Assembly: GCA_044892525.1 (NCBI GenBank)
Contig: CM097885.1
Span: 121,830,001-121,894,000 of the forward strand
Length of the DNA: 64,000 bases
Reading direction: 5' to 3'
DNA from: Schmidtea polychroa
Taxonomy: Eukaryota
Part shown: positions 1 to 64,000 of the stretch, one piece after another
Layout of the letters: the number at the start of each line of letters is the position of its first letter
Position numbering within the stretch: position 1 is the first letter of the stretch
Translations under genes and position numbers: made by a program
The notes under the pieces: generated by a model
Seen by the model: only the letters and a program-made list of their open reading frames with translations
The model's database searches: none
Told to the model about the DNA's origin: nothing

Positions 1-879
1 GTTTTATTTTATTTTTAATTCAGATGTTTTATTTTTGGGTATATTATCTCTCTATTATCATTGTTTACTTGGTGTTTTATATATTTTTGTTTACGTAAAC
101 TTAATGCTGGGTATGCGTGTTGTATACTGACACATTTCGTCCCATTCCTAACTTTGGGTTCAGAAATCAGTTCTAGCCCAACAAAATCTTTACCACCCGA
201 ATTATTATCGTTATAATCATTGCAATTAAGGTGATTGGGACAATTATTATGTTGAGTGTTAGTATTATAATATATTTTCCTGCCGTTATGAGGGAGATAA
301 GTAACACGATTAAAACTGTCACTTCTTTTATGGTCATCAATGACTACTATTGTGGTAGCTATCTTTCCGACCATTACGATACTTGACTCCTTTTCGACTA
401 CCATTCTTATCGACAATTGGAATATGAATGAGATCGGGGTCTACCTAATGTGTTTGACGGTAAAATTTTCGCGGACCCAACAGGAGTTAATAACCTCCAG
501 CGTCGTTCGATCGAAACCCTGCTCCTCATAACCGCCGCCCCTCCAAATTTAATAATCCCTTCCGCATAAAATTGACCAAGAAATGATATGGCTGGGGGGG
601 GGTCGAATGAGTGCCGAATGTCAAGTATTTTACTAGTATGATGTAACTGTTTTTCTGAAGAGTTTTCTTTAGTTTCATAGATAATGTCTGAACCCAATCT
701 GCCAACAACCGGCCTGAGACCGTGCTTCTCGTGCGCGGATAAAAATTCGTTATTGAGAAAGTCAGCCGATTAAATCGAAACGCTGAAGAGAAAAATCGAC
801 ACGTTGAAAGGCACCTGGTTCAATCCAGCTTCCATGAAGGAAGCACAGACGAAAATCCTCCGGCTCGAGCACTGCCGTG

Positions 880-1140
880 ACAGTTTGTCGAGGAACAATG
901 AAAAACTACCAGACACCGAAAGATATGTGCTTTCAAAAAAACATTGTCTATTGTATTACGTGCAATGAATGCAAAGAAATATACATTGGAAGTACGCTCA
1001 GGACCTTTGTGAAAAATTCTTGGTATGTAGACATATCCAACAAAGGTAAAATGTAGATTTCCTGCAAACAAACAGTTTATAATAAAAAATTCCATTGTAA
1101 AAATTGTCCCACTCATAATCTTGGCATTGTCGCTGCTTGA
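880..1140 (+). mobile_element. Penelope-like element remnant (GIY-YIG endonuclease fragment)
   Basis: Plus-frame translation from about 928 reads CFQKNIVYCITCNECKEIYIGSTLR, matching the Penelope-type GIY-YIG motif C..KNVVY.I.C..C...YIG.T.R. Frame is broken afterwards; boundaries approximate. Confidence 0.5.
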
Positions 1141-1156
1141 GACCCTTAATATTTTA

Positions 1157-1197
1157 CTACAGTATATTTCGACAGAATTACTGTCATCGTCAGGTAG
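1157..1197 (-). ncRNA. Degenerate minimal type I hammerhead ribozyme
   Basis: Minus strand reads CTAC-CTGACGA-T-GACAG-TAATT-CTGTC-GAAA-TATA-C-T-GTAG: CUGANGA core, 5-bp stem II, GAAA, palindromic short stem III, stem I CTAC/GTAG. Position 16.1 is C instead of the conserved U. Adjacent to the Penelope remnant. Confidence 0.6.
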
Positions 1198-1514
1198 AAT
1201 TGAAATTCAAACTAAATCATTTTGCATTTGTAATTAATTTTTTGTGTTTTGTTTCAATTTCAATTTTTTGCTTTTTCTTCTTATTTTATATAACTCCAAT
1301 ATCTGCTAATGAAACATTTATGTATTAAATTTCATAATTTTTTTAAAGTTTTTTGATTTTATGATTTCATGCTATTTAAATCAATTTTTATTAAATTAGA
1401 TTATTCAATTTGTCTTAATTTAACTTGTTTAAATAAATTATTAATTGAAATTATAGAAACAAGTTGGCTGTTATCGCATTATATAGAAATTTCTAACACT
1501 TAATTTTATTTCTA

Positions 1515-4500
1515 ATGAAAACATCATTCTTAAAAGGATTTTTTAACTCCAAAGATAGTTCTAAAGGCCATTTTAGTATTCATAATGTTGACTTAGACGA
1601 TTCTGATGATGCTGTACTAAGCCATGAAAATCTATTTCAAAAAAATAGCTCTCCAAAGGAACATAGCACTAAAAGTAATAAGAATGATGATATTTTCTAT
1701 AAGAAATTCAATATTTATTCTTTAAATGAATCAATATCAAGTATTAATAGTGATATGAAATCTCCAATTTCAAATGAATTTCACTTTTCCAAAACTAAAA
1801 ATCTTTATTCAAATAATGAAAATGAAAAAAATTCTAAAACAAAGAATTGTATTCAATTTACTGCCCCAAATCCTTTAAATATTTTAAAAACACCAACTAA
1901 AGAAATCAAGTTAAATCAGTTTGATACATCATATAAAAATTGTATGAATAAAGGATTAAGTTCACCGACTGTTTTATCAAAGGGATTTATTAATAGAAAT
2001 CATGAATCAATTCAGTTTTTAAAAGATAATAAAATTAAGAAAAGTCCAGTTCCTTGGAAAGTACAATTTTCACCAAAAAAAGTTTCGACAAATGATGTTG
2101 TTAATAACCAATTCGAAAGTAATATCAAAAATGACATCATTGATATTAATGAAGATTTAAATGATAAAATTAGTAATTTTGAAAAGCTAAATGAGACAAT
2201 GAATCCTCAAAATCTTGAAGGAGCCAACGATATTTCTAAATATGCAAATGCAACTTTTGAAGAAATTAAAAATGTTTTAATCGAAAATTCAACAGACTAT
2301 GATGATTTAGCATTCTGTGAAATTCCGAAAGAATCTGAAAATTCGCAGTAATAAATTAATTTTTAATTAAGTTTCATAAAAATTTAGACTCAAAGTTTTA
2401 CACATGAAACTTAAAATAGAGGCAGAGAAAATTCAGAAATGGAAAGAAAATTTGGAAAAACAACTATTTTTAAAAGTATTTTATTTTTGGTCCATTTTAA
2501 TATTTACCATTACTTAGAATCAAAAATTAAAAGAATCTGAGAAAATAATTGAAAGTTTGAGAACATCAAATTTAGAATTTCAAGTTATTTTTAATTAAAT
2601 TAATTTATAATTGCTATTAAATTTTTATAAGAACTTTATTTCAAATTTCACCACTAATTTTTTTCCCATTGAATTTATTAAAAAGACCTTAAAGACTATA
2701 AATCAGTAAATATGGATAAACTGAAGTATCCCCCCCAAATTGATTTTAATTAAAATTGGGGGTATACTTCAGTTTACCCAATATATCGATATTTTTGAAT
2801 TTACTTTTGAAAAGACAGTGTCGAAAATTCATAAATATCAAAAACATTGGTATATTTACTGATTTATAGTCTTCAAGCTATTTTTAATATATTGAAATTT
2901 TTATTTATATTTTATAACTAATTGAATATTAGTTGCTAAAAACAGAAATTATTTTATCGGAACTTTGTTTTAGTACGTATAAACTTTTTAATATGCTTTT
3001 TATTTACAAATTTGCAAATTNNNNNNNNNNNNNNNNNNNNNNNNNNNNNNNNNNNNNNNNNNNNNNNNNNNNNNNNNNNNNNNNNNNNNNNNNNNNNNNN
3101 NNNNNNNNNNNNNNNNNNNNNNNNNNNNNNNNNNNNNNNNNNNNNNNNNNNNGATTTAAATCGTATGTCCTGCATTGAACATTGTCCCGGAAAGTCTCCC
3201 GTATTGCACATCTTACCTTATTATTGCTTTCTATTTGAAAGTAACTTTTCACTTAAAGAATTTAATATATAAACTGCTACTGAAATCAAGAATTCAAATC
3301 TGACTACTGTGTCCATTTGTTTAAATGCATCAGTAACTTAGTAGGTAAACAAATCACTAAGTTAAAGTGATCAGACGTCCCGGATTTAGGTCGCTTATCT
3401 CCCACTGAACACTGTCCCGGAATTAGACACGTAACAGTTTTAACATTTTCAAAAAAGAAGAGCATAGAAAAAAAATAGTGTTTTTATTTTGATTCTGTTT
3501 CTTCTATTTTTTTCTTTTTTTCCCAAAAAAAGTATAGTTATATAATAGAATATTGTGCATTGTAAGTTGTATACAATATGATTAGCTGGGTTAAATAATC
3601 AGTATACAGTATTTATACAAATATGAAATATACACATTCTTCTAGCGAAGAAATAAAAATAATGTTCTTGTCATAGTATTCCACAATGCACACGTTATTA
3701 GGTTTAAAGTATAAAAGTGACCAGACGTCCCGAATTATGCGGTTTTAATTTGAAAATGTCCCGCATTCCAACTTATATATACCGTAACTAGCATTTCATG
3801 TGCCCTATGCAAGGTTTTTATTTTGAGCCACCTTTTTTTGAGCCACCTACTTTTTCAATTGCACTTTTCTGACTTTCATTTCAGAAAATTCATCAATTAC
3901 ATCATAATTCATATCTTAACGATATTATATTCAATAAAAATTATGGAAAGATTGGATAATCGTTCTTGTCCCATACTCGATCTTAAATAATTTTTTATCA
4001 ATTTTAATTTACTTAAACTTCTCTCACATAAAGCTGTAAAACGGGAAGTGTAAGAAATCCGGAGAGCAATATTGATATTTGGATATGACTCAATTAATCC
4101 AAAATCATGAAGACCCTGCAGAATATCAAGTGGAGTTGCAGTTTTAATATTTTGTATTAGTGTCGAAGCTTCAAACTTCAAACTTTGAATTTCACTTGTG
4201 AACTTGTGCGTATTTAAATCTTTGTTATACTTAATGACAAGATCTGCAGCCGATTTTTGTAAAGCAACAACGCTCGTAAATTTTAAAGAAAAGCCATAGA
4301 GAAAGCTAAAATCGTAACAGATAGTGTTCAGTTACTCATGACGCCAATCTATTTGAGACAATAGAGCGTCAAAAACATAGTAAATTATCATTTTAAATAA
4401 TTCTGGGAATGTCATGTTACTTTTTTTGGTTTCTTCTTATTCTTAGTTTCTTAAATTTTCTTTTCCGTTTATTAGAAAATTCAATCTCTATATCCATGTT

Positions 4501-7500
4501 TTCAGCTAAATTTGTTGCTTCCAGGAAATTTTGTTCAAAATCCGTTTCTCTTAGTCCTTGCAAAGTCGCACGGAGCGCACCAATTAATTTTATTGTGTAG
4601 ATCTATCGATACATCTTTTCGTTGTAATGCTTTATTTGTTCATTCAATGCATTGTAGAATTCTATTCCCGACAGAAAGAGTACAAATGAATCTGTAATTA
4701 ATTTGTAACAACAAATTTTTAGCATTTGATACAACCTCTGGATTTGATATATCATTCGCAATCCTTTCCAATCCTTTCTTTACATCAGGTAATTGATTAT
4801 ATAACGAGTTTATTGTATTGGCTTTTTATGACTACCTTGTATCAGAAAAAACTTTAAGAGACAATTTTAATGACTTCATTAAAATTTCCCATCGTGTTGT
4901 TGAGGAGGAAAAGAAATTAAATAGCCTCTGTACAGTATGAAAGAAAGTGATCATTTCTGGTGTTGTAGATGCTGCGTGGACACCAGCTAAATTTAAATAG
5001 TGCAAATAAAATCAAATTGTTAATTTGCAAAATACGTGCTCTCTTACTTACTTGTATTTACCAGCCATATCTCCTGACATCATGAATATCAAATTTATCA
5101 ACTTCTAGTTCAGGGATGCACAGACTTTTCAGTATGGGTGCCACATTTTCTAATAATACATTCTATGAGGGCCACATTTAGCAAAAAACACCTAATCTGT
5201 AAAATTTTAAATTATAACCCGGTTTCTATATACAAAAAATGCATTTTAATTTAGTTGAAATAATTAATTTAATTTTTTTTTGGAGCAATATGACATTGTT
5301 TTTTATTAACAATTTTTAAAATATTTGGTGTCAAGTTTGTTGTTGCCAAACGTAGAATTGAATGTAAATTATTATTTGAAAGGCGGTTACGTTGCTTCGA
5401 CTTGTTCATGTTCATAACAGAGAACGTTTGTTCGCAAACGTATGTTGAACCAAATAAAGATGCAATGTATGCTACTTTTTGAATTAAATTAGGATATGAC
5501 ACTTTTTGTAAACATTTATAGAAATTTTGAAGATCGCTTTCGTTAAATTTATTACGAAGCTGATCAGATGACTGCAAATCGATGAGTTCTAATTGGATAT
5601 CTTGATTAACTTCATCGATATTAGCTGAAATCAGTTTTCATTCTTTTGAAATCAGCAAATCTTGATTCAAAAACATTTTTCAGTAACTGAATTTTACTTA
5701 CGTAAAAATCATAGTCCACGGAGTGTCGCGGAAAATATTTTTGACATGTAGGAAAATGATGCAAAATTTTATCCGTTAGATTTTTTTGGAATAAAGTTAA
5801 TTTGTTTTCAAATGATTCCACGTGGTTTGCCATTTCTGAAATAAATTGATTTTTACCCTGCAACTTTAAATTGAGAATATTTAGATGCGTGGTTATATCC
5901 ACAAGAAATGCAAAATCGCAAAGCCACCTGTCATTAGAAAGCTCTTGAAAAGGCTTTTGCTTTTCATTTAGGAACACTTCAATTTCTTCCAACAAATCAG
6001 AAAATCTTTGTAATGTTTTTCCGCGGTTTAACCATCTGACTTCACAATAATAAATGAGGTCATGATACTCAGCTTCTATTTTTTCAAGAAAAGATTTGAA
6101 CTGTCGGTGGTTGAGACCTCTATTTTTTATGAAATTTACTACTGATACGACTACCTTCATTACATGATCGAATCCTAAGTCTTTTCCACAAAGATTTTGT
6201 TGATGTATAATGCAATGGAACCGAAATAATTCTAAGTTTCGATTACCAAGACTATACCATACCATTGTTTGCACCAATCATGGAAGGTGCACCATCTGTA
6301 GTAATACCAGCAAGTTTTTTTAAATCAAGGCCAGCTTTTTCACATTCGTTTAGTTAACTCGTCAGCAAATCACTTCCAGTCGTACGGTCTTTTAATGAAC
6401 TAACCGCCAATAATTCTTCATAAATTTCAAAATTGTTAGTTACACCACGGAAAAATATCATCAATTGTGCCGTTGAAGAAATATCGGTTGACTCATCAAC
6501 AGCCAGAGAAAAATATCTAATATCTATAGTTTTTTCTTTGAACTGATCAAAGATGTCATCAGCCATTTCAACCACATGACGCTGAACTGTTGTTCTGCTC
6601 AAAGATATATTTTCAACCTTTTTTGTTATTTCAGGAGTAATTTTTTTCCCACTGTTAATAAGCACTGTTTAATAAATTCTCCTTCAGTGAAAGGCCGACT
6701 TGTTTAAGCGATCAACAATGGCAAATCGTAGCAAATTTCAGAAATGACTTCTGATTCTTTATGTAATTTTTTAAAAATCTGTTGCTGAGCAGTAATATCA
6801 CGTTTAAAGCAATTGATCTTTTCTTCCCGTGATATGCCCACAATATTCTCATATTCCAGATGTGTTGTAATATGGTGCATCTTTATGTTAAACTCCTTCA
6901 TACAATTTATCTTTATTTGACAAATCAAGCATATAACTTTATTATTGTGTTCGAACACAAAATATTTATCAGTCCAACAATTATTAAATTTCCTGTTTTC
7001 GGATTCTAATTTTCGATTGACTGAAGTCATTCTGTTGAAGGGCTAATAGTAAGTAGCATTTATAAAACTTAGTTAATTAAAAAATATATAAAATAAAAAC
7101 TTACATACTTATTGTAATTACCACACCAGAGAAAATTAGAAAGCGTTATTTTTTAATTTTATATTATAAAATTTATAACTAGTAGATATTTATGTTGCGA
7201 AGATTTTTTGAATTCCAGCTTGGTACAAACAAATATACAAAACAAATACTTTGTAGTTAGAGTTTTTATTAAATCTGTGCAATTTTTTTTAAATTTATGC
7301 AATTTATATTAAATCTGGAAATTTTTTATATAAATATTTAAATAAATATATTAAATAAATATACACGAAGGGCGCACAAATTATTCAAAAGGGCCGCACT
7401 TTGTGCATCCCTGTTCTAGTTTATTTAAAATTTCTGTCGTTAAACCTTCTCCAGTTTTTTCGTGTGATTGAATGAATTCGATTACCACCTTTCCATCAGA

Positions 7501-10500
7501 GTTAACATGAACGTATCTTATTATTTGACTCATTTTTTCTTTTCTTGAGACATCAGGAGTGCAATCAAATAAAATTGCGTAGTACTTTCTTTCTTGATTC
7601 TGCATATTATTTCATTTTTAGTCTTATAAATAATCAAATTTATTATTTCATTTTGGATAATGGGTGAAAAATAGGAAACAGAACCTTTCTTGTGTTTTTC
7701 AATATTTCTTTTAAAGTAATATTATAATGGCTAGCAAATTCAATTAAACTTAAAAAGATTCAACAATTTTGATCTACAATTGTTTCATTTGAGCCTCTAA
7801 GAGCAATATTATTCCTGGTGCAGAATAAAATAGCATCTATTATTATTTTCAATATTTCACGCCATATTAATTTTTCCCTTAATTGAACTAACTAAATAAT
7901 CATCGAGTGCGTTTCCTGATTTTATATCTTTTCCCATTACTTTCCATTTCACAAAAGTGATTCGGTGGTCAGAGGAATTTTCGTGTTGGAGAATAACGGG
8001 ATGAATAAATGCCTCCAATCATTGAATCCTTTTTCTCGGTCTGAAAGATTTTACAATTTGTGACCAAAAAAACATGCAGGGAAAACAAAATAATGTGTCC
8101 GATTAATAGAATATAAAATCCATTTTCTTTTAATTGTTTCTCCGTTAATTTGTTTAATATAAAACTAGTCCTTTATAAATTTTCTTCCTGAATTGTCTGA
8201 AGTTTATGTCGTCGCCTTGCTTAAGTTCATGTTTTACAAGCGAATATCTTAATTTATTTGTAATAACGGGCCAAGAATGAGGGTCTATGTAATTTAGCAG
8301 TATTTCTCTTGGAATATCACCGTTACTTGAAAAAATAGAGCGGAAATTTTCTACGATAATATCGACTTGTGTAGTAATGCTCAGTTCAGACCCCTCCTCT
8401 AAGTATTATCGTTTCTTAAAATATTAGGATGCATTTGTATTAGAGTATCTTGTGAAACAAAAGATTTATCTTTTTTGTGCAGACTGCGTGTTTTCCTGTA
8501 CATTATCGTCTGTAGAAAAGGTAGATATCAATTGTATTGCATTATCATTTTATGAAGCAGTAGTAGATTTGCTCTCTTACGTAGCTTTCTTGGCTTCCGT
8601 TGTATTATATTTTGCTTTAAAATACTAGTGTGCAATTGTAGTATGGTACTATCATCTTGTGAAACTGTACTAGAATTGAAGTCTTGAACAGTCCATCCGC
8701 CATCTGATGTTTCTCTTTATAACCATTTTACAAATTGTTGCGAAAGTGATTTCCGTTCTTCTTTTTTTGCTTATCTTTCTCTTTTACCTGACTGTCGCTT
8801 TGACATTTTGAACTAGAGAATAACAAAAATTCCATTTTTAATACCGCATAAGTATTGATATAAATATTAAAATTATAAATCTATAAAAAAATCAAAACAG
8901 TTTATAATCAAATCGTCTGAAAATTTAAGACCTTAAGTCAGTGGTGCTCCTCAACCTGTGTTCCGCGAAAAAACTGACGAAAAAACCTTCATTAAATTTT
9001 TTATAAGATGATTCAATAAGAAAGCCGTTACACAGATATATAAACATACAAATATAAAAGTGTTTTTATTGCTTGTTATTGTTGCGCGTGGTATTTTCTT
9101 TGCTTATAAGAAGACATTGTTTACGTTTACGACAGATTTATAGTAATTTTTGATTGGTCACTCATTGTGGGCAAGTATTTTTTGTCAGTGTTCCGCGTAA
9201 AAAACATCATGTGATTGGTGTTCTGCGCTTTTATATTAATTGAGAACCACTGCCTTAAGTATTACAATAAAATGACTAAGTTTTACAAAGTTTTATAAAT
9301 GACTTATTAAAATAACATACACATTTAATCGCTAAATTCAAATAACCGTAGTAAACATGAACGAATGTTTGAGATATTTATTATTTAATAAAACTTACCT
9401 GTGTTCTAAAACCACTGCTTAAAAACAGCGACAACACTATATTATTCTGTCTAGATAATTCTAATCTAATATAATAAAATAATTCTATCTAAATAAGTGA
9501 ATATAGATTATACTAAAATCCGACTGCACAATATTTACATTCACTTGTTTCGCATCGTCTTCGCTTCTAAAAATAGTTTGAGTATTATTCTTTCTTTATT
9601 ACGAAAACTCTAGCGACATCTGTTTCTTGTTTTCATAACAAGAAATGAGCTGCGCTACGTAGAATACTTGAAAAACATCTGTAGAGAAGGCGGAAAAATA
9701 TAAAATTTAAATAGTATTAAAATTGACAAATGATATTTTTTTAAATTCCATTTCAGGGCACCATTTGTCCTGGGCCTTGTGCCTGGGTAACTATTGCACC
9801 TGCCTAGTTATTTATATTTATACGTACCAAAACAAAGTTCCAATCGAATAATTTCTGTTTTTTTAGCAATTTGCTAATGATGTAAGTAATAGATTTTTTA
9901 TAGATTTTTTCATCCTACTTTCACTTAAAGCTTGCAAGAATTTTCACAATATAATATGTGTGTAATACAGGTTTCTGAAATATACTTTCTTTTTAAAGAT
10001 AATTTAATAATTTATAATTGTTAGAAGACTTTGGAGATATAAGATTTATTTGTACAAAAATTGATTAAACCTCCGGAGAAAATCATTATATTATAAGTAC
10101 CGTATATACTCGCGTATAAGTCAAGTAAATTTTAAGAGGTTTTTAAGTCCTAAATTGGAAACCCGCGTATAAGTCGAAGTAACAAAAATAAAAAAAAGGT
10201 TTAATGATTTCATTAAAAATTAATTTGTACGTTTTTTGACCCGCGTATAAGTCAAAGTGGCTATTTTGACTTGAAAATTTGACGTAAATTTCTCGACTTA
10301 TACGCGAGTATATACAATACCTTGAGCTAGATACACACATCCATGCATAATATATTATCGAACCTTTGACATTCAGACATACAATACGTAATTTTCAGTC
10401 ATAAAAATTTATTAATCACTTTATTTCATTTTCTTGTTTTTCCTCTTTTACACACCTTTCATTACAAATATAATTCAATTTTAATTTTAATTATTTTAGA

Positions 10501-13500
10501 ACACCAACAATATTTTAGAAACAAATAAAAATAAAGTAAAACTTAAATTATTTAAAGTCCTATCTCCTTATTTTGTTTTTATTTTTCTACAAAATAACCT
10601 AGAGCCCGAGAATAACTTTTCTGAATCAATACTTGTTGGACGAATTGTCATCAAATAATCATATACCATTTGAATATACTTTACTCGCACTTTCTCTTGG
10701 CGGAAGTATTCCAATTCTTTTTTCACATTATATTGCCAATTTTTTTGTTTTTTTGTTGTGGAACTGATCCTTCCTGGCATTCTATTTTTTGTTTTTTTCA
10801 GATACTATAATTTCAGCTTCATAGGCATTTCTACATTAACTGTAGAAGTGTCAATATTTATATTATTTGACTAAACTGGTATCCGAATCATGATGATTTA
10901 ACTGAATCTGACTATCAACAACAATAATCGAAAGTATTTCCACAATACTTTTGATTATTGTTACTTTATTGGTGATATGAAAAATATCGTAGTTTTCCTG
11001 ATTCGAAAAAACCAAATTAGGGCCTGTCAAATATTGCAAAATATCTCAATAGATAGTCCTTCTCGCCTTTATGCTGCATGTTATGGTTTTTTTTAATTCA
11101 GTGCTTAAAAAATTATTTTGTTTAGACAATTCATCCAACATAAATTTTAACGTTACATCCAGGCGCGCATTATCCCATAGGCACAGTAGGCACAGTGCCT
11201 AGGGCCTACGAATATTAAATGGCCTACGAAAATATGTATTTATACTTACGAAAAATGTATATTATAAATATTTAACCAGAGCATGAAAAAAAAATTGATT
11301 TAATTCATAATAATTAAAAATTTATTTTCAAAAAAATATAAAAAAATAACATTAATTTAGTAAACAATTTATTCAATTATTATCTAAAATAACTTTTCTG
11401 CATTTTTTATTTGCGAATTCGACAATAACCTCATCGAAACTAATCTCTCGCATTAAATCACTTTCAATAGATAAAAGTGTTAGTGCTGACAATCGTTCCT
11501 GCCCCATAGTTGATCGGAGACAATTTTTAATTCTTTTAAGCTTTGAAAAACTACGTTCCCCTTCCGCATTCGTACCAAATATTGATAAATAAATTCGTAA
11601 CACAATATTTACATTGGGAAAACTGGTAACTAATTTATCATTTATTTGTGCAACTAACATTTCGTTCACTGATTTTTTATCTCCATACATTCGTGAAAAT
11701 AATAAAAACTCGTCACAAAATGCATCTTCAACATCTGAAGAATATATTTGCACTAACTTGTTTGCTTTCGAAACTATTTCATCATTTGTCAAAGTTCTGT
11801 CCACTAAAAAATTAAACCTTTCATATAACATTCCGTATGCTTCAAGACGTTTACGCATCTCAATAATAAGTTTATCTACTATTATATAAAAAGATTCAAT
11901 ACGAAATTTGTTACTTGCACTCAGGCTCAAACTAGGATCGGTGTTGTCTAAAACTTCGTCAAAAAATCTATTTCTTATTCGTTTACGTTGTGTATGTTGT
12001 TTATATTCGGAAGTTGTAAGTTTTTTTGCCATGGTTTCAAATTTATCAAACTCTATACGAATACCATGAAAGTAAGCTATGAGAGTTTTAAATAATTTGA
12101 CAATGGTACATAATTCTATGCCAGTCTCCTGCAGAGCTTTATTGACAATATTAATATTTTGCAATAAATCATTCCAAATAACACACATCAATGCTGTTTC
12201 AAAATTGTTCAGGTTTTTTATTAAAGATTTAGCTTCCTGCACAGCCACTGCAGGCTGACGTTCGCTTTCAGTTATTTCAAACAATGCTTTTTGAATTTCT
12301 GAATAATTCATGAATAGAGCTTTAGTAGCATCATGTCGTACAGACCATCTGGTTTCTGATAAATTTTTTACAACACAAGTATTTTCTTTCATATTGTCTT
12401 TAAATTTGGACCATCTCCACAGCAGTTGAACCCACCAAATTAAGACTATGTGCAGCACATGGAACCCATTCCGCCAGTTTATTTATTTCTCTAAATCTAG
12501 CTTGTACACCTGTATATATGCCGCTCATATTACTGGCGTTATCATATGATTGGGACCTGCAATTTCCAATACTTATGTTATGATGTTCCAAAGTATGTCG
12601 TATAATGTCGAATAAATATTTTCCATCGTGTTGTTCAATTGCAATAAATTTTAAAAATCGTTCAACCACATTTCCACATTTAAGTACATACCGAATTATC
12701 ACGGTAATCTGGTCCATATGACTAATATCAGGAGTTGAATCAATGCTGATTCCATAATATTTCGCTTCTTTAATTTCAGATATTATCTGCGTTGTTACCT
12801 TGGATTCTAGTATACCAATAAATTCTTCACATATAATATTAGATAAATAGGAAACATTTCCTCTTCCAGGATTTCCATGTCTTCGAATATGCTCCTTTAA
12901 AAAAGGATCAAATTCGGCTATAAGATCGATACAACCAAGATAATTTCCATTATTAGAACAATTATGAATTTCATTATTCCCACGGAATGGCAAACCTCTT
13001 TCAGATAGAAATTTTATTACAGCAACTATTCTCTTTAAAACTTCAATCCAGTATTTACATAATTTATCTTTCTCTTTCTGTAGTTCTACATCAATTTTAC
13101 TGTTCTTCTGTAATTGAAACATAGCTGATACTGCGTCAAGATGATCTTTTGATTTTTCATGTGATGTAATCCTGGACATTGCATTTTTCCAATCATCAAA
13201 TCCAATTTTAAATTGATTGAGAATTACGTTCACGTTCACTCTAGGCAGGGCCGGATTTAAGCATTTGTTGGCCCTAGGCAAAGGAGCTTTTTGGGGCCCT
13301 CAAAATTAATTAGTATATTTCAAGAAAATTATGTAGGTTATTTTATTTGCTAAAAGTATTTAAGAAATAATTATTTACTACCTATTTATATTTTGAAATA
13401 TATTTATTAAATAATTCCGTTTAAAAATAAGATACATATGTCATGTCAAAAATATAATTTTACAAAACTTTCTTTCTAAATTTTTCTAGAGCATATTGAT

Positions 13501-16500
13501 CAATCAATGAATCAAAATCAATAGCTTTCAATTTATCAATGTTACAAGATAATAAGGCCAAATTATTCAAAATTTTTTGACTCATCGTTGACCTCAAAAA
13601 TTTTTTAATCAGCTTCAATTTTGAGAAACTTCTTTCGCCAGTGCAATTAGCAATCATTAGACACAAAAAAATTCTTAAAATTGTTTCCAAATTTGGAAAA
13701 GCAATTTCCAAATTTTTTCCCTTAATTATCTCGTAGAAACTCAAATGATTTGGATGATCATTTGGCCAATCGTTCCTGATATATTCGTGAAATTGTAGTA
13801 ACTCGAAAAAAAGTGAATCGTCTATATCATCTGGATATTTTTCAACAACGTTATTCACATGTTGTTTCAAATCTTCTTGCGACAATTCAATATTTGTCAA
13901 AAAACCAAACACTTTAGAAATTTCCAAGTAACAATCAGAGCGCTGAATCAAATTATTTTCGATGTTTTCTAAAATTTTCATGAAGACGTTGTTTAGAAAG
14001 TTCTCTTTAGCACTAATTTCTGGTTCTGTGGTAGTTTGATCTTCATCTGGAAATTTCTTTTTAAATCCCTTTCTCTTGACAGTGTAGTCAGTGTTTGGTA
14101 ACAATTTTTTAGCTTCAATTTTAATTTCATCAAAGCTATTTTTCAAATTTGTAATATATGAAGCTAGAGATGCATATAACGAAGAACAAACGTCTAATGT
14201 GACTTTAGGACTTTGCAAATTTTTTGAAACTGCATTCATTCTCTCTAGAACCTGATCCCAAAATATAACGAGAAGTGCGAATTCAAACTCCTCCATTTTA
14301 TTCAATAAATTATTTGCTTCATTTCTAGTGTTTCCATCAAAATTTGCATCTTCAATGATGACATTTAGTGCTTCCATTACATTTTCATAGTTTTCGTGAA
14401 TGACCTTAACTGACTCGGAACGAGCACTCCATCTAGTCTTTGATAACGATTTTACTGTTCTATTTGAAAATTCAACTAACTTGTTCCATCTCTTAGTAGA
14501 CGATGAAAAAAAATTGTAAATTTCCTGAATTAATCCGAAAAAATTGATTGATTCTATGCAACAGTCCGCACCTGAATTTCCAACCAATTTCCAATCCAAA
14601 TGAGCACTGCACGGTAAAAAAATTGCTTTATCATTTTTTTCAAGAACTTTTGCCCTCATTCCTTTGTATTTTCCGGCCATATTCATAGCGTTGTCATACG
14701 ATTGTGATCGGCAATCTTGAAAATTTAACCCAATATCCTTTTCAAAAAATTCCAATGAAATGTCAGCTAAATATTCTCCAGTGTGATTCTCTATCTCAAT
14801 AAAGTTTAAGAATCGCTCGATTGGTTTAAAATTGATTTGATCAACGTATCTGATAATCATGCACAATTGATCTTTGTGTGATATATCAGGGGTGGAATCC
14901 ACAGACATTCCAAAATATTTTGATTGTTTGATGTCATCAGAAATCGACTTCAATACTGTTTTTGCCATCAGATCGAGCATTTCCTCAAAAATTGTTTTAG
15001 AGAGATAAGAAGTTTTTCCAGATCCTGGATTACCAAACTTTCTAATGTGCTCTGCTAAAAATGGATCAAATTTTGCAATAAGTTCCAAGCGTCCAATGAA
15101 ATTGCCACTTCCTTCCATTCCAAAAATTTCATTTGATCCTCGAGATGGTAAATTTCGTTCAACAATGGTGCAAATAACAGCTACAACTCGTTCTGACTTT
15201 TCTCCAGTAAATCCTTTCTTGTTGTATTTCTTTTTGCAATTGATCCGACACAGAATAGTTACTTTTTCTAGTTAAATATGTAACTAAAGCATTACGATGT
15301 TCAGAAGAGTTTTGATGGCTTTTGATTGAGGAACCAGCATTTTTCCAATCTCGCAGGCCATTGGTTGCTAAATTGAAATTTGAAGCAGTGAGTAATTTGC
15401 AAACAAAACAAAAAACATTTCCAATTTTAGGCGAATATACAAGCCATTCGCGAGTGTACTTTTCTCCATTTGTTTTTTCATCAAAGAATAAAGTCTTAGA
15501 GCAATATCGAACAGTATTGTCATTATAGAGCTGTTTGGAAGAATGAAAGTTTTCTGTTGAATGTTGGCAACTTTCAGGGTCCTTCTCAATCCAGTACAAA
15601 GTGTCTTCAGAAGACAATTCTCTCCATAATCCTACGTCATTCTCACGATTTGCATTTGGAGATGATTCAATCAGGGATTCCACTAAATTTTCATTATTAA
15701 TGTTATCTACCAGCTCCAAATTATTTTTGAAATAATTAAAAACTTGATTTGAACTTCCAGTGAAAATAGGTTGATTTAAAGTACTGGAAGAGACCTCTAT
15801 TTGGTCGCTTTGATGCCGATCTTCTTGTGCTACAAATTCACTTTCAGTTGCAGAATCTTTAGTGAAAAAACAATCTAGCTTAGGAATTTTCTTAATTTCT
15901 TCTTCTCTCTCTGCTTTTTTCTTCCTTTTAAACACTCCGCTTGCGTAGTTTCGTTTCATTCTATCTTAAATTTAATTAAAGTATTTTTTAATTAAATTGA
16001 TTAAATAATTTTAATATTTTTATACTATACCTAGATCTTAACAATTAATCAATTAAAAAAAAGCCTCACTTCGTCCTAAAATTGCTTTATTTTAAATTTT
16101 TTATTTTTAAGCCGATTTCCTTTGAAATAATTTTTTTTCTTTTGTGTATAAAATTTTTACCAACACTCCAAAAAAATATGTTTCTACACAATAACAATTC
16201 GATTCCCGCCTTCGCAAATTTCAACCGACAAACTCCACTAATTATAACCCCCTTGGAGGTTGCGGAAATAAAGAAAAAATATTTTTTCAACTATAACAAC
16301 TTTTAAAATTATTGGGGCCCCAAATTGTTGATATTTTAGAAAATTTCCTTAAATAAAAAAATACGTACAATGTTTTTTTAATTCTTTATATAATACATGT
16401 ATTTTATACTGTATTTTAATTTTTTTATATTTTAGTATATAAAAAATCCATTAAAAAAAATATTTTTTTTGTGGCCCCTTAGATGATTTCGATTTTGGGG

Positions 16501-19500
16501 CCCCCTAGGTGGGCCCCTAGGCAGTGCCTAGTCTGCCTATAGGTAAATCCGGAATAGACTCTAGGGAAAAGCTTGCAGATATAACAATGTACTGTTCCAG
16601 TTGATGGAGAATATATAAGCCAGTCTCTTTCGATTGTTTCCCCATTTGTTAATTTCCTGATAAAATATTCTTTACGTGGATATCTGGTTTTGTCTCCATA
16701 TTTTCTACCCTTCAAGAGAAAATTGAAATCTATATTTTGCGAAGGCTTATTTTCAGAAAAATAATTTATGAGATCAGCAGTAATATCCCAATTAGCTGGA
16801 TCATTATTATATTTTAAGTTTAAATTAACTTTTGATATTTCATTAGATATTTCTATTATATTATCCTCTAAAGATATAATTATTTCGGCAGAAGTTTGAC
16901 CTTCTACTACCTCTGTCTCACCTGTATACGTGCCCTGTTTATCAGTACTAATATCTTCTGTACCACTACTACCACATGATAATTGTTCTGAAGTTTTATT
17001 TTGATTTTGGTTTTCTGGTCCAATAAATTCGTTTACATTTGTAGAACAGCTTTCATTATTTCCTCTTGTTGCTGTTATATATTTGAGTAGTGAACCTTTC
17101 ATGTTTTTCAATTCTTCTTCTTTGACAATTTTCTTTTTACGCTTTTCTGAGCCTGACTCATGTTTTCTCTTATATCCGTCAGACATTTCTTTAAATTTTA
17201 AACTGGCTAAACTAAATATAATTTTTATAGTTAGAGGAAAATATTTAATATTATGTATACTTACTTCAAGAATTTCAGTTCTATGAACAATATACTTAAT
17301 CTACACTTTTATAGATTTTATATAGAGATGCTTGTTTTTATTATTGTTAATACAACTGGAACTTTTTAATATATGTACTTCAATTAGAACTCCTTTTGAT
17401 ACAAATCACTTGTTTTTTGATTTACTATTAAATAATTTATATTTGGAATTACATATATATTAATATTTTTATTAAATTATTATATATTTAAAAAAGAAGA
17501 CTTACTTTTAAATAATTAATATTTACAGTTTACAGAAATATTATCGTTTATAAATAACATAACTATAGATAACTTTAACAAAGAATAAACACTATTATAA
17601 TTCTTAAATTTTTCTGAAAACTAATTGTAAAAAAAGTACTACAAAAAAACAATTGCAACCATAAATCCACAGTTACTAAATACGCAAATTTAAATTCACT
17701 CCTATATGTAAAAAATCGCTATTGATAATTAACCATAGCAATCATAGCAGGCGGGTTGAATATTTTTGCAGGAGGATTAATTTTTTAATACGTGGGATTT
17801 AAACTTAGAAAAAAACATTTAAAGTATAATAATTAGTATACTCATCAACGTTATACATACATACGAAATACGCAATTTCGGGCGTAGTAGAAAAACGCTC
17901 GGTTGTGTTATAACACAACATAAAGAAAAAAATAAAGTTCTTAAAATAACGTTCATAAAATAAAATGTTGTTAAAATAAAGCACTATGGAATTATTAACG
18001 CATTTTAAAAATTAGCGATATAGCTGACTTCATTAGGGATACTGTACTGACAAAAAATTATGCGATAGGGTCTCCCAAGCTAAAAGTGCCTAGGGCCTAC
18101 GAAGATGTTAATTCGGGTCTGGTTACATCGGCTACATATAAATTAGTATTTTCTTTAGATAGGGTTTCCACAGCTTGCTTGATGGGTTGCAAACTTAAGA
18201 TTATATGTGACAGTCTTTGAAATCAAACTGTAATTTTAAATCAATCAAACCTTTTCAGACAGTATCTTTAAGTAATAAAAATCTCCAACATATTTAATAA
18301 ACTATTCACCTGGTTTTACAATCTAAAATTAAACAAAGCTCTTTCTAATGATTTCTTTTACATATTTTTGTAATAAATTATTTTTGGTTGCTGATTTTCT
18401 ATAAATTCTTACTATCTGACGTATTTTTGTCATTAAACAATTTATTTCAGCATTTTGAAGAACAAGTTGAAAAGATTCAGTATGGGAAATATCAGAATAA
18501 AATTTCAGAATAAAAATTTATATCAAGGATTTTTAATTTGCCGGTAAATTTACCGAGTGTTTTTTTGCCAATTTACCAGTAAACCGGCTTACCGTTATAC
18601 AATCCCTAATTTGTACTTTGTGATATAATGAATAATAACATTTCTGGAATTTTAAATAGTTACATAGTTTAATTTGTATATAAATATTTTAAACATTTCA
18701 ATGAAATATGTTTGAATAAATTTCAACTATGGTAATTCAACATTAACCCAGATAAACCTACTATCCTTTTAAAAGAACAGTAGGTAATCTGTTACAAATC
18801 AAAATATTTTATCATATGAGAACATTATTTTTGATTCAGTTTTTTATTATGGCGACACTAGATGGTATGGCAATGACAATGCATATTTTTTTATTAGTTG
18901 CCATTGGGCTTTTGTACCGAAGAATTTTTCTTACCGAATTTTATTTATAATACATGCATTTTTTAAAAATTTATGATATGATAATAAATGAAACTGTAAG
19001 AGTACATATTTTATTAATTCAATACAATAAAAACAATGATTTCAATGATGTATCAAGAATTGCTATGATTTGATGAGGTTAATAATGAATTTATTAATGA
19101 TTATTAGTTTATAAATATATTATTAAACTTTTGCACTCCTTTGGGGACTTTTACAATTTTTAGTAGATTCTAATGATAATTTTTTATAGATGCAGCAAGA
19201 AAATATTAGTTTAAACTATCAAATGGAATTGGATTGTCGTTCCGAAGTCTCTAAAAAGTAATATTAGAATATAAAATATGATTATATTATATGCTCTAAT
19301 CTTCTAATTTTGTTTTTCATTTTAATATGCTGTTAAAAACTATATGATTAGCTTATTTCAATATCGCTGAATAATAATCATATGAAATGGTGAGCAATAA
19401 TGAATTGTATTTTTGTCTAACATTTTCGTCTAATAGGATTTTATTAACAAATCTGGGTCGTCCATAAAAGACGTCACACAACCAGAGAGAAAAAACGCAT

Positions 19501-22500
19501 GTATTTGTAATGTAGGAAAATGACGAGAAAATGTTTGAGTTATGTGAAGTCACAACTGTACGTAATTAAGCAGTTAAGCAGTAATTGTTATAACGATTTG
19601 ACAATAGAATTCATCAATTTTCATTATTAAGTTTAAATTTAACAAATTTTTCAATAATGATTTTGAATACCGTATATACCCGCGTATAGGCCGAGTAATT
19701 TTGGATTAATTTTTTTTTCAAATTGATGGGTCGGCTTATACGCGAACCTACTTTTAATTAAAATAATTATGGTTCAATAATTAATTTATATTAAATGTTA
19801 ATTAATATTTTTAAAATTAATATTAATGACATTTTAATCAACCAAATTTGGGGATCTGTTTATATGCGAGTATATATGGTATTTAAACTTATGGCCACTG
19901 CTGGATTTCAGTTTTAATAGTCATAGAATATTCTATTCAAATAAATATATAACAAAACACAACAAAAAATCTAACCCTCTGAATTCAAATATCACATTAG
20001 TTTTTGTTTAGCGTCTCCCGTTGTTTTTCTATTGAAGTTAATCTGTTTCACTGAAATTTTTTTTAATATGCATTTTTGCTATTTTTATTTTTTGATAAGA
20101 TATTGTTTACCACAATTATGGCATCTTCTCGAAATTGTAAACTATCTGCAAACTCATTTTGTTATATTTGTGGCTACTATATTGGGCCAAAACAGCCAAA
20201 ACATCAATTATTGCGTGGTACCGGATATGCTGCGTACTTTGGGATCCAAATACGTGATCAGGATAAGAAATGGGATCCTCATGTGTCCTGTGGTACTTGC
20301 AGATCAGCTTTGGAGGGCTGGCTACGGGGAGATCAAAAATGAATGTCATTTGCCATTCCTCGCGTGTGGAGATAACCAACGAACCACATTACAGATTGCT
20401 ACTTCTGTATGGTCGATTTATCAAGATATAAGAAAATTACGGATTGATCGAAGCTAACATATCCTGATATTCCGTCATCAATTGCGCAAGTTCTACACAA
20501 TGATCATAATGATTATCATAATGATCAGCCATCAACCTCATCATCGCATCCGTCCTACAAAGGTAGTTCTACAGATGAATCTGAAGAGTGGTGTCCATCA
20601 CTTTCCGAACAATAACATTTATTGGTGATAGACATAGGTTTATCAAAGTCTGGAGCCGAAATATTGACATCCAGGCTAAAACAATGGAACTTATTGAATT
20701 CAAAATGCATCAGTCTTTTTCTCAGTTTTATGAAGTATCGGATAGCTTTTGTTTCTGCTTAATGGTATTGATGGTATTTTTGCAGAAATTGGATTATTAC
20801 ATGAACCTAGAGCATGGCGATTGTTTATAGACAGTTCCATTAGTAGCATCAAAGGTGTTTTTTTACATAATGGGAACCAATATCCATCTATACCTGCGGC
20901 TCACTTGACGCATTTGAAGGAAGATTACAACGTTAAATTTTTGCTCGAGAAGATAAACTACAATAAGTATCAATGGGATTTATGTGGAGACTTGAAGATT
21001 ATCGAGTTCCTTAGTATCACTAAATATTCGTGCTTTCCATGCCTTCTGGACAGCAGAGCGTCAAAGCCACACTACGTTTCTCGAAACTGGCATGCACGCA
21101 CGGAGCTAACAGCTGGTAAATACAATGTAATTCGCGATAGCTTGATTTTGGCAGAGAGGGTTCTGCTACCACCCTCGAACATCAAGCTTGGACAAGCCAA
21201 ATAATTCGTTAAGCACTGGATTCGTAGTCACCAGCTTTCCAGTACATATGTTCCAAGTTTCCTAAGTTATCGAATGCAAAACTGAAAGACGGCGTTTTCA
21301 CTGGACCACAGATACGTTGCATATTGGAGTCTGAGGCCTTAGAAACGACAATGACTAGTTTGGAAAAAGATGCGTGGCATGCATTTCGACATGTAGTGAA
21401 TGGATTACTAGGAAATAATAGTAGTGAAGACTACAAAGAACTAGTAGAGAATTTGGTGACAACATATCACGCTGTTGGATGTTGAATGTCAATCAAGCTG
21501 CACTTTTTACACTCCCATCTGGATTTCTTCAGGCCAAGTTTGGCAGCAGTGTCAGAAGAGCATGGTGAGAGGTTTCACCAAGATATTCAAGTCATGGAGA
21601 ATCGTTACCAAGGGCGATGGGATGAATCTATGATGGGTAATTACGTTTGGGGTTTGGTTCGTAATGACTCAAATTAGCATAAGAGGAAGTCGAGCTCATT
21701 CCTTCATTTTTCACACAATTAAAGGTAACATTCTATTTAGCGAGTGAATACTTATCACAGCTGATGCTCTGTTGTTATTTATAACTTCACTTTTTGAAAG
21801 TTGCTTACGAATGGTTATGCTTCAGTTACTTAATACTATTATACCGTTAATCATAATTATTAATGTAATTTTCTGACAATTGCGTGCGAACGATTGGCAT
21901 TATACAGAAACGGACTTCGAATTCGTATTCAACACCCTCGATTCCATATAGAACTATTGAAAAATGCACATAACTGTGACTTTCATAAAATTTTGTTCCG
22001 CTTTTTAATTGCTTTAAAATTTCGTTAAAATTTATTTATTTAAAATATTGTAACGGGTTATTATTTACAACTCCAATCATGACAAAGTTTTGAGAAAGAT
22101 CTAACATCAATAATATATTTAAGTGAATAAAATTAAAAAAATTATTGCTCGAAATAAAATTGAATTATAAATTCATAACATATAAAACGTGAATTTTATA
22201 GGTTAATAAACATAATTGTCAATTATTTTATTTAATTGAAAATATTTAAATAATTTTAGAATTGAAAATTCCCGTAATTTGTGTCAAATTCTTAAACAAA
22301 AAATTGAAAATATCGAGAAAATAAATAAAAATCGTGAGTAACTTGTATTATTTTATTACTAAACAATTTTCATCAGATATCAAACATTCAATAAATTTAA
22401 AATCAATTCAAACTAAAACTTTGGCAATTACTGATAACATTTTAGAAGATATGAAATGTTATTCGGAAACACAATTAATTTTTGCTGATAACATAACTCA

Positions 22501-23534
22501 AAAAAGTAGTAGTTTTATAATGCTATTTTATCAATTCGTTTTCAGTATCTTCAAAAACTGAAGAAATCAAGTGTTTAAATGATTATATATCTGATTTACA
22601 AAATCAACATGGATCTGAAGTTATAAAATAACACTAAATTAAATTTTACTTTTTATTAGATAATTAACTTTAATAATGAGGTAGAAAGTTATCGAAATGA
22701 ATTGCAAATTTCAAAACAAAGACTCGACGTTTTAATTGAAGAAAATAGTAATTATATTAATAATTTGAAACAATTTTAAATTAATTTAATAGTTGTAAAA
22801 GAAAATTTATTGACTGAGGAGCAAAACAAAAGTCGGCAGTTGCAAAAAGAAATAGAAAATCATTTAGATGAGATTTTAAAGTTTGAGGTATAATATCATT
22901 TTCATATTTTTCTATATAACATTTATGGCCCTAAAATATATTTTATGTAACGAATCATTTGACGAATTTATAGGTTTTACAAATTCATAATATTTTGTTT
23001 AACTTTAATCCAGTGTCTTTTCTAAGTTTGAGTCATCATCAACTTAGCATCAAATATATAAAATGGCATCACGAGCAGAAAAAGATTATCTTCTTGAATT
23101 AAAAGAGTAAATATCGAAATTGGTAATTTTCAAGCGCAGAAGATTAAGTGAAATATCTTAAGGAAAGATATGATCCAAAAATTCAGCGATCAAGATTTGA
23201 ATGAAAATAAAGATTTTATACAAATTCAATAATAATGCTTTCAAAGTGGTGGCAATTTTTTAGCTAGCTTTTGTACGAAAGTTAACAATTTTAGGACATT
23301 ACATCAAGATGATAGAAAATTAACGTATACAGAAAGTATAGTTGAAGAAAACAACTGTAAATGAAATAGAAAAAGAAAGATGGCCGATGAAGAAAAATGA
23401 ATATTGAAGAAAACCAACGATTGAGGAGAAATATTCTTAATTCAAGAAGAAAGAAGCTGAATCTGCAAACTCCAATGCTACATAATTAGAAAATGGTGGC
23501 TATCAACCACTTATTTCAGAGCATGTGGACGATA

Positions 23535-23572
<38 letters not shown>

Positions 23573-26500
23573 TGCTAAAAAAACTTCGGAAAATTAAGGC
23601 CAGGGTGTAGTCGTTAAACAGGTCCGACATAATAATGAACTTGTTGGCAGTAACGCGGAATATAAGACCGAAAAACTATCTGATAGAGAAGCTGAAAATA
23701 CTCCTAATGATGTGGTTCCTGCTGTACTAAGGTTTCACGATGTTGTTTACTTAGAATTTGACAAAGCTACCGAAAGTATCCCAGTCGGTTCGCAACGAAA
23801 TGATTACTCTCGGATCTTTACCATTTTTAGCACATAGATAATCTATCATTATTTGTCAAAATAAATCCAACACGCAAAAGAAAATCCGGGACCAGTTTTC
23901 TATTTGTCGCCAGAAATCAAAAATGAATTTATTCACATACTTGCGTCAACTGTAAGGAACCAATTGTTAAGTGATATCAGGAAAAACAATTACTACGGCA
24001 TCTTACTTGACTCAACTCCTGATCTAGGATATGGGAACAGCTTTCCCAGGTCATAAGATTTGTGGATATGGATTTTCAAACTAAAAAAGTAACTATCAAA
24101 GAATCATTTCTAGTTTATATCGAGATACATTCAAAAGATGCAGCAAACCTAGAAAGAGTCGTCGACGAGAGACTGAAATTTGACTGCATACCTCTAGCCG
24201 ACTGTCGGGCACAATGTTATGACAATACTGCTGTGATGACTGGACAATATATCTGGCCTTCAACAAAGAATATGTGACAGAAATCGCTGAGCATTATTTG
24301 TCAACTGTGATAACCACAGCTTAAACTTAGCAGTAGTACACTCTTGTCATTACAGTTTTTGGAACACTTGACAGTGTTCTTTTTTTCTTTTTCACATTCA
24401 GCAATTCGTTGAGAAGAGTTAAAAAAAGCTTTGTCCATCACAGTTAAACGGGAGTCTGAAACACACTGGAGTTCACGATCAAAAGCTGTTAAAGCTATCC
24501 ACAAAGGACTGGATGAACCTGTGGAACCACTAGAAAAATTATCGGTGGACTCACGTATGACACCTGAATCCAAAAGTGGTGCAGAAGTTATAGACGTGCA
24601 AATTGAATTTTAACATCATAGATTTATTACAATTCTGGAATGTAATTCTTGGAAAAATTGATTGTGTACAGAAGCGCTTACATGATCCTACAATAAATTT
24701 CAAAGAAGCTGCAACTGATATTGAATCATTGGAGCAAGAATTTGTCGAGCTAAGTTGCTGTAGAAAACACCAAAACTAAATGCACAGCCTGAGGGATTGA
24801 GGTGGACAGAAGAATTAGGCGACGTGGGATGATCACAGGAAAACTGGCAAGTGATGCATGACTTTCATCAGAAGAAGAAATTACGCGCGTTATGAAGGAC
24901 GTATTCGATCAACTTCAACAGGAGATGTAAACACGCTTTTACGATTAAAAGACCTGAACACAAAATTTGGATTTCTGCTGGACGTTAAAACTCTTCTATC
25001 CGACGCAGATGTCGATGCAATTCGTCTAAAATATTCAGATTTTGAAAATTTCTACGACATGGACATCAATGGCCACGAAACTTTCAATGAAATTGGAGAT
25101 TGCAGAATGTTGCTCAATAACCGGAATAAAGCTATACCGGAAACTCCTTTGGATCTTTGGTTTATTGTATTTTATGAATCTGCGAATTTCACTGCAAATT
25201 TTGTTAACAATAGCAGTTTCAATTGCAAGCTGTGAGCGGTCGTTTAGCAAATTGAAACTTATTTTGTCGTATTTGCGTGCTTCAATGGGTAGGATCGTCT
25301 CAGCGATCTGGCACAATAAAAAACAGATTTTGATTACGTGATTGACAAGTTTGCGACCATGGAGTCAAGAAAAATAAATCTTTTCTAGAATATGTAAATC
25401 ATTTACAACAGAAAATGAGTTGGCAATGTACTATAATTTCTATAACCTTGCTTCTTTTAATTGTTTTCCTTATTAAACGGGAAGAGGGCAGGGCGCAAAT
25501 TTTATAATTCGCCCCCGGGCGCAAAACACAATAACTACGCCTTTGCATGGACACAATGTATGAGGATGTCATTTATGGAGGCAGTATATGATAATAAAGA
25601 TAATTAGCAATGATGATGATTTAAATAATAATAACTGTAAGGATGATAATGATGGTAGTGATAATTGTGGTAAGAATAAAATACTAAATACATTAATTTA
25701 AACCAGTGTCGACAACCCATGTGACGCCAGAACCCTGGGGTGCCGCGATAAGTTTTGAAAAATATTTAGAATTGCTACGGTTTTTCAAAAATTTCAAAAT
25801 GATTTCAAATTGCTAAATTTTTTCAAAAATCATATTATTGATAAACGGTTTAAATTTAAATATTACTTAGATGAGATATTACTTAAGTGAGAAGAAGTAT
25901 AAGCCAGATTAGAAAAACGATGATAAGGCGATTGTATCGTCAAAAGTAAAAAGCGAAAGTATCAGGATGAATATCTGTAATATGTATTTATTGCATTATA
26001 AAACAATCCCTCGCTGCCGTTTTGCCTCATTTGTGCAAAAGGTTTCAGCAATGAATCCAAGCAAACGAATTCGACATCCCGAAGCAAACCATCGTGAACA
26101 AACGAACAATCCAATCAGTCATTTCGAGAACTTAAGATCGAATCTTCAAAGTCAAGCAAATAAATTCAAAATTCAATAAACTACATCCAATCAAGCACAA
26201 ATCGCAAGATATCGTATTGCTCAACTCCTTGCAAAGAAAAAAAAGCCCCACGCTGAAGCAGAGGAAATAGTTTTGCCAGCTTTAAAAATTGCTGCTGAAT
26301 GCATCCTAACGAAATGATACTGTGTAAAAATTTAAGAATATTCCACTGTCGTCAAAAACCATTGCAAGACGAATTTGAAGAAAATGGGCGATCCAGCTTG
26401 GCTGTTAAAAGGAAAGGTTTTGAATCGATTTCTGTTTATGAAATTTGAAAAGAAGATATCTGGTGGTTACGACTTTCTTTTTTGAGCGATATTTTCGACA

Positions 26501-29500
26501 AAATTGCAAGGAGCTCAAGAAAACGCATCTCTATCTCCTGCAAGTCAAAAGTCAGCAAATCAATCTTTGAATCCTTTCCGACTGTTGACTCAATTCCTTC
26601 AAAGATTCAGATCAAGCAAGAAATCGGAGATACTTTCAAATCTTTGTCAGAATTATTTCTTAAGTACTTTCCCAATCTCAACTTTACTGAAATGGAATGG
26701 GTTGTCAACACATTTGCGGAGTGTGAAGCCATCAATTTTGAAAAGGAGCTTGAGGAAAACCTGATTCATTTGAGAAATGATTTGGTTTTCAAAAGAATCT
26801 TTGCAGAAAGAGTTGCCTGAGTTCTGGATATCTTTAAACAACAAATTTCCACAATTGAGCAGCAAATAAATAGAATTATTGTTGCCATTTGGAAGCTCTT
26901 ACCTTTGCGAGCAGGGTTTTTCGGCACTTACAGAAATGAAGTAAAAAAAGCGTGAGACTACAAATGATCGATAAAGAAAAGCATGTTTGTCTTTCGAAAA
27001 TTGAGCCACGCATCAATCATATTTGCAAGAAAAAGCAATCTCAAATTTCGCATTGAACAAAAATAAAATTTAATTGTATTCGATTCATTACTTGTAAATA
27101 AAAATTTATTCTAAGATTTTCAACTGTTAATCTTTTATATAGGGGTGCCTCGAGAAAAAAATTTAGCTTTGGGTGCCGCGATACGAAAAAGGTTGCCCGA
27201 CACTGATTTAAACAAAGAATTAGCAAATATAATTAACACAACAGACCATTACATTTATAACCTTAGGGATGCTGCGAATAAGATAACCCTAAAAATAGTA
27301 ATCTACAGTTTTAAAAATAGAAATTTGTTTATGAAAAAAAACATTACTGACATTTGAAGATCCTCGCCACTTGATATGGAAAGTCACAAAAAATAACTAT
27401 ATAAACCACAGTTTACCTTAGTCAAACCACCCAAAAATTGTAAGCTAAAAGTTGCAAATTTACTAATTGATATTACAATATAATTTCGAGCATACAAAAT
27501 CATATAACGGAGCTCAGGTATTACCAAGTAGGGACACACTAAGAAAGATACACAAAACCATTATATAATTTTTAAAAAAGAGTGAAAGTTTTTATTTTAT
27601 GTATATAATTGTTATTATTTAACCCTTTCCTGGCTAAGGATGCCATATGGAATCATGATATATTTCATACAGGTATAGACATCTATGGACTGGTAGGTAT
27701 AATATTTTTATTTATGGTCGATAAGGAAGATCTATACTTTTTAATGTAAAATCATTTAATCCCGCCTTTTACCAAATATTTTGTTTTTGTCATTTGAAAG
27801 AAGCAACAAGTGATTTTAGGACGCCATTTTCAATAGTGTCTGGTAAGTGAAATATAAAATTCATTATTTGATGTATTTGCAAAGAATTTTCATGATTTAT
27901 ATATTTCCTCTATTTATTTATTGCTTTCAAAAGATATTTATCATTTTCTTGTAAAATATTATTTATTCATTATTTATTCCTTCGCCGGGCCTGATTCCAC
28001 AAATGTTTGTAAAAGGTGGGATAAGAAATCAAAGAAATATGAAGAGATCTCTCGACCGAACTGCATAGCGGAATATAATAAATGTATGGGTGGGGTAGAT
28101 TTATGTGATATGCTGATGAGCTATATTGCATCAACAACAGAGGTAAAAAGTGGTACATGAGGGTCTTTTAATATTTCTTTGATTTGTGTCGTCAATGGAT
28201 GGCTTCTATATCGCCACCATCTGAAACAATCGACCCATCTGAATCCCATATGAATCTACTAAAATTCAAAAGTGATATGGCAAATTATTTGACAAGTGCA
28301 AATGGTTCATCCGTTAAACGAAGAGGACGAAAAAGTAACGAAACCGTTATAAAAAAGAAGGTAGCTCCAAAACCATTTGACGGCAAACAGTCGGATACTA
28401 CCAGCCATTGGCCAATGGCTGTGAGAGATAAAGAGAGATATAAATATTGTAGTGCCTATGCATGTATTAAATTTAAACCAATGTTTGTGTTCTTATATAG
28501 GAATTTATTATATAGGAACCATCAGGTTGAGGTAAAAAATCGCGTTTTTGTAAAATTTTACAATTTCTAATTTGCGATTTACTAGATTCTACTGTGATTA
28601 GGCTACGGTTTTGTGGTTTCTTACTAGAATTTTAATTTAAGCTATACTACAACTACTCTGAGTACACTACAGCGACGTGCAATTCATTTTATAGATATAA
28701 TTTTATGATTCAATTATATAAAATTTGTAACTAAATACACGGTGCATATAAATTATCAGATATTTTAGAAGCCAAATATATAATAATTAGATACAAAAAT
28801 GAAGTTAAAGAGGAGCAACCCAATTAATTTAATCGTTGAGGTTGCTGCAACTTTGCAAATGTTATCAAGGGATCACAGACCAGAAATTCACAAGTTTCTT
28901 TTGACATCTTCATAGTCAGTAGTGATGCAAATTATTTATCAGAAGAATGACTCCAGTTATTTCAAAAATTTGTATTTAGGTTCTTGAATTGATTTTTATT
29001 ATATTATTGATTTTTTAAACATTATTGATTTTATAAATTATTTAGGTATCTATTAAACTCAGTGAAGAAAACAATCACAATTTGCTAGCAGATATTGAGA
29101 TAAAAAACAGTGAAGTTACTAAATTAAAAGAAATGCAAACTTTAATAGAAGATTCACATTTAAAAGTCAAAGAATCTATGTTAAAAGAAATGGAGTCAAT
29201 TAAAGATCAATATAAGATAAATATCGAATTAAATGAAGACTTAAAAGTCATTAATTTGAAAAATTCCGAAGAAATTGAATCTTTACATCTTACTATTGAA
29301 AATTTGAAAGAAGAATTTTATTCTAAAATACAAATTAAAGATAATTCTATCGGAAATCTAACAAATTCTATAATTGAAAGAGAAAATAATATATCAAATT
29401 TAGAAAATAAGTAAATAGATTTTTATTTAAATATTTTTTCTTAAATGGATTTGTAAAAGTAATATTATTATTATTCATTTTGAAAATTATATATAATCAA

Positions 29501-32500
29501 ATAGAATATTAAAATAAATTTATTAATTATTTAATAAGCATTTTTCTCTTGGTAATTTTCTAGTTTAGCATCACAAATTATTTAAACCATATTTTCCAAT
29601 TACTCATTAAAAGGTATTTAATAATCAATAAAAATAATGGCTGGTGTGACAAAAGAAACTGTACCAGTTATACAATTGTTGACCGATTTCTAGATTATTG
29701 CGGAAGTTAGAAATATTTCGTTTCTACTACTAGAAATTGATACTAAGGAGCACTGTTTGTAGTGGTTGGACGGCTGCCGCTTGGTCATGAACACGTGTTT
29801 TTGATGGTTGTCATCAACATGCTTCGCTAGTAAATTACACTCAAGGAATCGGTGGATATCGTTGGTGATGCCAGGACTGAAACTTCAGCAAATCCATTCG
29901 AACCAGTTGGTTTTTCTGCTATCCAATTTAGTTCGATCATTTTGCAAATATTTTTTGCAGTGATTTCTAATATTAGGAACACTTCCATCCAATTGGTTTT
30001 CCTATCTATAATTATTAGCAGGCAGGGAGTTTGTTTATTTTTTCGTTTTGTTTGGATTTGATTTGATTCAATTCGATTATTTCTCCGAATTCCAGGCTGT
30101 TTATATCGCTTTCGATTCTGGAAAGAGCCCCTGCTGCTATATTTGATTTTCCCGCTACGTAGTTGAATTGTGAAATGAAATTGATTTGTCTAATTTGTAT
30201 TGGTGAAGGGTTTTTCATTTCGATTGCATTTGTTAGCGGTTTGTGATCCGTGAATATTTTGAAGGTTCGTCTTTCGAGTAAATGTTGAAAGTTTTCGATT
30301 GCTTCATGTATTGCTAGGGGTTCTCTGTCGAAAGTCGAATATCTCGTTTGGTGTAACGTTAGTTTTTTTGAGAAGAATCCTAATGGAAGTTTGCCGAATT
30401 TGTTTTCTTGATAAATGGTTGCGCCCATTGCATAACCTGAATAGTCTGTTGTTGGTTGGTAACCGAGTTGGATAACCGAATAATGTTGCCGTTGAAAGAT
30501 TTTCTTTGGCTTTCTTGAATGTATCGGATGTTTCTTTTGTCAGTTTATTGTGACGTTTCGTTTTGTTTTGATAATGTCATTTAGTGGTGCTAGTAGTTTA
30601 CTAAAGTTTGAGATGTAGGATTGGTAAACTTTTACAATTCCTAAAAGACTCCTCAACTCTCTTGTGTTTGTTGACAGTTTGTAATTTTTTATGTTGTTTA
30701 TTTTATTTTCAATTGGTTGTGTTTCTTTGTCATTTAGTGTGTGACCAAGGAAGTTTATTTCTGTTTTATGAACACTTTCTCCACATCTTTTATGTGTGTT
30801 TCTTTGTCTGGGCTTGTTATTAGGATGTCGTCTTGGTAAGCGATTGTGTTTTTGTTTTTTATTGTTTGGTCCATGAATCGTTGGAAAGTTGGTGCTGCGT
30901 TTCGCAAACCGAAAGGCATTCAATTGTGCTGGAACATTCCGATCGTTGTTGTTATTGCTGTTTTTAACGTCTTGTTTTCTGATTAGGATCTGATGATATG
31001 CTTTCTGCAAATCTATTTTTGAAAAGTATTTTGCGCCGTTTTTCTGGTTATTATGTCTTTTATTATTGGTAACGGGTAGGTGTTTGGCTCTGTTATTTTG
31101 TTCGGTAGTCTGTAATCGCCACAAGGTCTCCATTCACCATTAACTTTTTGTTTTAGCATCAGTGCTAAATACCATTTTGAGTTTACCAATTTGAGTTTAC
31201 CATTTTGTTGAAAAAGTATTTTGTGATTTCTATTTTTTTTGAAAGTAGTGGTCTTACTTTTGCATGTACTAGGTTTCCGTTTGTCAGTATTGCGTGTCCA
31301 GAAGTTTGTTCTGACTTATTGTCGAATTGGACTGGTTCCATTAGTTTGTATCCTTTTAGAATTTTGTTGATTTCTGGTGTAATTTAGTCTAGATTAGTTT
31401 TGTTTTTTATATTAGAGGTTATGACGCCTATGTTAATTTTTGGTTTCTCTCTATTCCTCATGCTGTGTTGTCATGTTGTATTAGTGTTTTCTAATATTTG
31501 TTTGTTTTTGCAGTCCACTAGGAGGTTGTATCTTGTTAGGAAATCTGCTCCTATTATTGCTTGTTGAACGTTATTGTGAATGTCCAGTTGTAGTTATTTA
31601 TATTCAGATTTAGTGTTTGTTGCCTGAATGTTTTAATACTTGTTCTGTTAGCTGTCGTTATTATTTGTATTTTTGTACATGTAGTGGGACAACAATGAGA
31701 TCACCGAACCGGTGTCTATTAAGAATTCTGTGTTATTTTTGTGCACCAAAAATGTGTTGTTTTTGTCACCTAATGTGGGTGCAATCATTTGTGACTTTTT
31801 AATTTTCCTGATCTATCTTGTGATAATCGCAGGGTTTCACGCATTTGTATTCATTGTCTCCGAATTTGTTATGGAAATAACAATGGAAATAACAATGATT
31901 TGTAATTGTTGTATCTGTTTGGATAATTTGACCGGTTTCTGTAGTGATTGCTTAGAGATGTAGTTTTGCCTGTTTTTCCGTCAGATGATTGGTTGTAGTT
32001 TTATTTGTTATGATTGCCTGATGTTTGGTTTGTGTTGTAGTATTGTCTATTGTATACGTCTGTAGTTTGGTTTGAATTGAAATTTTGTCTGTTGTATTTC
32101 TCTTTTATTTCGGCCAGTTCTGTTTTTATTTGTCGGTTTTTGACACTTATTTCATCGAATTTGCTAATTAATGTGTTTATTAGTTTGTTTGATATTTCGT
32201 TTGATTCAGTATTTTTGTTGTTTGTCTGCTTGCTGTAATTTGTTTTGTTTCTGCTGTAGTTTCGAGTACTAGAAATTGTAGGCTAGATTTCCTTGTTTAT
32301 TATGTCTGTTATATCAACAAGTGTTTCGACATTCGCATTACTGTTAGTGGCTAGAATGCGCCTGATTTCGGGTGGCATCGCGCGCATAAAAAATTCTTTC
32401 ATTTGAGCCGGAGTAGGAAATCTGTGGGATTGTAGACCCTAACTGCGTATTGTTAAGGCACGATTCAAGCATTTGCCTTCTGTTGATTTTGTTTTTGTTA

Positions 32501-35500
32501 ATGAAAATATTACACAGTTTTGCGAAAGGGTTATCGTTTTTTTGAGATCTCATCTATTTTGTCGGCGATTTCATTTAGTTTGTTGTTAGGGAGTGCAGCT
32601 ATTATGTTGGAACATAGGGGTTTTGTTGATTTGACTCGGGATAGCGTTAAGGTTAATTTCGCAAATTCTAACCATTGTGGACTATTCCGTCATATCTGTG
32701 CGTCAGCGGAATTTTTTTCAGACATTTCTGAGTGGAAGAATTATGATTTTCTTAAATAAACACGTGTTGTCTTATATATCTTTTAGTTATTGTAAAAAAT
32801 TGGTTAAAATAATTTGGAACGCTAAACTAGGCTAAACTAATTACCTTTATCTTATCAACGATTTAACTCTTCGATACTTTTTTAAAAATATTCGTTCGTT
32901 TATCGAAATGTTCAAATTCTCTAGTTAGTTATATTTTAAGAATTTAATAAATAAATATTGAAACTCAGAAACTCAAAAAATTATATTTTCGAAGTAAAAC
33001 AAACTTATAAAGATGCATATCCATGGGATTTCCCATAATTTAAAAATTATTTTATTCGTCTTCAACATTTTATTTATCAACGGTAATCACTTTTCCTCGA
33101 AAAATACTATTTTTTGAATATTTAATTAGTTTTTAATTTAGACATTTTTGGATAACTCCAACAGTATGAATACTACAACTACTGATTGCATTTGTAAATT
33201 TAATATAATTAACATAATTCTCTTATTTCCAAATGGTTTTTCATTTCTAATATTGTTTGCAAATTGTCTCTTAAAATTTAATTGTTACACAAATGATGAA
33301 AATTTTGCAATTGTTTTTACATCCTTTTATAATAAGAGATATTTTAATCCACAATTTCTATAATAACAATCAAAAGGAAAATACTTAGAACAATTACATT
33401 CAATTTTATTATTTTATTTTCAAGAGATCTCTAATTTCCCAAATTCCATTTAAGACGTTCGCTGCCGAGCGACATTTTCACAAACTGGTGAAATTTATGT
33501 GCAAGATATTGAATCTTAATAATTTTTAATTACTTTATTATTTTTTAGTCAGTTTTTACGGCAATAACTTTTATGACACTACTTTTTTTAATCGTATGTG
33601 ATAATTAAAAAATGTTCTAAGACTTTACTGGTAGCTGGTGCCTAATACACCCATTCCTAGCTTAACAAAAATTCTTTTTACTAAATTTCACTAATGTAAT
33701 TGCAAAATCACATAATAAAATTTCGATTTACGAAAATTTTTTACATACATATTTTACATTTTTGAATTTATTTCGTAAAGCGAGTGATAGATGTAACCAA
33801 CTTCGACATACGAGTTAATTCATAGTCTGTCGTAAATGTGTTGGTCTTTGAAAACGTTTATTATTATACTAATTGATGCGTCAGTGCCCCAAAATATTAC
33901 AAATCCATAGCAAACTTTTTTCTGATATTTATTAGAGATTTTGATAGAATTACAAAATAGGAAAAATAATTGTTGAAGGCGTAAAATGATTGGGGTGAAA
34001 TAATTGTGAATGAATGGGATATTTGCCTGGAATTCGGTAAAATAAGAATGGAAGAGAAATGTTGAAAAATGAGAAGGGAACAGAAGAAAATCAATAAAAC
34101 AGATAATTAAATAAAAGGTCATTCTTAGTTAATAAGTACAAAAGGGAAAACAGAAAGCAAAACAAAGTTGAATTGACTAGTTATCTCGATGGCCTCCTCG
34201 AGATAGAGAGAGAAAAAACCCAGGGGAATCCGAGAAACTAGATTATGAAAAATGAATATATCTCTATTGGTGTCAGAGATTACTGAATGCCAATGGAAAA
34301 AAGCGGAAAATAAAGAAGGAATTATCAATAAGTGACATCAAACGGAAAAGTATAAAAACCGAACACAAAATGACAATAATGAGAAAAAATTGTTATTGAA
34401 AGTGAGAATTGCTAGCGAAAAGAGAGAATTATTGGTAAAGGAGGAAAATTGACACGAGACAGACTGATGATAAAAGAGAGAATTTGTTAAAGAGGAACTA
34501 GTGCATTGAACCAATAAACCAGGGGTAGTTTAGAAACTCAAGTTAAGTCAAAGCAACCAGATCAAGTTACCAATCGTAATAGTCAATAGGTCGTGTTCTT
34601 AAAGGATTGTCATTTTTTGTGCTATTCTTCCCCAAGGATTGTAATAAACATTTAAAACAGTTGAAGTGTATGAAAGTTAGTATCATTAATCAATAAAGTT
34701 TTGCGTGTTGGGATTGCCTTTTTCGTTATTAATAATACGCACGGAGTCAGATAAGTAATTGGCAGTTGACAGTCACCGACCAACTACAATAAACCCAACG
34801 GAATTTAAAATTAGAATTACAAACTTATTATTCATTTCACTCATTATACCAGCTAGGTAAGAAAATAAACAAATTAATATTGTTTTTAAAATCATTTTTC
34901 CTAAAATTTGTAATTCACTTAAATAGTTTTCAATTATACTGTTGATTTAAAAATATTAATTAAGGATATGAATTGTTTAATTAATTTATTAAAAATTACT
35001 AAATCATTGAATTTTAGAGCTTCATAATTTAGGATTAAATCAAATAGCGAACTCTTAAATGCTTTAGAAAATGAAATAACTAAATTGAAAATAGAAAATG
35101 GTAAGGTTAATCATAATTTGAATGTTAACAAATATAATTTAGAAGCAATTTCAAAAAATAATATTATTTTGAAATCCAGTAATACAGATCTCAGGGAAGA
35201 AACAGTAACAACTAACTTTTTTCAAAGTTATATTAACCTTTACACAGGAAAATCAAATACTTGAAATTAATAAATTGATCAATAATTTGACTGAAAGTAA
35301 AATTCAAATGGAAACTTTAAACGACATTATCAAGACTCTTGATGGTGAAAATGGAAATTACAAAGTTTATATAAATAATGGAATTTTAACATTTATTATT
35401 TTAAGGATTCCATCCAAAGATTGATTGAGGAAAAACAAACAATACACAATGAATGCAATGCAATTCAAAAAAACCTAATTGATACTCAAAATAAAAATAA

Positions 35501-38041
35501 GGAACTTGAGGTTGAATTATTCTATAGATTACATATATGTATATATTTAATTTTTGTGTTAGATCTCTATTATGAACTCAAACGCGCAAGAAAATAATAT
35601 TATTGAACAAAAAAATTCACTTATTAAAGATTTAGAAGAAAAGCTAAAAATTTTCCAGTAAAATTATTTATAATATAATATTTTAATACTTATCAGAAAT
35701 GATAATGACGAAATGAAACTCAGAATTGAATGTGTTGAACAAGAAAGGGAAAATTCTAAAACTTTTTTATCCTCATTGTCGGAAGAAAATATTGTATTAT
35801 CGAAAACTGTTGAGGTTTTATTTATCGTTTTATTTATAAGATACTAATATCAATCAAAACAGGAATTTAAAGCTCTATTGTTTTCACAAGATAAGGATTT
35901 ACAAATGGCAATTTCTGAGAAAAATGAATTGGTCAAAATTCAGAAAATTAACGAAGAGAAAATAAAAAATTTTGAAAAAAATACTTTTGAATTTGAGAAT
36001 ATTCTTTCTGAAAATAAATTTAAAATAACTTCTTTAGAAACTTTTGTTGATGATTTATCAAAAGAAAAACATAATATTTTGAAGTCTCGTGAAGATTTAA
36101 GGAAAGAATTAATGTTCACTTTAGAACAATGCAAGAATGAACATGAAATTGTTGAAAAAAAGAAAAACAAAGAAATTGAATATCTTAAAACTTTGGTGAA
36201 TTCCTTGACATTAGATTCACAAAATTTTACTAATAAATCCGTAACTTTTTTAAACTTATATCTGACTTTTTTACTTAAATTTAGAAAAGTAAATTGGGCG
36301 AAATTACATCTAAATTTAATAACCAAAAAGAAGAAATTGAAAAACTTGAAATTGATTTACAAAAAGTTAATGTCGAAAAAGTAAGGAAATTTTATTTTTT
36401 AAAACACTTCTGACTTATTTTAACTCTTTCAAGACTAGAGGGACATTATTTTCAGATCAATTGTCCCTAAAATTTCAGTCTTTAAAGGGTAATCTGTGGA
36501 ATGATATTATTGAACATATTTATGCTATGGTGGAGAATAAGGGTACTAATTTTGAAAATAAATGAATAAATAAATATTTGAATTGTATATTAACAATGAG
36601 ATTAACAGTGATTTATTAAGACAGAAAGAATTAGACTTTAATTTGGCCAAACGATTGTCTAATTTTGTTTTTACACTTGATTCTAAACTCATTTAATAAA
36701 ACTAAATTTTTTTCAACGCTGATTTAAAAAAGCTTTCTAATGTTACATTTCTAAATGAGTGTTTTCAATTTTCTTTTTGAGAACGACAAATCCATTTAAA
36801 GGAATTCAAAGATTCAGGTGTTCTGGTAAGGTTAGATTCTTTTCAACATATTTCACATAATATCCGTTCTCTTATTAACCCGTGTTCAATAAACCTTAAA
36901 ATTGTTTTCATATAATTTATTATTGCTAAAAGTTCAAAAAATCCATAATTCCAAAAAAAAATTTATATTATATTACATTATTTACATCATTACATTATTT
37001 ATTTAATTATTCTCCACCATAGCCCATATTTGTATATAATTAAATTAATATTATTTATGTTCGAAGGATCAAACAAAAAAGCTTTTGGATAGAGCAACTT
37101 TGTCAATAAATGATCTTTCCGAAAAACTTGTCAGTATGGTAAACATAAATTGCACTATATCATTGTGCTAATGTAAATATCATTTAGGAAAATGTAGTTG
37201 AAGAACTTGAAAGTTTGAAAAAGATTTTGAAAGCTGAGACTACTAAGTACGATAATGAAGTTGCGATTATGTCAAAAGAAATTGCTGAAAAAAATTCAAT
37301 TATTTCGAAATTAAGTGTGATTGAAATGGATTATACCAACCTAAAAAGTAAATTACTCTCAAACTCTCCTCCAATGTGCACTCAAATTCCAGAATATATT
37401 CAATTATCAAGTCTTGCAACTCCAAAAAGTCAGAAGCTTTCGACAAAATTAGAAAATTTCAATGAATTAACAAGTTTTTGTTCAAATGTTAGCTTAATAA
37501 AAATACTTTTTTTATTTTCTTGTTACTGATAGGTAACTATTTGTAAACAGACACCCCAGAAAACTCCAAAGGGAATATTGCGTCAACCTGGATCAGCAAG
37601 TAAAAGGCGAAAAGTAATATTCGATGAAAACGATCTAATTCAAACAAAGTTGGATATTTCTGACGAGTCGATCCATTCAGATGGTGTTGATATTGATTTA
37701 GAAAATATTGACTCTGTAAACAAAGAAAGTGCATCTATTATTGATAACTATAAACACAATATTATAATTGCAACTACCCCAAAAAAGCCATCTTCGGTTT
37801 GCAAATTGGTATAATTTACAATTTTATTTATACATTATTTATTTTTTAGAATTTAACCGATTCAAAAAATAATGGAAGAGTATATTTTTTGTAGTTTATT
37901 ATAATTTCTATATTAATTTAGTTAACCAATGTCAGAAAAACACCTTCCAAGGTTGTTTCAAAATTAAATGACAAACGCAAAAAAGATAAAGAAAATTGGT
38001 TTGATTCTGATAACTTTTTTGGATTCGGATTAGAAGCTTAA
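1515..38041 (+). CDS. SYCP1: Synaptonemal complex protein 1, 23 exons, about 1235 aa
   Basis: Hand-spliced GT-AG exons, all phases consistent, total 3708 nt: 1515-2347, 2388-2475, 2518-2583, 19190-19257, 22260-22333, 22377-22505, 22546-22619, 22660-22747, 22793-22887, 29046-29410, 35033-35100, 35143-35204, 35248-35364, 35406-35510, 35563-35657, 35697-35814, 35863-36240, 36285-36380, 37067-37129, 37188-37487, 37533-37808, 37850-37879, 37922-38041. Exons 2-5 give LKVLHMKLKIEAEKIQKWKENLEKQLFLKNQKLKESEKIIESLRTSNLEFQ...ENSRNLCQILK, matching the SYCP1 conserved motif (LYKEAEKIKKWK...QENRKIIEAQRKAIQELQ...ENNATRHLCNLLK). A long coiled coil and a basic TP/SP-rich tail ending WFDSDNFFGFGLEA follow. Confidence 0.9.
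2692..2873. repeat. Foldback/MITE-like element with terminal inverted repeat and two internal hairpins
   Basis: 22-bp perfect TIR AAGACTATAAATCAGTAAATAT / ATATTTACTGATTTATAGTCTT; internal inverted repeats at 2718-2729/2764-2775 and 2788-2802/2825-2839. Confidence 0.8.
3021..3152. other. Assembly gap (N run)
   Basis: Run of N bases inside SYCP1 intron 3. Confidence 0.99.
3153..3775. repeat. Degenerate repeated DNA-transposon end sequences
   Basis: Recurrent AAGTGA(T/C)CAGACGTCCCG...TGTCCCG motif near 3366 and 3716, with a partial copy near 3160-3195; resembles hAT-type MITE termini. Confidence 0.4.
5111..7413 (-). mobile_element. Buster-family hAT transposon B (GTF2IRD2/SPIN-like transposase, frameshifted)
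   Basis: TIR CAGGGATGCACA / TGTGCATCCCTG; perfect 8-bp TSD TTCTAGTT (5103-5110, 7414-7421). ORF pieces RKFNNCW, FSLAVDESTDISSTAQL, FHCIIHQQNLC, YYCEVRWL, FGSTYVCEQTFSVM. Confidence 0.92.
8939..9252. mobile_element. hAT (Buster/Charlie-type) MITE
   Basis: Right TIR TTGAGAACCACTG, degenerate left TIR CAGTGGTGCTCCTCAA; perfect 8-bp TSD CCTTAAGT; near-identical partial copy at 63250-63519. Confidence 0.9.
10100..10317. mobile_element. pogo-type (Tc1/mariner) MITE
   Basis: TIR CCGTATATACTCGCGTATAAGTC / GACTTATACGCGAGTATATAC flanked by TA; one arm nearly identical to the end of the pogo element at 57250. Confidence 0.85.
11160..18121 (-). mobile_element. hAT transposon C (ZMYM1-like transposase), split by element D
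   Basis: Perfect 8-bp TSD GTTACATC (11152-11159, 18122-18129); degenerate TIR; shared subterminal AGTGCCTAGGGCCTACGAA at both ends. ORFs 16479-17186, 12400-13281 and 11373-12458 join into one transposase (DSTPDISHMDQ, SQSYDNASNM, CAAHSLNLVG, SETRW, EGERSFSKLKRIKN) with a frameshift near 12400-12460. Confidence 0.92.
13246..16557 (-). mobile_element. hAT transposon D (ZMYM1-like transposase, frameshifted) nested in C
   Basis: Perfect 8-bp TSD ACTCTAGG (13238-13245, 16558-16565); TIR CAGGGCCGGATTTA with degenerate partner TAAATCCGGAATAG; GGGCCCC subterminal repeats. ORFs 15159-15959 and 13460-15118 carry DSTPDISHKDQ, SQSYDNAMNM, SKTRW, GERSFSKLKLIK. Confidence 0.92.
19670..19879. mobile_element. 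pogo-type MITE (diverged)
   Basis: CCGTATATACCCGCGTATAGG ... TATATGCGAGTATATATGG flanked by TA; same TIR family as 10100-10317. Confidence 0.75.
19896..22001 (+). mobile_element. Chapaev3-like (CMC group) DNA transposon remnant
   Basis: N-terminal FCYICG...DQDKKWDPHVSCGTC and VWR.PTNHITDCYFC; C-terminal SIKLHFLHSHLDFF...SEEHGERFHQDI...RYQGRW; begins with CACTG; several frameshifts. Confidence 0.65.
23063..25545 (+). mobile_element. Decayed hAT transposon (ZMYM1-like)
   Basis: Fragments CRAQCYDNTAVM, VKRESETHWSSR, IASCERSFSKLKLILSYLRASMG; 3' subterminal GGGCGCAAA repeats and TAACTACGCCTTTG end. Confidence 0.8.
23538..23571. repeat. (AAT)n microsatellite
   Basis: Direct AAT run inside the hAT remnant. 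Confidence 0.95.
25704..27205 (+). mobile_element. Internally deleted Buster/Charlie hAT (ZBED8/FAM200-like)
   Basis: TIR CAGTGTCGACAACC / GGTTGCCCGACACTG; perfect 8-bp TSD ATTTAAAC. N-terminal AKKKKPHAEAEEIVLPA and C-terminal LLPFGSSYLCEQGFSAL survive; the catalytic middle is missing. Confidence 0.9.
27623..28560 (+). mobile_element. piggyBac transposon remnant
   Basis: TTAA-CCCTTT left end; transposase fragment RPNCIAEYNKCMGGVDLCDMLM. Right end not found. Confidence 0.75.
29640..32770 (-). mobile_element. Decayed Gypsy LTR retrotransposon internal region (gag, protease, RT, RNase H)
   Basis: RT FSKIDLQKAYHQI; RNase H FFSKKLT...YSTFDREPLAI...KIFTDHKPL...YVAGKSN; protease region AIIGADFL; gag CYFHNKFG..KC. 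Many frameshifts. Confidence 0.85.
33839..34800 (+). mobile_element. Solo LTR related to the UBL/env LTR family
   Basis: Starts TGTTGG, ends AAACCCAACG; 33900-34200 aligns clearly with 46190-46480; carries CACGGAGTCAGA near its 3' end. No clean TSD. Confidence 0.65.
36523..37024. mobile_element. MITE in SYCP1 intron 18
   Basis: 17-bp perfect TIR GCTATGGTGGAGAATAA / TTATTCTCCACCATAGC; 8-bp flanks CATATTTA / CATATTTG (7 of 8 match). Confidence 0.65.
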
Positions 38042-39299
38042 AATATGGCATTATTCCCTGTTAATCGTTTATCAAATTTATTTTTGAATTTTATTAATTG
38101 TGTTGTTAAAATTTTGTTCAGATTTTTAAGTTTAAAAATCGATTTTTTTAATTGTTATCCTGATATTATAATTAATATAAAAATTTTATTGAATTTTTGG
38201 GTTCTATTTTGGGTTTCCCGATATTCGGATTTGGATGAGATTGTCAGCAGTTCCACACTGCCTTTGAAAACTTTTCATTGTATATTTATACTCAAGCTTC
38301 TGACTCATACAAGTCTTTAAGGTAGACCGCCAAACATTATTGTCAAGGTAGTAGATTGTCGGAAAACGATGTAAAATAAAGAAATCTCTATAATAGGTGG
38401 AATATAATTATTATATCTCTATTATATCATTGTATTTTTATATTCATTATTGTATTTTACTAAATTATTGATTACAAATGCAATGATTTGATTAATATTG
38501 ATGAGCTCTGGATGATGGGTGGTGTGAAATTTGATAAGTAGATGTAGTATGTTGTACAATGAGTACAATTGTATCCTTATTTAAAGAATGACTGTAAATA
38601 TGAATGAAACTGACAGCTTCGAATAATTAGAATATATTTAAGGTATTTAGGTACGATAAATTACATAAAATTCTATATACTAATTTGCGGATGACACATT
38701 CTTTTAAAATAATTTCGTATAATCGTTTGCATTTGCAAAATTTCTGGGTTCAATCGGGATTTAGAAAATAACAGTGAAGAGTCTTTGGTTTTCGAATTAG
38801 AAAACTGCGATTTAGTTATGGCCTAAACCGTTTCCGAAAGTGACGAACTATAGCTCAGCGATATTGATAAGTATAAACTAGGCTCTGAATATTCAAATTT
38901 TGCATTAAGACAAGAAATTCCATTCACAGAGCTGTCCATTTTCGTACTGGAAGAAGTAATGGAGTTATAGCATGGTACAATTAGTTTATTGAAAGATATT
39001 AAAGAAGTTTTGAACACATAAATTTATATATAATTTTAAATTTCCGTTTTGGATTAGTCAAGGTAATTAAAAATGGTGCAAAAGTTGTTTAAATTTGATA
39101 TATATTGTTGGTTATTTATTAAAAATTCGGGTACTAGTTTTGGAATCCTCGGTGTCCTTATTCAAATATATCGAAAAATCCAGCACAATAATGTTTATTC
39201 AAAGTACTTCAACTTCAAATTATTAAAACAAATTATATCCACACGATATTCAAATCTAACAATTTTCAATAACAATATTTATGTGCACAGTTTTAAATT

Positions 39300-39690
39300 A
39301 CAATACTATTCTCTCGTGCTGGAATAAGTCTTCTGACAGGAAATCTTCTTTCTGTACTGACTCTGACTCTACGTGCTCTTTATTTAAATTATTAAGATAA
39401 AACACTTAATTAAATGTCAATAAAATTGATACAAAGTTCCCGATTATATTCTTTTTGTTCTGCACTCTTTTATAAAAATTAAAAGCGGGTGACCCTAAGG
39501 GATATACTGCTTTTATCAGATTTGACAATGATTTTTCTCTTTCCAATTTGAATTGACAATTCTAAACCTTTTTGTCTTTAATCACGATATCGTAGTTTGC
39601 TCTCTTCGACCAACTGGCATTTCCCCTACACTATCCGTTACTTTTATAATATTGTTCATCTCGCTTTATCGGATAATTGAATTAGCCATC
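39300..39690 (-). mobile_element. Diverged LTR fragment of the same family
   Basis: Minus strand reads GCACGTAGAGTCAGAG, the motif found in U5 of the other LTRs; similar strand-biased composition. Boundaries uncertain. Confidence 0.4.
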
Positions 39691-39725
39691 ACCCAAAGTT
39701 GTGGAATACTAAATAATTGAACAGG

Positions 39726-40690
39726 TGTTGGGTTCAATAGGAACCGGAACCAAAAGTTTTGGAATTAAATAATAATTAATTAAAAAATAGTATTTAAAAA
39801 TTACCTAAAATAGAAAACAATTACTAAAATTAGAATTAAAATATAAATAGTAATAAACAATTACTAAAAATAGATTTGTAACAAAAATAGTAATTGTTTA
39901 AAAATATATAATAAAAATAGTAATTAAATAATTACTATTAATAGATTAAAATAAATAAAAAGGTATAAATACCAGTCGAAAAGTTGAGCTCAGGTACGGA
40001 AAAATAGGACGCGACAGAAAAGATTGAGAATTAATTGAAAGAAACTGTTATAAATAGATAAAGATTTTCTCGCATTTAGTGGTAGAAAATTTACATTGGA
40101 ATTTATTTCTAATTAATAACTGCAAGTCTGACTTGATATTCAATTATCGATTGGGAAAAAATTAACAAGTATTTTGGGATTTTCGCATCATTTATACAAT
40201 AACTTAACTCCAATACCTATTGGAGTATTAATTAAAGAAAAAAAGGAGGATAGATTTTTAGCAAGCTCAACAACCAATCTGTGGTTTATTTTGCTCTATT
40301 TTTGGAATATTAGATAGTTAGTATTATTATTGTTAACGTCATCACATATTTTTGTAGCTGTTTCGTTTCAAACAAAATTTAAAGTGTTAACCATTTTCTC
40401 CGTTGACACTATCGCGGTTAAAATTTGGTAAACATCCCTATCTCTTTCGTTCACCTATATCGGGCTGTTGGCGCATTTGGGCCAGCCTTGATTCTTAGAT
40501 ATACTCTTTAGGGCGGTTTGTATAACCGTTTTCTGTTCTTTAGGGTGCAGCTAGGTTGTTTTTGTATTATAAACAATTGTGTATAAATTATTTACTTTTA
40601 ATAAATATTTAAATTATATTCGTTATTTATTTACCTAGAGTCAGATAAACGTTTTGTATTAGTTCGACTACATACCCATCGAACCTAACA
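39726..40690 (+). repeat. 5' LTR of element 1 (965 bp)
   Basis: TG...CA ends with 9 of 10 inverted terminal match; directly followed by TTT and the PBS. Confidence 0.85.
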
Positions 40691-40693
40691 TTT

Positions 40694-40711
40694 TGGTGAG
40701 CCCGGCGTGAT
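40694..40711 (+). promoter_or_regulatory. tRNA-Trp primer binding site
   Basis: TGGTGAGCCCGGCGTGAT matches the complement of the canonical eukaryotic tRNA-Trp 3' end (ATCACGTCGGGGTCACCA) at 16 of 18 positions. Confidence 0.8.
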
Positions 40712-40777
40712 AAAATTATCAGCGGTTAGAAATTGAAATAAAACAAAATAGCGTTAGGAACTAGAGCCAGAGTAAAA

Positions 40778-41368
40778 TTGGATAATCAAATGGCAGAAGA
40801 AGCTAATGTAAACGCATTTGCCAGATATCGCGCTCTGCCCGTAAAGGTATTCAGCGGTGATCCGGGAGAATTCCCAGAGTTTATGTCTGAATATTATCAG
40901 ATGGCAAAGGCATATGCTTATCCAGATAATATCATGATACAAAGGCTACCCATATATCTGAAGGGGCTGGCAAGAGAAAAATATAATGACATTACAGCAT
41001 TACCAGTTGCTCAAGTACCAAAAACATGGGCCGAAATGAGAGAACAAATGACTGTTCGAATATTGCTCGGAGATGCGGGAAGAATATTTAGACAACAATC
41101 TTACCATCGAAAACAAAATGCCAATGAACATGTGGGGGAATTTGCACACCAGTTATCATTTATTGCCGAAAGTGCATTTGGTCCGAAAACCACATGGGCA
41201 AAGCCAACAGAATTGTTAGTTAAGGATCAACTATGGGCAGGACTTACTCCTACAATGAGGAACGCCCTAATACTAAACACTAGTGATGATTTTGATGAAT
41301 TAACACGGAAAGCTGTCGTAATTGAAAGCAGCTTGGAAAAGTCAACCATGTTCCTTGTAAACAGTTAG
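40778..41368 (+). CDS. Gag capsid-like N-terminal part of element 1
   Basis: LPVKVFSGDPGEFPEFM...RLPIYLKGLAREKY...YHRKQNANEHVGEFAHQL is typical Gypsy-type Gag and aligns with the ORF at 50667-51167. Separated from the downstream frame by a stop and a frameshift. Confidence 0.8.
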   Translation: MDNQMAEEANVNAFARYRALPVKVFSGDPGEFPEFMSEYYQMAKAYAYPDNIMIQRLPIYLKGLAREKYNDITALPVAQVPKTWAEMREQMTVRILLGDAGRIFRQQSYHRKQNANEHVGEFAHQLSFIAESAFGPKTTWAKPTELLVKDQLWAGLTPTMRNALILNTSDDFDELTRKAVVIESSLEKSTMFLVNS

Positions 41369-41381
41369 AGAACACCGGTAG

Positions 41382-44300
41382 TGTTTCAATTGCCATAGAA
41401 AAGGGCATATAGCGAAAGATTGTACCAGCAGGAAAATTATGGACAATCGTAAAAGTATACAATGTACCAAATGTGGATGGAATAACCACGGTGCGGAAAA
41501 CTGTAGAGTACAGAATTTGCAATGTGAGAAATGTAAACGAAAGGGACACGTTGCTGCAGTCTGTAAGACTAGAAGCTCTCAGAACAGCAATAATTTTAGT
41601 ACGGTTAAAAGAGATGATGTAAATTCATCGGGAAAGATAAAATGTCACGGATGTGGGAAATTCGGACATATGATGAGGTCATGTCCTCAGAATCAGAGTG
41701 GAAACACGGGTCAGTTCAATAAAAATACCGATAAGGGTAATGTGAACAAGCCTAAGACGACTTTTATGGTTAATCAGGATCAAGGGTTAACTTATCTGCA
41801 ACAATTGGAAATGGAAATCCAGGAGGAAAAGAATAGGTTGGCTAGATTGACCGACCAAGAAGGCACCATCTTTAAGGTAGAAGTTGGAAGAGATGAATTT
41901 CTTAAAAAAAAGGACTCCATTAGAAAGGACCTTCAGGAAACGGAATCAGAGGAGAGTTCCGATGATGAACCTAGTATGGCCACCATACTAAGCGAGTTCG
42001 ATAGAACCTTTCCAGGGAAAGCAAAGGTAAAAGGAGGGTCAGATACCCTAACAAAATGTTTAAAACTGGTGGATTCCAGATATGAGTACCAGCAGAAGCT
42101 GGCCAGACAATTGGAAAAATTGACAGAAACAGAGATTAAAATTCACGAAATCGATACAGTAGTAAAACTGATATCGCAGGTCGAAGATGATCCAAAGTAT
42201 CATAACGACACGTACAAAATCCTAAGGAAATTAGGAAAACTCATGGAACATGAATGGGACCTCCAAGATGCCCAACTCAATATAAAACTCCCACAGGATA
42301 AAGAGTATAATCTCGATATAAACTTAAGAAATCGAGCCGATAAATTAACGGAAACATTGACAAGTATTAAGCATCAAGGATATGACTTATACTTATGTGG
42401 AATAAAATTAGAAGCAAACCAAACACTTCTACAGAACGGGATACTCCCAGGTAGAGTGACGAAGCTCACAGCAAAGAGTGCACCGAAGCCAGTGGCAGTA
42501 ATGGATCAATATAGTGTATTCTTGATTACTCAGATGGAAATAGAGAGATTGGAGGAAACTCAACAATTAACCCAGCGACTAGGGTTAGAATTGCAGAAAT
42601 CACCACGAGATGGAGAAACTATAAAGGAAATACTTGACTGGATGTTAGTATTACGAATACCAGTAGATTTGTTGGAAGCAATAATTCCACTTATTCTACC
42701 AGTGGTAAAGGAAACAAGCCCATTCCAGACGCAAATAGAAGCACTGATGAGGAAAAATGGGAAAGCTATCCGAAGTCAGCCTGATAGACAAGGCAACATT
42801 AATCTAGACGTGCGAATCATGGGAAAAGAACCATTAACAATGATTTATAATTGTTATATCAAGGTTAAAATATTAAGGAGAGATGTGATTGCCACCGATC
42901 AAACTACAGGTATATTCCTGATAATTGTCCATGGTAGGCAAGTGGATGATCACGAATATCTAGTGGATGTGGGTTGTCTACCGTTAGCAACAACCACGGT
43001 AATGATCATCCCAGTAACTCCACCCGAGTCCCAGTGGTCATTAATGAGACTGCCAGATATAGCAAACGAAATTGCGGAAGAAATCGAGGAAATAAGGCTA
43101 GAGGAAATTAATCCCTGTCAAATGGTGGACATTGACGAGGAAGATTACTTCTCAGAGTATGTCAGATTAAACCCAGGAGAAACAAACCTAGGAGCTACTA
43201 CGTCACAAGCGGTAACAAATCCGGAGACAGAAAAACCCCCGGAGAAAGTGAAAAAAGATGGACGAGGACGTCCTAGAAAGGATCAAATGAAACCTCCACC
43301 CAACGAGCAGTTAAATCCGGAAACGATTCGGAAAATTCAGCTAAAAACATTAGCAGGGATAGCTCAAGAAGTGGACGGCCAGGCGGAAGATGAGACAACG
43401 CCAGAGAGGTCGTTATTGTGGCAACGTATACAACAAATGATCGGGATTATCAGGCCCGAATGGAGAATTCCAAAGATCAAGGGAATCGAAGTAAAGAAGA
43501 TAACGAAAGAGGTTAAGAAGACAATGAATAAAGTATCCAAAGACGTATCAACTGGAAATATTCAGGATGCCATAGAAGCATTCGTACAGCAAGGATTAAC
43601 AAGAGGGAAAGTGGTAACATCGCTTTCACTGTTAATTCAACATGCCTTAGTCCGAGCAGGGGACGATAAAAAACTTATAGAACGAGAAATCGATCAAATA
43701 GTCGAAATGGTAGATTATTACCTTGAGGTATGGATGACCGTAAACAAATTTTGGGAAAAGGAAATGATCCCAAAACCACGATATGAAGTCGTGGAAGAAG
43801 CCATAGATAATGGTAGTCCAGGCACAGGAAACATGACAAGCATGATCCTGATGTTTCTAGTAATGATGGGCATATTAAAACAAACAAATTCACTAACAGT
43901 ATTTGACTGTGGAAATCCTAAACTATCTCGGATATATTCGCTAGTAGATGCAATTGAGTGCAAAGAGGCGTATCCAGAGAAGGTTCATCAAGGGGAAAAG
44001 GTAGAATATTACGTCTACCAAGAGAGTGAATTTTATAGAACCACGATAAAGGAATGTAGAATTCAGAGAGCTACATTTGAATATTATTGCGGTAGTAATA
44101 GCTATTCTGCTTTTCTATCTGCAACATTAATACCAAGGCCAGTAAACATAATGCCCGAAGATTGCCTAGATGCATTTCGAAAAGGAAGCGTGAGGATAGA
44201 TAACGAGGTATCAATCTCGGCAGAAATTGGGAAAACATTGGGAATAACAATCACTCGAGGAGGAACAATTGCCTCAGGTGGAACCGGCAAAGGCAGAAAG

Positions 44301-45482
44301 AAAATTCGCGGTAGTAATTTAGTTTCCTATGTGGTAGACATAGAAGATTACTCAGTAGAGCTACGAGAATATGAGGGAACATTCGATGTGGCCACAGGAA
44401 AATTGATGGCACATCCGCAATGCAATGCCAAGTTCGGTAGTTGTAAAACGGGAACCACTACATTAATTTACGAACAAATGAGAGATCATTGTGAGTTGGC
44501 TTTCCTCAAGAAAATTCCTTTTAGAAAATTAAATGGAACTAAATACCGAGACTCCCAGAATCCAGAAAAGGTGTGGGATAAAGCAAAAACGTTGAAGAAA
44601 ATCAACAAACAAGAGAAGAAAGATATCGGAGAGGAAAACACACCTCTAGTGTTGATATTGGAAGAAGAGACGGACGCAATTCGATTCTTCCGAAAAGATA
44701 AAAAGACTAAATGTGGGAAAAGAGTATACGAGACGAACTACAAAGGAATTTTCCTGTCAAGAGAATATATTCGAAATTCCAAGATCCTACATGTAAAGGA
44801 TATCAAAATCACGAATTATATTAATAATAAAGTAGATTATTTATATCATGACCTGCAAGGACAAATGCAAGATATGTATCAAGAGGTGATACTAAACAAT
44901 TGCAAGCTTAATCGTGAAATAGTCCGAAATAGATTAGCAATATCTATTGTTAACCCAGAGTTGGTTACTCCAATGTTATTAGAAGATGGGATGTTTGGCA
45001 GAATCATGGGAGAAGCTATATATAGCTATGAGTGTAAACCAGTGGAAGTACAATTAGCCAGATTTAATCAATGCACTCTGGAACTGCCAGTATCCTATCA
45101 AGGAAAATTGAGATTTGTCATGCCAGTAACCAGAAAGTTACTTGAAGAAAACGCTAAACCTCAACCAGCAATATGCAACCCGGCAATATCACCGTTATAC
45201 AAAATAAATGACATGTGGATATCTTTGCCGGAAAGAAAACCATCTACACAACGAGTAGAGACCTTGGAGGTAACTAAATTAAAGGATAATATGGGATTCA
45301 AGTCATTAGATGAATTAGCTAAAGGAGGGATTTACACTCCCGATGATATCGAAGAAGCAAGAAGGACACTGCTATTTCCACAAATCAGAGACAGTGGTAT
45401 CACGGAAATTATAAGAACAATTTATTATGATATTTTAATACGACCAGAAAACCAATTTATTATTTGGTCCGGAACACTATAA
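41382..45482 (+). CDS. Polyprotein: 4 CCHC knuckles, UBL-helical-UBL, AT-hook, signal peptide, chuvirus-like glycoprotein ectodomain
   Basis: Frame open from 41382 (CFNCHRKGHIAKDC, upstream of the annotated ATG at 41439), then CTKCGWNNHGAENC, CEKCKRKGHVAAVC, CHGCGKFGHMMRSC. UBL-like segments at about 42270-42476 and 42795-43013; GRGRPRK at 43260-43280; hydrophobic MILMFLVMMGILKQTNS followed by LTVFDCG at 43893. No protease, RT, RNase H or integrase motif. Confidence 0.8.
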   Translation, partial: CFNCHRKGHIAKDCTSRKIMDNRKSIQCTKCGWNNHGAENCRVQNLQCEKCKRKGHVAAVCKTRSSQNSNNFSTVKRDDVNSSGKIKCHGCGKFGHMMRSCPQNQSGNTGQFNKNTDKGNVNKPKTTFMVNQDQGLTYLQQLEMEIQEEKNRLARLTDQEGTIFKVEVGRDEFLKKKDSIRKDLQETESEESSDDEPSMATILSEFDRTFPGKAKVKGGSDTLTKCLKLVDSRYEYQQKLARQLEKLTETEIKIHEIDTVVKLISQVEDDPKYHNDTYKILRKLGKLMEHEWDLQDAQLNIKLPQDKEYNLDINLRNRADKLTETLTSIKHQGYDLYLCGIKLEANQTLLQNGILPGRVTKLTAKSAPKPVAVMDQYSVFLITQMEIERLEETQQLTQRLGLELQKSPRDGETIKEILDWMLVLRIPVDLLEAIIPLILPVVKETSPFQTQIEALMRKNGKAIRSQPDRQGNINLDVRIMGKEPLTMIYNCYIKVKILRRDVIATDQTTGIFLIIVHGRQVDDHEYLVDVGCLPLATTTVMIIPVTPPESQWSLMRLPDIANEIAEEIEEIRLEEINPCQMVDIDEEDYFSEYVRLNPGETNLGATTSQAVTNPETEKPPEKVKKDGRGRPRKDQMKPPPNEQLNPETIRKIQLKTLAGIAQEVDGQAEDETTPERSLLWQRIQQMIGIIRPEWRIPKIKGIEVKKITKEVKKTMNKVSKDVSTGNIQDAIEAFVQQGLTRGKVVTSLSLLIQHALVRAGDDKKLIEREIDQIVEMVDYYLEVWMTVNKFWEKEMIPKPRYEVVEEAIDNGSPGTGNMTSMILMFLVMMGILKQTNSLTVFDCGNPKLSRIYSLVDAIECKEAYPEKVHQGEKVEYYVYQESEFYRTTIKECRIQRATFEYYCGSNSYSAFLSATLIPRPVNIMPEDCLDAFRKGSVRIDNEVSISAEIGKTLGITITRGGTIASGGTGKGRKKIRGSNLVSYVVDIEDYSVELREYEGTFDVATGKLMAHPQCNAKFGSCKTGTTTLIYEQMRDHCELAFLKKIPFRKLNGTKYRDSQNPEKVWDKAKTLKKINKQEKKDIGEENTPLVLILEEETDAIRFFRKDKKTKCGKRVYETNYKGIFLSREYIRNSKILHVKDIKITNYINNKVDYLYHDLQGQMQDMYQEVILNNCKLNREIVRNRLAISIVNPELVTPMLLEDGMFGRIMGEAIYSYECKPVEVQLARFNQCTLELPVSYQGKLRFVMPVTRKLLEENAKPQPAICNPAISPLYKINDMWISLPERKPSTQRVETLEVTKLKDNMGFKSLDELAKGGIYTPDDIEEARRTLLFPQIRDSGITEIIRTIYYDILIRPENQFIIWSGTL

Positions 45483-46120
45483 AGAAGCAGCAAAGAACGT
45501 AATGATGAAAATATGGGAACGATTTACCAATTTTGGTATTTTCGTCGCCGGATGTTCAGGAATCTACGCAGTATTTGTAATTTTAAAGCTGATAATTACA
45601 CAACTAATGTCAACATATAGCATATTCAAAATTGGGAGATGGTATTGGAAACTGCTATTAGGATTATGTCCTATGTGTGCAGAGTTTGCATTATTCAAAC
45701 ATCACAGAAAAGAAATTAAAGAAATTAGACAGAAACATTTGGTCAAGCATGAAGTAATTGGAACAGAAATGGAGGAGTATTCTAGTTATCGGGACGATAA
45801 CAATTCAAAGGGAGGAGGTAATGGAGGCTCTCGTGAAACATCTTCAAGACAAAATCAACCACGAAAACAGAACTACAACAAAAAACCGACTCACCAACAA
45901 AGAAAATCGAGATTTAAGGAATATCTCCCTCCATATGACCAATCAAAGGAAATCTACGTGAGAAGACAGTCATCAGAAGGAGAATATGACAGTTCCGACC
46001 AAAAATTCGACATAAGATCACCCAGATTCAAGAGAAGTCCAAGATATGTACAATTGCCAACTTTGAGGAGTTTACCATCCGCACCAAACGATGGGCGGGA
46101 ACATTCAAGGGAAACAACAA
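45439..46120 (+). CDS. Env membrane-proximal region, transmembrane anchor and cytoplasmic tail (frameshifted from the main ORF)
   Basis: LLFGPEHYKEAAKNVMMKIWERFTNFGIFVAGCSGIYAVFVILKLII fits the membrane-proximal plus TM pattern of chuvirus-like glycoproteins; the frame runs into the 3' LTR remnant. Confidence 0.7.
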
Positions 46121-46146
46121 CGACTACATACCCATCGAACCTAACA

Positions 46147-47542
46147 CAGGTTTCCTCTCGGTTTTGTTCAAAGATCTTGCTTCGCTAATTCAAAACTAAT
46201 CAACTTTATTGATTTTGTTGAGGATACCTAAATAATAAATTTAAATAATTAATAAATGCGTAAAATGATTGGAGGGAAATCATAATAAATGAATGGAGTG
46301 TTGTCCTAGAGCACAGTAAAATAAGAGTAGAAGAGAGATATTGAAAAATCAGAAGAACACAGAAGAAAATCAATAAAAACAGACAATTAAATAAAAGAAA
46401 GTCATTCTTATTTAACAAGTACAAGCATAAAAGAAGCAAAACAAATTTAAATTATCTTTTTATCTCCATGGCCTATTTGAGATAAGTGTTGAGGTCCTTA
46501 AATTAAAATAAATTTAAATGAAATTTAGGTTAATAATCTAAATAAAAAGTAAGTGAAGAAAAAAGACAAATAAAAGCGTGATCATGCACAGAATCGATAG
46601 TAAAGGAAAGTGTGATTCAAGCAGTATTAGAAAATGCCAAAAGCAATTACGAAAGGCAAGAATCCGAAAATCCGAGAAAAATCAATAAATTGTAAAATTA
46701 TCGAAATCGAATTGGGAAAACGGGACAGGTATAGAGTAGCTAATGGTCAACAAGATGATGGTTAGGGATTTATCAGAAAATGGTTAGGAAGGGTCGAAAA
46801 GCATCCAAATGTGTAAAAACAGAAAATGTTGATTTATTAATTAATTGGCTAATAGAAAACCTGAGCTAATGGGAAACCCGAGCCAGTGAGAACCCGAGAG
46901 ATGAAGGAAACCCGAGCTGGGTAAACAAGAAGAAAAGTAAACAGAAGGAAGATTTGGGCCCATTAGCTTGACACAATGATTAATTGGAAAAGAGCAAGGA
47001 GAAGATAGTGCGTGTAGAAAGGCCGGAAGGGCCATTAATTATCTTAGCTCGTTGGACCATTATGGGTGACAGCCGAAGCAGATACGTGGAAGCAAATGTC
47101 AAATGAAAGATTGGCTTGGCAATAACCATTTATCATCCCGATTTCGAGAAGTATATAAGGAAAGGGAGAATCAGAGCAAATCGGCATTTTGCCTCAGGTT
47201 GGGTAAGAAGAAACTGAGCTTAGGAAAAGGCGAAAACGAATCTAGATTAAGGAAAAAGAAGAGATAGAATAAGAATAAAAAGCGTGAAAAGGATCAAATC
47301 AAAAAGAGAAAAAAGGAAAACGTTGGTCAAGAGAACCTAAGAAACTAAAAGGTGAATATTATCTTTATCAAAGCATCAACACCGAGCGGAGAACCAGTCA
47401 AACGGAACTTTGATTATTAATTGTAAAGTGGTGATAAAGGATTGTGAATTTATTATTTCAATATACGTTGGGTCGTTATTGTTTGATTTAAAGGACACGA
47501 GGAGTCAGAGGGAACCGACTTAAAGTAATCTAAAACCCAACA
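46147..47542 (+). mobile_element. Solo LTR of a sister family, interrupted near its left end (about 39700) by element 1
   Basis: Ends AAAACCCAACA; aligns with the inverted LTR at 51327-52215 (AATATACGTTGGG...ACACG.GGAGTCAGAG...AAAACCCAACA and the AACCCGAGC repeat block) and with 33900-34200. Confidence 0.7.
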
Positions 47543-47629
47543 TAAGGATAAAGGAACATGGGAAATCCGAAAGATGAGATCGTCAAAAATATATAAGTAA
47601 TGATATTACTTTATAGGTCAAAGACCAAA

Positions 47630-48855
47630 TGTGAAGCAGTTCAGAGTATATTGCGTAATTCAATACAATGTGTTAGTTATTACGCAATATACATTACTAT
47701 TTAAGAGTGATCACTCTATGTTAATGTAAATAAATCTTTAGATGGAACCAATTGTTGTAACTGGTGACCACGCCGAAAATGTTCACACAATGACGACTCG
47801 AGGAGAAGGGAAAAAGTCTGCAAGAGTCTCACTACCGAAACGTGCGCAAGAACTCTTGGATATGGAAACTAGAAGATACGACTGCAGATGTACCAAGGAA
47901 GCTGAAAAATGGATATAGGCAATTAATGATTGGATCGCTAGGAATGATTTGAAGAGGACAGAAGCATTTGATTTTCTCCTTTGCGATGAAGTGGCTACGC
48001 TGTGGAAAAATTTCAAAACAGAAAAAACAACAGATAAAACAGCTAAAGAATGGTTTTCCGAAACATTTACAATTAAATTGACTATTATAGACAAGATTAA
48101 TGAACTTGCTGCAATTAGACAAGAGGAAAATGAGAGATATTCTACCTTCGAAATCAGGGTATTAAAATTAGTGAGTGAAGTTATTAATTCAGGAATGAGG
48201 GTAGAGGAGATTGCCAATGAAATTATAACTGGACGAGTCAGAGATAGAAGATTAAAGGATGTTCAAACAATAAAACCAACGATGACAGCAGAAGAACGAA
48301 ATCAACTGGCCAAAATTTACGAGAAAGTGGAATCAAAAGAAAAGACAGAAGAAATTATGGTAATAAAGAAGAGTAGTTACGCGGAAGCAACAAGAAGAAG
48401 GAATTCAGAAACGTTTGCAAGAGAAACAAATGGAAGTAACACCAATGTATTAAGAAGCCAAGGAAATTACAGAAGAGAGAATTTACCAGATAATTCATAT
48501 AACAGAAATAACGAAATGAATCATACAGTCGAATGGAATGTGCAGAGAAGGACACCGATGGTTTCACTTAAACACATCGCCAAAAGATTATAAAATCGAT
48601 CTCGAGACCTTCCTGATCCAAGAAACGGCTAATTAAAGCCAGGCCAATGTTTTTTCTGTGGAGAATATTGGCATAGAAGATATGAATGTCTACTAAAAGA
48701 TAAATGTTTGATATGTTTTCCGTGATTGTTATTTATTAAGAAAGAAAGAACAACAGAACTATGAGAAAAAGGAAATGATAGCTTGTGTGCATGACGAAGA
48801 AAACGGAAGAAATTACTCGTATGATGCAGAAACAAGAGAATCAATTAATGATTAT
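47630..48855 (+). mobile_element. Truncated LTR retrotransposon 3 (unrelated family): short LTR, PBS and gag pseudogene
   Basis: About 130-bp LTR-like segment, PBS-like TGGTGACCACGCCGA at 47762, gag-like frame from ATG 47790 with internal stops and knuckle CFFCGEYWHRRYEC at 48648. Confidence 0.6.
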
Positions 48856-48859
48856 GCAA

Positions 48860-51800
48860 TTCATGATGTGGAAACTGAAAAAATTACTTCATGTAAAATT
48901 TTGTTTTTTGACCCAAAACCTTTCAACTCAGCTTCATTTAGCTCCTCAGATAATTCAGTTTTAATTACTCCAATCTCATCATCTTCCTCTTTTACGATTC
49001 TAGGCCAGTAAGTTACAATAACCTCGTTTTCAGACATTTCATCCTGTGGCTTCGTTGCATAAACATTATTTATGTAATTTGTATTAAATCCGCAATTAGC
49101 TAAATTTTCGTCATCGTCTAACTCTATTCCTTTGTAAGTCAGTACAATAATCCCATTATTTCCCATTGTTTCTGCAGCTTTTTGTCGTAATTTTGACACC
49201 TTTACGCTCCAGTGCTATTGAAAGTATTCAACTTTTCCATCAATATTTGGAGCTATCATTAATGATTTCGAATTACACTCCGGTTCTCTGTAATCATATT
49301 TTAAGTTCCGTAGAATTTCCTTTAATCTGGTTTGATATTTCGTTTTTTTATGAATATGCGGCAAAATACGTTCGAACAGCTTCTCTTTATCTTTTCCATT
49401 CATTTTTGAACTCATCACTAATTCAAGACATTTATTGATCTCGTCCTCATCAACGATATATAACATGTCTCGCAAATTCCTTAGGGTTTCGTTCCAATTT
49501 TTAAAATCTGAATTTGAATGATTAAAAGTATCCAAAATATTTACCTCATTTTTCAATCAGGGATTAAACCACAATCTACCAAGTATTCCGCATCCTTCAG
49601 TTTTCCCATTTACCGTTGTGTCAATTTCACGCTACCTTTATTGTATTTAGCCAGAATAAGCATTGTCAAATCTTTGATTTGTCCATAAGGATTGATAGAA
49701 AATTGAGCTTTAATACCATTGATGTCTGTGGTCTCCACGATAATATTATCCAAATCGTTTTTGGATCTTAATGCTTTTCCAAATGTTCTCATTAATTTAG
49801 CAATTTCCTCATCTTGGAGTATGCTGTAAAGCTTAGAACATAAGTTCAATGCACTTTTCAATTTCTTATGACTAAGTTGGATCTGACTTAACTACGTAAC
49901 CCACTCTTTCAATCTTGGATTGTTTGTTTCCATATTTTGAGCCATCTTTCCATTTTATTTAATAACAACGTAGCCTTTTGTTCAACAAGTCATTTTTTAC
50001 TTTATTAGCAAAGTTTTCCGAAATATTTTCGTACGCCATATAAGAGTCTGCTCCGTCATCAAATTCAATTTTCGACATCAACTTGTCTAATTTTTTCTCA
50101 TTTCTCGAACTTCATTTTCCATCTTTTCTTTAAAGTCGTCTTTTTGAGCATAAGCTACATTGGCATTGATTGATTCATCTTGAAATTTACTTGATTTCTT
50201 GGGATATCTAGAAGGTGATATAGTTCTTGAAAAACAATTTCTGCTAATGTGGCCCATTTTTCCACATCGATAACATTCAATGTCACCATTGTTTGGCTTA
50301 TTTTCAGTAAATCTATCTTTGGGACTCATATTTCTACCATTTCTGAATCAACATTGATTTGAATAATATCCAGGCTTCTTGCAAAACTCGCATACAATAT
50401 TATTCAATATCTCGTTTATTTGATTACTAAAAGTTGCTTTATTAACTTCCAATTTATTACCTAATCTTGGAGAGCTGTTTGATTTAATTGGTTCTTTTGA
50501 TTCCCATTGATTCTTTACTGGAGTTATCGCCCTTTCTCTTTTCTCGGCATTTGCGGCAAATACTTCAGATTTTCTGGTACTTTTTAAATTCAATTCAATT
50601 TTCATTGCTTTCTTCACGAGTTCATCGAAATTCGAAAAATCTACGTAGCATAGTGCTTTTTTTATTTCAGGATGGGCTCGTTATAAATTGATCTTCTAGC
50701 AGTTCTCTGACTTGTTTCACCATCTCCACTTGTTCAGGCTTTGCTTCGAAGGCTTTGTCTGCTAAAGTCGTTAAATGGAATGCGAATTCACTCAACGATT
50801 CATTTGGATTTTGTACTCTGGCATAAAATTTTTGTCGCATTATCCTTTTAATATCGCCTCCCACCAATTTCATTGCCATAGCGTCTTCGAGTTTGGCCCA
50901 ATCATTTCCAACTGTCTTTCTATCTACTTGCTGCCAAGCTTCTCTAACAGCTCCTTTTAAATAGAGTGGGAATCTTTGTACCAATATTGATTGTGACCAC
51001 CCATAGGCCGAAGCGTACATATAACAATCGCCCATGAAATCGGCAAACTCAACCGGGTCTCCTCCATACTGATTCACCGGTAATTTTTGACAACTGGCAA
51101 AATCTATCATCTCTGCGTTCTCTCTGGCCATCTTTACTTTTCGGTTTCTCAAATTGTATTCACTCATTGCTAAATATTAAAATTAATAATCAATAATTAC
51201 TACCTCTTTCAAATACCCCGATTTCCAATTATTTTCAAATTTTTATTACTTTAATTTTCTTCACCTCTTTTCACTCTTCAATATTCGCCCACCAACGTTT
51301 GATCACGTCGGGCTCACCAAAATATATGTTGGGTTTTATGATATCAAAATCAACCGTTGGTTACTCTGACTCCACGTGTTCCAAAATCAATAAACACAAA
51401 CTCCCAACGTATATTTGTTTTATAACAATTCACAACTCTCAACAATTAATCACACTGTCGGTTAATCACAATTCTCACACAATTTCAGATCGGACTCCGC
51501 TCTGGAAGGTCTCAACCTCGTACGATTAAAAAATTAGGTTTCACCTTTTGATTTAGTTCCACTCTCTGATCCAATCTCCTTTGACGCTTCTTGTCTAACT
51601 CTTCAGTTTTTCCTATAATTCTTTTCTTCTTATATTCTATTCCTTTAACTCCTAATGTCGTTTTATTCTTCCCTACCTAAGGCTATTGCCCATTATGTGA
51701 ATTTTAAGTTTCCTTATAATCGTTGTAATTGCCCCATTTTTGACCTAATTGGTTTTGACTTCTTTAGTTATCATTCCCTAATTGGCTATTTCTTTTGACC

Positions 51801-52215
51801 ATCTTCGTAATTCCCCTTCTTTTGTTTACCCTTGTTTATCCGGTTGTTTGGATAATTGCCCTCGAGTGCCTCGTTTTTTTACCCTTCCAAATTTCCGTGC
51901 TCGGGTTTTCTTCATCGCTCGGGTTATCCATTGGCTCGGGCTTTCCATTAGCCAATTAATTAATTAATTAATATTTTACGTTTTTCACATTTGTCTATTT
52001 TACGACCCTTTCTACACATTTTCTAACAATTTCTTCTTCACTATCCCCTAATCTACCTCTCTCCCGTTTTCCAGCTTCAATTTCGATAACTTTTCACATC
52101 ATTCCACTTCCTCAGCTTTGCACATTTTTCCATTTTATGTCTGATTATAACCCTTTTATAGTTCTGTTTTTATCATATCTTTCTTTACATTACTTCTCTG
52201 CTTGACCACCCTTTG
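48860..52215 (-). mobile_element. Truncated LTR retroelement 2, same family as element 1: LTR, PBS, gag, knuckles, UBL-helical-UBL
   Basis: LTR 51327 to about 52215; gag 50667-51167 homologous to 40778-41368; knuckles CEFCKKPGYYSNQC and CYRCGKMGHISRNC; UBL-like segments 49556-49747 and 49053-49265; several stops and frameshifts. Confidence 0.8.
51302..51319 (-). promoter_or_regulatory. tRNA-Trp primer binding site of element 2
   Basis: Minus strand TGGTGAGCCCGACGTGAT matches the complement of canonical tRNA-Trp 3' end at 17 of 18 positions. Confidence 0.85.
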
Positions 52216-52437
52216 TAGTGAATTAAAAATTTCAAAAATTAAAAACTTAAAGTGAATCTGAAATTTGATCAAAAAAAAATTACTTTATTTCTATAAAATA
52301 GAATTCTTTATTTCTATAAAAACAGAATGCTTTATTTAATTGTGTAAAAAAAATTTAGTTTTAAAAATATAATAAATTTTGAATTTCTTGAATATAATTA
52401 TCAATTGGTTTATTCTTAAATATCAATATCCAGAAAG

Positions 52438-53412
52438 ATGTTAACTAGAAGCATTATAGATTTTTACGATAATAAAGCAATTTTTATAACTGGTGTTACG
52501 GGATTATTAGGTAAATCAGTTATTGAGAAATTATTAAGATCAGAAGGCGCATCAGTAGCCGAAAGATTTGCCAAGCTTATATCATCAGACTTTCCCGATT
52601 TAGTCAGAATAGAAAATCCCAAAGCACTTAATAAAATTACAGCATTTGCTGAAAATGTAACTGATGTTAATTTCGGTTTAAATTATAACGGTTTAAATGA
52701 ATTATTAAACAATGTATCTGTTATCATGCATGCTGCTGCCACTGTCAGATTTAATGAGCCGTTAAAATTGACGACAGAAATGAATGTAATACCCGTTATT
52801 AAGCCGATGGAAACGTGTCATCAAATGAAGAATCTTGAAATTTTAATCCATGTTTCAATATCGCATGTAAATTATGATATGGAATTTGTGCATGAATACG
52901 TTTATCCGCCATCATTAGATCCTTATAAGGTTGTCGATATCGTCCAGTACTTGATTGAGGATCTGGTCAATCTGATCATTCCAGATATGTTGAAAAACAA
53001 ACCAAATACTTATACATTCACGAAGCAATTGGCTGGATATACTATTCAGCAAAACATTGATAAATTACCATTAGTGATCGTTCGGCAATCAGTTATTGGA
53101 GCTTCTGTCATTGAACCGTTTCCGGGTTGGACGGATAATTTTAATGCAGTTACTGGACTTATCGCCGCTATCAGCAAAGGTATGCTGAGGTCAATGATGG
53201 GAGATTATATCAAGTCCACCAATATCATCCCGGTTGACACAAACGCCAATTTTATAATTGCCGCTGGCTGGTATTCTGATGGTACATATGTTATTAAATT
53301 AGCAAATGAAAATGTCCAACCAAATGAAAAGGCCACCAAACAAGAAGAAGCCGACTACGACACCCTTCAATTTCGGTTTTCCTTTTACTCGGAACTATTA
53401 GATTTGATATAA
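52438..53412 (+). pseudogene. FAR: Intronless, truncated fatty acyl-CoA reductase copy
   Basis: FYDNKAIFITGVTGLLGK Rossmann motif, HAAATVRFNEPLK, catalytic NTYTFTK, IVRQSVIGAS..EPFPGWTDN...IIPVD. About 15 aa missing after KLLRS; no C-terminal Sterile domain; no introns. Confidence 0.8.
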
Positions 53413-53619
53413 TTTAATAATTTACTTTTAAAACCTCAACAAAATGATAACAACGAAGATCTTGGTCAATCTTACGTTCTTATAAGAAAAGAAAAAAAAA
53501 CATCAATTACATAATGTATATAATAAATAACAAACTTCCTTACTCTGAAGTGGGTTTACAAAATTTTCTCAGCAAAAAAAAAGTTGGCATGAAGAGTGAG
53601 TTGTGACTGAAATGCGTCG

Positions 53620-54722
53620 GTATATATAACCTATTTTTGGTGTGCAAGTATGTGCGCGTGCATTGATGCAGTAAAACAAATTCGAAAATAAAACAGCACA
53701 CATAATATAAAATACACGCAAATTTAATATAGCTTTTTTTATTCCGAAAGTAGAGAGTCATTAGCATACTGTTAACATATCATTAATTTAAAATTATTAA
53801 AATTCTTGGCTGAAAAAAATTTGGATTTTGAATCTGACAACTCAACTTTGAGTTTTCGAGAAATGGACGACAAAACATCGTAAGATCTATTTATAAAATA
53901 TTTTTGAAGTTAATATTTCTTTAGATTTTCAGATATTTCTTTGGAGACATTTCCATTTTGCGAAGGTGAAGATCTGACAATGTAAGAATTATTTTATTTA
54001 ATTACAAATAATTAAAATATTTTACAGCATATCAGATATTTCTAGTCAAACGCCTTTGTGTGAAGATATTCAACAAGTTCCATCGACATCTTTTGAATTG
54101 AAGAAAAAAATTCGAAAATCGTAAATTTTAATAACTTATTTTAAAAAAATAATATTTTCAAAGAATTTCAGAAAATGACAAAATCCGTCTCATCAATGCA
54201 TATGAAAATGGAGAAAATTATAAAGATTTTGGAAGATTACTGGGAATCTCCAAAAAATCGATTGGAACCATTATTTCTTAAAAAAATAAATGTGTTTGGA
54301 GATTATTTTATTTCTTTTTAGTTAAAAATATATATAACTGACATTTTATTGAAATAATTCCAAATTCATAACATATCATAAAATACCTAAAAAAGCACCT
54401 GAAATTTAATTATCAATATATTATAAATGCTGATTACAAGTAATATTTAAGAGCTTGAATAATGATCTCATAATTATATAAAATCAAAATTCAAGCCTTA
54501 AAATATACTTAAATTTAAAAAACTTACTTCTAAAATCATAAATAAAATTGAATTGAAAATCAAAAAATGAAATAAACTCTCTCATAAATGGTGAGTCATC
54601 GATTGATGAACACACCAACATGTGTTATAGAGACTTTTAACATGTAGAATTAGGTGTATATATAACCTATTTTTGGTGTGCAAATGTGTGCGCGTGCATT
54701 GATGCAGTAAAACAAATTCGAA
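53620..54722. repeat. Pair of about 67-bp direct repeats (53620-53686 and 54656-54722)
   Basis: GTATATATAACCTATTTTTGGTGTGCAA...GCGCGTGCATTGATGCAGTAAAACAAATTCGAA occurs twice with few differences. Confidence 0.9.
53863..54281 (+). CDS. Small 4-exon gene ending in a transposase-like helix-turn-helix
   Basis: Exons 53863-53879, 53925-53981, 54028-54120, 54164-54281 with three phase-2 GT-AG introns of 43-46 bp give an open frame ending KKKIRKSISENDKIRLINAYENGENYKDFGRLLGISKKSIGTIIS, an IS630/Tc1-like HTH. Start codon uncertain. Confidence 0.6.
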
Positions 54723-55862
54723 TTATTTTAATTTCGGTTAATTTGGAATCTTAATTTTTGTCGATTTTAATAGCGATTTTTGTAAATTAATTTTTGTTTT
54801 TATTTTCTAAATTTTATTTTTGATTTAATTTTTATTAAATTTGCCACCACGATGAATATGAGGATTTCTAGAACATTCCATACTATATTGTAATATTTTA
54901 GTATATAATTCTTATTTTATGCGCTTTTTTATTAATTCTTTTTTATAATTTTGTTATTTTTAAACTTATTAGTTTGATTCTGCAAATTTTATTGGGTTTT
55001 TGGTGGCCATGATGGATTTCGCCGTTTTTATGGGTTGCTCAGAGTCTTTATTTGTTTTCTATTATAATTTGATCTTTAAATTACTTTTCTTTCCAAATTT
55101 TATGGAAATTTCTTTGATTTCCGTTCATATTTTGTTCGAAATGGTTTATTGTTGTTATGTGTTCCAGTTATATTAGAGTAAGTTTCATGTAGTACTTCTT
55201 GCTTATGTTTAATTTTTCTTTTAATTTGTGTATTTTACTTTTGTGTACAGTGTTTTCGGTTATTTTTGTTTACTTGATGTTTATTATATTTGATTTTGAG
55301 TACACTTGGGTATAAAATTCAATTCTAGCCTATCATGAGTTTTACAAATAAAAAAATGTTACGGCGAATCCACGAGACCCTAGAATGATTGTGGAAGAAC
55401 GCTAATCGCGATGAGTTTACTAATTTTCTATTATTTAATATTTTTTTCCTATTATCAATAATTGATTTTGGTTTTCTTAATGATCATAACAACAATTTTA
55501 TCAGTAACTATTAATTCCCATCATCTTCCTCAAAAATTTATTTATTTAATTAAATTAATTAATTTTGCACAACTCTAAAATGATCCAATATTAACTAGCA
55601 ATCAGGCAAGACATAAAATGTTGTATATACCATTACATAATTCTTGCAACAACCTTTTAATATTCCTCTTCTTAACCTTCGTATATTTGTGAAAATTAAT
55701 AATTTGCTTGCAAGACTTGTTAACAATAATAACTAATTTTAATAATTCAGTGAAGTAAAAAATATCTTAATAGTTCTTAACAAAATTCTTTAAAGACAAA
55801 CCTTTAGGAATTTAAAAAAGTTTATTTTAATAAAATTAAATATATTTCATAAATCCTTTTAT

Positions 55863-58800
55863 CTAATTAGGTTGAATAACTTCCATTTCTTTTGGTAAAG
55901 AGTTATTTGTTTTATTTATCAATATTGGAGTGCCGGGATTTCTTCGTACTGGCTGAGCCTGAAAAAGTGCCTCTCCGAATATTTTCTAAAATAGAAATGA
56001 TAAAGATAAACCAAAATATATAATATTAACTCTATGTTTTAAAGATTCTCTAGCTCTATTATAAGATTCTTCGTCAGGTTTCCCTTCGTATTTAGAATGT
56101 TTGATTGTGTCGAACTTCTCTATCGGATCTTCATAGATTAAGCTAACTGATCCACCATCATTTGCTTTATTTTCAAAGTTTTGTTCTCCGTCGAGATATG
56201 ACTCAGTATACCATAAATCAAACTCTAATAAAAGTTTAAAAATATAAAAAATATTTTTACACAGTAATTATTTTCAAAAATACGACTCGTGCGAACGAGG
56301 TGCTAAAATCATGATTGGTTTCGGATATAAAAGGTAAATATCAGAAAGAAAGAAATACGTAGTTATTTTACAGCAAAATAACGAAACAACAGTATCCAAA
56401 GTATTATTATTTTCTCTATTTTTAAATTTTAACCAAAAATAGTTTATTAATCTTATAGATTAAATTTTCTTTAATCATTATTAACCCTAATCATACACCT
56501 GTTTGCGTGGAAAAATAACGTTTATAATACAAATTGGGTTGCAAATCAACATATAACTCATAATTTGTCAGTAATTATTTTTATAAATTATTAATTTAAA
56601 AATTTCCTTTTTTTGAATATTTTATAATTTAATGTAAGTTTTAATAATTTTTAACTTAAATTTAAGGTTTATCTGCCACATATTTTAATTTTATTTATGC
56701 ATTTTCGGTTAAATTGGCGAATATTTACAAAATAGTGTTTTTTATTTTTAACTTGGCGTTTTAAGTTGATCTCTTCAAATTTGTAAAATATAGAGCAAAA
56801 TAAACTTTCCAGTATTCATAATAACCGTTCATAATAATAATTAGTCTTCATTACTTAATATTTTTTCTCTTTATTTTCGTGAAAACTCTAGAGTAATAAG
56901 ATCGAATTCAGTAGAGTTTAAGGCATTATTTATAAATTTTTATGTAATTGTAACAGAAAGTTTACATCCATTTTTATGTTTTATTTCTTAAAATTTCTTT
57001 ATATTTAAATATTTTGTTGAAATTTTTAATCTACGAGATAATTCTGTTTTCAAATAAACTTCAACTCAAAAAAATTTTTTCTAACCAAATTATTAATGTA
57101 AAATTATCTAAAATCAATTATTTCCGAATTTTATCTATAATTTTAATAAAAACTTTTAAAAATAAAATTATAATAATATATTATTAATAATAATTATAGT
57201 AAAAAAAACTTATAAATCTAGTATTTTTTTGACAATATTAAAATAAATCCCGTGTATAAGCACGTATAAGTCGAGAAATTTACGTCAAATTTTCAAGCCA
57301 AAATAGCCACTTCGCGGGTCAAAAAAGTAAAAATTAATTTTTAACGAAATTAATAAATTTGTTATAATTTGTAGTGTTAATTTTTTAATTATAGAGTAAT
57401 TTTTTTCATTAAATATGGCTAAAATTGTAATTTATTAATATTTTCAAGCATAATTAACGGACAAATAATAAACTTGACAACATATCATTTTCAATCAGGT
57501 TGTTTTTATCAAAAACTGAACAAAAAAGTGCAGAGCAGCGCAAAAGTGAAACGTAGTCAAAATTCACATGAAGTTGAATTTAAATTACATGTGGTGGAAT
57601 TCGCTGAGATTAATTGCAACTCAAAAGCTACCACAGAAAATAACGTCAATAAGAAGCTTGTTCGAGACTAGCGAAAAAATAATAAGTAGTTTACTGAAAT
57701 ACCAAAAACAGCAAATGATCTCAAAACTGACTTTGATATAATACAAGGAGGACTCACATCTATGCTCCAGCCACTGGATGTCTGTCTCAACAAACCCTTC
57801 AAAGATCGACTTCGCAAGATGTGGACTGAGTTGATGAGTTCAAGTTCAGCAAATCTAACAAAATGTGGAAATTTACAGAAACTTGGCATTGCACTTGTTG
57901 CTGCTTGGGTTGATGAGGCTTGGAAATCAATTTCAGAATCTATGATCAAATATTCATTCCTGAAATGCACCATCAGTAATGCTATGGATGGATCAGAAGA
58001 TGATGCTTTGTTTGTAGATAATGCATGTGATCTGGAAGATGATGGCAGTGACCTGGCAGATGATGAGGCTCAATATGAAGAGAATGATTAAACAGAGAAC
58101 CATATTGGAGATATTACATATGATCTAAACTTTTTGCTATATTTTTGCTATTTTTTGCAATATCTTAAATTTTCTTTTTACTTTTCTTACTTCGACTTAT
58201 ACGCGAGTATAGGCAGTAAGTTTAATTTTTTAAGTCTTGCTACTGTGGTATGTAGTAAAAATGAGTGATTTGAAATATTAAAAATATAAAAATTGATTTT
58301 AATAGTTGAATTTCTATGTAAATTAAATTTTTAATAAAATGTTAAGTGAAAAATATTTGAAATTGTTCTTTGAAAAATAATAATGAAGATAACGAATTTG
58401 TAATTTCATGTTAAAGAAAGTACGAACGCTATCTGAATGCGACGTTAGGAAAGTTGCACATTAGTCTAATTTCATGGAAACAGCACACGACAGTCACAGA
58501 TTACAAAATTTCAAAATGTATACACTACATATGTTACTTGGAAAACGTATATTTTGGAAGTATCAGCGAAAGAGTTGAATATTTATATTTCAATTTAAAT
58601 GGAAATTTTGCAATAAAAATTGTAAAAAAATCAACCAAATTATATAATTCAGTTAAAACAAAAAATAAATTACCTTTAATTAGGCGTTGACGAGTTAAAT
58701 CAACCATTTTTTGACAATGAAAAATAGCACTTTTTAAATTTTTCAAATTTTCATAAAATTCTCGATAACATTTTTTATTGTCATTTAATTTTTGAATTTC

Positions 58801-60772
58801 TTCAAATTCTTCTTCAGTTATTATTAGTTCACCATCATTGGTATAGGTGGGACCTGAATGTTTTATAAATCACGTATAAAAATATTTTAAAAAACCTTGA
58901 AATTCTCTTTCACGCTTAAGTGTCTCTAATTTTATTATACTTTCGTCGATTTCCGATTTTATACTATTTATTTTGTTAGCAAGGACAGAATATTCTTTTT
59001 TCTTATTGGATAATATTTCTTGGATAAGTAAATTAAAATTTAAACTTTATTTTAAAAACCTTTATTTTGTAACAAAATGCTAGATATTTCTTTTCCTTGT
59101 TCTATTTTAAATTCTTCATACGCTTCTGACCTAGTTGGAACTCTAAATTATTAATCATTAAATAAAATTATTTTTTGATGAAAAAATTATACAATTTAAC
59201 AATTTCTTTAAAATTCTTAAAATATAATTATTGCATTAATTTATTTTTATATATGAAAAGATCAACATTTACAAAACTGTTAATGATTAATTTATTTAAT
59301 TTACACACATTTCAGCATTTTATCTTTATTTTTTATTTTTGTTTGAATGTATACTTTCGGAGTTTTTGAATATTTTCGTTGAATTCAATAACTAAATTAT
59401 GAAGTTTTCAGATACTAAATATTATTTTATATTCTAATGTTATATTGGATTAATTGGCGAATTATGATGCTAGCAATTATCATTTCAAGCGTACTTTAGT
59501 AACAAAAATAATGAATTTCCAACCAATTTACGGATTAATACCGGGATGAATGTTTTAAATGAAAATTTTAAAACTATAACATTGCATTGTAAAATTTTTA
59601 TAAATTTCAAATGACTAAATATTTCAATAACTTAAATATAATATTTTATAATATTTAATAATATGATTTAGTAAGTTGTTTTATTGAGTGAATTGAATTT
59701 TTAATCTTTATAAGTTTAGGAAAATATTTTAAAAAGATCCTCCTAATTATTTTATTTTTTGAAAAACAATTGTTTTCGAACGTGTTCGATTATGAATCCT
59801 ACTAATACCTGAAACACCGCGAAAGACATTTCTAATAAATACTATTGAAATCCGATTTCTCTATGTTTATCACAATTCTAAAGAAGTAGGTAGGTAGTAG
59901 CCAAGGCAAAACGACCATCCGGGATATCACTCCTACCCCCATAGAAATTTTTATAATTGCTGTCGGGAGCTACGCTATATTTTTTCTAATTCACACTATA
60001 GTCAGGGGGTCTCTTTGGACTATTGGAATTTTTTGGACACTAAATTCGACCCTCGCTAAAACCTCAATTGCTCCAGAGCCCTACACAATATTTTCTCTTT
60101 GATCGTATAGATCTTTGTACACAAAATCCCGGTCTCATTAAAACATCCAAAGTATTTTTGAGGTCCTTAAATTTTTTGTATACAAAATCCGACTGTCACT
60201 AAAAAACTTAAGGTATTTTTAAGGTCTATATTAAATATTAAATATTATAATTCTTTCTATACAAAATGCAGTCCTCGTTAAAAAACCCAAAGTATTTTAA
60301 GGTCCATGTATTTTTTGAACAAGAATTTATAGTCAAATATTTTGATGAATCGATGACCCTTTGAAATTTTGGTAATTATTTTAAATTAAGTAAATTAAAG
60401 TAAATAAAGAAAATGTTTTAAAAAATTTTAGTCGAAGATAAAATTTAACATGCAATTTGTAGAGAGTAAATAAATTTGTAGAAAATTTCTCATGATTTTT
60501 AAGATTACTATAATTCTTCATTTCAACTAAATAACATTTGTAAAGGTGGTATCCAGAATTTGTGTTAAATGGGAAAAGTAAAACATTAATCTATAATTAA
60601 AATCTAGATAAATGAAATTCTAAAGGAAAAAATGAAAGTTGAACAAATAATAACTATAATTGAAGACTTATAAATCTCTATAACAGCAAAGATGTAAACT
60701 TTAGTATCGCTAAAAACTGATACACCAAAGTTATAAATTAAGGCTCACTATAGAAAAGTAGAAAAATAAAAT

Positions 60773-60853
<81 letters not shown>

Positions 60854-63800
60854 CAAACACCACTGAGATACATCTTCTATAGTAGTGGTTGGCGTGTTCA
60901 GCAATTGCTCACTCACCCATTTAATGAATTTCAATCACATGTATAAATTGCTCATAATAAAATTTATTTTAACCATTTTAGAAATGGCTTTCAGGTAAGA
61001 TGTTTAATTTAATTACGCATCGGAATAGTGTCTATTGTATGTTAGAAGAAAAAGGGATATTTATAGTGTATTATTAATAAAGAGGATATTTTAAATATAA
61101 TGAGTGATTGCGAAACCATTCATTTTGAAAATTCTAAAGCCTTTTGAATAAGCCACAAATCAAATTTTTGGTGAAAAATACACCACAGTTTCAATGTTAT
61201 ATTCCCGTGTTTCCCAACCTTTTTTATTCCATGCCCCACATAATCATGTATATAATTCTTACGACCCCTATGTGACATGTATCTTTCAATATTCCAAAAT
61301 GGAATTTTAATAAGAAAAATTATGCTTATTTAATACAGTAGGTGAGAACTAAATACATATCATTACAAGGCATATTTTTAATTCTAATAGTATATACATA
61401 TAGATATGTATATAGAAATATAGAATACATAAAAATGAATAGAAAACATGATGTAGGCATGTATTATATATGTATTATTACTTATTTATATAGTTTTTAA
61501 ATTGAAATGTTTTAAAAAAAAATTTAAATGAATAATAATAAATTTATATTGCTCATATTTCAACAACCCTTCAATTTCATTTGTACTTCTTTTGTATATA
61601 TTTTTGACTATAGTCCCCTTAATAATCAAATTACCTATGTTTGGATTGGGCCTTCGTTTGGAAAGCTGGATATATCACACGATCCACCAATTATTATTTA
61701 TCGCACATAATGAGCGAAAGTCAAACAATGAATCTCTACTATTTCATAATCTTTTAGATAATCTTATATTACAAGTAAATATTATAATAAAAAATATGAT
61801 GCAGCAAATTCTCTAAAGCAGTGATCCTCAAACTGCACAAACTCGCGGAACCGTTATGTGAATCAAATGTATTTATGTATAACAAATTAGCTCTTTTAAA
61901 TATAAGTTCAAATTTATTTAAAAATAATATTCAATATAACATTTATTTACGCAATAAAAACTTAAATAATAATGTAAAATGTAATAAAATAAAACAAATT
62001 AAACAAATTTAAAAAATTAATGATTATGTTAAGCACTCAATATAAATTTTAAAATGAATAAGAAAAATATTAACGCCATAATTATGACTGTGCTATAACT
62101 ATAATAAATAATAATAGTTAATTTTTTTTTCGTGGAACCTTAAGATTCCGCAGAACACAGTTTGGAGACCACTGGTCTATTGGATAAGTTTTGCTTTATG
62201 GGTCCAAGATTTAAAATTTTAGAATTCTTCACTGTTGATCAGAAATTCAATATACTTAAAGATATTCGAAGAGAGTTGTGTTTATCAGATATGGTTCAGA
62301 TTATAAATAATTTCTATAAGCCCAAGAAAGTTAAATCGACATTATGGAATGAAAAAGATTATGAGATAACGCCTGATGAAATGACAAAATGGCAAAACTT
62401 GCAGTAAAATATTTATCAATAGTGGGCACAAATTCAGATTCTGAAAGAGTTTTAATTTTAATAAATTAATTTATATAATTTTTTTCTTGACAAAAAATGA
62501 ATGAAAAAATAAAGGAAATTAAAAAACTGTTAATGTTGAAAAAGTTAATGTTTTTAATGAATATCTATCAAGTAAAGATATATTTATTATCATATGCATC
62601 AACACTAAAAAATAAAGTAAATTATAAAATTTTACTCGATAATCTTTTCACTTGAACCTCCTTGTCTATCATTCACCAACTCATCTTTGGTACTAATATT
62701 GCTAGCTTTTGAATTCATTATTAATCGTTTTCTTTCTTTTTTTCGACTCTAAATGAAAAAGATCATAATTCAGTATTCATTTTTCGTAAATTTTTACTTG
62801 CAAATAACCCCCATTTTCATCTAATAAATTTCGATCAGCCTGACCGACACCGAATCCAGAATTTCTGTCAATATCGCCAACTTTGGGAGATGGTTGTTGT
62901 ATTTGAAGTGTTTCCGATGTTGTAACTGAAGAACCTAGTCCAGCAGTGCTCATTTTTTCTCTTTGTTCTCGTTTATTTTGTTTGCCTTGAGGACTTGAAG
63001 TAACTGCTTGTTGAGGTATTTGTTGATTTTGAATGGAGGAAGTCATTGCATTTTTAATTTGTTCTTCATATTCTTGTTTCGTTGATCTTTCAAAGAAATA
63101 TTAAAAATAAAATAGTTTAAACTATTTATAGAAATTAAATTATTAAAAACGCAAGAATCTATGAAGCGTCACTTTTGAATACCTAAACCTCTCAAGTAAT
63201 TTGGAAGTTAAGACTGATTAATTTTTTTTTGCATTTAAGATACATATCATCAAAAACCTCAATTAATTTTTTTATAAGATGATTCAATAAGAAAGCCGTT
63301 ACACAGATATATAAACATACAAATATAAAAGTGTTTTTATTGCCTGTTATTGTTGCGCGTGGAATTTTCTTTGCTTATAGGGCATTTTTTACGTTTACCA
63401 CAGATTTATAGTAATTTGTGATTGTTCACTCATTGTGGGCAAGTATTTTTTGTCAGTGTTCCGCGTAAAAAAATTATGTGAATGGTGTTCCGCGCTTTTA
63501 TATTAATTGAGAACCACTGGTGTAAACACTTATTTATATGAATAAATTACCAGTTTCATTTAAAAGTTTATTTAAATATTAATCTATAATCAAAAATGAT
63601 CAATAGCGAAGAGAATGAATAATTTCTGGTGAATATATATAGAATAATTATAAGTTTATAAATCCATACCGAAATAAATTTCTGAATGCTTCATAAACTC
63701 CTTCGATTTGGCGTATATTAACAATCTAAATAATGATTACTAGACTGTTAAAAATCAAATTAAATATTTGTTACGTCTAATTCAGATATTTCACCTTCAA

Positions 63801-63879
63801 CATACTTTCGAACTTGTTCTCTAATATCGAATTTTTGTTGATCACTTAAAGGTTCATAGGCGATGTGCCCCCGATTTCT
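55863..63879 (-). CDS. Unidentified multi-exon host gene (3' part; extends beyond the window)
   Basis: Phase-compatible GT-AG exons at 63775-63879 (RNRGHIAYEPLSD...), 63670-63725, 62798-63086, 62636-62748, about 58675-58870, 56031-56224 and terminal 55863-55985 (KIFGEALFQAQPVRRNPG...stop). Some intervening exons could not be resolved, so it may be two genes. Confidence 0.55.
57250..58212 (+). mobile_element. Internally deleted pogo (POGK-like) transposon
   Basis: N-terminal HTH EFKLHVVEFAEINCN...NVNKKLVRD and DDE C-terminus GGLTSMLQPLDVCLNKPFKDRLR...AWKSISESMIKYSFLKC; ends match the MITE TIR CGACTTATACGCGAGTAT. Confidence 0.85.
60114..60310. repeat. Three diverged tandem repeats of about 60-80 bp
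   Basis: Unit TACA(C/T)AAAAT...AAAA...AAAGTATTTT..AGGTC repeated three times. Confidence 0.75.
60777..60852. repeat. (TA)n microsatellite
   Basis: Pure TA run. Confidence 0.99.
60990..62460 (+). mobile_element. Decayed Ac-like hAT transposase fragment interrupted by MITEs
   Basis: THRNSVYCMLE (TRWNS-like) near 61015 and dimerisation-domain AKLAVKYLSIVGTNSDSERV near 62390-62450. Confidence 0.6.
61819..62174. mobile_element. hAT (Buster/Charlie-type) MITE
   Basis: TIR CAGTGATCCTCAAACTG / CAGTTTGGAGACCACTG; degenerate 8-bp flanks CTCTAAAG / GTCTATTG. Confidence 0.75.
63250..63519. mobile_element. Left-truncated copy of the MITE at 8939-9252
   Basis: Near-identical internal sequence and right TIR TTGAGAACCACTG. 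Confidence 0.9.
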
Positions 63880-63906
63880 CTAAATTATTTAAATTTATTA
63901 TTATAG

Positions 63907-63991
63907 TATTTATTAAAAAACTTGACTATAGTATAGATATCAAAAACATCGATATATTTACTGATTCATAGTCAAGTTTTTTTAATAAATA
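63907..63991. repeat. Short foldback element related to 2692-2873
   Basis: About 23-bp inverted repeats (63907-63929 / 63968-63991); core ATATCAAAAACATCGATATATTTACTGATTCATAGTC resembles 2835-2871. Confidence 0.75.
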
Positions 63992-64000
63992 CAATATCAA

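Follow-up and report, generated by a model that had tools for sequence, protein, structure and literature searches.

The window, that is, the whole 64,000-nt stretch of Schmidtea polychroa DNA analysed here, carries two broken LTR retrotransposons (elements 1 and 2) together with solo and decayed LTRs (Table 1). The initial annotation had reported that five related LTRs share the 8-mer GAGTCAGA, and we found it at 34744+, 39362-39369(-), 40638+, 47502+ and 51365-51372(-). The relatedness is less clear for the copy at 39362, which sits in a decayed LTR without a visible end and with blastn homology to a family LTR only at 39726-39801. Four of the LTRs have a visible end, and the motif stops 49, 45, 33 and 38 bp short of it, which agrees with the 33-49 bp given earlier; the longer version attributed to element 2, TGGAGTCAGA, occurs in the window only at 51365-51374(-). 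The copy in element 1 is without the first G and the upstream ACGCA block that its family has. The 8-mer also occurs beyond LTR ends, at 48235+ (in a gag-like ORF) and at 38299-38306(-); its chance expectation across the window is about 1.06. Contigs aligned over 51230-51480 differ at 10 places, none of them in 51365-51379, which is too few to count as evidence.

Table 1. Retroelement features in the 64,000-nt window.
Feature	Position	Strand	Remark
Anticodon-arm complement GGAGTCAGAT, old solo LTR ending at 34800	34743..34752	+	
AATACGCA, T-arm-side match, same old solo LTR	34734-34741	+	
GAGCACG and GAGTCAGA, decayed LTR without visible end	39362..39378	-	GAGCACG 39372-39378 and GAGTCAGA 39362-39369
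Element 1, alignable portion of 5' LTR (clade 2, cluster Trp5)	40180..40690	+	U5 hairpin at end
Element 1, anticodon-arm complement GAGTCAGAT, U5	40638..40646	+	
Element 1, PBS, tRNA-Trp type	40694..40711	+	One A>G, giving a G-U pair
Element 1, body	40742..46146	+	Broken gag, zinc knuckles, Monjiviricetes-type fusion glycoprotein (PF24664)
Element 1, 3' LTR end remnant	46121-46146	+	26 bp
Solo LTR, cluster Trp2	46487-47542	+	
T-arm complement GGACACG, solo LTR of cluster Trp2	47493..47499	+	One G-U
Anticodon-arm complement GGAGTCAGA, solo LTR of cluster Trp2	47501..47509	+	
Element 2, leader and broken gag region	48886..51301	-	Truncated
Element 2, PBS	51302..51319	-	Perfect 18-nt complement to host tRNA-Trp 3' end
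Element 2, 5' LTR (clade 1, cluster Trp6)	51327..52213	-	Far end approximate
Element 2, anticodon-arm complement TGGAGTCAGA, U5 of 5' LTR	51365..51374	-	10 bp with tRNA-Trp nt 27-36
Element 2, T-arm complement GAACACG (tRNA nt 50-56)	51375..51381	-	Adjoins motif on its 5' side; putatively PAS-like

The relatives compared have the features of Ty3/Gypsy elements (TG...CA LTRs in near-identical pairs, a PBS, a PPT, and domain motifs in the order gag-PR-RT-IN); the window copies are broken, and the body of element 1 (40742..46146) gave no RT or integrase match. A mononegavirus-like fusion protein follows gag (PF24664, E=5e-67 at 41382-45479), and among the high-scoring copies listed, env-family matches lie in frames of up to 3334 aa. 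The Trp-primed elements are ~13-14 kb long with LTRs of 0.9-1.1 kb and are therefore not Burro proper, for which a giant size, a ~5-kb LTR and an accessory BIR ORF would be expected; the giants that carry a BIR ORF have a Pro PBS and group apart by RT. The likeness to the planarian giant Gypsy element Burro/GYPSM1 (PMC6431247) lies in a mononegavirus-like env between gag and pol and, in our comparison, in an RT 52-53% identical to that of clade 1, whereas the Burro-like elements compared here differ in their ~5 kb LTRs, Pro PBS and GC-rich U5 fold without the motif.

The exact complement of the motif, UCUGACUCCA, is present in the host tRNA-Trp, as had been claimed for tRNA-Trp in general, and both PBSs are of the tRNA-Trp type, the one at 51302-51319(-) being perfect over 18 nt and the one at 40694-40711+ having one G-U. 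The conserved unit had been taken to be GAGTCAGA; although this is present at all five sites, the invariant portion is GGAGTCA, the complement of tRNA-Trp nt 29-35, which is the majority form in 8/11 U5 clusters, against 5/11 for GAGTCAGA. Genome-wide, exact GGAGTCA lies 30-62 nt 5' of 873/982 Trp-type PBSs, and it is common to two env-bearing Gypsy clades with RTs 50-53% identical. Over the last 250 nt it is, jointly with the hairpin arm TTGTGTT, the most shared 7-mer (8/11 clusters), and each family lengthens the match from this core, on one side or on both, to 8-14 bp. A blind scan of U5s against 12-nt tRNA windows gave the tRNA-Trp anticodon arm as its sole peak (p<0.05 in 10/11 clusters, mean z 4.1-4.3), and the same scan of Pro-primed U5s reached at most 2/10 clusters. 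Five host tRNAs in all were recovered for scoring (Trp, Pro, Lys, Arg and Leu), and the motif also fits the same stem of tRNA-Arg(UCG) in 8/11 clusters. Comparison with the flanking U5, which the initial annotation had proposed as a check, showed pairable flanks at offsets -2 to +9 in 6-7/9 clusters and just beyond these in only 2-3/9. Neighbouring intramolecular helices compensate between families while the core is unchanged (judged by eye, without a counted control), as pairing with an unvarying host RNA would lead one to expect; in the five elements examined, no internal complement of the motif is conserved. On these comparisons, the motif is real and under selection, and it probably pairs with tRNA-Trp.

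It is unlikely that the core is instead an ancestral protein-binding or structural RNA/DNA signal (a polyA downstream element, a packaging signal, an integrase-proximal or a transcription-factor site) with a coincidental match to the tRNA. A fixed protein site would be invariant too, and GGAGTCA is one base off the AP-1 consensus; however, the exact AP-1 site occurs in 0 of five full LTRs. The core lies 41-57 bp inside the LTR end, past the usual att site, which extends less far inward. The motif is probably not upstream of the transcribed region: with boundaries that are themselves inferred, it follows the polyA signal, and TATA-like boxes stand 300-500 bp to its 5' side, a distance that also argues against a protein site; contigs showed neither the beginning nor the end of a transcript. 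The initiator reading was rejected because of this distance and because only 1/5 LTRs has an Inr-like word that overlaps the motif. A look-alike, GGAGTAG, is present in Burro U5s (7/10 clusters) and would suit an ancestral signal, but it is 190-230 nt away from the PBS on the 5' side, folds on GCTCAC within the hairpin to which it belongs, and is not constant, two clusters having variants. The extensions of the core track the tRNA sequence on either side, and a second colinear tRNA complement is present, neither of which fits a protein site.

It had been argued that persistence of the motif under other primers would speak against pairing, and we found it in 0/32 Pro-primed loci of the Burro-like sister group (last 130 nt examined), 0/8 Leu loci and 0/6 TGGCGACCA-type loci. 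The further prediction, that it changes to match another primer, failed: a Pro-anticodon complement was found in 0/10 clusters of Pro-primed U5s (one sister group), so that the decisive swap was not seen, and the Leu-primed families had no anticodon complement. A D-arm complement in Pro-primed U5s is weak (3/10 clusters) and was not established. One primer change is sampled in this comparison, at tree forks supported at 94/93 and 94/92 and on a long branch, and a single clade-level contrast is also compatible with a protein site. Arg(UCG)-primed relatives, which would offer a one-base swap test, gave 0 PBS matches. Most Trp-primed elements of other organisms are without the motif, as a protein site would also allow: an upstream score of 10 or more was reached in 2/64 clusters of Trp-primed metagenome elements, and the motif was present in 0/8 Trp-primed, avian-retrovirus-like loci of viral_contigs. 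An RT-profile scan of viral_contigs gave 68 pattern matches and no relative.

The proposal of a bipartite primer-binding system understated the arrangement, since a third block matches the variable loop and T arm, with significance only in clade 2. Lying 5' of the motif, this block is complementary to tRNA nt 43-56, in a register that differs between families; in clade 2 it spans 10-12 bp (p=0.003 in 3/4 representatives), and in clade 1 the T-arm block alone is significant in 0/6 representatives, though positionally fixed. Judging from sequence comparison, this complement appears to be new here. Both blocks keep the order of the tRNA complement. In L337 and L363, from other organisms, the PBS extends across the T arm and the variable loop as far as GGAGTCAG(A), a 3' limit identical to the one here, and L355 and L371 carry such tRNA-complement copies 5' of a PBS. 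These observations would also suit a relic: a read-through primer tRNA copy once captured in U5, of which the remainder survives through drift or some other cause and no longer pairs. We regard such a relic as very improbable: drift cannot hold 7 invariant bases across 50%-identical RTs whose LTRs no longer align, and capture accounts for the origin of the blocks, not for their retention, and is compatible with pairing. Tentatively, both may be combined in a rearranged, tRNA-derived U5 "anti-primer" that, with the PBS, would pair 33-44 of the 50 nt at the 3' end of tRNA-Trp, melting the anticodon arm; it could have originated as a captured read-through primer copy stopped at G26, which we take to be modified, and may recur in L292, L337 and L363 of other animals. 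If this is true, anti-primer capture would be a general route to primer-specificity determinants, locking retroelements onto one tRNA.

Cofolding predicts both tRNA contacts in 8/10 representatives; of four tRNAs compared, tRNA-Trp gives the most favourable cofold energy in only 6/10, and the core is not predicted to be more exposed than the remaining U5 (0.18-0.65 unpaired). Within U5, a helix or switch formed by GAGTC and GACTT, competing with the U5-leader helix, is predicted in clusters Trp1b, Trp2 and Trp6. That the motif exists to form it is extremely unlikely, since the partner strand is different or missing in Trp3, 4, 5, 7 and 8 and the core never covaries; such a helix may, on the folding models, mask the motif until the primer binds. 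Pairing with tRNA-Trp at another step or in another form, through a second tRNA or a 5' tRNA fragment (dimerisation, packaging) or in minus-strand transfer if the motif is in R, is quite doubtful. The R/U5 boundary is inferred, in clade 1 AATAAA is only ~50-70 nt upstream of the motif, and HIV-1 U3 has a tRNA-like transfer motif. Distant blocks are used by Ty3, according to the accessible part of PMC5371799. Nevertheless, the fixed 30-62 nt spacing to the PBS and the site 3' of the polyA signal fit contact with a PBS-bound primer.

Taking this together, the U5 motif of these env-bearing Gypsy elements likely pairs with the anticodon arm of the primer tRNA-Trp within an extended initiation complex, and the primer is probably anchored at two or three sites, not one. 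The extra grip claimed initially is upheld in part: host tRNA, predicted transcript position and motif absence under other primers agree with it, but the swap in the Pro-primed group does not appear. We propose that the PBS would anneal to tRNA-Trp nt 59-76, releasing the T-stem 5' strand, which the T-arm block would then capture. The motif would enter with GGAG pairing to CUCC in the anticodon loop and displace the weak anticodon stem, while the U5 terminal hairpin and the U5-leader helix spanning the PBS would bring the blocks beside the PBS. Such a complex could serve to stabilise the primer or to select it, and could set the pace at which minus-strand synthesis begins; RT would have to strip it ~40-60 nt after initiation.

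This scheme recalls HIV-1 (MAL) and HIV-2, in which an A-rich loop pairs with the tRNA-Lys3 anticodon loop and the PAS with the T arm (available parts of PMC3185550 and PMC13191261). In both cases U5 sequence 5' of an 18-nt PBS complements the anticodon region and the 5' T-stem side, the latter here with significance in clade 2 only, HIV-2 being described in those parts with both contacts. Here, in contrast, the element is a Gypsy and the primer tRNA-Trp; the predicted pairing is 8-14 bp long, contains G/C and runs through the 5' anticodon stem, unlike an A-U loop contact, with the two blocks side by side and colinear. By analogy, it would be a variant of the HIV-type extended primer-template contact, having 9-14 bp in place of a loop-loop contact; HIV and yeast elements have known, shorter forms of such contacts. 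In Ty1/Ty3 a short split PBS binds the T and D arms of tRNA-iMet (accessible part of PMC5371799). These too are LTR retrotransposons with additional primer contacts, but a bipartite PBS of this kind was rejected here, given the contiguous 18-nt PBS, the anticodon-arm extra contact and no D-arm signal in Trp U5s. Helenus/Ajax were also set aside as a parallel, carrying tRNA-like promoters, not complements, in the available part of PMC10886601. A search mostly outside the subscription literature found no published description of the motif; the supplements of Grohme et al. 2018 and Repbase may describe the families. The role of anticodon and T-arm contacts in HIV-1 initiation is disputed because the evidence is isolate-dependent, according to the available part of PMC3185550. 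A clade of about a thousand copies that keeps a long anticodon-arm complement over deep divergence provides comparative evidence for such contacts in metazoan Gypsy elements, and its families offer a natural series of registers suited to short-RNA probing with compensatory tRNA. For avian sarcoma/leukosis virus, a U5-TpsiC contact with tRNA-Trp has been proposed (cited in the available part of PMC3185550). The likeness lies in the same primer, a U5 hairpin and a U5-leader helix, but the anticodon-arm block is present in 0/9 avian-retrovirus-like loci. In 8/9 of these loci CGA(A/G)CAC lies 31-39 nt before the PBS, with A/G variation as in clade 1.

We propose, as the probable reading of our findings, that the U5 motif pairs with primer tRNA-Trp in an extended complex. 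Annealing of the PBS would free the 5' strand of the T stem, which a second block upstream of the motif could capture, and the motif would invade the anticodon arm starting from its loop. U5 hairpins may put the two blocks in position, and the resulting complex would stabilise or select the primer and control initiation. Complementarity of the motif to tRNA-Trp, its conservation and its restriction to Trp-primed relatives are established. The primer-pairing interpretation is partly supported and extended: of the bipartite grip put forward in the initial annotation, complementarity and conservation hold, the second block is added, and the pairing is predicted from sequence. Our literature search found no report of this motif. 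In its proposed mode of action the complex resembles that formed by the A-rich loop and PAS of HIV, and ASLV shares the T-arm word with these elements (available parts of PMC3185550 and PMC13191261). The split PBS of Ty1/Ty3, as described in the available part of PMC5371799, is not the arrangement here.

In the window, GAGTCAGA occurs seven times (~1.06 expected by chance). Five copies stand at the LTR places for which a shared U5 motif had been claimed, confirming it; the other two (48235+ and 38299-) are not at LTR ends. The distance to the LTR end is 33-49 bp in the four LTRs with a visible end. The window contains two broken elements whose PBSs are of the Trp type, as had been stated, along with a decayed LTR and two solo LTRs. 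The core, GGAGTCA, lies 41-57 bp from the LTR end and 3' of an AATAAA in the five full LTRs, and the three of these in clade 1 have a TATA-like box 356-485 bp from the end; these positions suggest that the core belongs to U5.

Locations of features in the window and of host tRNA arrays
Feature	Location	Strand
PBS, Trp type, element 1	40694	+
PBS, Trp type, element 2	51302-51319	-
U5-PBS-leader example	40655-40735	+
U5-PBS-leader example	51290-51410	-
LTR remnant, element 1	46121-46146	
5' copy of the remnant, element 1	40665-40690	
Piece of unrelated AGTT-type Gypsy element (91% to locus L130), adjoining solo LTR	47596-48883	
Two tandem hAT transposase remnants	11373-15965	-
Coiled-coil host gene	34800-38100	
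Intronless fatty acyl-CoA reductase-like ORF (NAD_binding_4)	52420-53412	+
tRNA arrays, host genome (G000)	C4:55.02 Mb onward (L001-L012); C1:130.9 Mb (L225-L230); C4:76.66 Mb; C2:73.97 Mb	

Host tRNA-Trp carries the expected motif complement, UCUGACUCCA, and the PBS is complementary to its 3' end across 18 nt (tRNA positions follow standard numbering, which past the D loop is one higher than the count used by the script). A pattern built from motif and PBS gave 806 matches in the host genome; the matches listed make up a tandem array identified by ARAGORN as tRNA-Trp(CCA). Long single-type tandem arrays are formed by tRNA genes for Trp (806 matches, 284-bp period), Pro (4082 pattern matches; 475-bp period among the matches listed), Lys, Arg and intron-bearing Leu.

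Genome-wide, exact GGAGTCA lies 30-62 nt upstream of 873 of 982 exact Trp PBSs. Our Trp sample of 73 distinct loci, mostly among the first 100 listed on C1 (the first 30, then 40 chosen for flank diversity, plus both loci of the window and further ones present in fetched segments), fell into 11 clusters, those inside one clade not being independent of each other. The core is exact in 59 loci and has at most one mismatch in 70. GGAGTCA is the majority in 8/11 clusters, its sole tie being with the hairpin arm TTGTGTT; GAGTCAGA is the majority in 5/11. With nine clusters anchored on the core (singletons Trp9 and Trp10 omitted), a choice that itself accounts for part of the conservation in the core columns, flanks can pair with the tRNA in 6-7/9 clusters at offsets -2, -1, +7, +8 and +9, and in 2-3/9 just outside, at -3 and +10.

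For a test of specificity, a single U5 from each cluster was compared with 12-nt windows taken along four host tRNAs, and 60 dinucleotide shuffles served as the control. Trp U5 peaked at the anticodon arm of tRNA-Trp in 10/11 clusters (mean z 4.1-4.3) and matched tRNA-Arg(UCG), which has the same stem, in 8/11; no Arg(UCG) PBS was found by exact pattern search. Relatives with another PBS gave a divided answer. The Pro-primed group has lost the motif, the core being missing from the last 130 nt in 32 loci (10 clusters; RT checked in one cluster only), but no Pro anticodon-arm complement takes its place in the 12-nt scan (0/10 clusters); against the D arm the signal is weak (3/10). Leu-primed loci (eight) and TGGCGACCA-primed loci (six) have neither the core nor an anticodon-arm complement. 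GGAGTAG, found 190-230 nt before the PBS in 7/10 Pro clusters, counts against the primer-pairing reading and may be homologous to the core. Because it folds against GCTCAC within its own hairpin, we do not take it as the same signal. Alternatively, the core could be a protein or structural site, which we regard as unlikely; the five full LTRs hold no exact AP-1 match. Of additional note, Burro-like LTR ends (e.g., 4200-4466 of locus L203) have a conserved GC-rich multi-stem fold with a GGAGTAG/GCTCACC bulged hairpin.

The second block complements tRNA nt 43-56. In clade 1 it reads GAACAC(G), GGACACG, GACACGC or AACACGC, 0-3 nt from the motif; in clade 2, where the distance is 5-60 nt, it is either a ACGCAACC-type word (10-12 bp) or an ACGCA-type one (7 bp). 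Discovered post hoc, after data inspection, it was significant in 3/10 representatives, all of clade 2 (300 shuffles), against 0-2/10 for five control segments. Cofolding, by a program that handles neither the PBS helix nor pairing within a closed hairpin, predicted both contacts in 8/10 representatives, but tRNA-Trp outranked the other three tRNAs in only 6/10. That the motif pairs with tRNA-Trp at another step seems quite unlikely to us. We find it extremely improbable that the motif is an arm of an internal helix. In all Trp clusters, a terminal U5 hairpin overlaps or crosses the helix that joins U5 to the leader over the PBS, forming a pseudoknot or switch; their sequences differ per family yet stay complementary.

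Avian-retrovirus-like loci carry the T-arm word in eight of nine cases and the anticodon block in none of the nine. A metagenome scan yielded at least 109 Trp PBS loci. Among the matches listed, the 84 that had a GC content below 58% and 100 nt of sequence before the PBS grouped into 64 clusters; a score of at least 10 was reached upstream in 2/64, where the null mean over 8 shuffles was 0.12, and in 2/64 on the downstream side (null 0.00). From this rarity and absence, the motif is therefore not general to Trp priming; it may recur in other organisms' elements. At loci L337 and L363 the PBS runs on as tRNA complement up to the same GGAGTCAG(A) limit, and this extension therefore suggests an origin by read-through capture. 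That the blocks are a relic looks very improbable. Trp PBSs of other organisms extend as tRNA complement beyond position 58 at L337, L363, L291, L355, L371 and L373, reaching the anticodon arm in the first two; some in this group are arranged as tandem PBS units. An unplaced element of another organism (L292/L392) has a 13-bp anticodon-arm complement 127 nt before its PBS (null mean 0.00 for this score; 8 shuffles, 64 clusters), and at L354 matches flank the PBS on either side.

Among ten fetched copies, five have LTR pairs of 0.9-1.1 kb and three are elements of ~13-14 kb; the set also yielded long frames in which CCHC, protease, RT and integrase motifs occur. RT identity is 50-53% between the two clades and 85-88% within clade 1. 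The RT sister group consists of BIR-bearing giants with ~5-kb LTRs (52-53% RT identity to clade 1) and a Pro PBS matching a host tRNA-Pro; tree forks are supported 94/93 and 94/92, with clade 2 on a long branch. As in planarian Burro elements, whose layout is given in the available part of PMC6431247, env lies between gag and pol. Element 1 codes for gag and a Monjiviricetes-type fusion protein; env is present, pol is absent, and its 3' end is only the last 26 bp of the LTR, identical to the 5' copy. This remnant and a comparable one of 169 bp at locus L047 reflect internal deletions ending inside the 3' LTR. The coiled-coil host gene in the window, without a Pfam match in the one ORF scanned, is multi-exon, has TP-K motifs near its end and presumably resembles synaptonemal complex protein 1.

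Follow-up and report, generated by a model that had tools for sequence, protein, structure and literature searches.

The window, a stretch of 64,000 nucleotides from Schmidtea polychroa, most probably contains an inactive, internally deleted copy of an endogenous retrovirus of the Burro-like Ty3/gypsy type, in which gag, env and pol follow one another in one frame (probability about 0.8, given jointly to the whole of this explanation). The copy is bounded by the 4-bp TSD proposed in an earlier note on this DNA and contains the following features, given in window positions.

39722-39725: left TSD, CAGG, the same four bases as at 46147-46150
39726-40690, + strand: 5' LTR, TG...CA, about 965 bp, 71-83% identical to the LTRs of full-length copies
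40694-40711, + strand: primer-binding site for tRNA-Trp with a single mismatch here; host tRNA-Trp(CCA) genes match its complement
40790-41368, + strand: Gag capsid region, cut off by a premature stop at 41366-41368, a position open in other copies
41382-41700, + strand: nucleocapsid with CCHC zinc knuckles
41800-43830, + strand: accessory region X between Gag and Env, with a helical stretch, a probable ubiquitin-like domain and a Bcl-2-like domain
43833-43892, + strand: putative internal signal peptide of Env, assigned from hydropathy and conserved residues
43893-45480, + strand: chuvirus-like class III fusion glycoprotein ectodomain with a predicted gB fold, assigned from Pfam, an AlphaFold2 model and a fold search
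45439-46119, + strand: end of the ectodomain, TM anchor (about 45532-45618), second short hydrophobic Cys-Pro stretch and cytoplasmic tail, in a shifted frame
46119-46121: deletion junction with about 8 kb lost, at which 22 of 23 other copies stop matching
46121-46146, + strand: terminal 26 bp of the 3' LTR, with the same sequence as 40665-40690
46147-46150: right TSD, CAGG

In addition to the gag stop, the window copy carries a frame break in env at about 45440-45480 and the deletion after 46119, and its Env lacks one cysteine that is otherwise nearly invariant in its family. The deletion starts in the env tail, leaves just the final 26 bp of the 3' LTR and has removed PR, RT, RH, IN, a second membrane protein, a separate ORF2, the PPT and most of the 3' LTR. 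The retention of only Gag, X and Env between TSDs would fit either a gag-env satellite element without autonomy or domestication as a host gene. However, the junction pattern occurs only once in the whole genome, the loss of the PPT and of almost the entire 3' LTR makes the standard copying route impossible, and both Gag and Env are interrupted. A satellite family was rejected on the unique junction and these two breaks, and satellite or domesticated status is very improbable. The locus is best read as a deletion derivative. The earlier note had recognized the Gag-Env fusion but missed both the deletion and the position of Env upstream of Pol in the same frame.

Full-length copies are 14.6-14.9 kb long and have more than 100 relatives in the genome. 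Their ORF1 of about 3,350 amino acids encodes Gag, the ubiquitin-like/Bcl-2-like region, Env, PR, RT, RH and IN in a single frame, so that env lies in frame between gag and pol within one polyprotein as in Burro-like elements. The Env tail, PR and RT share a frame in 10 of the 11 copies read, two of which are free of stops from Gag to RT, and in one copy 3,090 amino acids are open from Gag to a second signal peptide. ORF1 is interrupted in each of the 11 family-A copies read, at positions that vary by copy. Sister families contain stop-free frames of 3,516 amino acids (two of three copies read) and 3,334 amino acids (7 of 68 scored matches). In all families no stop interrupts the passage from X to Env or from Env to PR, and 9 of 13 scanned database relatives are open from Env into Pol. 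The 4-bp TSD is readable at 8 of 11 family-A places, and a Pfam Retrotrans_gag match in sister family C (E 2e-9) supports the capsid assignment of 40790-41368.

The pol order of full-length copies is PR-RT-RH-IN with an H2C2 zinc finger and a GPY/F module, all deleted from the window copy, and the TG...CA LTRs, primer-binding site, PPT and short TSD likewise conform to Ty3/gypsy. Our assignment is based on Pfam domains and on the best PDB match of RT/RH, which is Ty3 RT (E 5.5e-58) in a list containing no competing BEL/Pao RT. No Pfam family that we take to mark a BEL/Pao Gag, protease or RT was returned. The proposal that the element is Gypsy rather than BEL/Pao is supported by these results. 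An Anakin-like BEL/Pao element is extremely improbable: chuvirus-like G proteins are known from Pao elements (accessible text of PMC7642597) and the PR-RT-RH-IN order is common to both groups, but the Ty3 match, the Gypsy-type RT_RNaseH, H2C2 and GPY/F domains and the lack of BEL/Pao-type families argue against it, as does the closest published relative, classed as Ty3/gypsy by its authors (accessible text of PMC13524379).

The Env motifs quoted in the earlier note are real, all lying in the frame 41382-45482 apart from the WERFTNFG-TM part, which is found in the next frame (45439-46188). The Pfam family PF24664 (Monjiviricetes_fusion) matches the two frames with E 5e-67 and 7e-10, respectively, and scores 226.7 bits where the cut-off is 27. 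The region 43893-45422, modelled with AlphaFold2 (pLDDT 89.8), displays a gB-like fold with a beta-rich fusion domain and a long central helix, and hydropathy and the residues at -1/-3 indicate a signal peptide, an ectodomain and a C-terminal TM. In the structural comparison that had been suggested, the 35 PDB rows listed contained no match type other than herpesvirus gB (best E 7e-14), and chuvirus-like glycoproteins were the best BFVD matches (E 1.7e-36; TM 0.82 to Wenling crustacean virus 14 G). Profile and model support the proposed identification of the window Env as a class III, chuvirus-like, putative fusogen, although its mature N-terminus, described as xxGYDCG-like, reads LTVFDCG. A PDB sequence search with Env gave no match, only the fold search doing so, and a word-index homologue search with the ectodomain returned nothing, while an exhaustive search returned 1,199 matches. 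Env has a dN/dS of 0.04-0.11. In a quick Env tree of 47 rows (three from this genome and 44 of 150 database matches, without named references), polyprotein-embedded Envs form a separate branch of 14 rows (SH-aLRT 98) and consequently point to no specific viral donor. The tree contains no named Anakin sequence; a capture independent of that in Anakin would be plausible.

Env is fused in frame to Gag as claimed, but about 680 amino acids of accessory domains separate it from the zinc knuckles, and in full-length copies it is also fused C-terminally to Pol. Region X is under purifying selection (dN/dS 0.21). Directly before Env, at about 43450-43780, lies a Bcl-2-like domain for which 59 of 60 PDB rows are Bcl-2-like (best E 0.013), and Pfam Bcl-2 matches below the curated cut-off in family C (E 0.013) and in P0004 (E 0.00096). 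These weak but consistent signals suggest a Bcl-2-like domain preceding Env as in Burro-like elements. A ubiquitin-like domain is probable: sister families give matches with E 0.034 and 2e-4, and its position in the window, about 42790-43000, was set by eye in a stretch that itself gives no match. Single-sequence Pfam and PDB searches with the family-A Bcl-2-like, ubiquitin-like, FN3-like and ORF2 stretches returned no significant family, and taken singly, none of the Bcl-2-like, ubiquitin-like and FN3 assignments is strong.

Sequence, domain order, fold, conservation and purifying selection are the observations made here, and from them we infer how cleavage, topology, splicing, particle formation and infectivity might be organized. 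The full-length element would produce one polyprotein split by its own aspartic protease and by host signal peptidase. On the cytosolic side, the protease may recognize a recurring T/S-I/M/T-F/L-M/L/T-V motif and cut between capsid and nucleocapsid, nucleocapsid and X, Env tail and PR, before RT, and between RH and IN. This motif was picked after inspection of family A; in family B it recurs at the three corresponding borders of Pol, and in family C it does not occur. On the lumenal side, signal peptidase would cut twice. The first cut would free the gB-like fusogen and leave the Bcl-2-like domain tail-anchored, for which the Env signal peptide may double as C-terminal anchor. The second, after integrase, would release a further type I membrane protein whose domains may be FN3/Ig-like. 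Pol would initially be tethered to the Env tail in the cytosol, an arrangement that can be likened to flavivirus-style polyproteins. Release of Env by signal peptidase, an expression route already suggested, is probably the most likely one, as 11 of 12 long relatives have small residues at -1 and -3 behind a hydrophobic core. The Env TM is followed by another short hydrophobic stretch; should this cross the membrane, Pol would be lumenal and the proposed topology would fail. Equal amounts of Gag, Env and Pol would also be unusual for a retrovirus-like particle and count against the one-polyprotein model.

Retroviral env is normally spliced, and Env could, despite being in frame, be made mainly from a spliced subgenomic RNA starting at the Met that opens the signal peptide, with polyprotein release as a minor route. 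The element seems to use an acceptor-like site for ORF2, consistent with such splicing, but the T-rich acceptor is absent before 43833. Together with the open frames across the X/Env, Env/PR and Env/Pol borders described above and the purifying selection on the upstream X region, this renders mainly spliced Env quite unlikely, and we favor polyprotein release.

Downstream of integrase, full-length copies encode a further signal peptide, a putative FN3/Ig-like ectodomain and an anchoring TM, all deleted from the window copy. The signal peptide and TM are present in all four families in the genome and in all three database proteins reaching past integrase, and the protein is under purifying selection (dN/dS 0.20). 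Profile matches of the ectodomain are FN3-bearing proteins in 11 of 12 cases (best E 3e-4), FN3 content being partly our own assumption about these proteins. Foldseek returned an NCAM FN3 domain as best match (E 1.6e-4; model pLDDT 54), VIA-align gave generic Ig-like beta-sandwich matches only (Z up to 9), and Pfam fn3 matched none of five ectodomains. This second surface protein is apparently undescribed: in the openly accessible texts we found no published post-integrase FN3 protein or ISG20-like ORF in such elements, and the main text of PMC13524379 contains no match for fibronectin, Bcl, Burro, exonuclease or readthrough.

The separate ORF2 lies downstream of the second membrane protein and encodes an ISG20-like exonuclease fold, likewise deleted from the window copy. 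Its homology to DEDDh exonucleases (ISG20/REX) is indicated by an ESM Atlas value of 0.95, with 29 of 30 matches being RNase_T, by a match of family D ORF2 to ISG20L2 (E 1.6e-9) and by that of family A to family D (E 1e-21). The catalytic acidic residues and His are lost in family A and largely retained in family D. ORF2 is degenerate in families A and B and has a dN/dS of 0.05, indicating purifying selection. In families A, B and D a T-rich, acceptor-like ...AG lies a few bases upstream of the ORF2 Met, and spliced or trans-spliced RNA is the probable template for ORF2 translation; contigs from four runs over the 3' half contain no joint at this acceptor, which is no evidence either way. Alternatively, ORF2 could be a C-terminal extension of ORF1 reached through stop-codon readthrough. 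An in-frame TGA followed by CAATTA, which we presume to be a leaky-stop context, precedes a long open frame in 8 of 11 family-A copies and in one diverged relative. Family B, however, has ORF2 in a different frame and lacks the leaky context, the ORF1 stop context of family D is unrelated, and the acceptor-like site is common to all three families. Readthrough as a general route was rejected because family B breaks the pattern, and it is unlikely to account for ORF2, for which splicing remains our preferred route.

Herpes gB needs partner glycoproteins for triggering, which makes the conserved second surface protein under purifying selection a natural candidate partner. We tentatively propose, as a possibility that is less likely than not, that elements of this clade assemble an envelope with two glycoproteins, both derived from the one polyprotein. 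The gB-like fusogen would precede Pol, and a captured type I protein of FN3/Ig-like make-up, encoded after integrase, would be its partner in attachment, in triggering fusion or as an immune decoy. The Env signal peptide would also anchor the Bcl-2-like protein of the virus, and the ISG20-like (pseudo)nuclease, made from spliced RNA, would serve as RNA-binding accessory. If true, this would represent a complex lineage of endogenous retroviruses in which attachment has a protein of its own, of which we found no description. The main remaining value lies in the two putative signal-peptidase-processed membrane proteins that would flank a cytosolic Pol in a compact full-length family. Whether Burro elements move between cells is a question raised in PMC6431247 (accessible text), and the second surface protein provides a testable handle on cell-to-cell movement of these young, multicopy elements.

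Elements of comparable organization occur in another host phylum. Nematode NERVs, attributed to Sacco et al. 2022, reportedly combine a Metavirus-type RT with env before pol in a continuous gag-env-pro-pol frame. The novelty of capture implied by the earlier note is not supported, as Gypsy elements with an in-frame chuvirus/gB-like Env have been published before. According to the accessible texts, planarian Burro (2019) carries an env with mononegavirus-like G in frame between gag and pol (PMC6431247), and chuvirus-like gB-type env beside gypsy pol, including flatworm GAG-ENV-POL elements, was catalogued in 2026 (PMC13524379). Burro/GYPSM1 shares the single polyprotein, CCHC Gag, a BCL2-like domain, Env with mononegavirus-glycoprotein matches and PR-RT-RH-IN, and has a ubiquitin/SUMO-like domain comparable to the probable one here, but at more than 30 kb and 4,873 amino acids it is about twice the size of the present family (PMC6431247). 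The named giant Burro families have MATH, BIR and ankyrin domains, for which no Pfam match was found here, and a dUTPase-like domain between PR and RT, where our full-length copies have a spacer of about 120 amino acids without a dUTPase Pfam match. Neither a membrane protein after integrase nor an exonuclease ORF is mentioned in the accessible review text of PMC6431247. Smed_errantivirus_4 and other flatworm GAG-ENV-POL errantiviruses of HSV/gB type are, similarly, multicopy Ty3/gypsy elements with gB-type Env, and, counted by eye, 115 of 190 residues (about 61%) agree between the window Env and the Smed_errantivirus_4 domain I-II row (accessible text of PMC13524379). Given this identity and the published gag-env-pol order, the window Env does not represent a new envelope capture. 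The window family is nevertheless distinct from Smed_errantivirus_4; no tRNA primer is listed for the six Schmidtea elements in the accessible text of PMC13524379, in contrast to tRNA-Trp here, and GAG-ENV-POL elements are described there as not monophyletic. Anakin, a mosquito Pao LTR element, also carries a chuvirus-type class III glycoprotein but belongs to BEL/Pao instead of Ty3/gypsy (accessible text of PMC7642597). Finally, bdelloid rotifer LTR retrotransposons possess an extra 3' ORF encoding a DnaQ-like exonuclease; this DEDD ORF3 is RNase D-like (DEDDy) and replaces env, whereas the planarian ORF2 is ISG20/REX-like and is found alongside env (accessible text of PMC5408684).

The window contains an internally deleted LTR element of family A on the forward strand, bounded by a 4-bp target-site duplication and opening as follows.

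39722-39725 and 46147-46150: target-site duplication CAGG
39726-40690 (+): 5' LTR
40694-40711 (+): primer-binding site, complementary to host tRNA-Trp

The frame at 41382-45482 encodes 1,366 amino acids comprising CCHC zinc knuckles, a long spacer, a hydrophobic stretch (43833-43892), LTVFDCG and a cysteine-rich ectodomain. All motifs quoted in the earlier note are found in the window, with the WERFTNFG-TM part located in the next frame (45439-46188). Judged by its sequence, this copy is dead because gag carries a stop (41366-41368), env a frame break (ca. 45440-45480) and Env lacks one of the family's nearly invariant cysteines. Beyond 46119, only the terminal 26 bp of the LTR follow. This junction occurs only once in the genome and therefore represents a one-off deletion of ca. 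8 kb; the same observation rules out a gag-env satellite family.

The surroundings hold further elements and host-like sequences. Upstream of the insertion lie exons of a host coiled-coil gene (35848-37814, +). Directly behind the element, an LTR 86% identical to that of family C (46486-47544, +) probably either stands as a solo LTR or terminates a nested copy. Another LTR-element start (47745-48593, +) shows a TGG-type PBS-like site near 47762; the gag-like frame behind it (47919-48593) is unrelated and has no Pfam match. A decayed family-C-like element (ca. 49035-52095, -) retains an LTR remnant, a tRNA-Trp PBS (51323-51302) and a broken gag (51176-50225), while an intronless fatty acyl-CoA reductase-like frame (52420-53412, +; NAD_binding_4, E 5e-47) is possibly a retrocopy.

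The assignment of the predicted window Env as a class III glycoprotein is solid, based on profile and structure matches. Pfam PF24664 (Monjiviricetes fusion glycoprotein) matches the first Env piece with E 5e-67 and the second with 7e-10. An AlphaFold2 model of 43893-45422 (alignment of 91 sequences, pLDDT 89.8) recovered herpesvirus gB in all 35 PDB rows listed (best E 7e-14, TM ca. 0.45). Among predicted viral structures, chuvirus-like glycoproteins were best (E 1.7e-36), and Wenling crustacean virus 14 glycoprotein aligned with TM 0.82 and an rmsd of 3.7 Å. Structure comparison thus bears out the class III fold proposed earlier. A quick tree of 47 rows placed 14 of the 15 Envs embedded in polyproteins on a single branch (SH-aLRT 98), separate from free-standing G proteins of chuvirus-like type. 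Env dN/dS is 0.04-0.11 (7 pairs), and the protein is under strong purifying selection.

A DNA search identified at least 23 other copies at 92-94% identity (24 of 2,131 candidates scored), in 22 of which the matches end at the window junction. A search using an ORF2 segment returned at least 129 matches at 55-100% and at least 21 at 43-44% identity (150 of 1,171 scored). Full-length copies measure 14.6-14.9 kb. Among the 11 copies read, 7 possess clean LTR pairs (97.9-99.7% identical), 8 a legible 4-bp target-site duplication, and 10 continue from the Env tail into protease and RT in the same frame, 2 of these 10 having no stop from Gag onwards. No entirely unbroken ORF1 was found among the 11, break positions varying between copies; one of them keeps 3,090 residues open, from Gag past integrase. 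Two of the 3 copies of family B that were read have a stop-free frame of 3,516 residues, with LTRs 100% identical; in family C, 7 of 68 matches scored have one of 3,334 residues. ORF1 runs Gag, CCHC, X, signal peptide, Env, TM, tail, PR, RT, RH and IN. The best PDB match of RT/RH is Ty3 (E 5.5e-58), in agreement with the Gypsy placement suggested from the sequence. Of the 13 database relatives scanned, 9 likewise have Env fused ahead of Pol.

A tandem tRNA-Trp(CCA) gene array (L047, contig C4 from ca. 55.02 Mb, period 284 bp) encodes the primer tRNA of the family and accounts for 99 of the 100 listed matches among 821 in the genome. In one family-A copy (L017, contig C3, ca. 55.10-55.11 Mb), long, unrelated ORFs split RT and probably belong to an inserted DNA element. 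In several database relatives (P0002, P0003, P0006 and P0018), Env is followed by two to four repeats resembling aspartic protease.

In region X, a Bcl-2-like domain lies immediately upstream of the Env signal peptide. With a six-sequence profile of this stretch, 59 of the 60 rows shown were chains of the Bcl-2 family, though with a best E of only 0.013; Pfam Bcl-2 matches in family C and one database relative fall below cut-off. A ubiquitin-like domain was found in families B (E 0.034) and C (E 2e-4) and was not detected in the window stretch, where its position is set by eye only. In P0017, a database relative, a DEDD-like domain appears, by eye, to lie at the N-terminus, ahead of Env.

Past the integrase GPY/F module, ORF1 encodes a second signal peptide, a 250-340 residue ectodomain and a TM anchor in all four families examined and in all three database proteins reaching beyond integrase, although P0017 shows the least distinct TM. 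Sequence divergence among the ectodomains is high (25% identity, A vs B), but with a dN/dS of 0.20 they are under selection. Pointers to FN3/Ig-like domains are consistent but weak: an Atlas lead of 0.89, FN3-bearing adhesion proteins in 11 of 12 profile matches, and NCAM FN3 as top Foldseek match of a low-confidence model (pLDDT 54). Pfam fn3 gave no match in these ectodomains and VIA-align returned generic beta-sandwiches only. An R-Y-P/N-L-R motif, which presumably resembles the foamy-virus Gag chromatin-binding motif, is conserved between integrase and second signal peptide at four loci (L018, L037, L049, L054) and recurs where Gag begins in family C (L050).

These layouts most likely reflect one polyprotein threaded through the ER membrane. 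Since 11 of 12 long relatives have a hydrophobic core and small residues at -1/-3 ahead of the xxAYDC/xxFDC start, the proposed release by signal peptidase is right as the likely processing route. Cleavage would release Env, with the Bcl-2-like domain staying behind in a tail-anchored form like that of cellular Bcl-2 proteins. The chain downstream of the Env TM would stay cytosolic, requiring a short Cys-Pro hydrophobic stretch after this TM to remain on the cytosolic face, and the second signal peptide would direct the FN3-like ectodomain into the lumen. A T/S-I/M/T-F/L-M/L/T-V motif occurs at the capsid/nucleocapsid, nucleocapsid/X, tail/PR, pre-RT and RH/IN borders; the pattern was picked after viewing family A, making its shuffle statistic circular. 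Family B independently has it at the three Pol borders, and family C shows no match.

Families A, B and D have a separate ORF2 (475-775 codons), with no ORF of this size after ORF1 in family C. ORF2 contains an ISG20/REX-like exonuclease domain whose catalytic residues are mostly retained in family D. Their loss in family A, yet a dN/dS of 0.05 in family B, suggests a pseudo-nuclease that may bind RNA. Eight of 11 family-A copies carry an in-frame TGA-CAATTA before ORF2, a candidate site for stop-codon readthrough. Because this is absent in family B and a T-rich ...AG immediately upstream of the ORF2 Met is common to families A, B and D, splicing or trans-splicing is the preferred candidate route of expression.

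The post-integrase membrane protein and ORF2, both deleted from the window copy, may be new for these elements; neither is described for them in the literature text searched. The value of the finding lies chiefly in these two proteins of the full-length family. DEDD ORFs are known from rotifer LTR elements (PMC5408684). The in-frame class III Env is of an already described kind, and the novelty implied by the earlier note does not hold: PMC13524379 reports Ty3/gypsy elements with a gB-type Env and GAG-ENV-POL order from nematodes, bryozoans and flatworms, along with 114 arthropod gypsy elements for which the chuvirus-like BEL/Pao glycoprotein served as bait. The supplements of that paper include six such elements from Schmidtea mediterranea; by eye count, the row for one of them, Smed_errantivirus_4, shares ca. 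61% of 190 residues with the window Env.

Follow-up and report, generated by a model that had tools for sequence, protein, structure and literature searches.

Genes and features of the locus

The window analysed here is the whole stretch of 64,000 nucleotides from Schmidtea polychroa, an invertebrate with an AT-rich genome. An endogenous retrovirus-like element lies on its plus strand, and a further, more heavily decayed member of its family lies on its minus strand. A fatty acyl-CoA reductase ORF is also present; it has one match at 66% identity, and its best named matches, from rotifers at 43%, are not diagnostic of the host. The features discussed below, with the evidence for each in brackets, are as follows.

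40694–40710, plus strand: PBS-like sequence beginning TGG, just 5′ of gag (read from the sequence)
40778–43832, plus strand: gag, broken by one frame change (frame translation, knuckle scan, relatives)
40796–41233, plus strand: CA-like Gag core (BLASTP against the minus-strand element's Gag ORF, 38% identity, E 8e-34)
41382–41684, plus strand: four CCHC zinc knuckles, nucleocapsid (regular-expression scan of the frame; weak Pfam match to zf-CCHC_6)
42270–42476, plus strand: UBL1, a probable ubiquitin-like domain (profile comparison, AF2, PDB matches)
42477–42794, plus strand: helical spacer of four predicted helices at codons 357–386, 392–404, 409–422 and 430–446 (AF2, pLDDT 79–91)
42795–43016, plus strand: UBL2, a predicted ubiquitin-like beta-grasp domain without a C-terminal Gly-Gly (profile, AF2, Foldseek)
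43833–46188, plus strand: env, class III viral fusion glycoprotein, broken by one frame change (Pfam PF24664, hydrophobic segments)
46573–47544, plus strand: 3′ LTR-like region of the plus-strand element (69–72% identity to 51325–52214 in the minus-strand reading)
48861–51323, minus strand: second element of the same family (tblastn, ORF list, HMM, Gag identity of 38%)
51325–52214, minus strand: 5′ LTR-like region of the second element (similarity to 46573–47544)

Apart from the single frame changes in gag and env, the plus-strand copy has lost its pol gene: no pol was found 3′ of env in the window, and the copy is without PR, RT, RNase H and integrase. Because pol is absent at this position, the copy is a deleted, non-autonomous member of the Ty3/gypsy GAG-ENV-POL group; since it is defective, none of its genes need be expressed. 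We put at slightly better than even our preferred explanation as a whole: a defective Ty3/gypsy-type endogenous retrovirus-like element, from a family with the gene order GAG-ENV-POL, whose Gag would carry built-in ubiquitin-like domains that serve as a ubiquitin mimic.

The termini of the plus-strand element appear incomplete. A matching 5′ LTR was looked for in the window and none was found, and an exact repeat of 26 nt and a repeat of 240 bp, considered as an ordinary LTR pair, do not behave as the LTRs of this element. The region similar to its 3′ LTR (51325–52214) adjoins the PBS of the minus-strand element, where a 26-nt PBS block recurs at 51298–51323 (minus strand, 92% identical), just 5′ of that element's gag. 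The minus-strand element consists of this PBS and a gag with a CA-like domain, knuckles and the helical and UBL module. Stops or frame changes interrupt it at least five times, and the search for env or pol in this element found neither.

Gag of the plus-strand element

The initial annotation had read the frame as the Gag of an LTR retroelement with four CCHC knuckles upstream of the UBLs, and this reading holds: the knuckles are found at 41382–41684 in the same frame, together with a CA-like domain, a PBS-like site and, in relatives, a Ty3/gypsy-type RT-RNaseH-integrase. The element thus possesses a Gag with a capsid-like core and a CCHC nucleocapsid. The order within the protein is CA-like domain, four knuckles, helical stretch, UBL1, helical bundle, UBL2, an acidic and proline-rich linker, and a C-terminal helical region.

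Three of the knuckles (C-x2-C-x4-H-x4-C) lie downstream of the first ATG, and the fourth just upstream of it within the stop-to-stop frame. Pfam matches to zf-CCHC are present in a close relative (P0001), and two others (P0009 and P0011) match both Retrotrans_gag and zf-CCHC weakly. The CA-like core itself has no match in Pfam and no sequence match in the PDB. Between the knuckles and UBL1 lies a stretch that had been described as coiled or helical; its last helix before UBL1 is modelled, and the remainder of that description is a reading of the sequence alone. Relatives of the C-terminal region after UBL2 are confined to the window's own subfamily. Single-sequence searches of Pfam and the PDB with the region between the knuckles and the glycoprotein returned nothing, and this region could be resolved only by profiles and structure prediction.

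Predicted ubiquitin-like domains and helical spacer

Translation places the two peptides singled out by the initial annotation at codons 278–346 (nt 42270–42476) and 453–525 (nt 42795–43013), exactly where it had located them. It had taken both for ubiquitin-like domains, expecting two beta-grasp folds on structure prediction. For UBL2 the likeness goes beyond chance and the fold prediction is confident; for UBL1 the likeness is suggestive and less certain than had been implied, with a low pLDDT and weak Foldseek E-values.

UBL2 is very probably a ubiquitin-like domain integral to Gag. When a profile of 10 divergent sequences (A3) was searched against the PDB, about 40 of the 47 listed matches were UBLs, the best being the Ubiquilin-2 UBL over the full domain length (E 7.4e-4). 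The AF2 model has a pLDDT above 90 and the canonical order b-b-a-b-b-3_10-b, that is, a predicted beta-grasp fold, and its best 50 Foldseek matches in the PDB are all ubiquitin, ISG15, NEDD8, SUMO or UBX domains (TM up to 0.87, rmsd 1.5–2 Å), with some 10–20% identity between UBL2 and these ubiquitin-family structures. Against BFVD, the best matches are nearly all ubiquitin-like proteins or polyproteins known for ubiquitin insertions.

At the level of sequence, the match of UBL2 to known UBLs is borderline. The Pfam ubiquitin family model PF00240 (gathering cut-off 25.4 bits) does not match the window sequence, and the relatives score 14–17.5 bits, below that cut-off; two of the 10 members match, with a best E of 8.5e-5. 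The domain also has a family-specific conserved motif, D-D-x-E-Y-L-V-D-x-G-C, which occupies the loop and the 3_10 helix that lead into the last strand.

UBL1 is, with rather less assurance, a likely ubiquitin-like domain of the same integral kind, and probably represents a duplicate of UBL2 that has diverged. The UBL2 HMM matches it at an iE of 0.038 and also recognises the equivalent domains of P0001 (0.028) and P0006 (0.038); when the UBL1 and UBL2 profiles are aligned with hhalign, P is 1.3e-4 across 70 columns. In the two-domain AF2 model it appears as b-a-b-b-3_10-b at pLDDT 50–68, the first strand not being predicted. Modelled alone from only four sequences, UBL1 reaches a pLDDT of 43 and Foldseek E-values of 0.18 or higher, with 48 of the best 50 matches ubiquitin-like. 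Its best PDB sequence matches are UBLs at weak E-values of 0.26 and 0.32. The search of the PDB with profile A5 was flooded by zinc-knuckle matches because two full-length relatives stood in the alignment. UBL1 is absent from all four relatives with genomic context (L001–L004).

The spacer between the two domains, likewise recognised in the initial annotation, is predicted as four helices with a pLDDT of about 80–90, the last three of which are conserved together with UBL2 in all relatives (alignment A4). As had also been noted, neither domain ends in diglycine: no Gly-Gly follows either of them in the window, and none is present in the nine aligned relatives. Judged from this missing end, the UBLs would be integral parts of Gag, neither cleaved off nor conjugated.

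Ubiquilin and UHRF1 UBLs are likewise integral domains that are not conjugated. UBLs of the ubiquilin, ISG15 and UHRF1 type share the beta-grasp and provide the best matches in sequence and structure, at borderline E-values. Unlike ubiquilin- and UHRF1-type proteins, the window family has its own acidic-Tyr-Leu motif, and no UBA, STI1 or RING domain was found.

Relatives and conservation of the module

The helical and UBL2 module is very rare: only 16 representatives were recovered from 1.84 billion protein clusters. A word-indexed protein search with the segment gave a single close relative, and the A3 profile gave no match there. Within the window, the A3 HMM also matches the minus-strand element (E 2.8e-9 and 5.4e-4), which in addition touches PF00240 (E 0.036). 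Four of the representatives (L001–L004) lie in Ty3/gypsy elements ordered GAG(UBL)-ENV, three of which continue with one or more PR domains and two (L001 and L004) with a Ty3/gypsy-type pol including RT-RH-IN. In the relatives, between two and five retropepsin-like domains follow one another in tandem; these domains also touch the Ddi1-type Pfam model PF09668.

Amino-acid identity within the family is 18–50%, and UBL2 is shown to be conserved across very divergent elements. For each of the 21 pairs compared, synonymous difference (0.67–0.92, saturated) is larger than non-synonymous difference (0.36–0.58); with synonymous sites saturated in every pair, dN/dS is not estimable and the inequality alone is given.

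These relatives bear on the possibility that the likeness of the segment arose by chance, or that the segment is a one-off captured fragment of a host gene, and that it has no function. Although the Pfam ubiquitin model falls below its cut-off on the window sequence and the copy is defective, for UBL2 this very improbable reading is contradicted by the 16 representatives, by conservation in at least 10 divergent sequences from several samples, by the second copy in the window, by non-synonymous change well below the saturated synonymous level, and by the confident predicted fold.

Envelope gene and gene order

The gene directly after gag encodes a class III fusion glycoprotein with a signal peptide, an ectodomain, a transmembrane segment and a cytoplasmic tail. 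It matches Monjiviricetes_fusion (PF24664) at E 4.8e-67, with a further match of the membrane-proximal part at 4.2e-8, and shares 39% identity with its L001 counterpart across 510 residues. The same order is found in L001–L004. The upstream part of env is in frame with gag; Gag and glycoprotein share one frame at two of the five loci (the window and L001), and in L002–L004 the Gag-UBL ORF stops before the glycoprotein ORF.

Ddi1 consists of a UBL, a helical domain and a retropepsin. The window lineage resembles it in having a UBL beside a helical domain and, in relatives, retropepsins that touch PF09668. In contrast to Ddi1, the helical bundle precedes UBL2 instead of following it, and in relatives the UBL and the proteases have a whole glycoprotein gene between them. 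The proposal that the module sits directly ahead of protease, as in Ddi1, is not supported: a class III glycoprotein gene follows in the window and in all sufficiently long relatives. Protease follows in three of the four relatives with genomic context and RT in two, with the glycoprotein gene intervening. A Ddi1-like layout was rejected for the window element, which has no protease, and no Ddi1 UBL is among the PDB matches.

To our knowledge, the Gag proteins of the recently described GAG-ENV-POL elements have not yet been dissected. These "ancient errantiviruses" are Ty3/gypsy elements in which gag and pol flank a class III env (Chary & Hayashi, eLife 2026, PMC13524379). They share with the present family an invertebrate host, a tRNA-type PBS (here a PBS-like sequence), the order gag, class III glycoprotein, pol, and a Ty3/gypsy pol (here seen in the relatives). 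They differ in that their envs are labelled HSV/gB-type, whereas the present env matches a Monjiviricetes (rhabdovirus/chuvirus-like) Pfam model, and the window copy is without pol and 5′ LTR. The word ubiquitin does not occur in the text of PMC13524379, where the GAG-ENV-POL order is published.

Another comparable element is Anakin, from mosquitoes (Dezordi et al. 2020, PMC7642597), also an LTR retroelement with a glycoprotein, captured and chuvirus-like, of the same broad Mononegavirales/Jingchuvirales class III kind. Unlike the present family, Anakin belongs to BEL/Pao and has the order gag-pol-env, and its description contains no mention of a UBL or zinc-knuckle extension. The view that UBLs are not standard components of Gag agrees with the literature, in which we found no report of such Gag domains. 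A UBL in Gag is apparently a rare, undescribed feature.

Possible role of the UBLs

The initial annotation had suggested that the module could recruit proteasome, ESCRT or deubiquitinase machinery, or act as a decoy. Short peptide late domains borrow host ubiquitin ligases. As permanent parts of Gag on the cytosolic face of the membrane, the UBLs could act instead as a ubiquitin mimic encoded in cis, which host proteins with an affinity for ubiquitin would bind. The likeliest partners would be ESCRT-I and ALIX, where Gag and glycoprotein assemble, and the UBL would then do the job of a peptide late domain in the release of enveloped particles. We propose this late-domain role for the UBL only tentatively, and by analogy with ubiquitin fused directly to retroviral Gag, which is a transferable, Tsg101- and ALIX-dependent late domain (Zhadina & Bieniasz 2010, PMC2958808). 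In both cases a ubiquitin fold is permanently and covalently joined to a retroviral-type Gag. The engineered fusions, however, carry true ubiquitin and were made in the laboratory, whereas the window UBL is natural, lies inside Gag and not at its end, and would have such activity by analogy.

The window, L003 and L004 each have a Gag-UBL ORF free of P(T/S)AP, PPxY and YPxL motifs, which, coming from three ORFs, is weak evidence. The tail of the window glycoprotein contains PSAP and YPSNL, and L001 has YPDL; these motifs could supply late-domain activity without the UBL, an observation that counts against such a role for the UBL itself. A mimic of ubiquitin is likewise disfavoured by the most conserved residues, E-Y-L-x-D-x-G, which are family-specific and could mark a different partner.

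One such alternative is that the UBLs are structural adaptors outside the ubiquitin system, which bind the glycoprotein tail, the nucleocapsid or RNA and couple Gag to the envelope. There is a parallel in some viral replicases, whose integral Ubl domains have viral binding partners. This reading, which we regard as possible if rather unlikely, fits the conservation of a family-specific acidic and aromatic motif in place of the general ubiquitin signature, the constant association of the module with the helical bundle and its position always 5′ of the glycoprotein gene, and the single Gag and glycoprotein frame at two of five loci. However, the interaction is a conjecture, and the beta-grasp is closer to ubiquitin-type UBLs than to other beta-grasp classes.

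It is more doubtful still that the UBLs are directed to the proteasome or p97, in the manner of ubiquilin, Rad23 or Ddi1 shuttles or of UBX domains, and serve Gag turnover, uncoating or retropepsin processing. The best sequence matches are indeed the UBLs of Ubiquilin-2 and -3, FAF1 UBX domains are among the Foldseek matches, and the tandem retropepsin-like domains of the relatives touch PF09668. Yet such cross-matches are usual for any retropepsin, the matches include no UBL of Ddi1, the glycoprotein gene stands between UBL and proteases, and the UBA domain that marks the UBL-UBA shuttles (ubiquilin and Rad23 type) was not detected, the only match being UBA_3 at E 0.29, below any threshold.

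Some viral polyproteins carry ubiquitin insertions as deubiquitinase cleavage signals; that host deubiquitinases cut after the UBLs to free parts of Gag from the glycoprotein is suggested by pestivirus polyprotein fragments with such insertions among the viral Foldseek matches and by the shared frame in the window and L001, but is highly improbable and largely ruled out, as neither Gly-Gly nor a conserved pair of small residues comes after either of the UBLs in any member, and in L002–L004 the glycoprotein ORF begins only after the end of the Gag-UBL ORF.

Implications

Whether ubiquitin itself is the signal that operates when retroviruses bud has been debated chiefly on the basis of engineered Gag-ubiquitin fusions and of ligase recruitment. 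Under the late-domain reading, these elements may represent an enveloped Ty3/gypsy lineage with a genome-encoded budding signal, in which one or two permanent UBLs in Gag engage ESCRT directly and replace peptide late domains; in this full form we consider the proposal somewhat unlikely. If true, it would provide the natural counterpart of the laboratory fusions. A natural family with a conserved, non-removable UBL in Gag, encoded beside env, would amount to an evolutionary experiment on the budding signal, and the UBL would join the short list of Gag building blocks.

Structure of the UBL-bearing Gag

The plus-strand open frame exceeds 1,300 codons and contains both of the peptides that the initial annotation had likened to ubiquitin (here UBL1 and UBL2), downstream of the four CCHC knuckles that it had described. 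Neither peptide is followed by Gly-Gly in the translated frame, in agreement with the earlier reading. The elements are laid out as follows.

Features of the two elements
40694-40710, plus strand: primer-binding-site-like sequence (PBS), upstream of gag
41382-41684, plus strand: four C-x2-C-x4-H-x4-C knuckles, same frame as both peptides
42270-42476, plus strand: UBL1 peptide, codons 278-346 by position check in frame
Codons 357-386, 392-404, 409-422 and 430-446: spacer helices (AlphaFold2, pLDDT 79-91)
42795-43013, plus strand: UBL2 peptide, codons 453-525 by position check in frame
46573-47544, plus strand: 3' LTR-like stretch of the plus-strand element
48861-51323, minus strand: second, more decayed element with PBS, Gag core, knuckles and the helical and UBL module

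In single-sequence searches, the stretch of about 700 residues between knuckles and glycoprotein has neither a Pfam match nor a PDB sequence match. Ten divergent sequences, 24-40% identical to the window, align over a UBL2 domain of about 75 residues that carries the strongly conserved motif D-D-x-E-Y-L-V-D-x-G-C. Its profile matches chiefly ubiquitin-like domains in the PDB: Ubiquilin-2 ranks first (E 7.4e-4, aligned over the whole domain), and ubiquilin-3, ISG15, and UHRF1 follow. When codons 253-540 were modelled with AlphaFold2 from 14 sequences, UBL2 reached a pLDDT >90 with the order b-b-a-b-b-3_10-b; the best 50 Foldseek matches in the PDB are all ubiquitin, ISG15, NEDD8, SUMO, or UBX (TM-score up to 0.87, rmsd 1.5-2 A), and those in the viral library are nearly all ubiquitin-like proteins. 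The family does not reach the curated Pfam cut-off for ubiquitin; sub-threshold PF00240 matches lie at the corresponding position in relatives and in the minus-strand copy. Synonymous differences among seven loci are saturated (0.67-0.92) and exceed the non-synonymous ones (0.36-0.58) in 21 of 21 pairs, a substitution pattern that fits long-term constraint. UBL2 is a real, conserved, integral ubiquitin-like domain.

The helical spacer proposed between the two domains is likewise borne out as four predicted helices. All relatives keep the last three along with UBL2, so the family's conserved unit is a helical bundle joined to a UBL.

Two beta-grasp folds had been expected, and the model bears this out for UBL2, while UBL1 is only probable. 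UBL1 is confined to the subfamily of the window (window, P0001, P0017, and P0006), and the minus-strand copy appears to carry two units as well. In the two-domain model it has the order b-a-b-b-3_10-b at pLDDT 50-68; modelled alone from four sequences it falls to 43, and Foldseek then gives E >= 0.18, with 48 of the 50 best matches ubiquitin-like. Some Foldseek alignments to two-domain ISG15 cover about 230-250 columns, a span in the predicted structure consistent with both domains being matched. By sequence, the best matches in a single-sequence PDB search are UBLs (E 0.26 and 0.32), the UBL2 HMM picks up UBL1 together with the preceding helix in three proteins (iE 0.03-0.04), and profile-profile comparison of UBL1 with UBL2 gives P 1.3e-4 over 70 columns. 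UBL1 is probably a diverged tandem duplicate of the helix and UBL unit.

Between UBL2 and the glycoprotein signal peptide (43017-43832), a linker rich in acidic residues and proline precedes a helical part; relatives are confined to the window's own subfamily (P0002, P0005, and P0015), and the only domain matches are sub-threshold ones to HTH_9 and UBA_3. The identification of the UBL-bearing Gag as a UBL-UBA shuttle protein was rejected.

State of the two copies

Upstream of the peptides, the capsid-like Gag ORF is 38% identical (E 8e-34) to Gag of the minus-strand element. Downstream, the same frame runs through a signal peptide into a viral fusion glycoprotein of class III (Pfam PF24664, Monjiviricetes_fusion, E 4.8e-67), whose membrane-proximal part and tail read on in the neighbouring frame. 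The plus-strand copy is defective: gag and env each have one frame change, no protease, reverse transcriptase, or integrase lies downstream of the glycoprotein, and no 5' LTR matching the 3' LTR-like stretch was found. The minus-strand element shares the PBS of the plus-strand copy; at least five breaks interrupt it, and neither env nor pol was found in it.

An exact 26-nt repeat in direct orientation (40665-40690 and 46121-46146) has one copy adjoining the PBS-like site and the other within the coding sequence for the glycoprotein tail; as the flanks lack similarity on either side, the two copies do not form an ordinary LTR pair, and they may be the scar of recombination or template switching. 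A further repeat of about 240 bp (79% identity) has one copy at 46243-46484, downstream of the glycoprotein gene and ahead of the 3' LTR-like region, and the other at 33964-34205, isolated, 12 kb away, with no element parts adjoining.

Relatives and gene order

An exhaustive HMMER search among 1.84 billion representatives found 16 that match the region of about 700 residues, concentrated on the helical bundle and UBL2. Four have genomic context.

Gene order in relatives
L001: ORF1 of 2,296 codons (knuckle, UBL, glycoprotein, three retropepsin-like domains); next ORF with two more retropepsins, then RT, RNase H, integrase
L002: Gag-UBL ORF, then glycoprotein ORF, where the contig stops
L003: Gag-UBL ORF; glycoprotein and retropepsin ORF; ankyrin-repeat ORF; contig stops before any RT
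L004: Gag-UBL ORF; glycoprotein; retropepsins (with ankyrin repeats); RT-RNase H-integrase

The pol domains (RT_RNaseH_2, Integrase_H2C2, and rve) are of Ty3/gypsy type, and on these domain assignments the family is therefore placed in a GAG-ENV-POL errantivirus-like lineage; published elements of Nematoda, Bryozoa, and Platyhelminthes have this gene order (PMC13524379). The initial annotation had compared the module to the host protein Ddi1, with a place ahead of protease. This comparison fails: the glycoprotein follows the UBL in the window and in all four relatives, retropepsins come after it in L001, L003, and L004, and the layout is unlike that of Ddi1.

Between glycoprotein and RT, relatives have two to five retropepsin-like domains in tandem (L001 8466-13811; L003 7961-14612; L004 11271-14964), with weak ankyrin-repeat matches in these regions of L003 and L004, and this protease region is unusual for a Ty3/gypsy element. 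Upstream of gag, L001 contains a duplicated stretch of 276 nt (97%) and a 51-nt unit repeated in tandem (209-853 and 924-1222), which may be an LTR or enhancer-like structure.

Other features of the window

Outside the elements the window is AT-rich (G+C 24-33%); its hAT transposase remnants and fatty acyl-CoA reductase ORF indicate an animal genome. It holds the following.

11373-15959, minus strand: two adjacent hAT-type transposase remnants (DUF4371 and hAT dimerisation domain) and a C17orf113-like zinc-finger ORF
30045-31213, minus strand: RT/RNase H fragment, about 30% identical to L001 and L004 pol, within strong GC and AT skew (30-32 kb), part of neither UBL-bearing element
47949-48593, plus strand: 214-codon ORF between both elements, lysine/glutamate-rich, no Pfam match; perhaps left over from the gag of another element
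52438-53412, plus strand: intron-free fatty acyl-CoA reductase ORF (NAD_binding_4, E 5e-47); one match 66% identical, best named matches rotifers (43%)
8981-9204 and 63252-63472: repeat pair of about 220 bp, 96% identity, 54 kb apart, unrelated to the UBL finding

Possible role of the UBL

The UBL belongs to Gag and precedes the glycoprotein signal peptide, and therefore lies on the cytosolic side; it cannot be conjugated, nor cleaved at Gly-Gly, and an envelope gene accompanies it at every locus with context. We infer that it may mimic ubiquitin and recruit host ubiquitin-binding factors, which would then help enveloped particles to be released. In experiments, a direct fusion of ubiquitin to Gag acts as a transferable late domain dependent on Tsg101 and ALIX (PMC2958808). 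Canonical late-domain motifs (P(T/S)AP, PPxY, or YPxL) are missing from the Gag-UBL ORFs of the window, L003, and L004, which is weakly consistent with a ubiquitin mimic, whereas PSAP and YPSNL in the cytoplasmic tail of the window glycoprotein (45502-46188) and a YPDL towards the end of that of L001 (ORF1 residue 1536) count against it. As rivals to mimicry, the UBLs may be a purely structural adaptor, or they may dock proteasome or p97. The missing Gly-Gly contradicts a signal for processing by DUBs, and the conservation of the module in the 16 representatives and the second copy in the window contradicts a single capture event.

GAG-ENV-POL Ty3/gypsy elements, to which this family belongs, are already known, as are chuvirus-like glycoproteins in retroelements (PMC7642597). 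Ubiquitin is not mentioned in the paper describing the GAG-ENV-POL order (PMC13524379), and no report of a UBL-bearing Gag was found in the searchable literature; the UBL in Gag appears to be a new feature on a known type of element.
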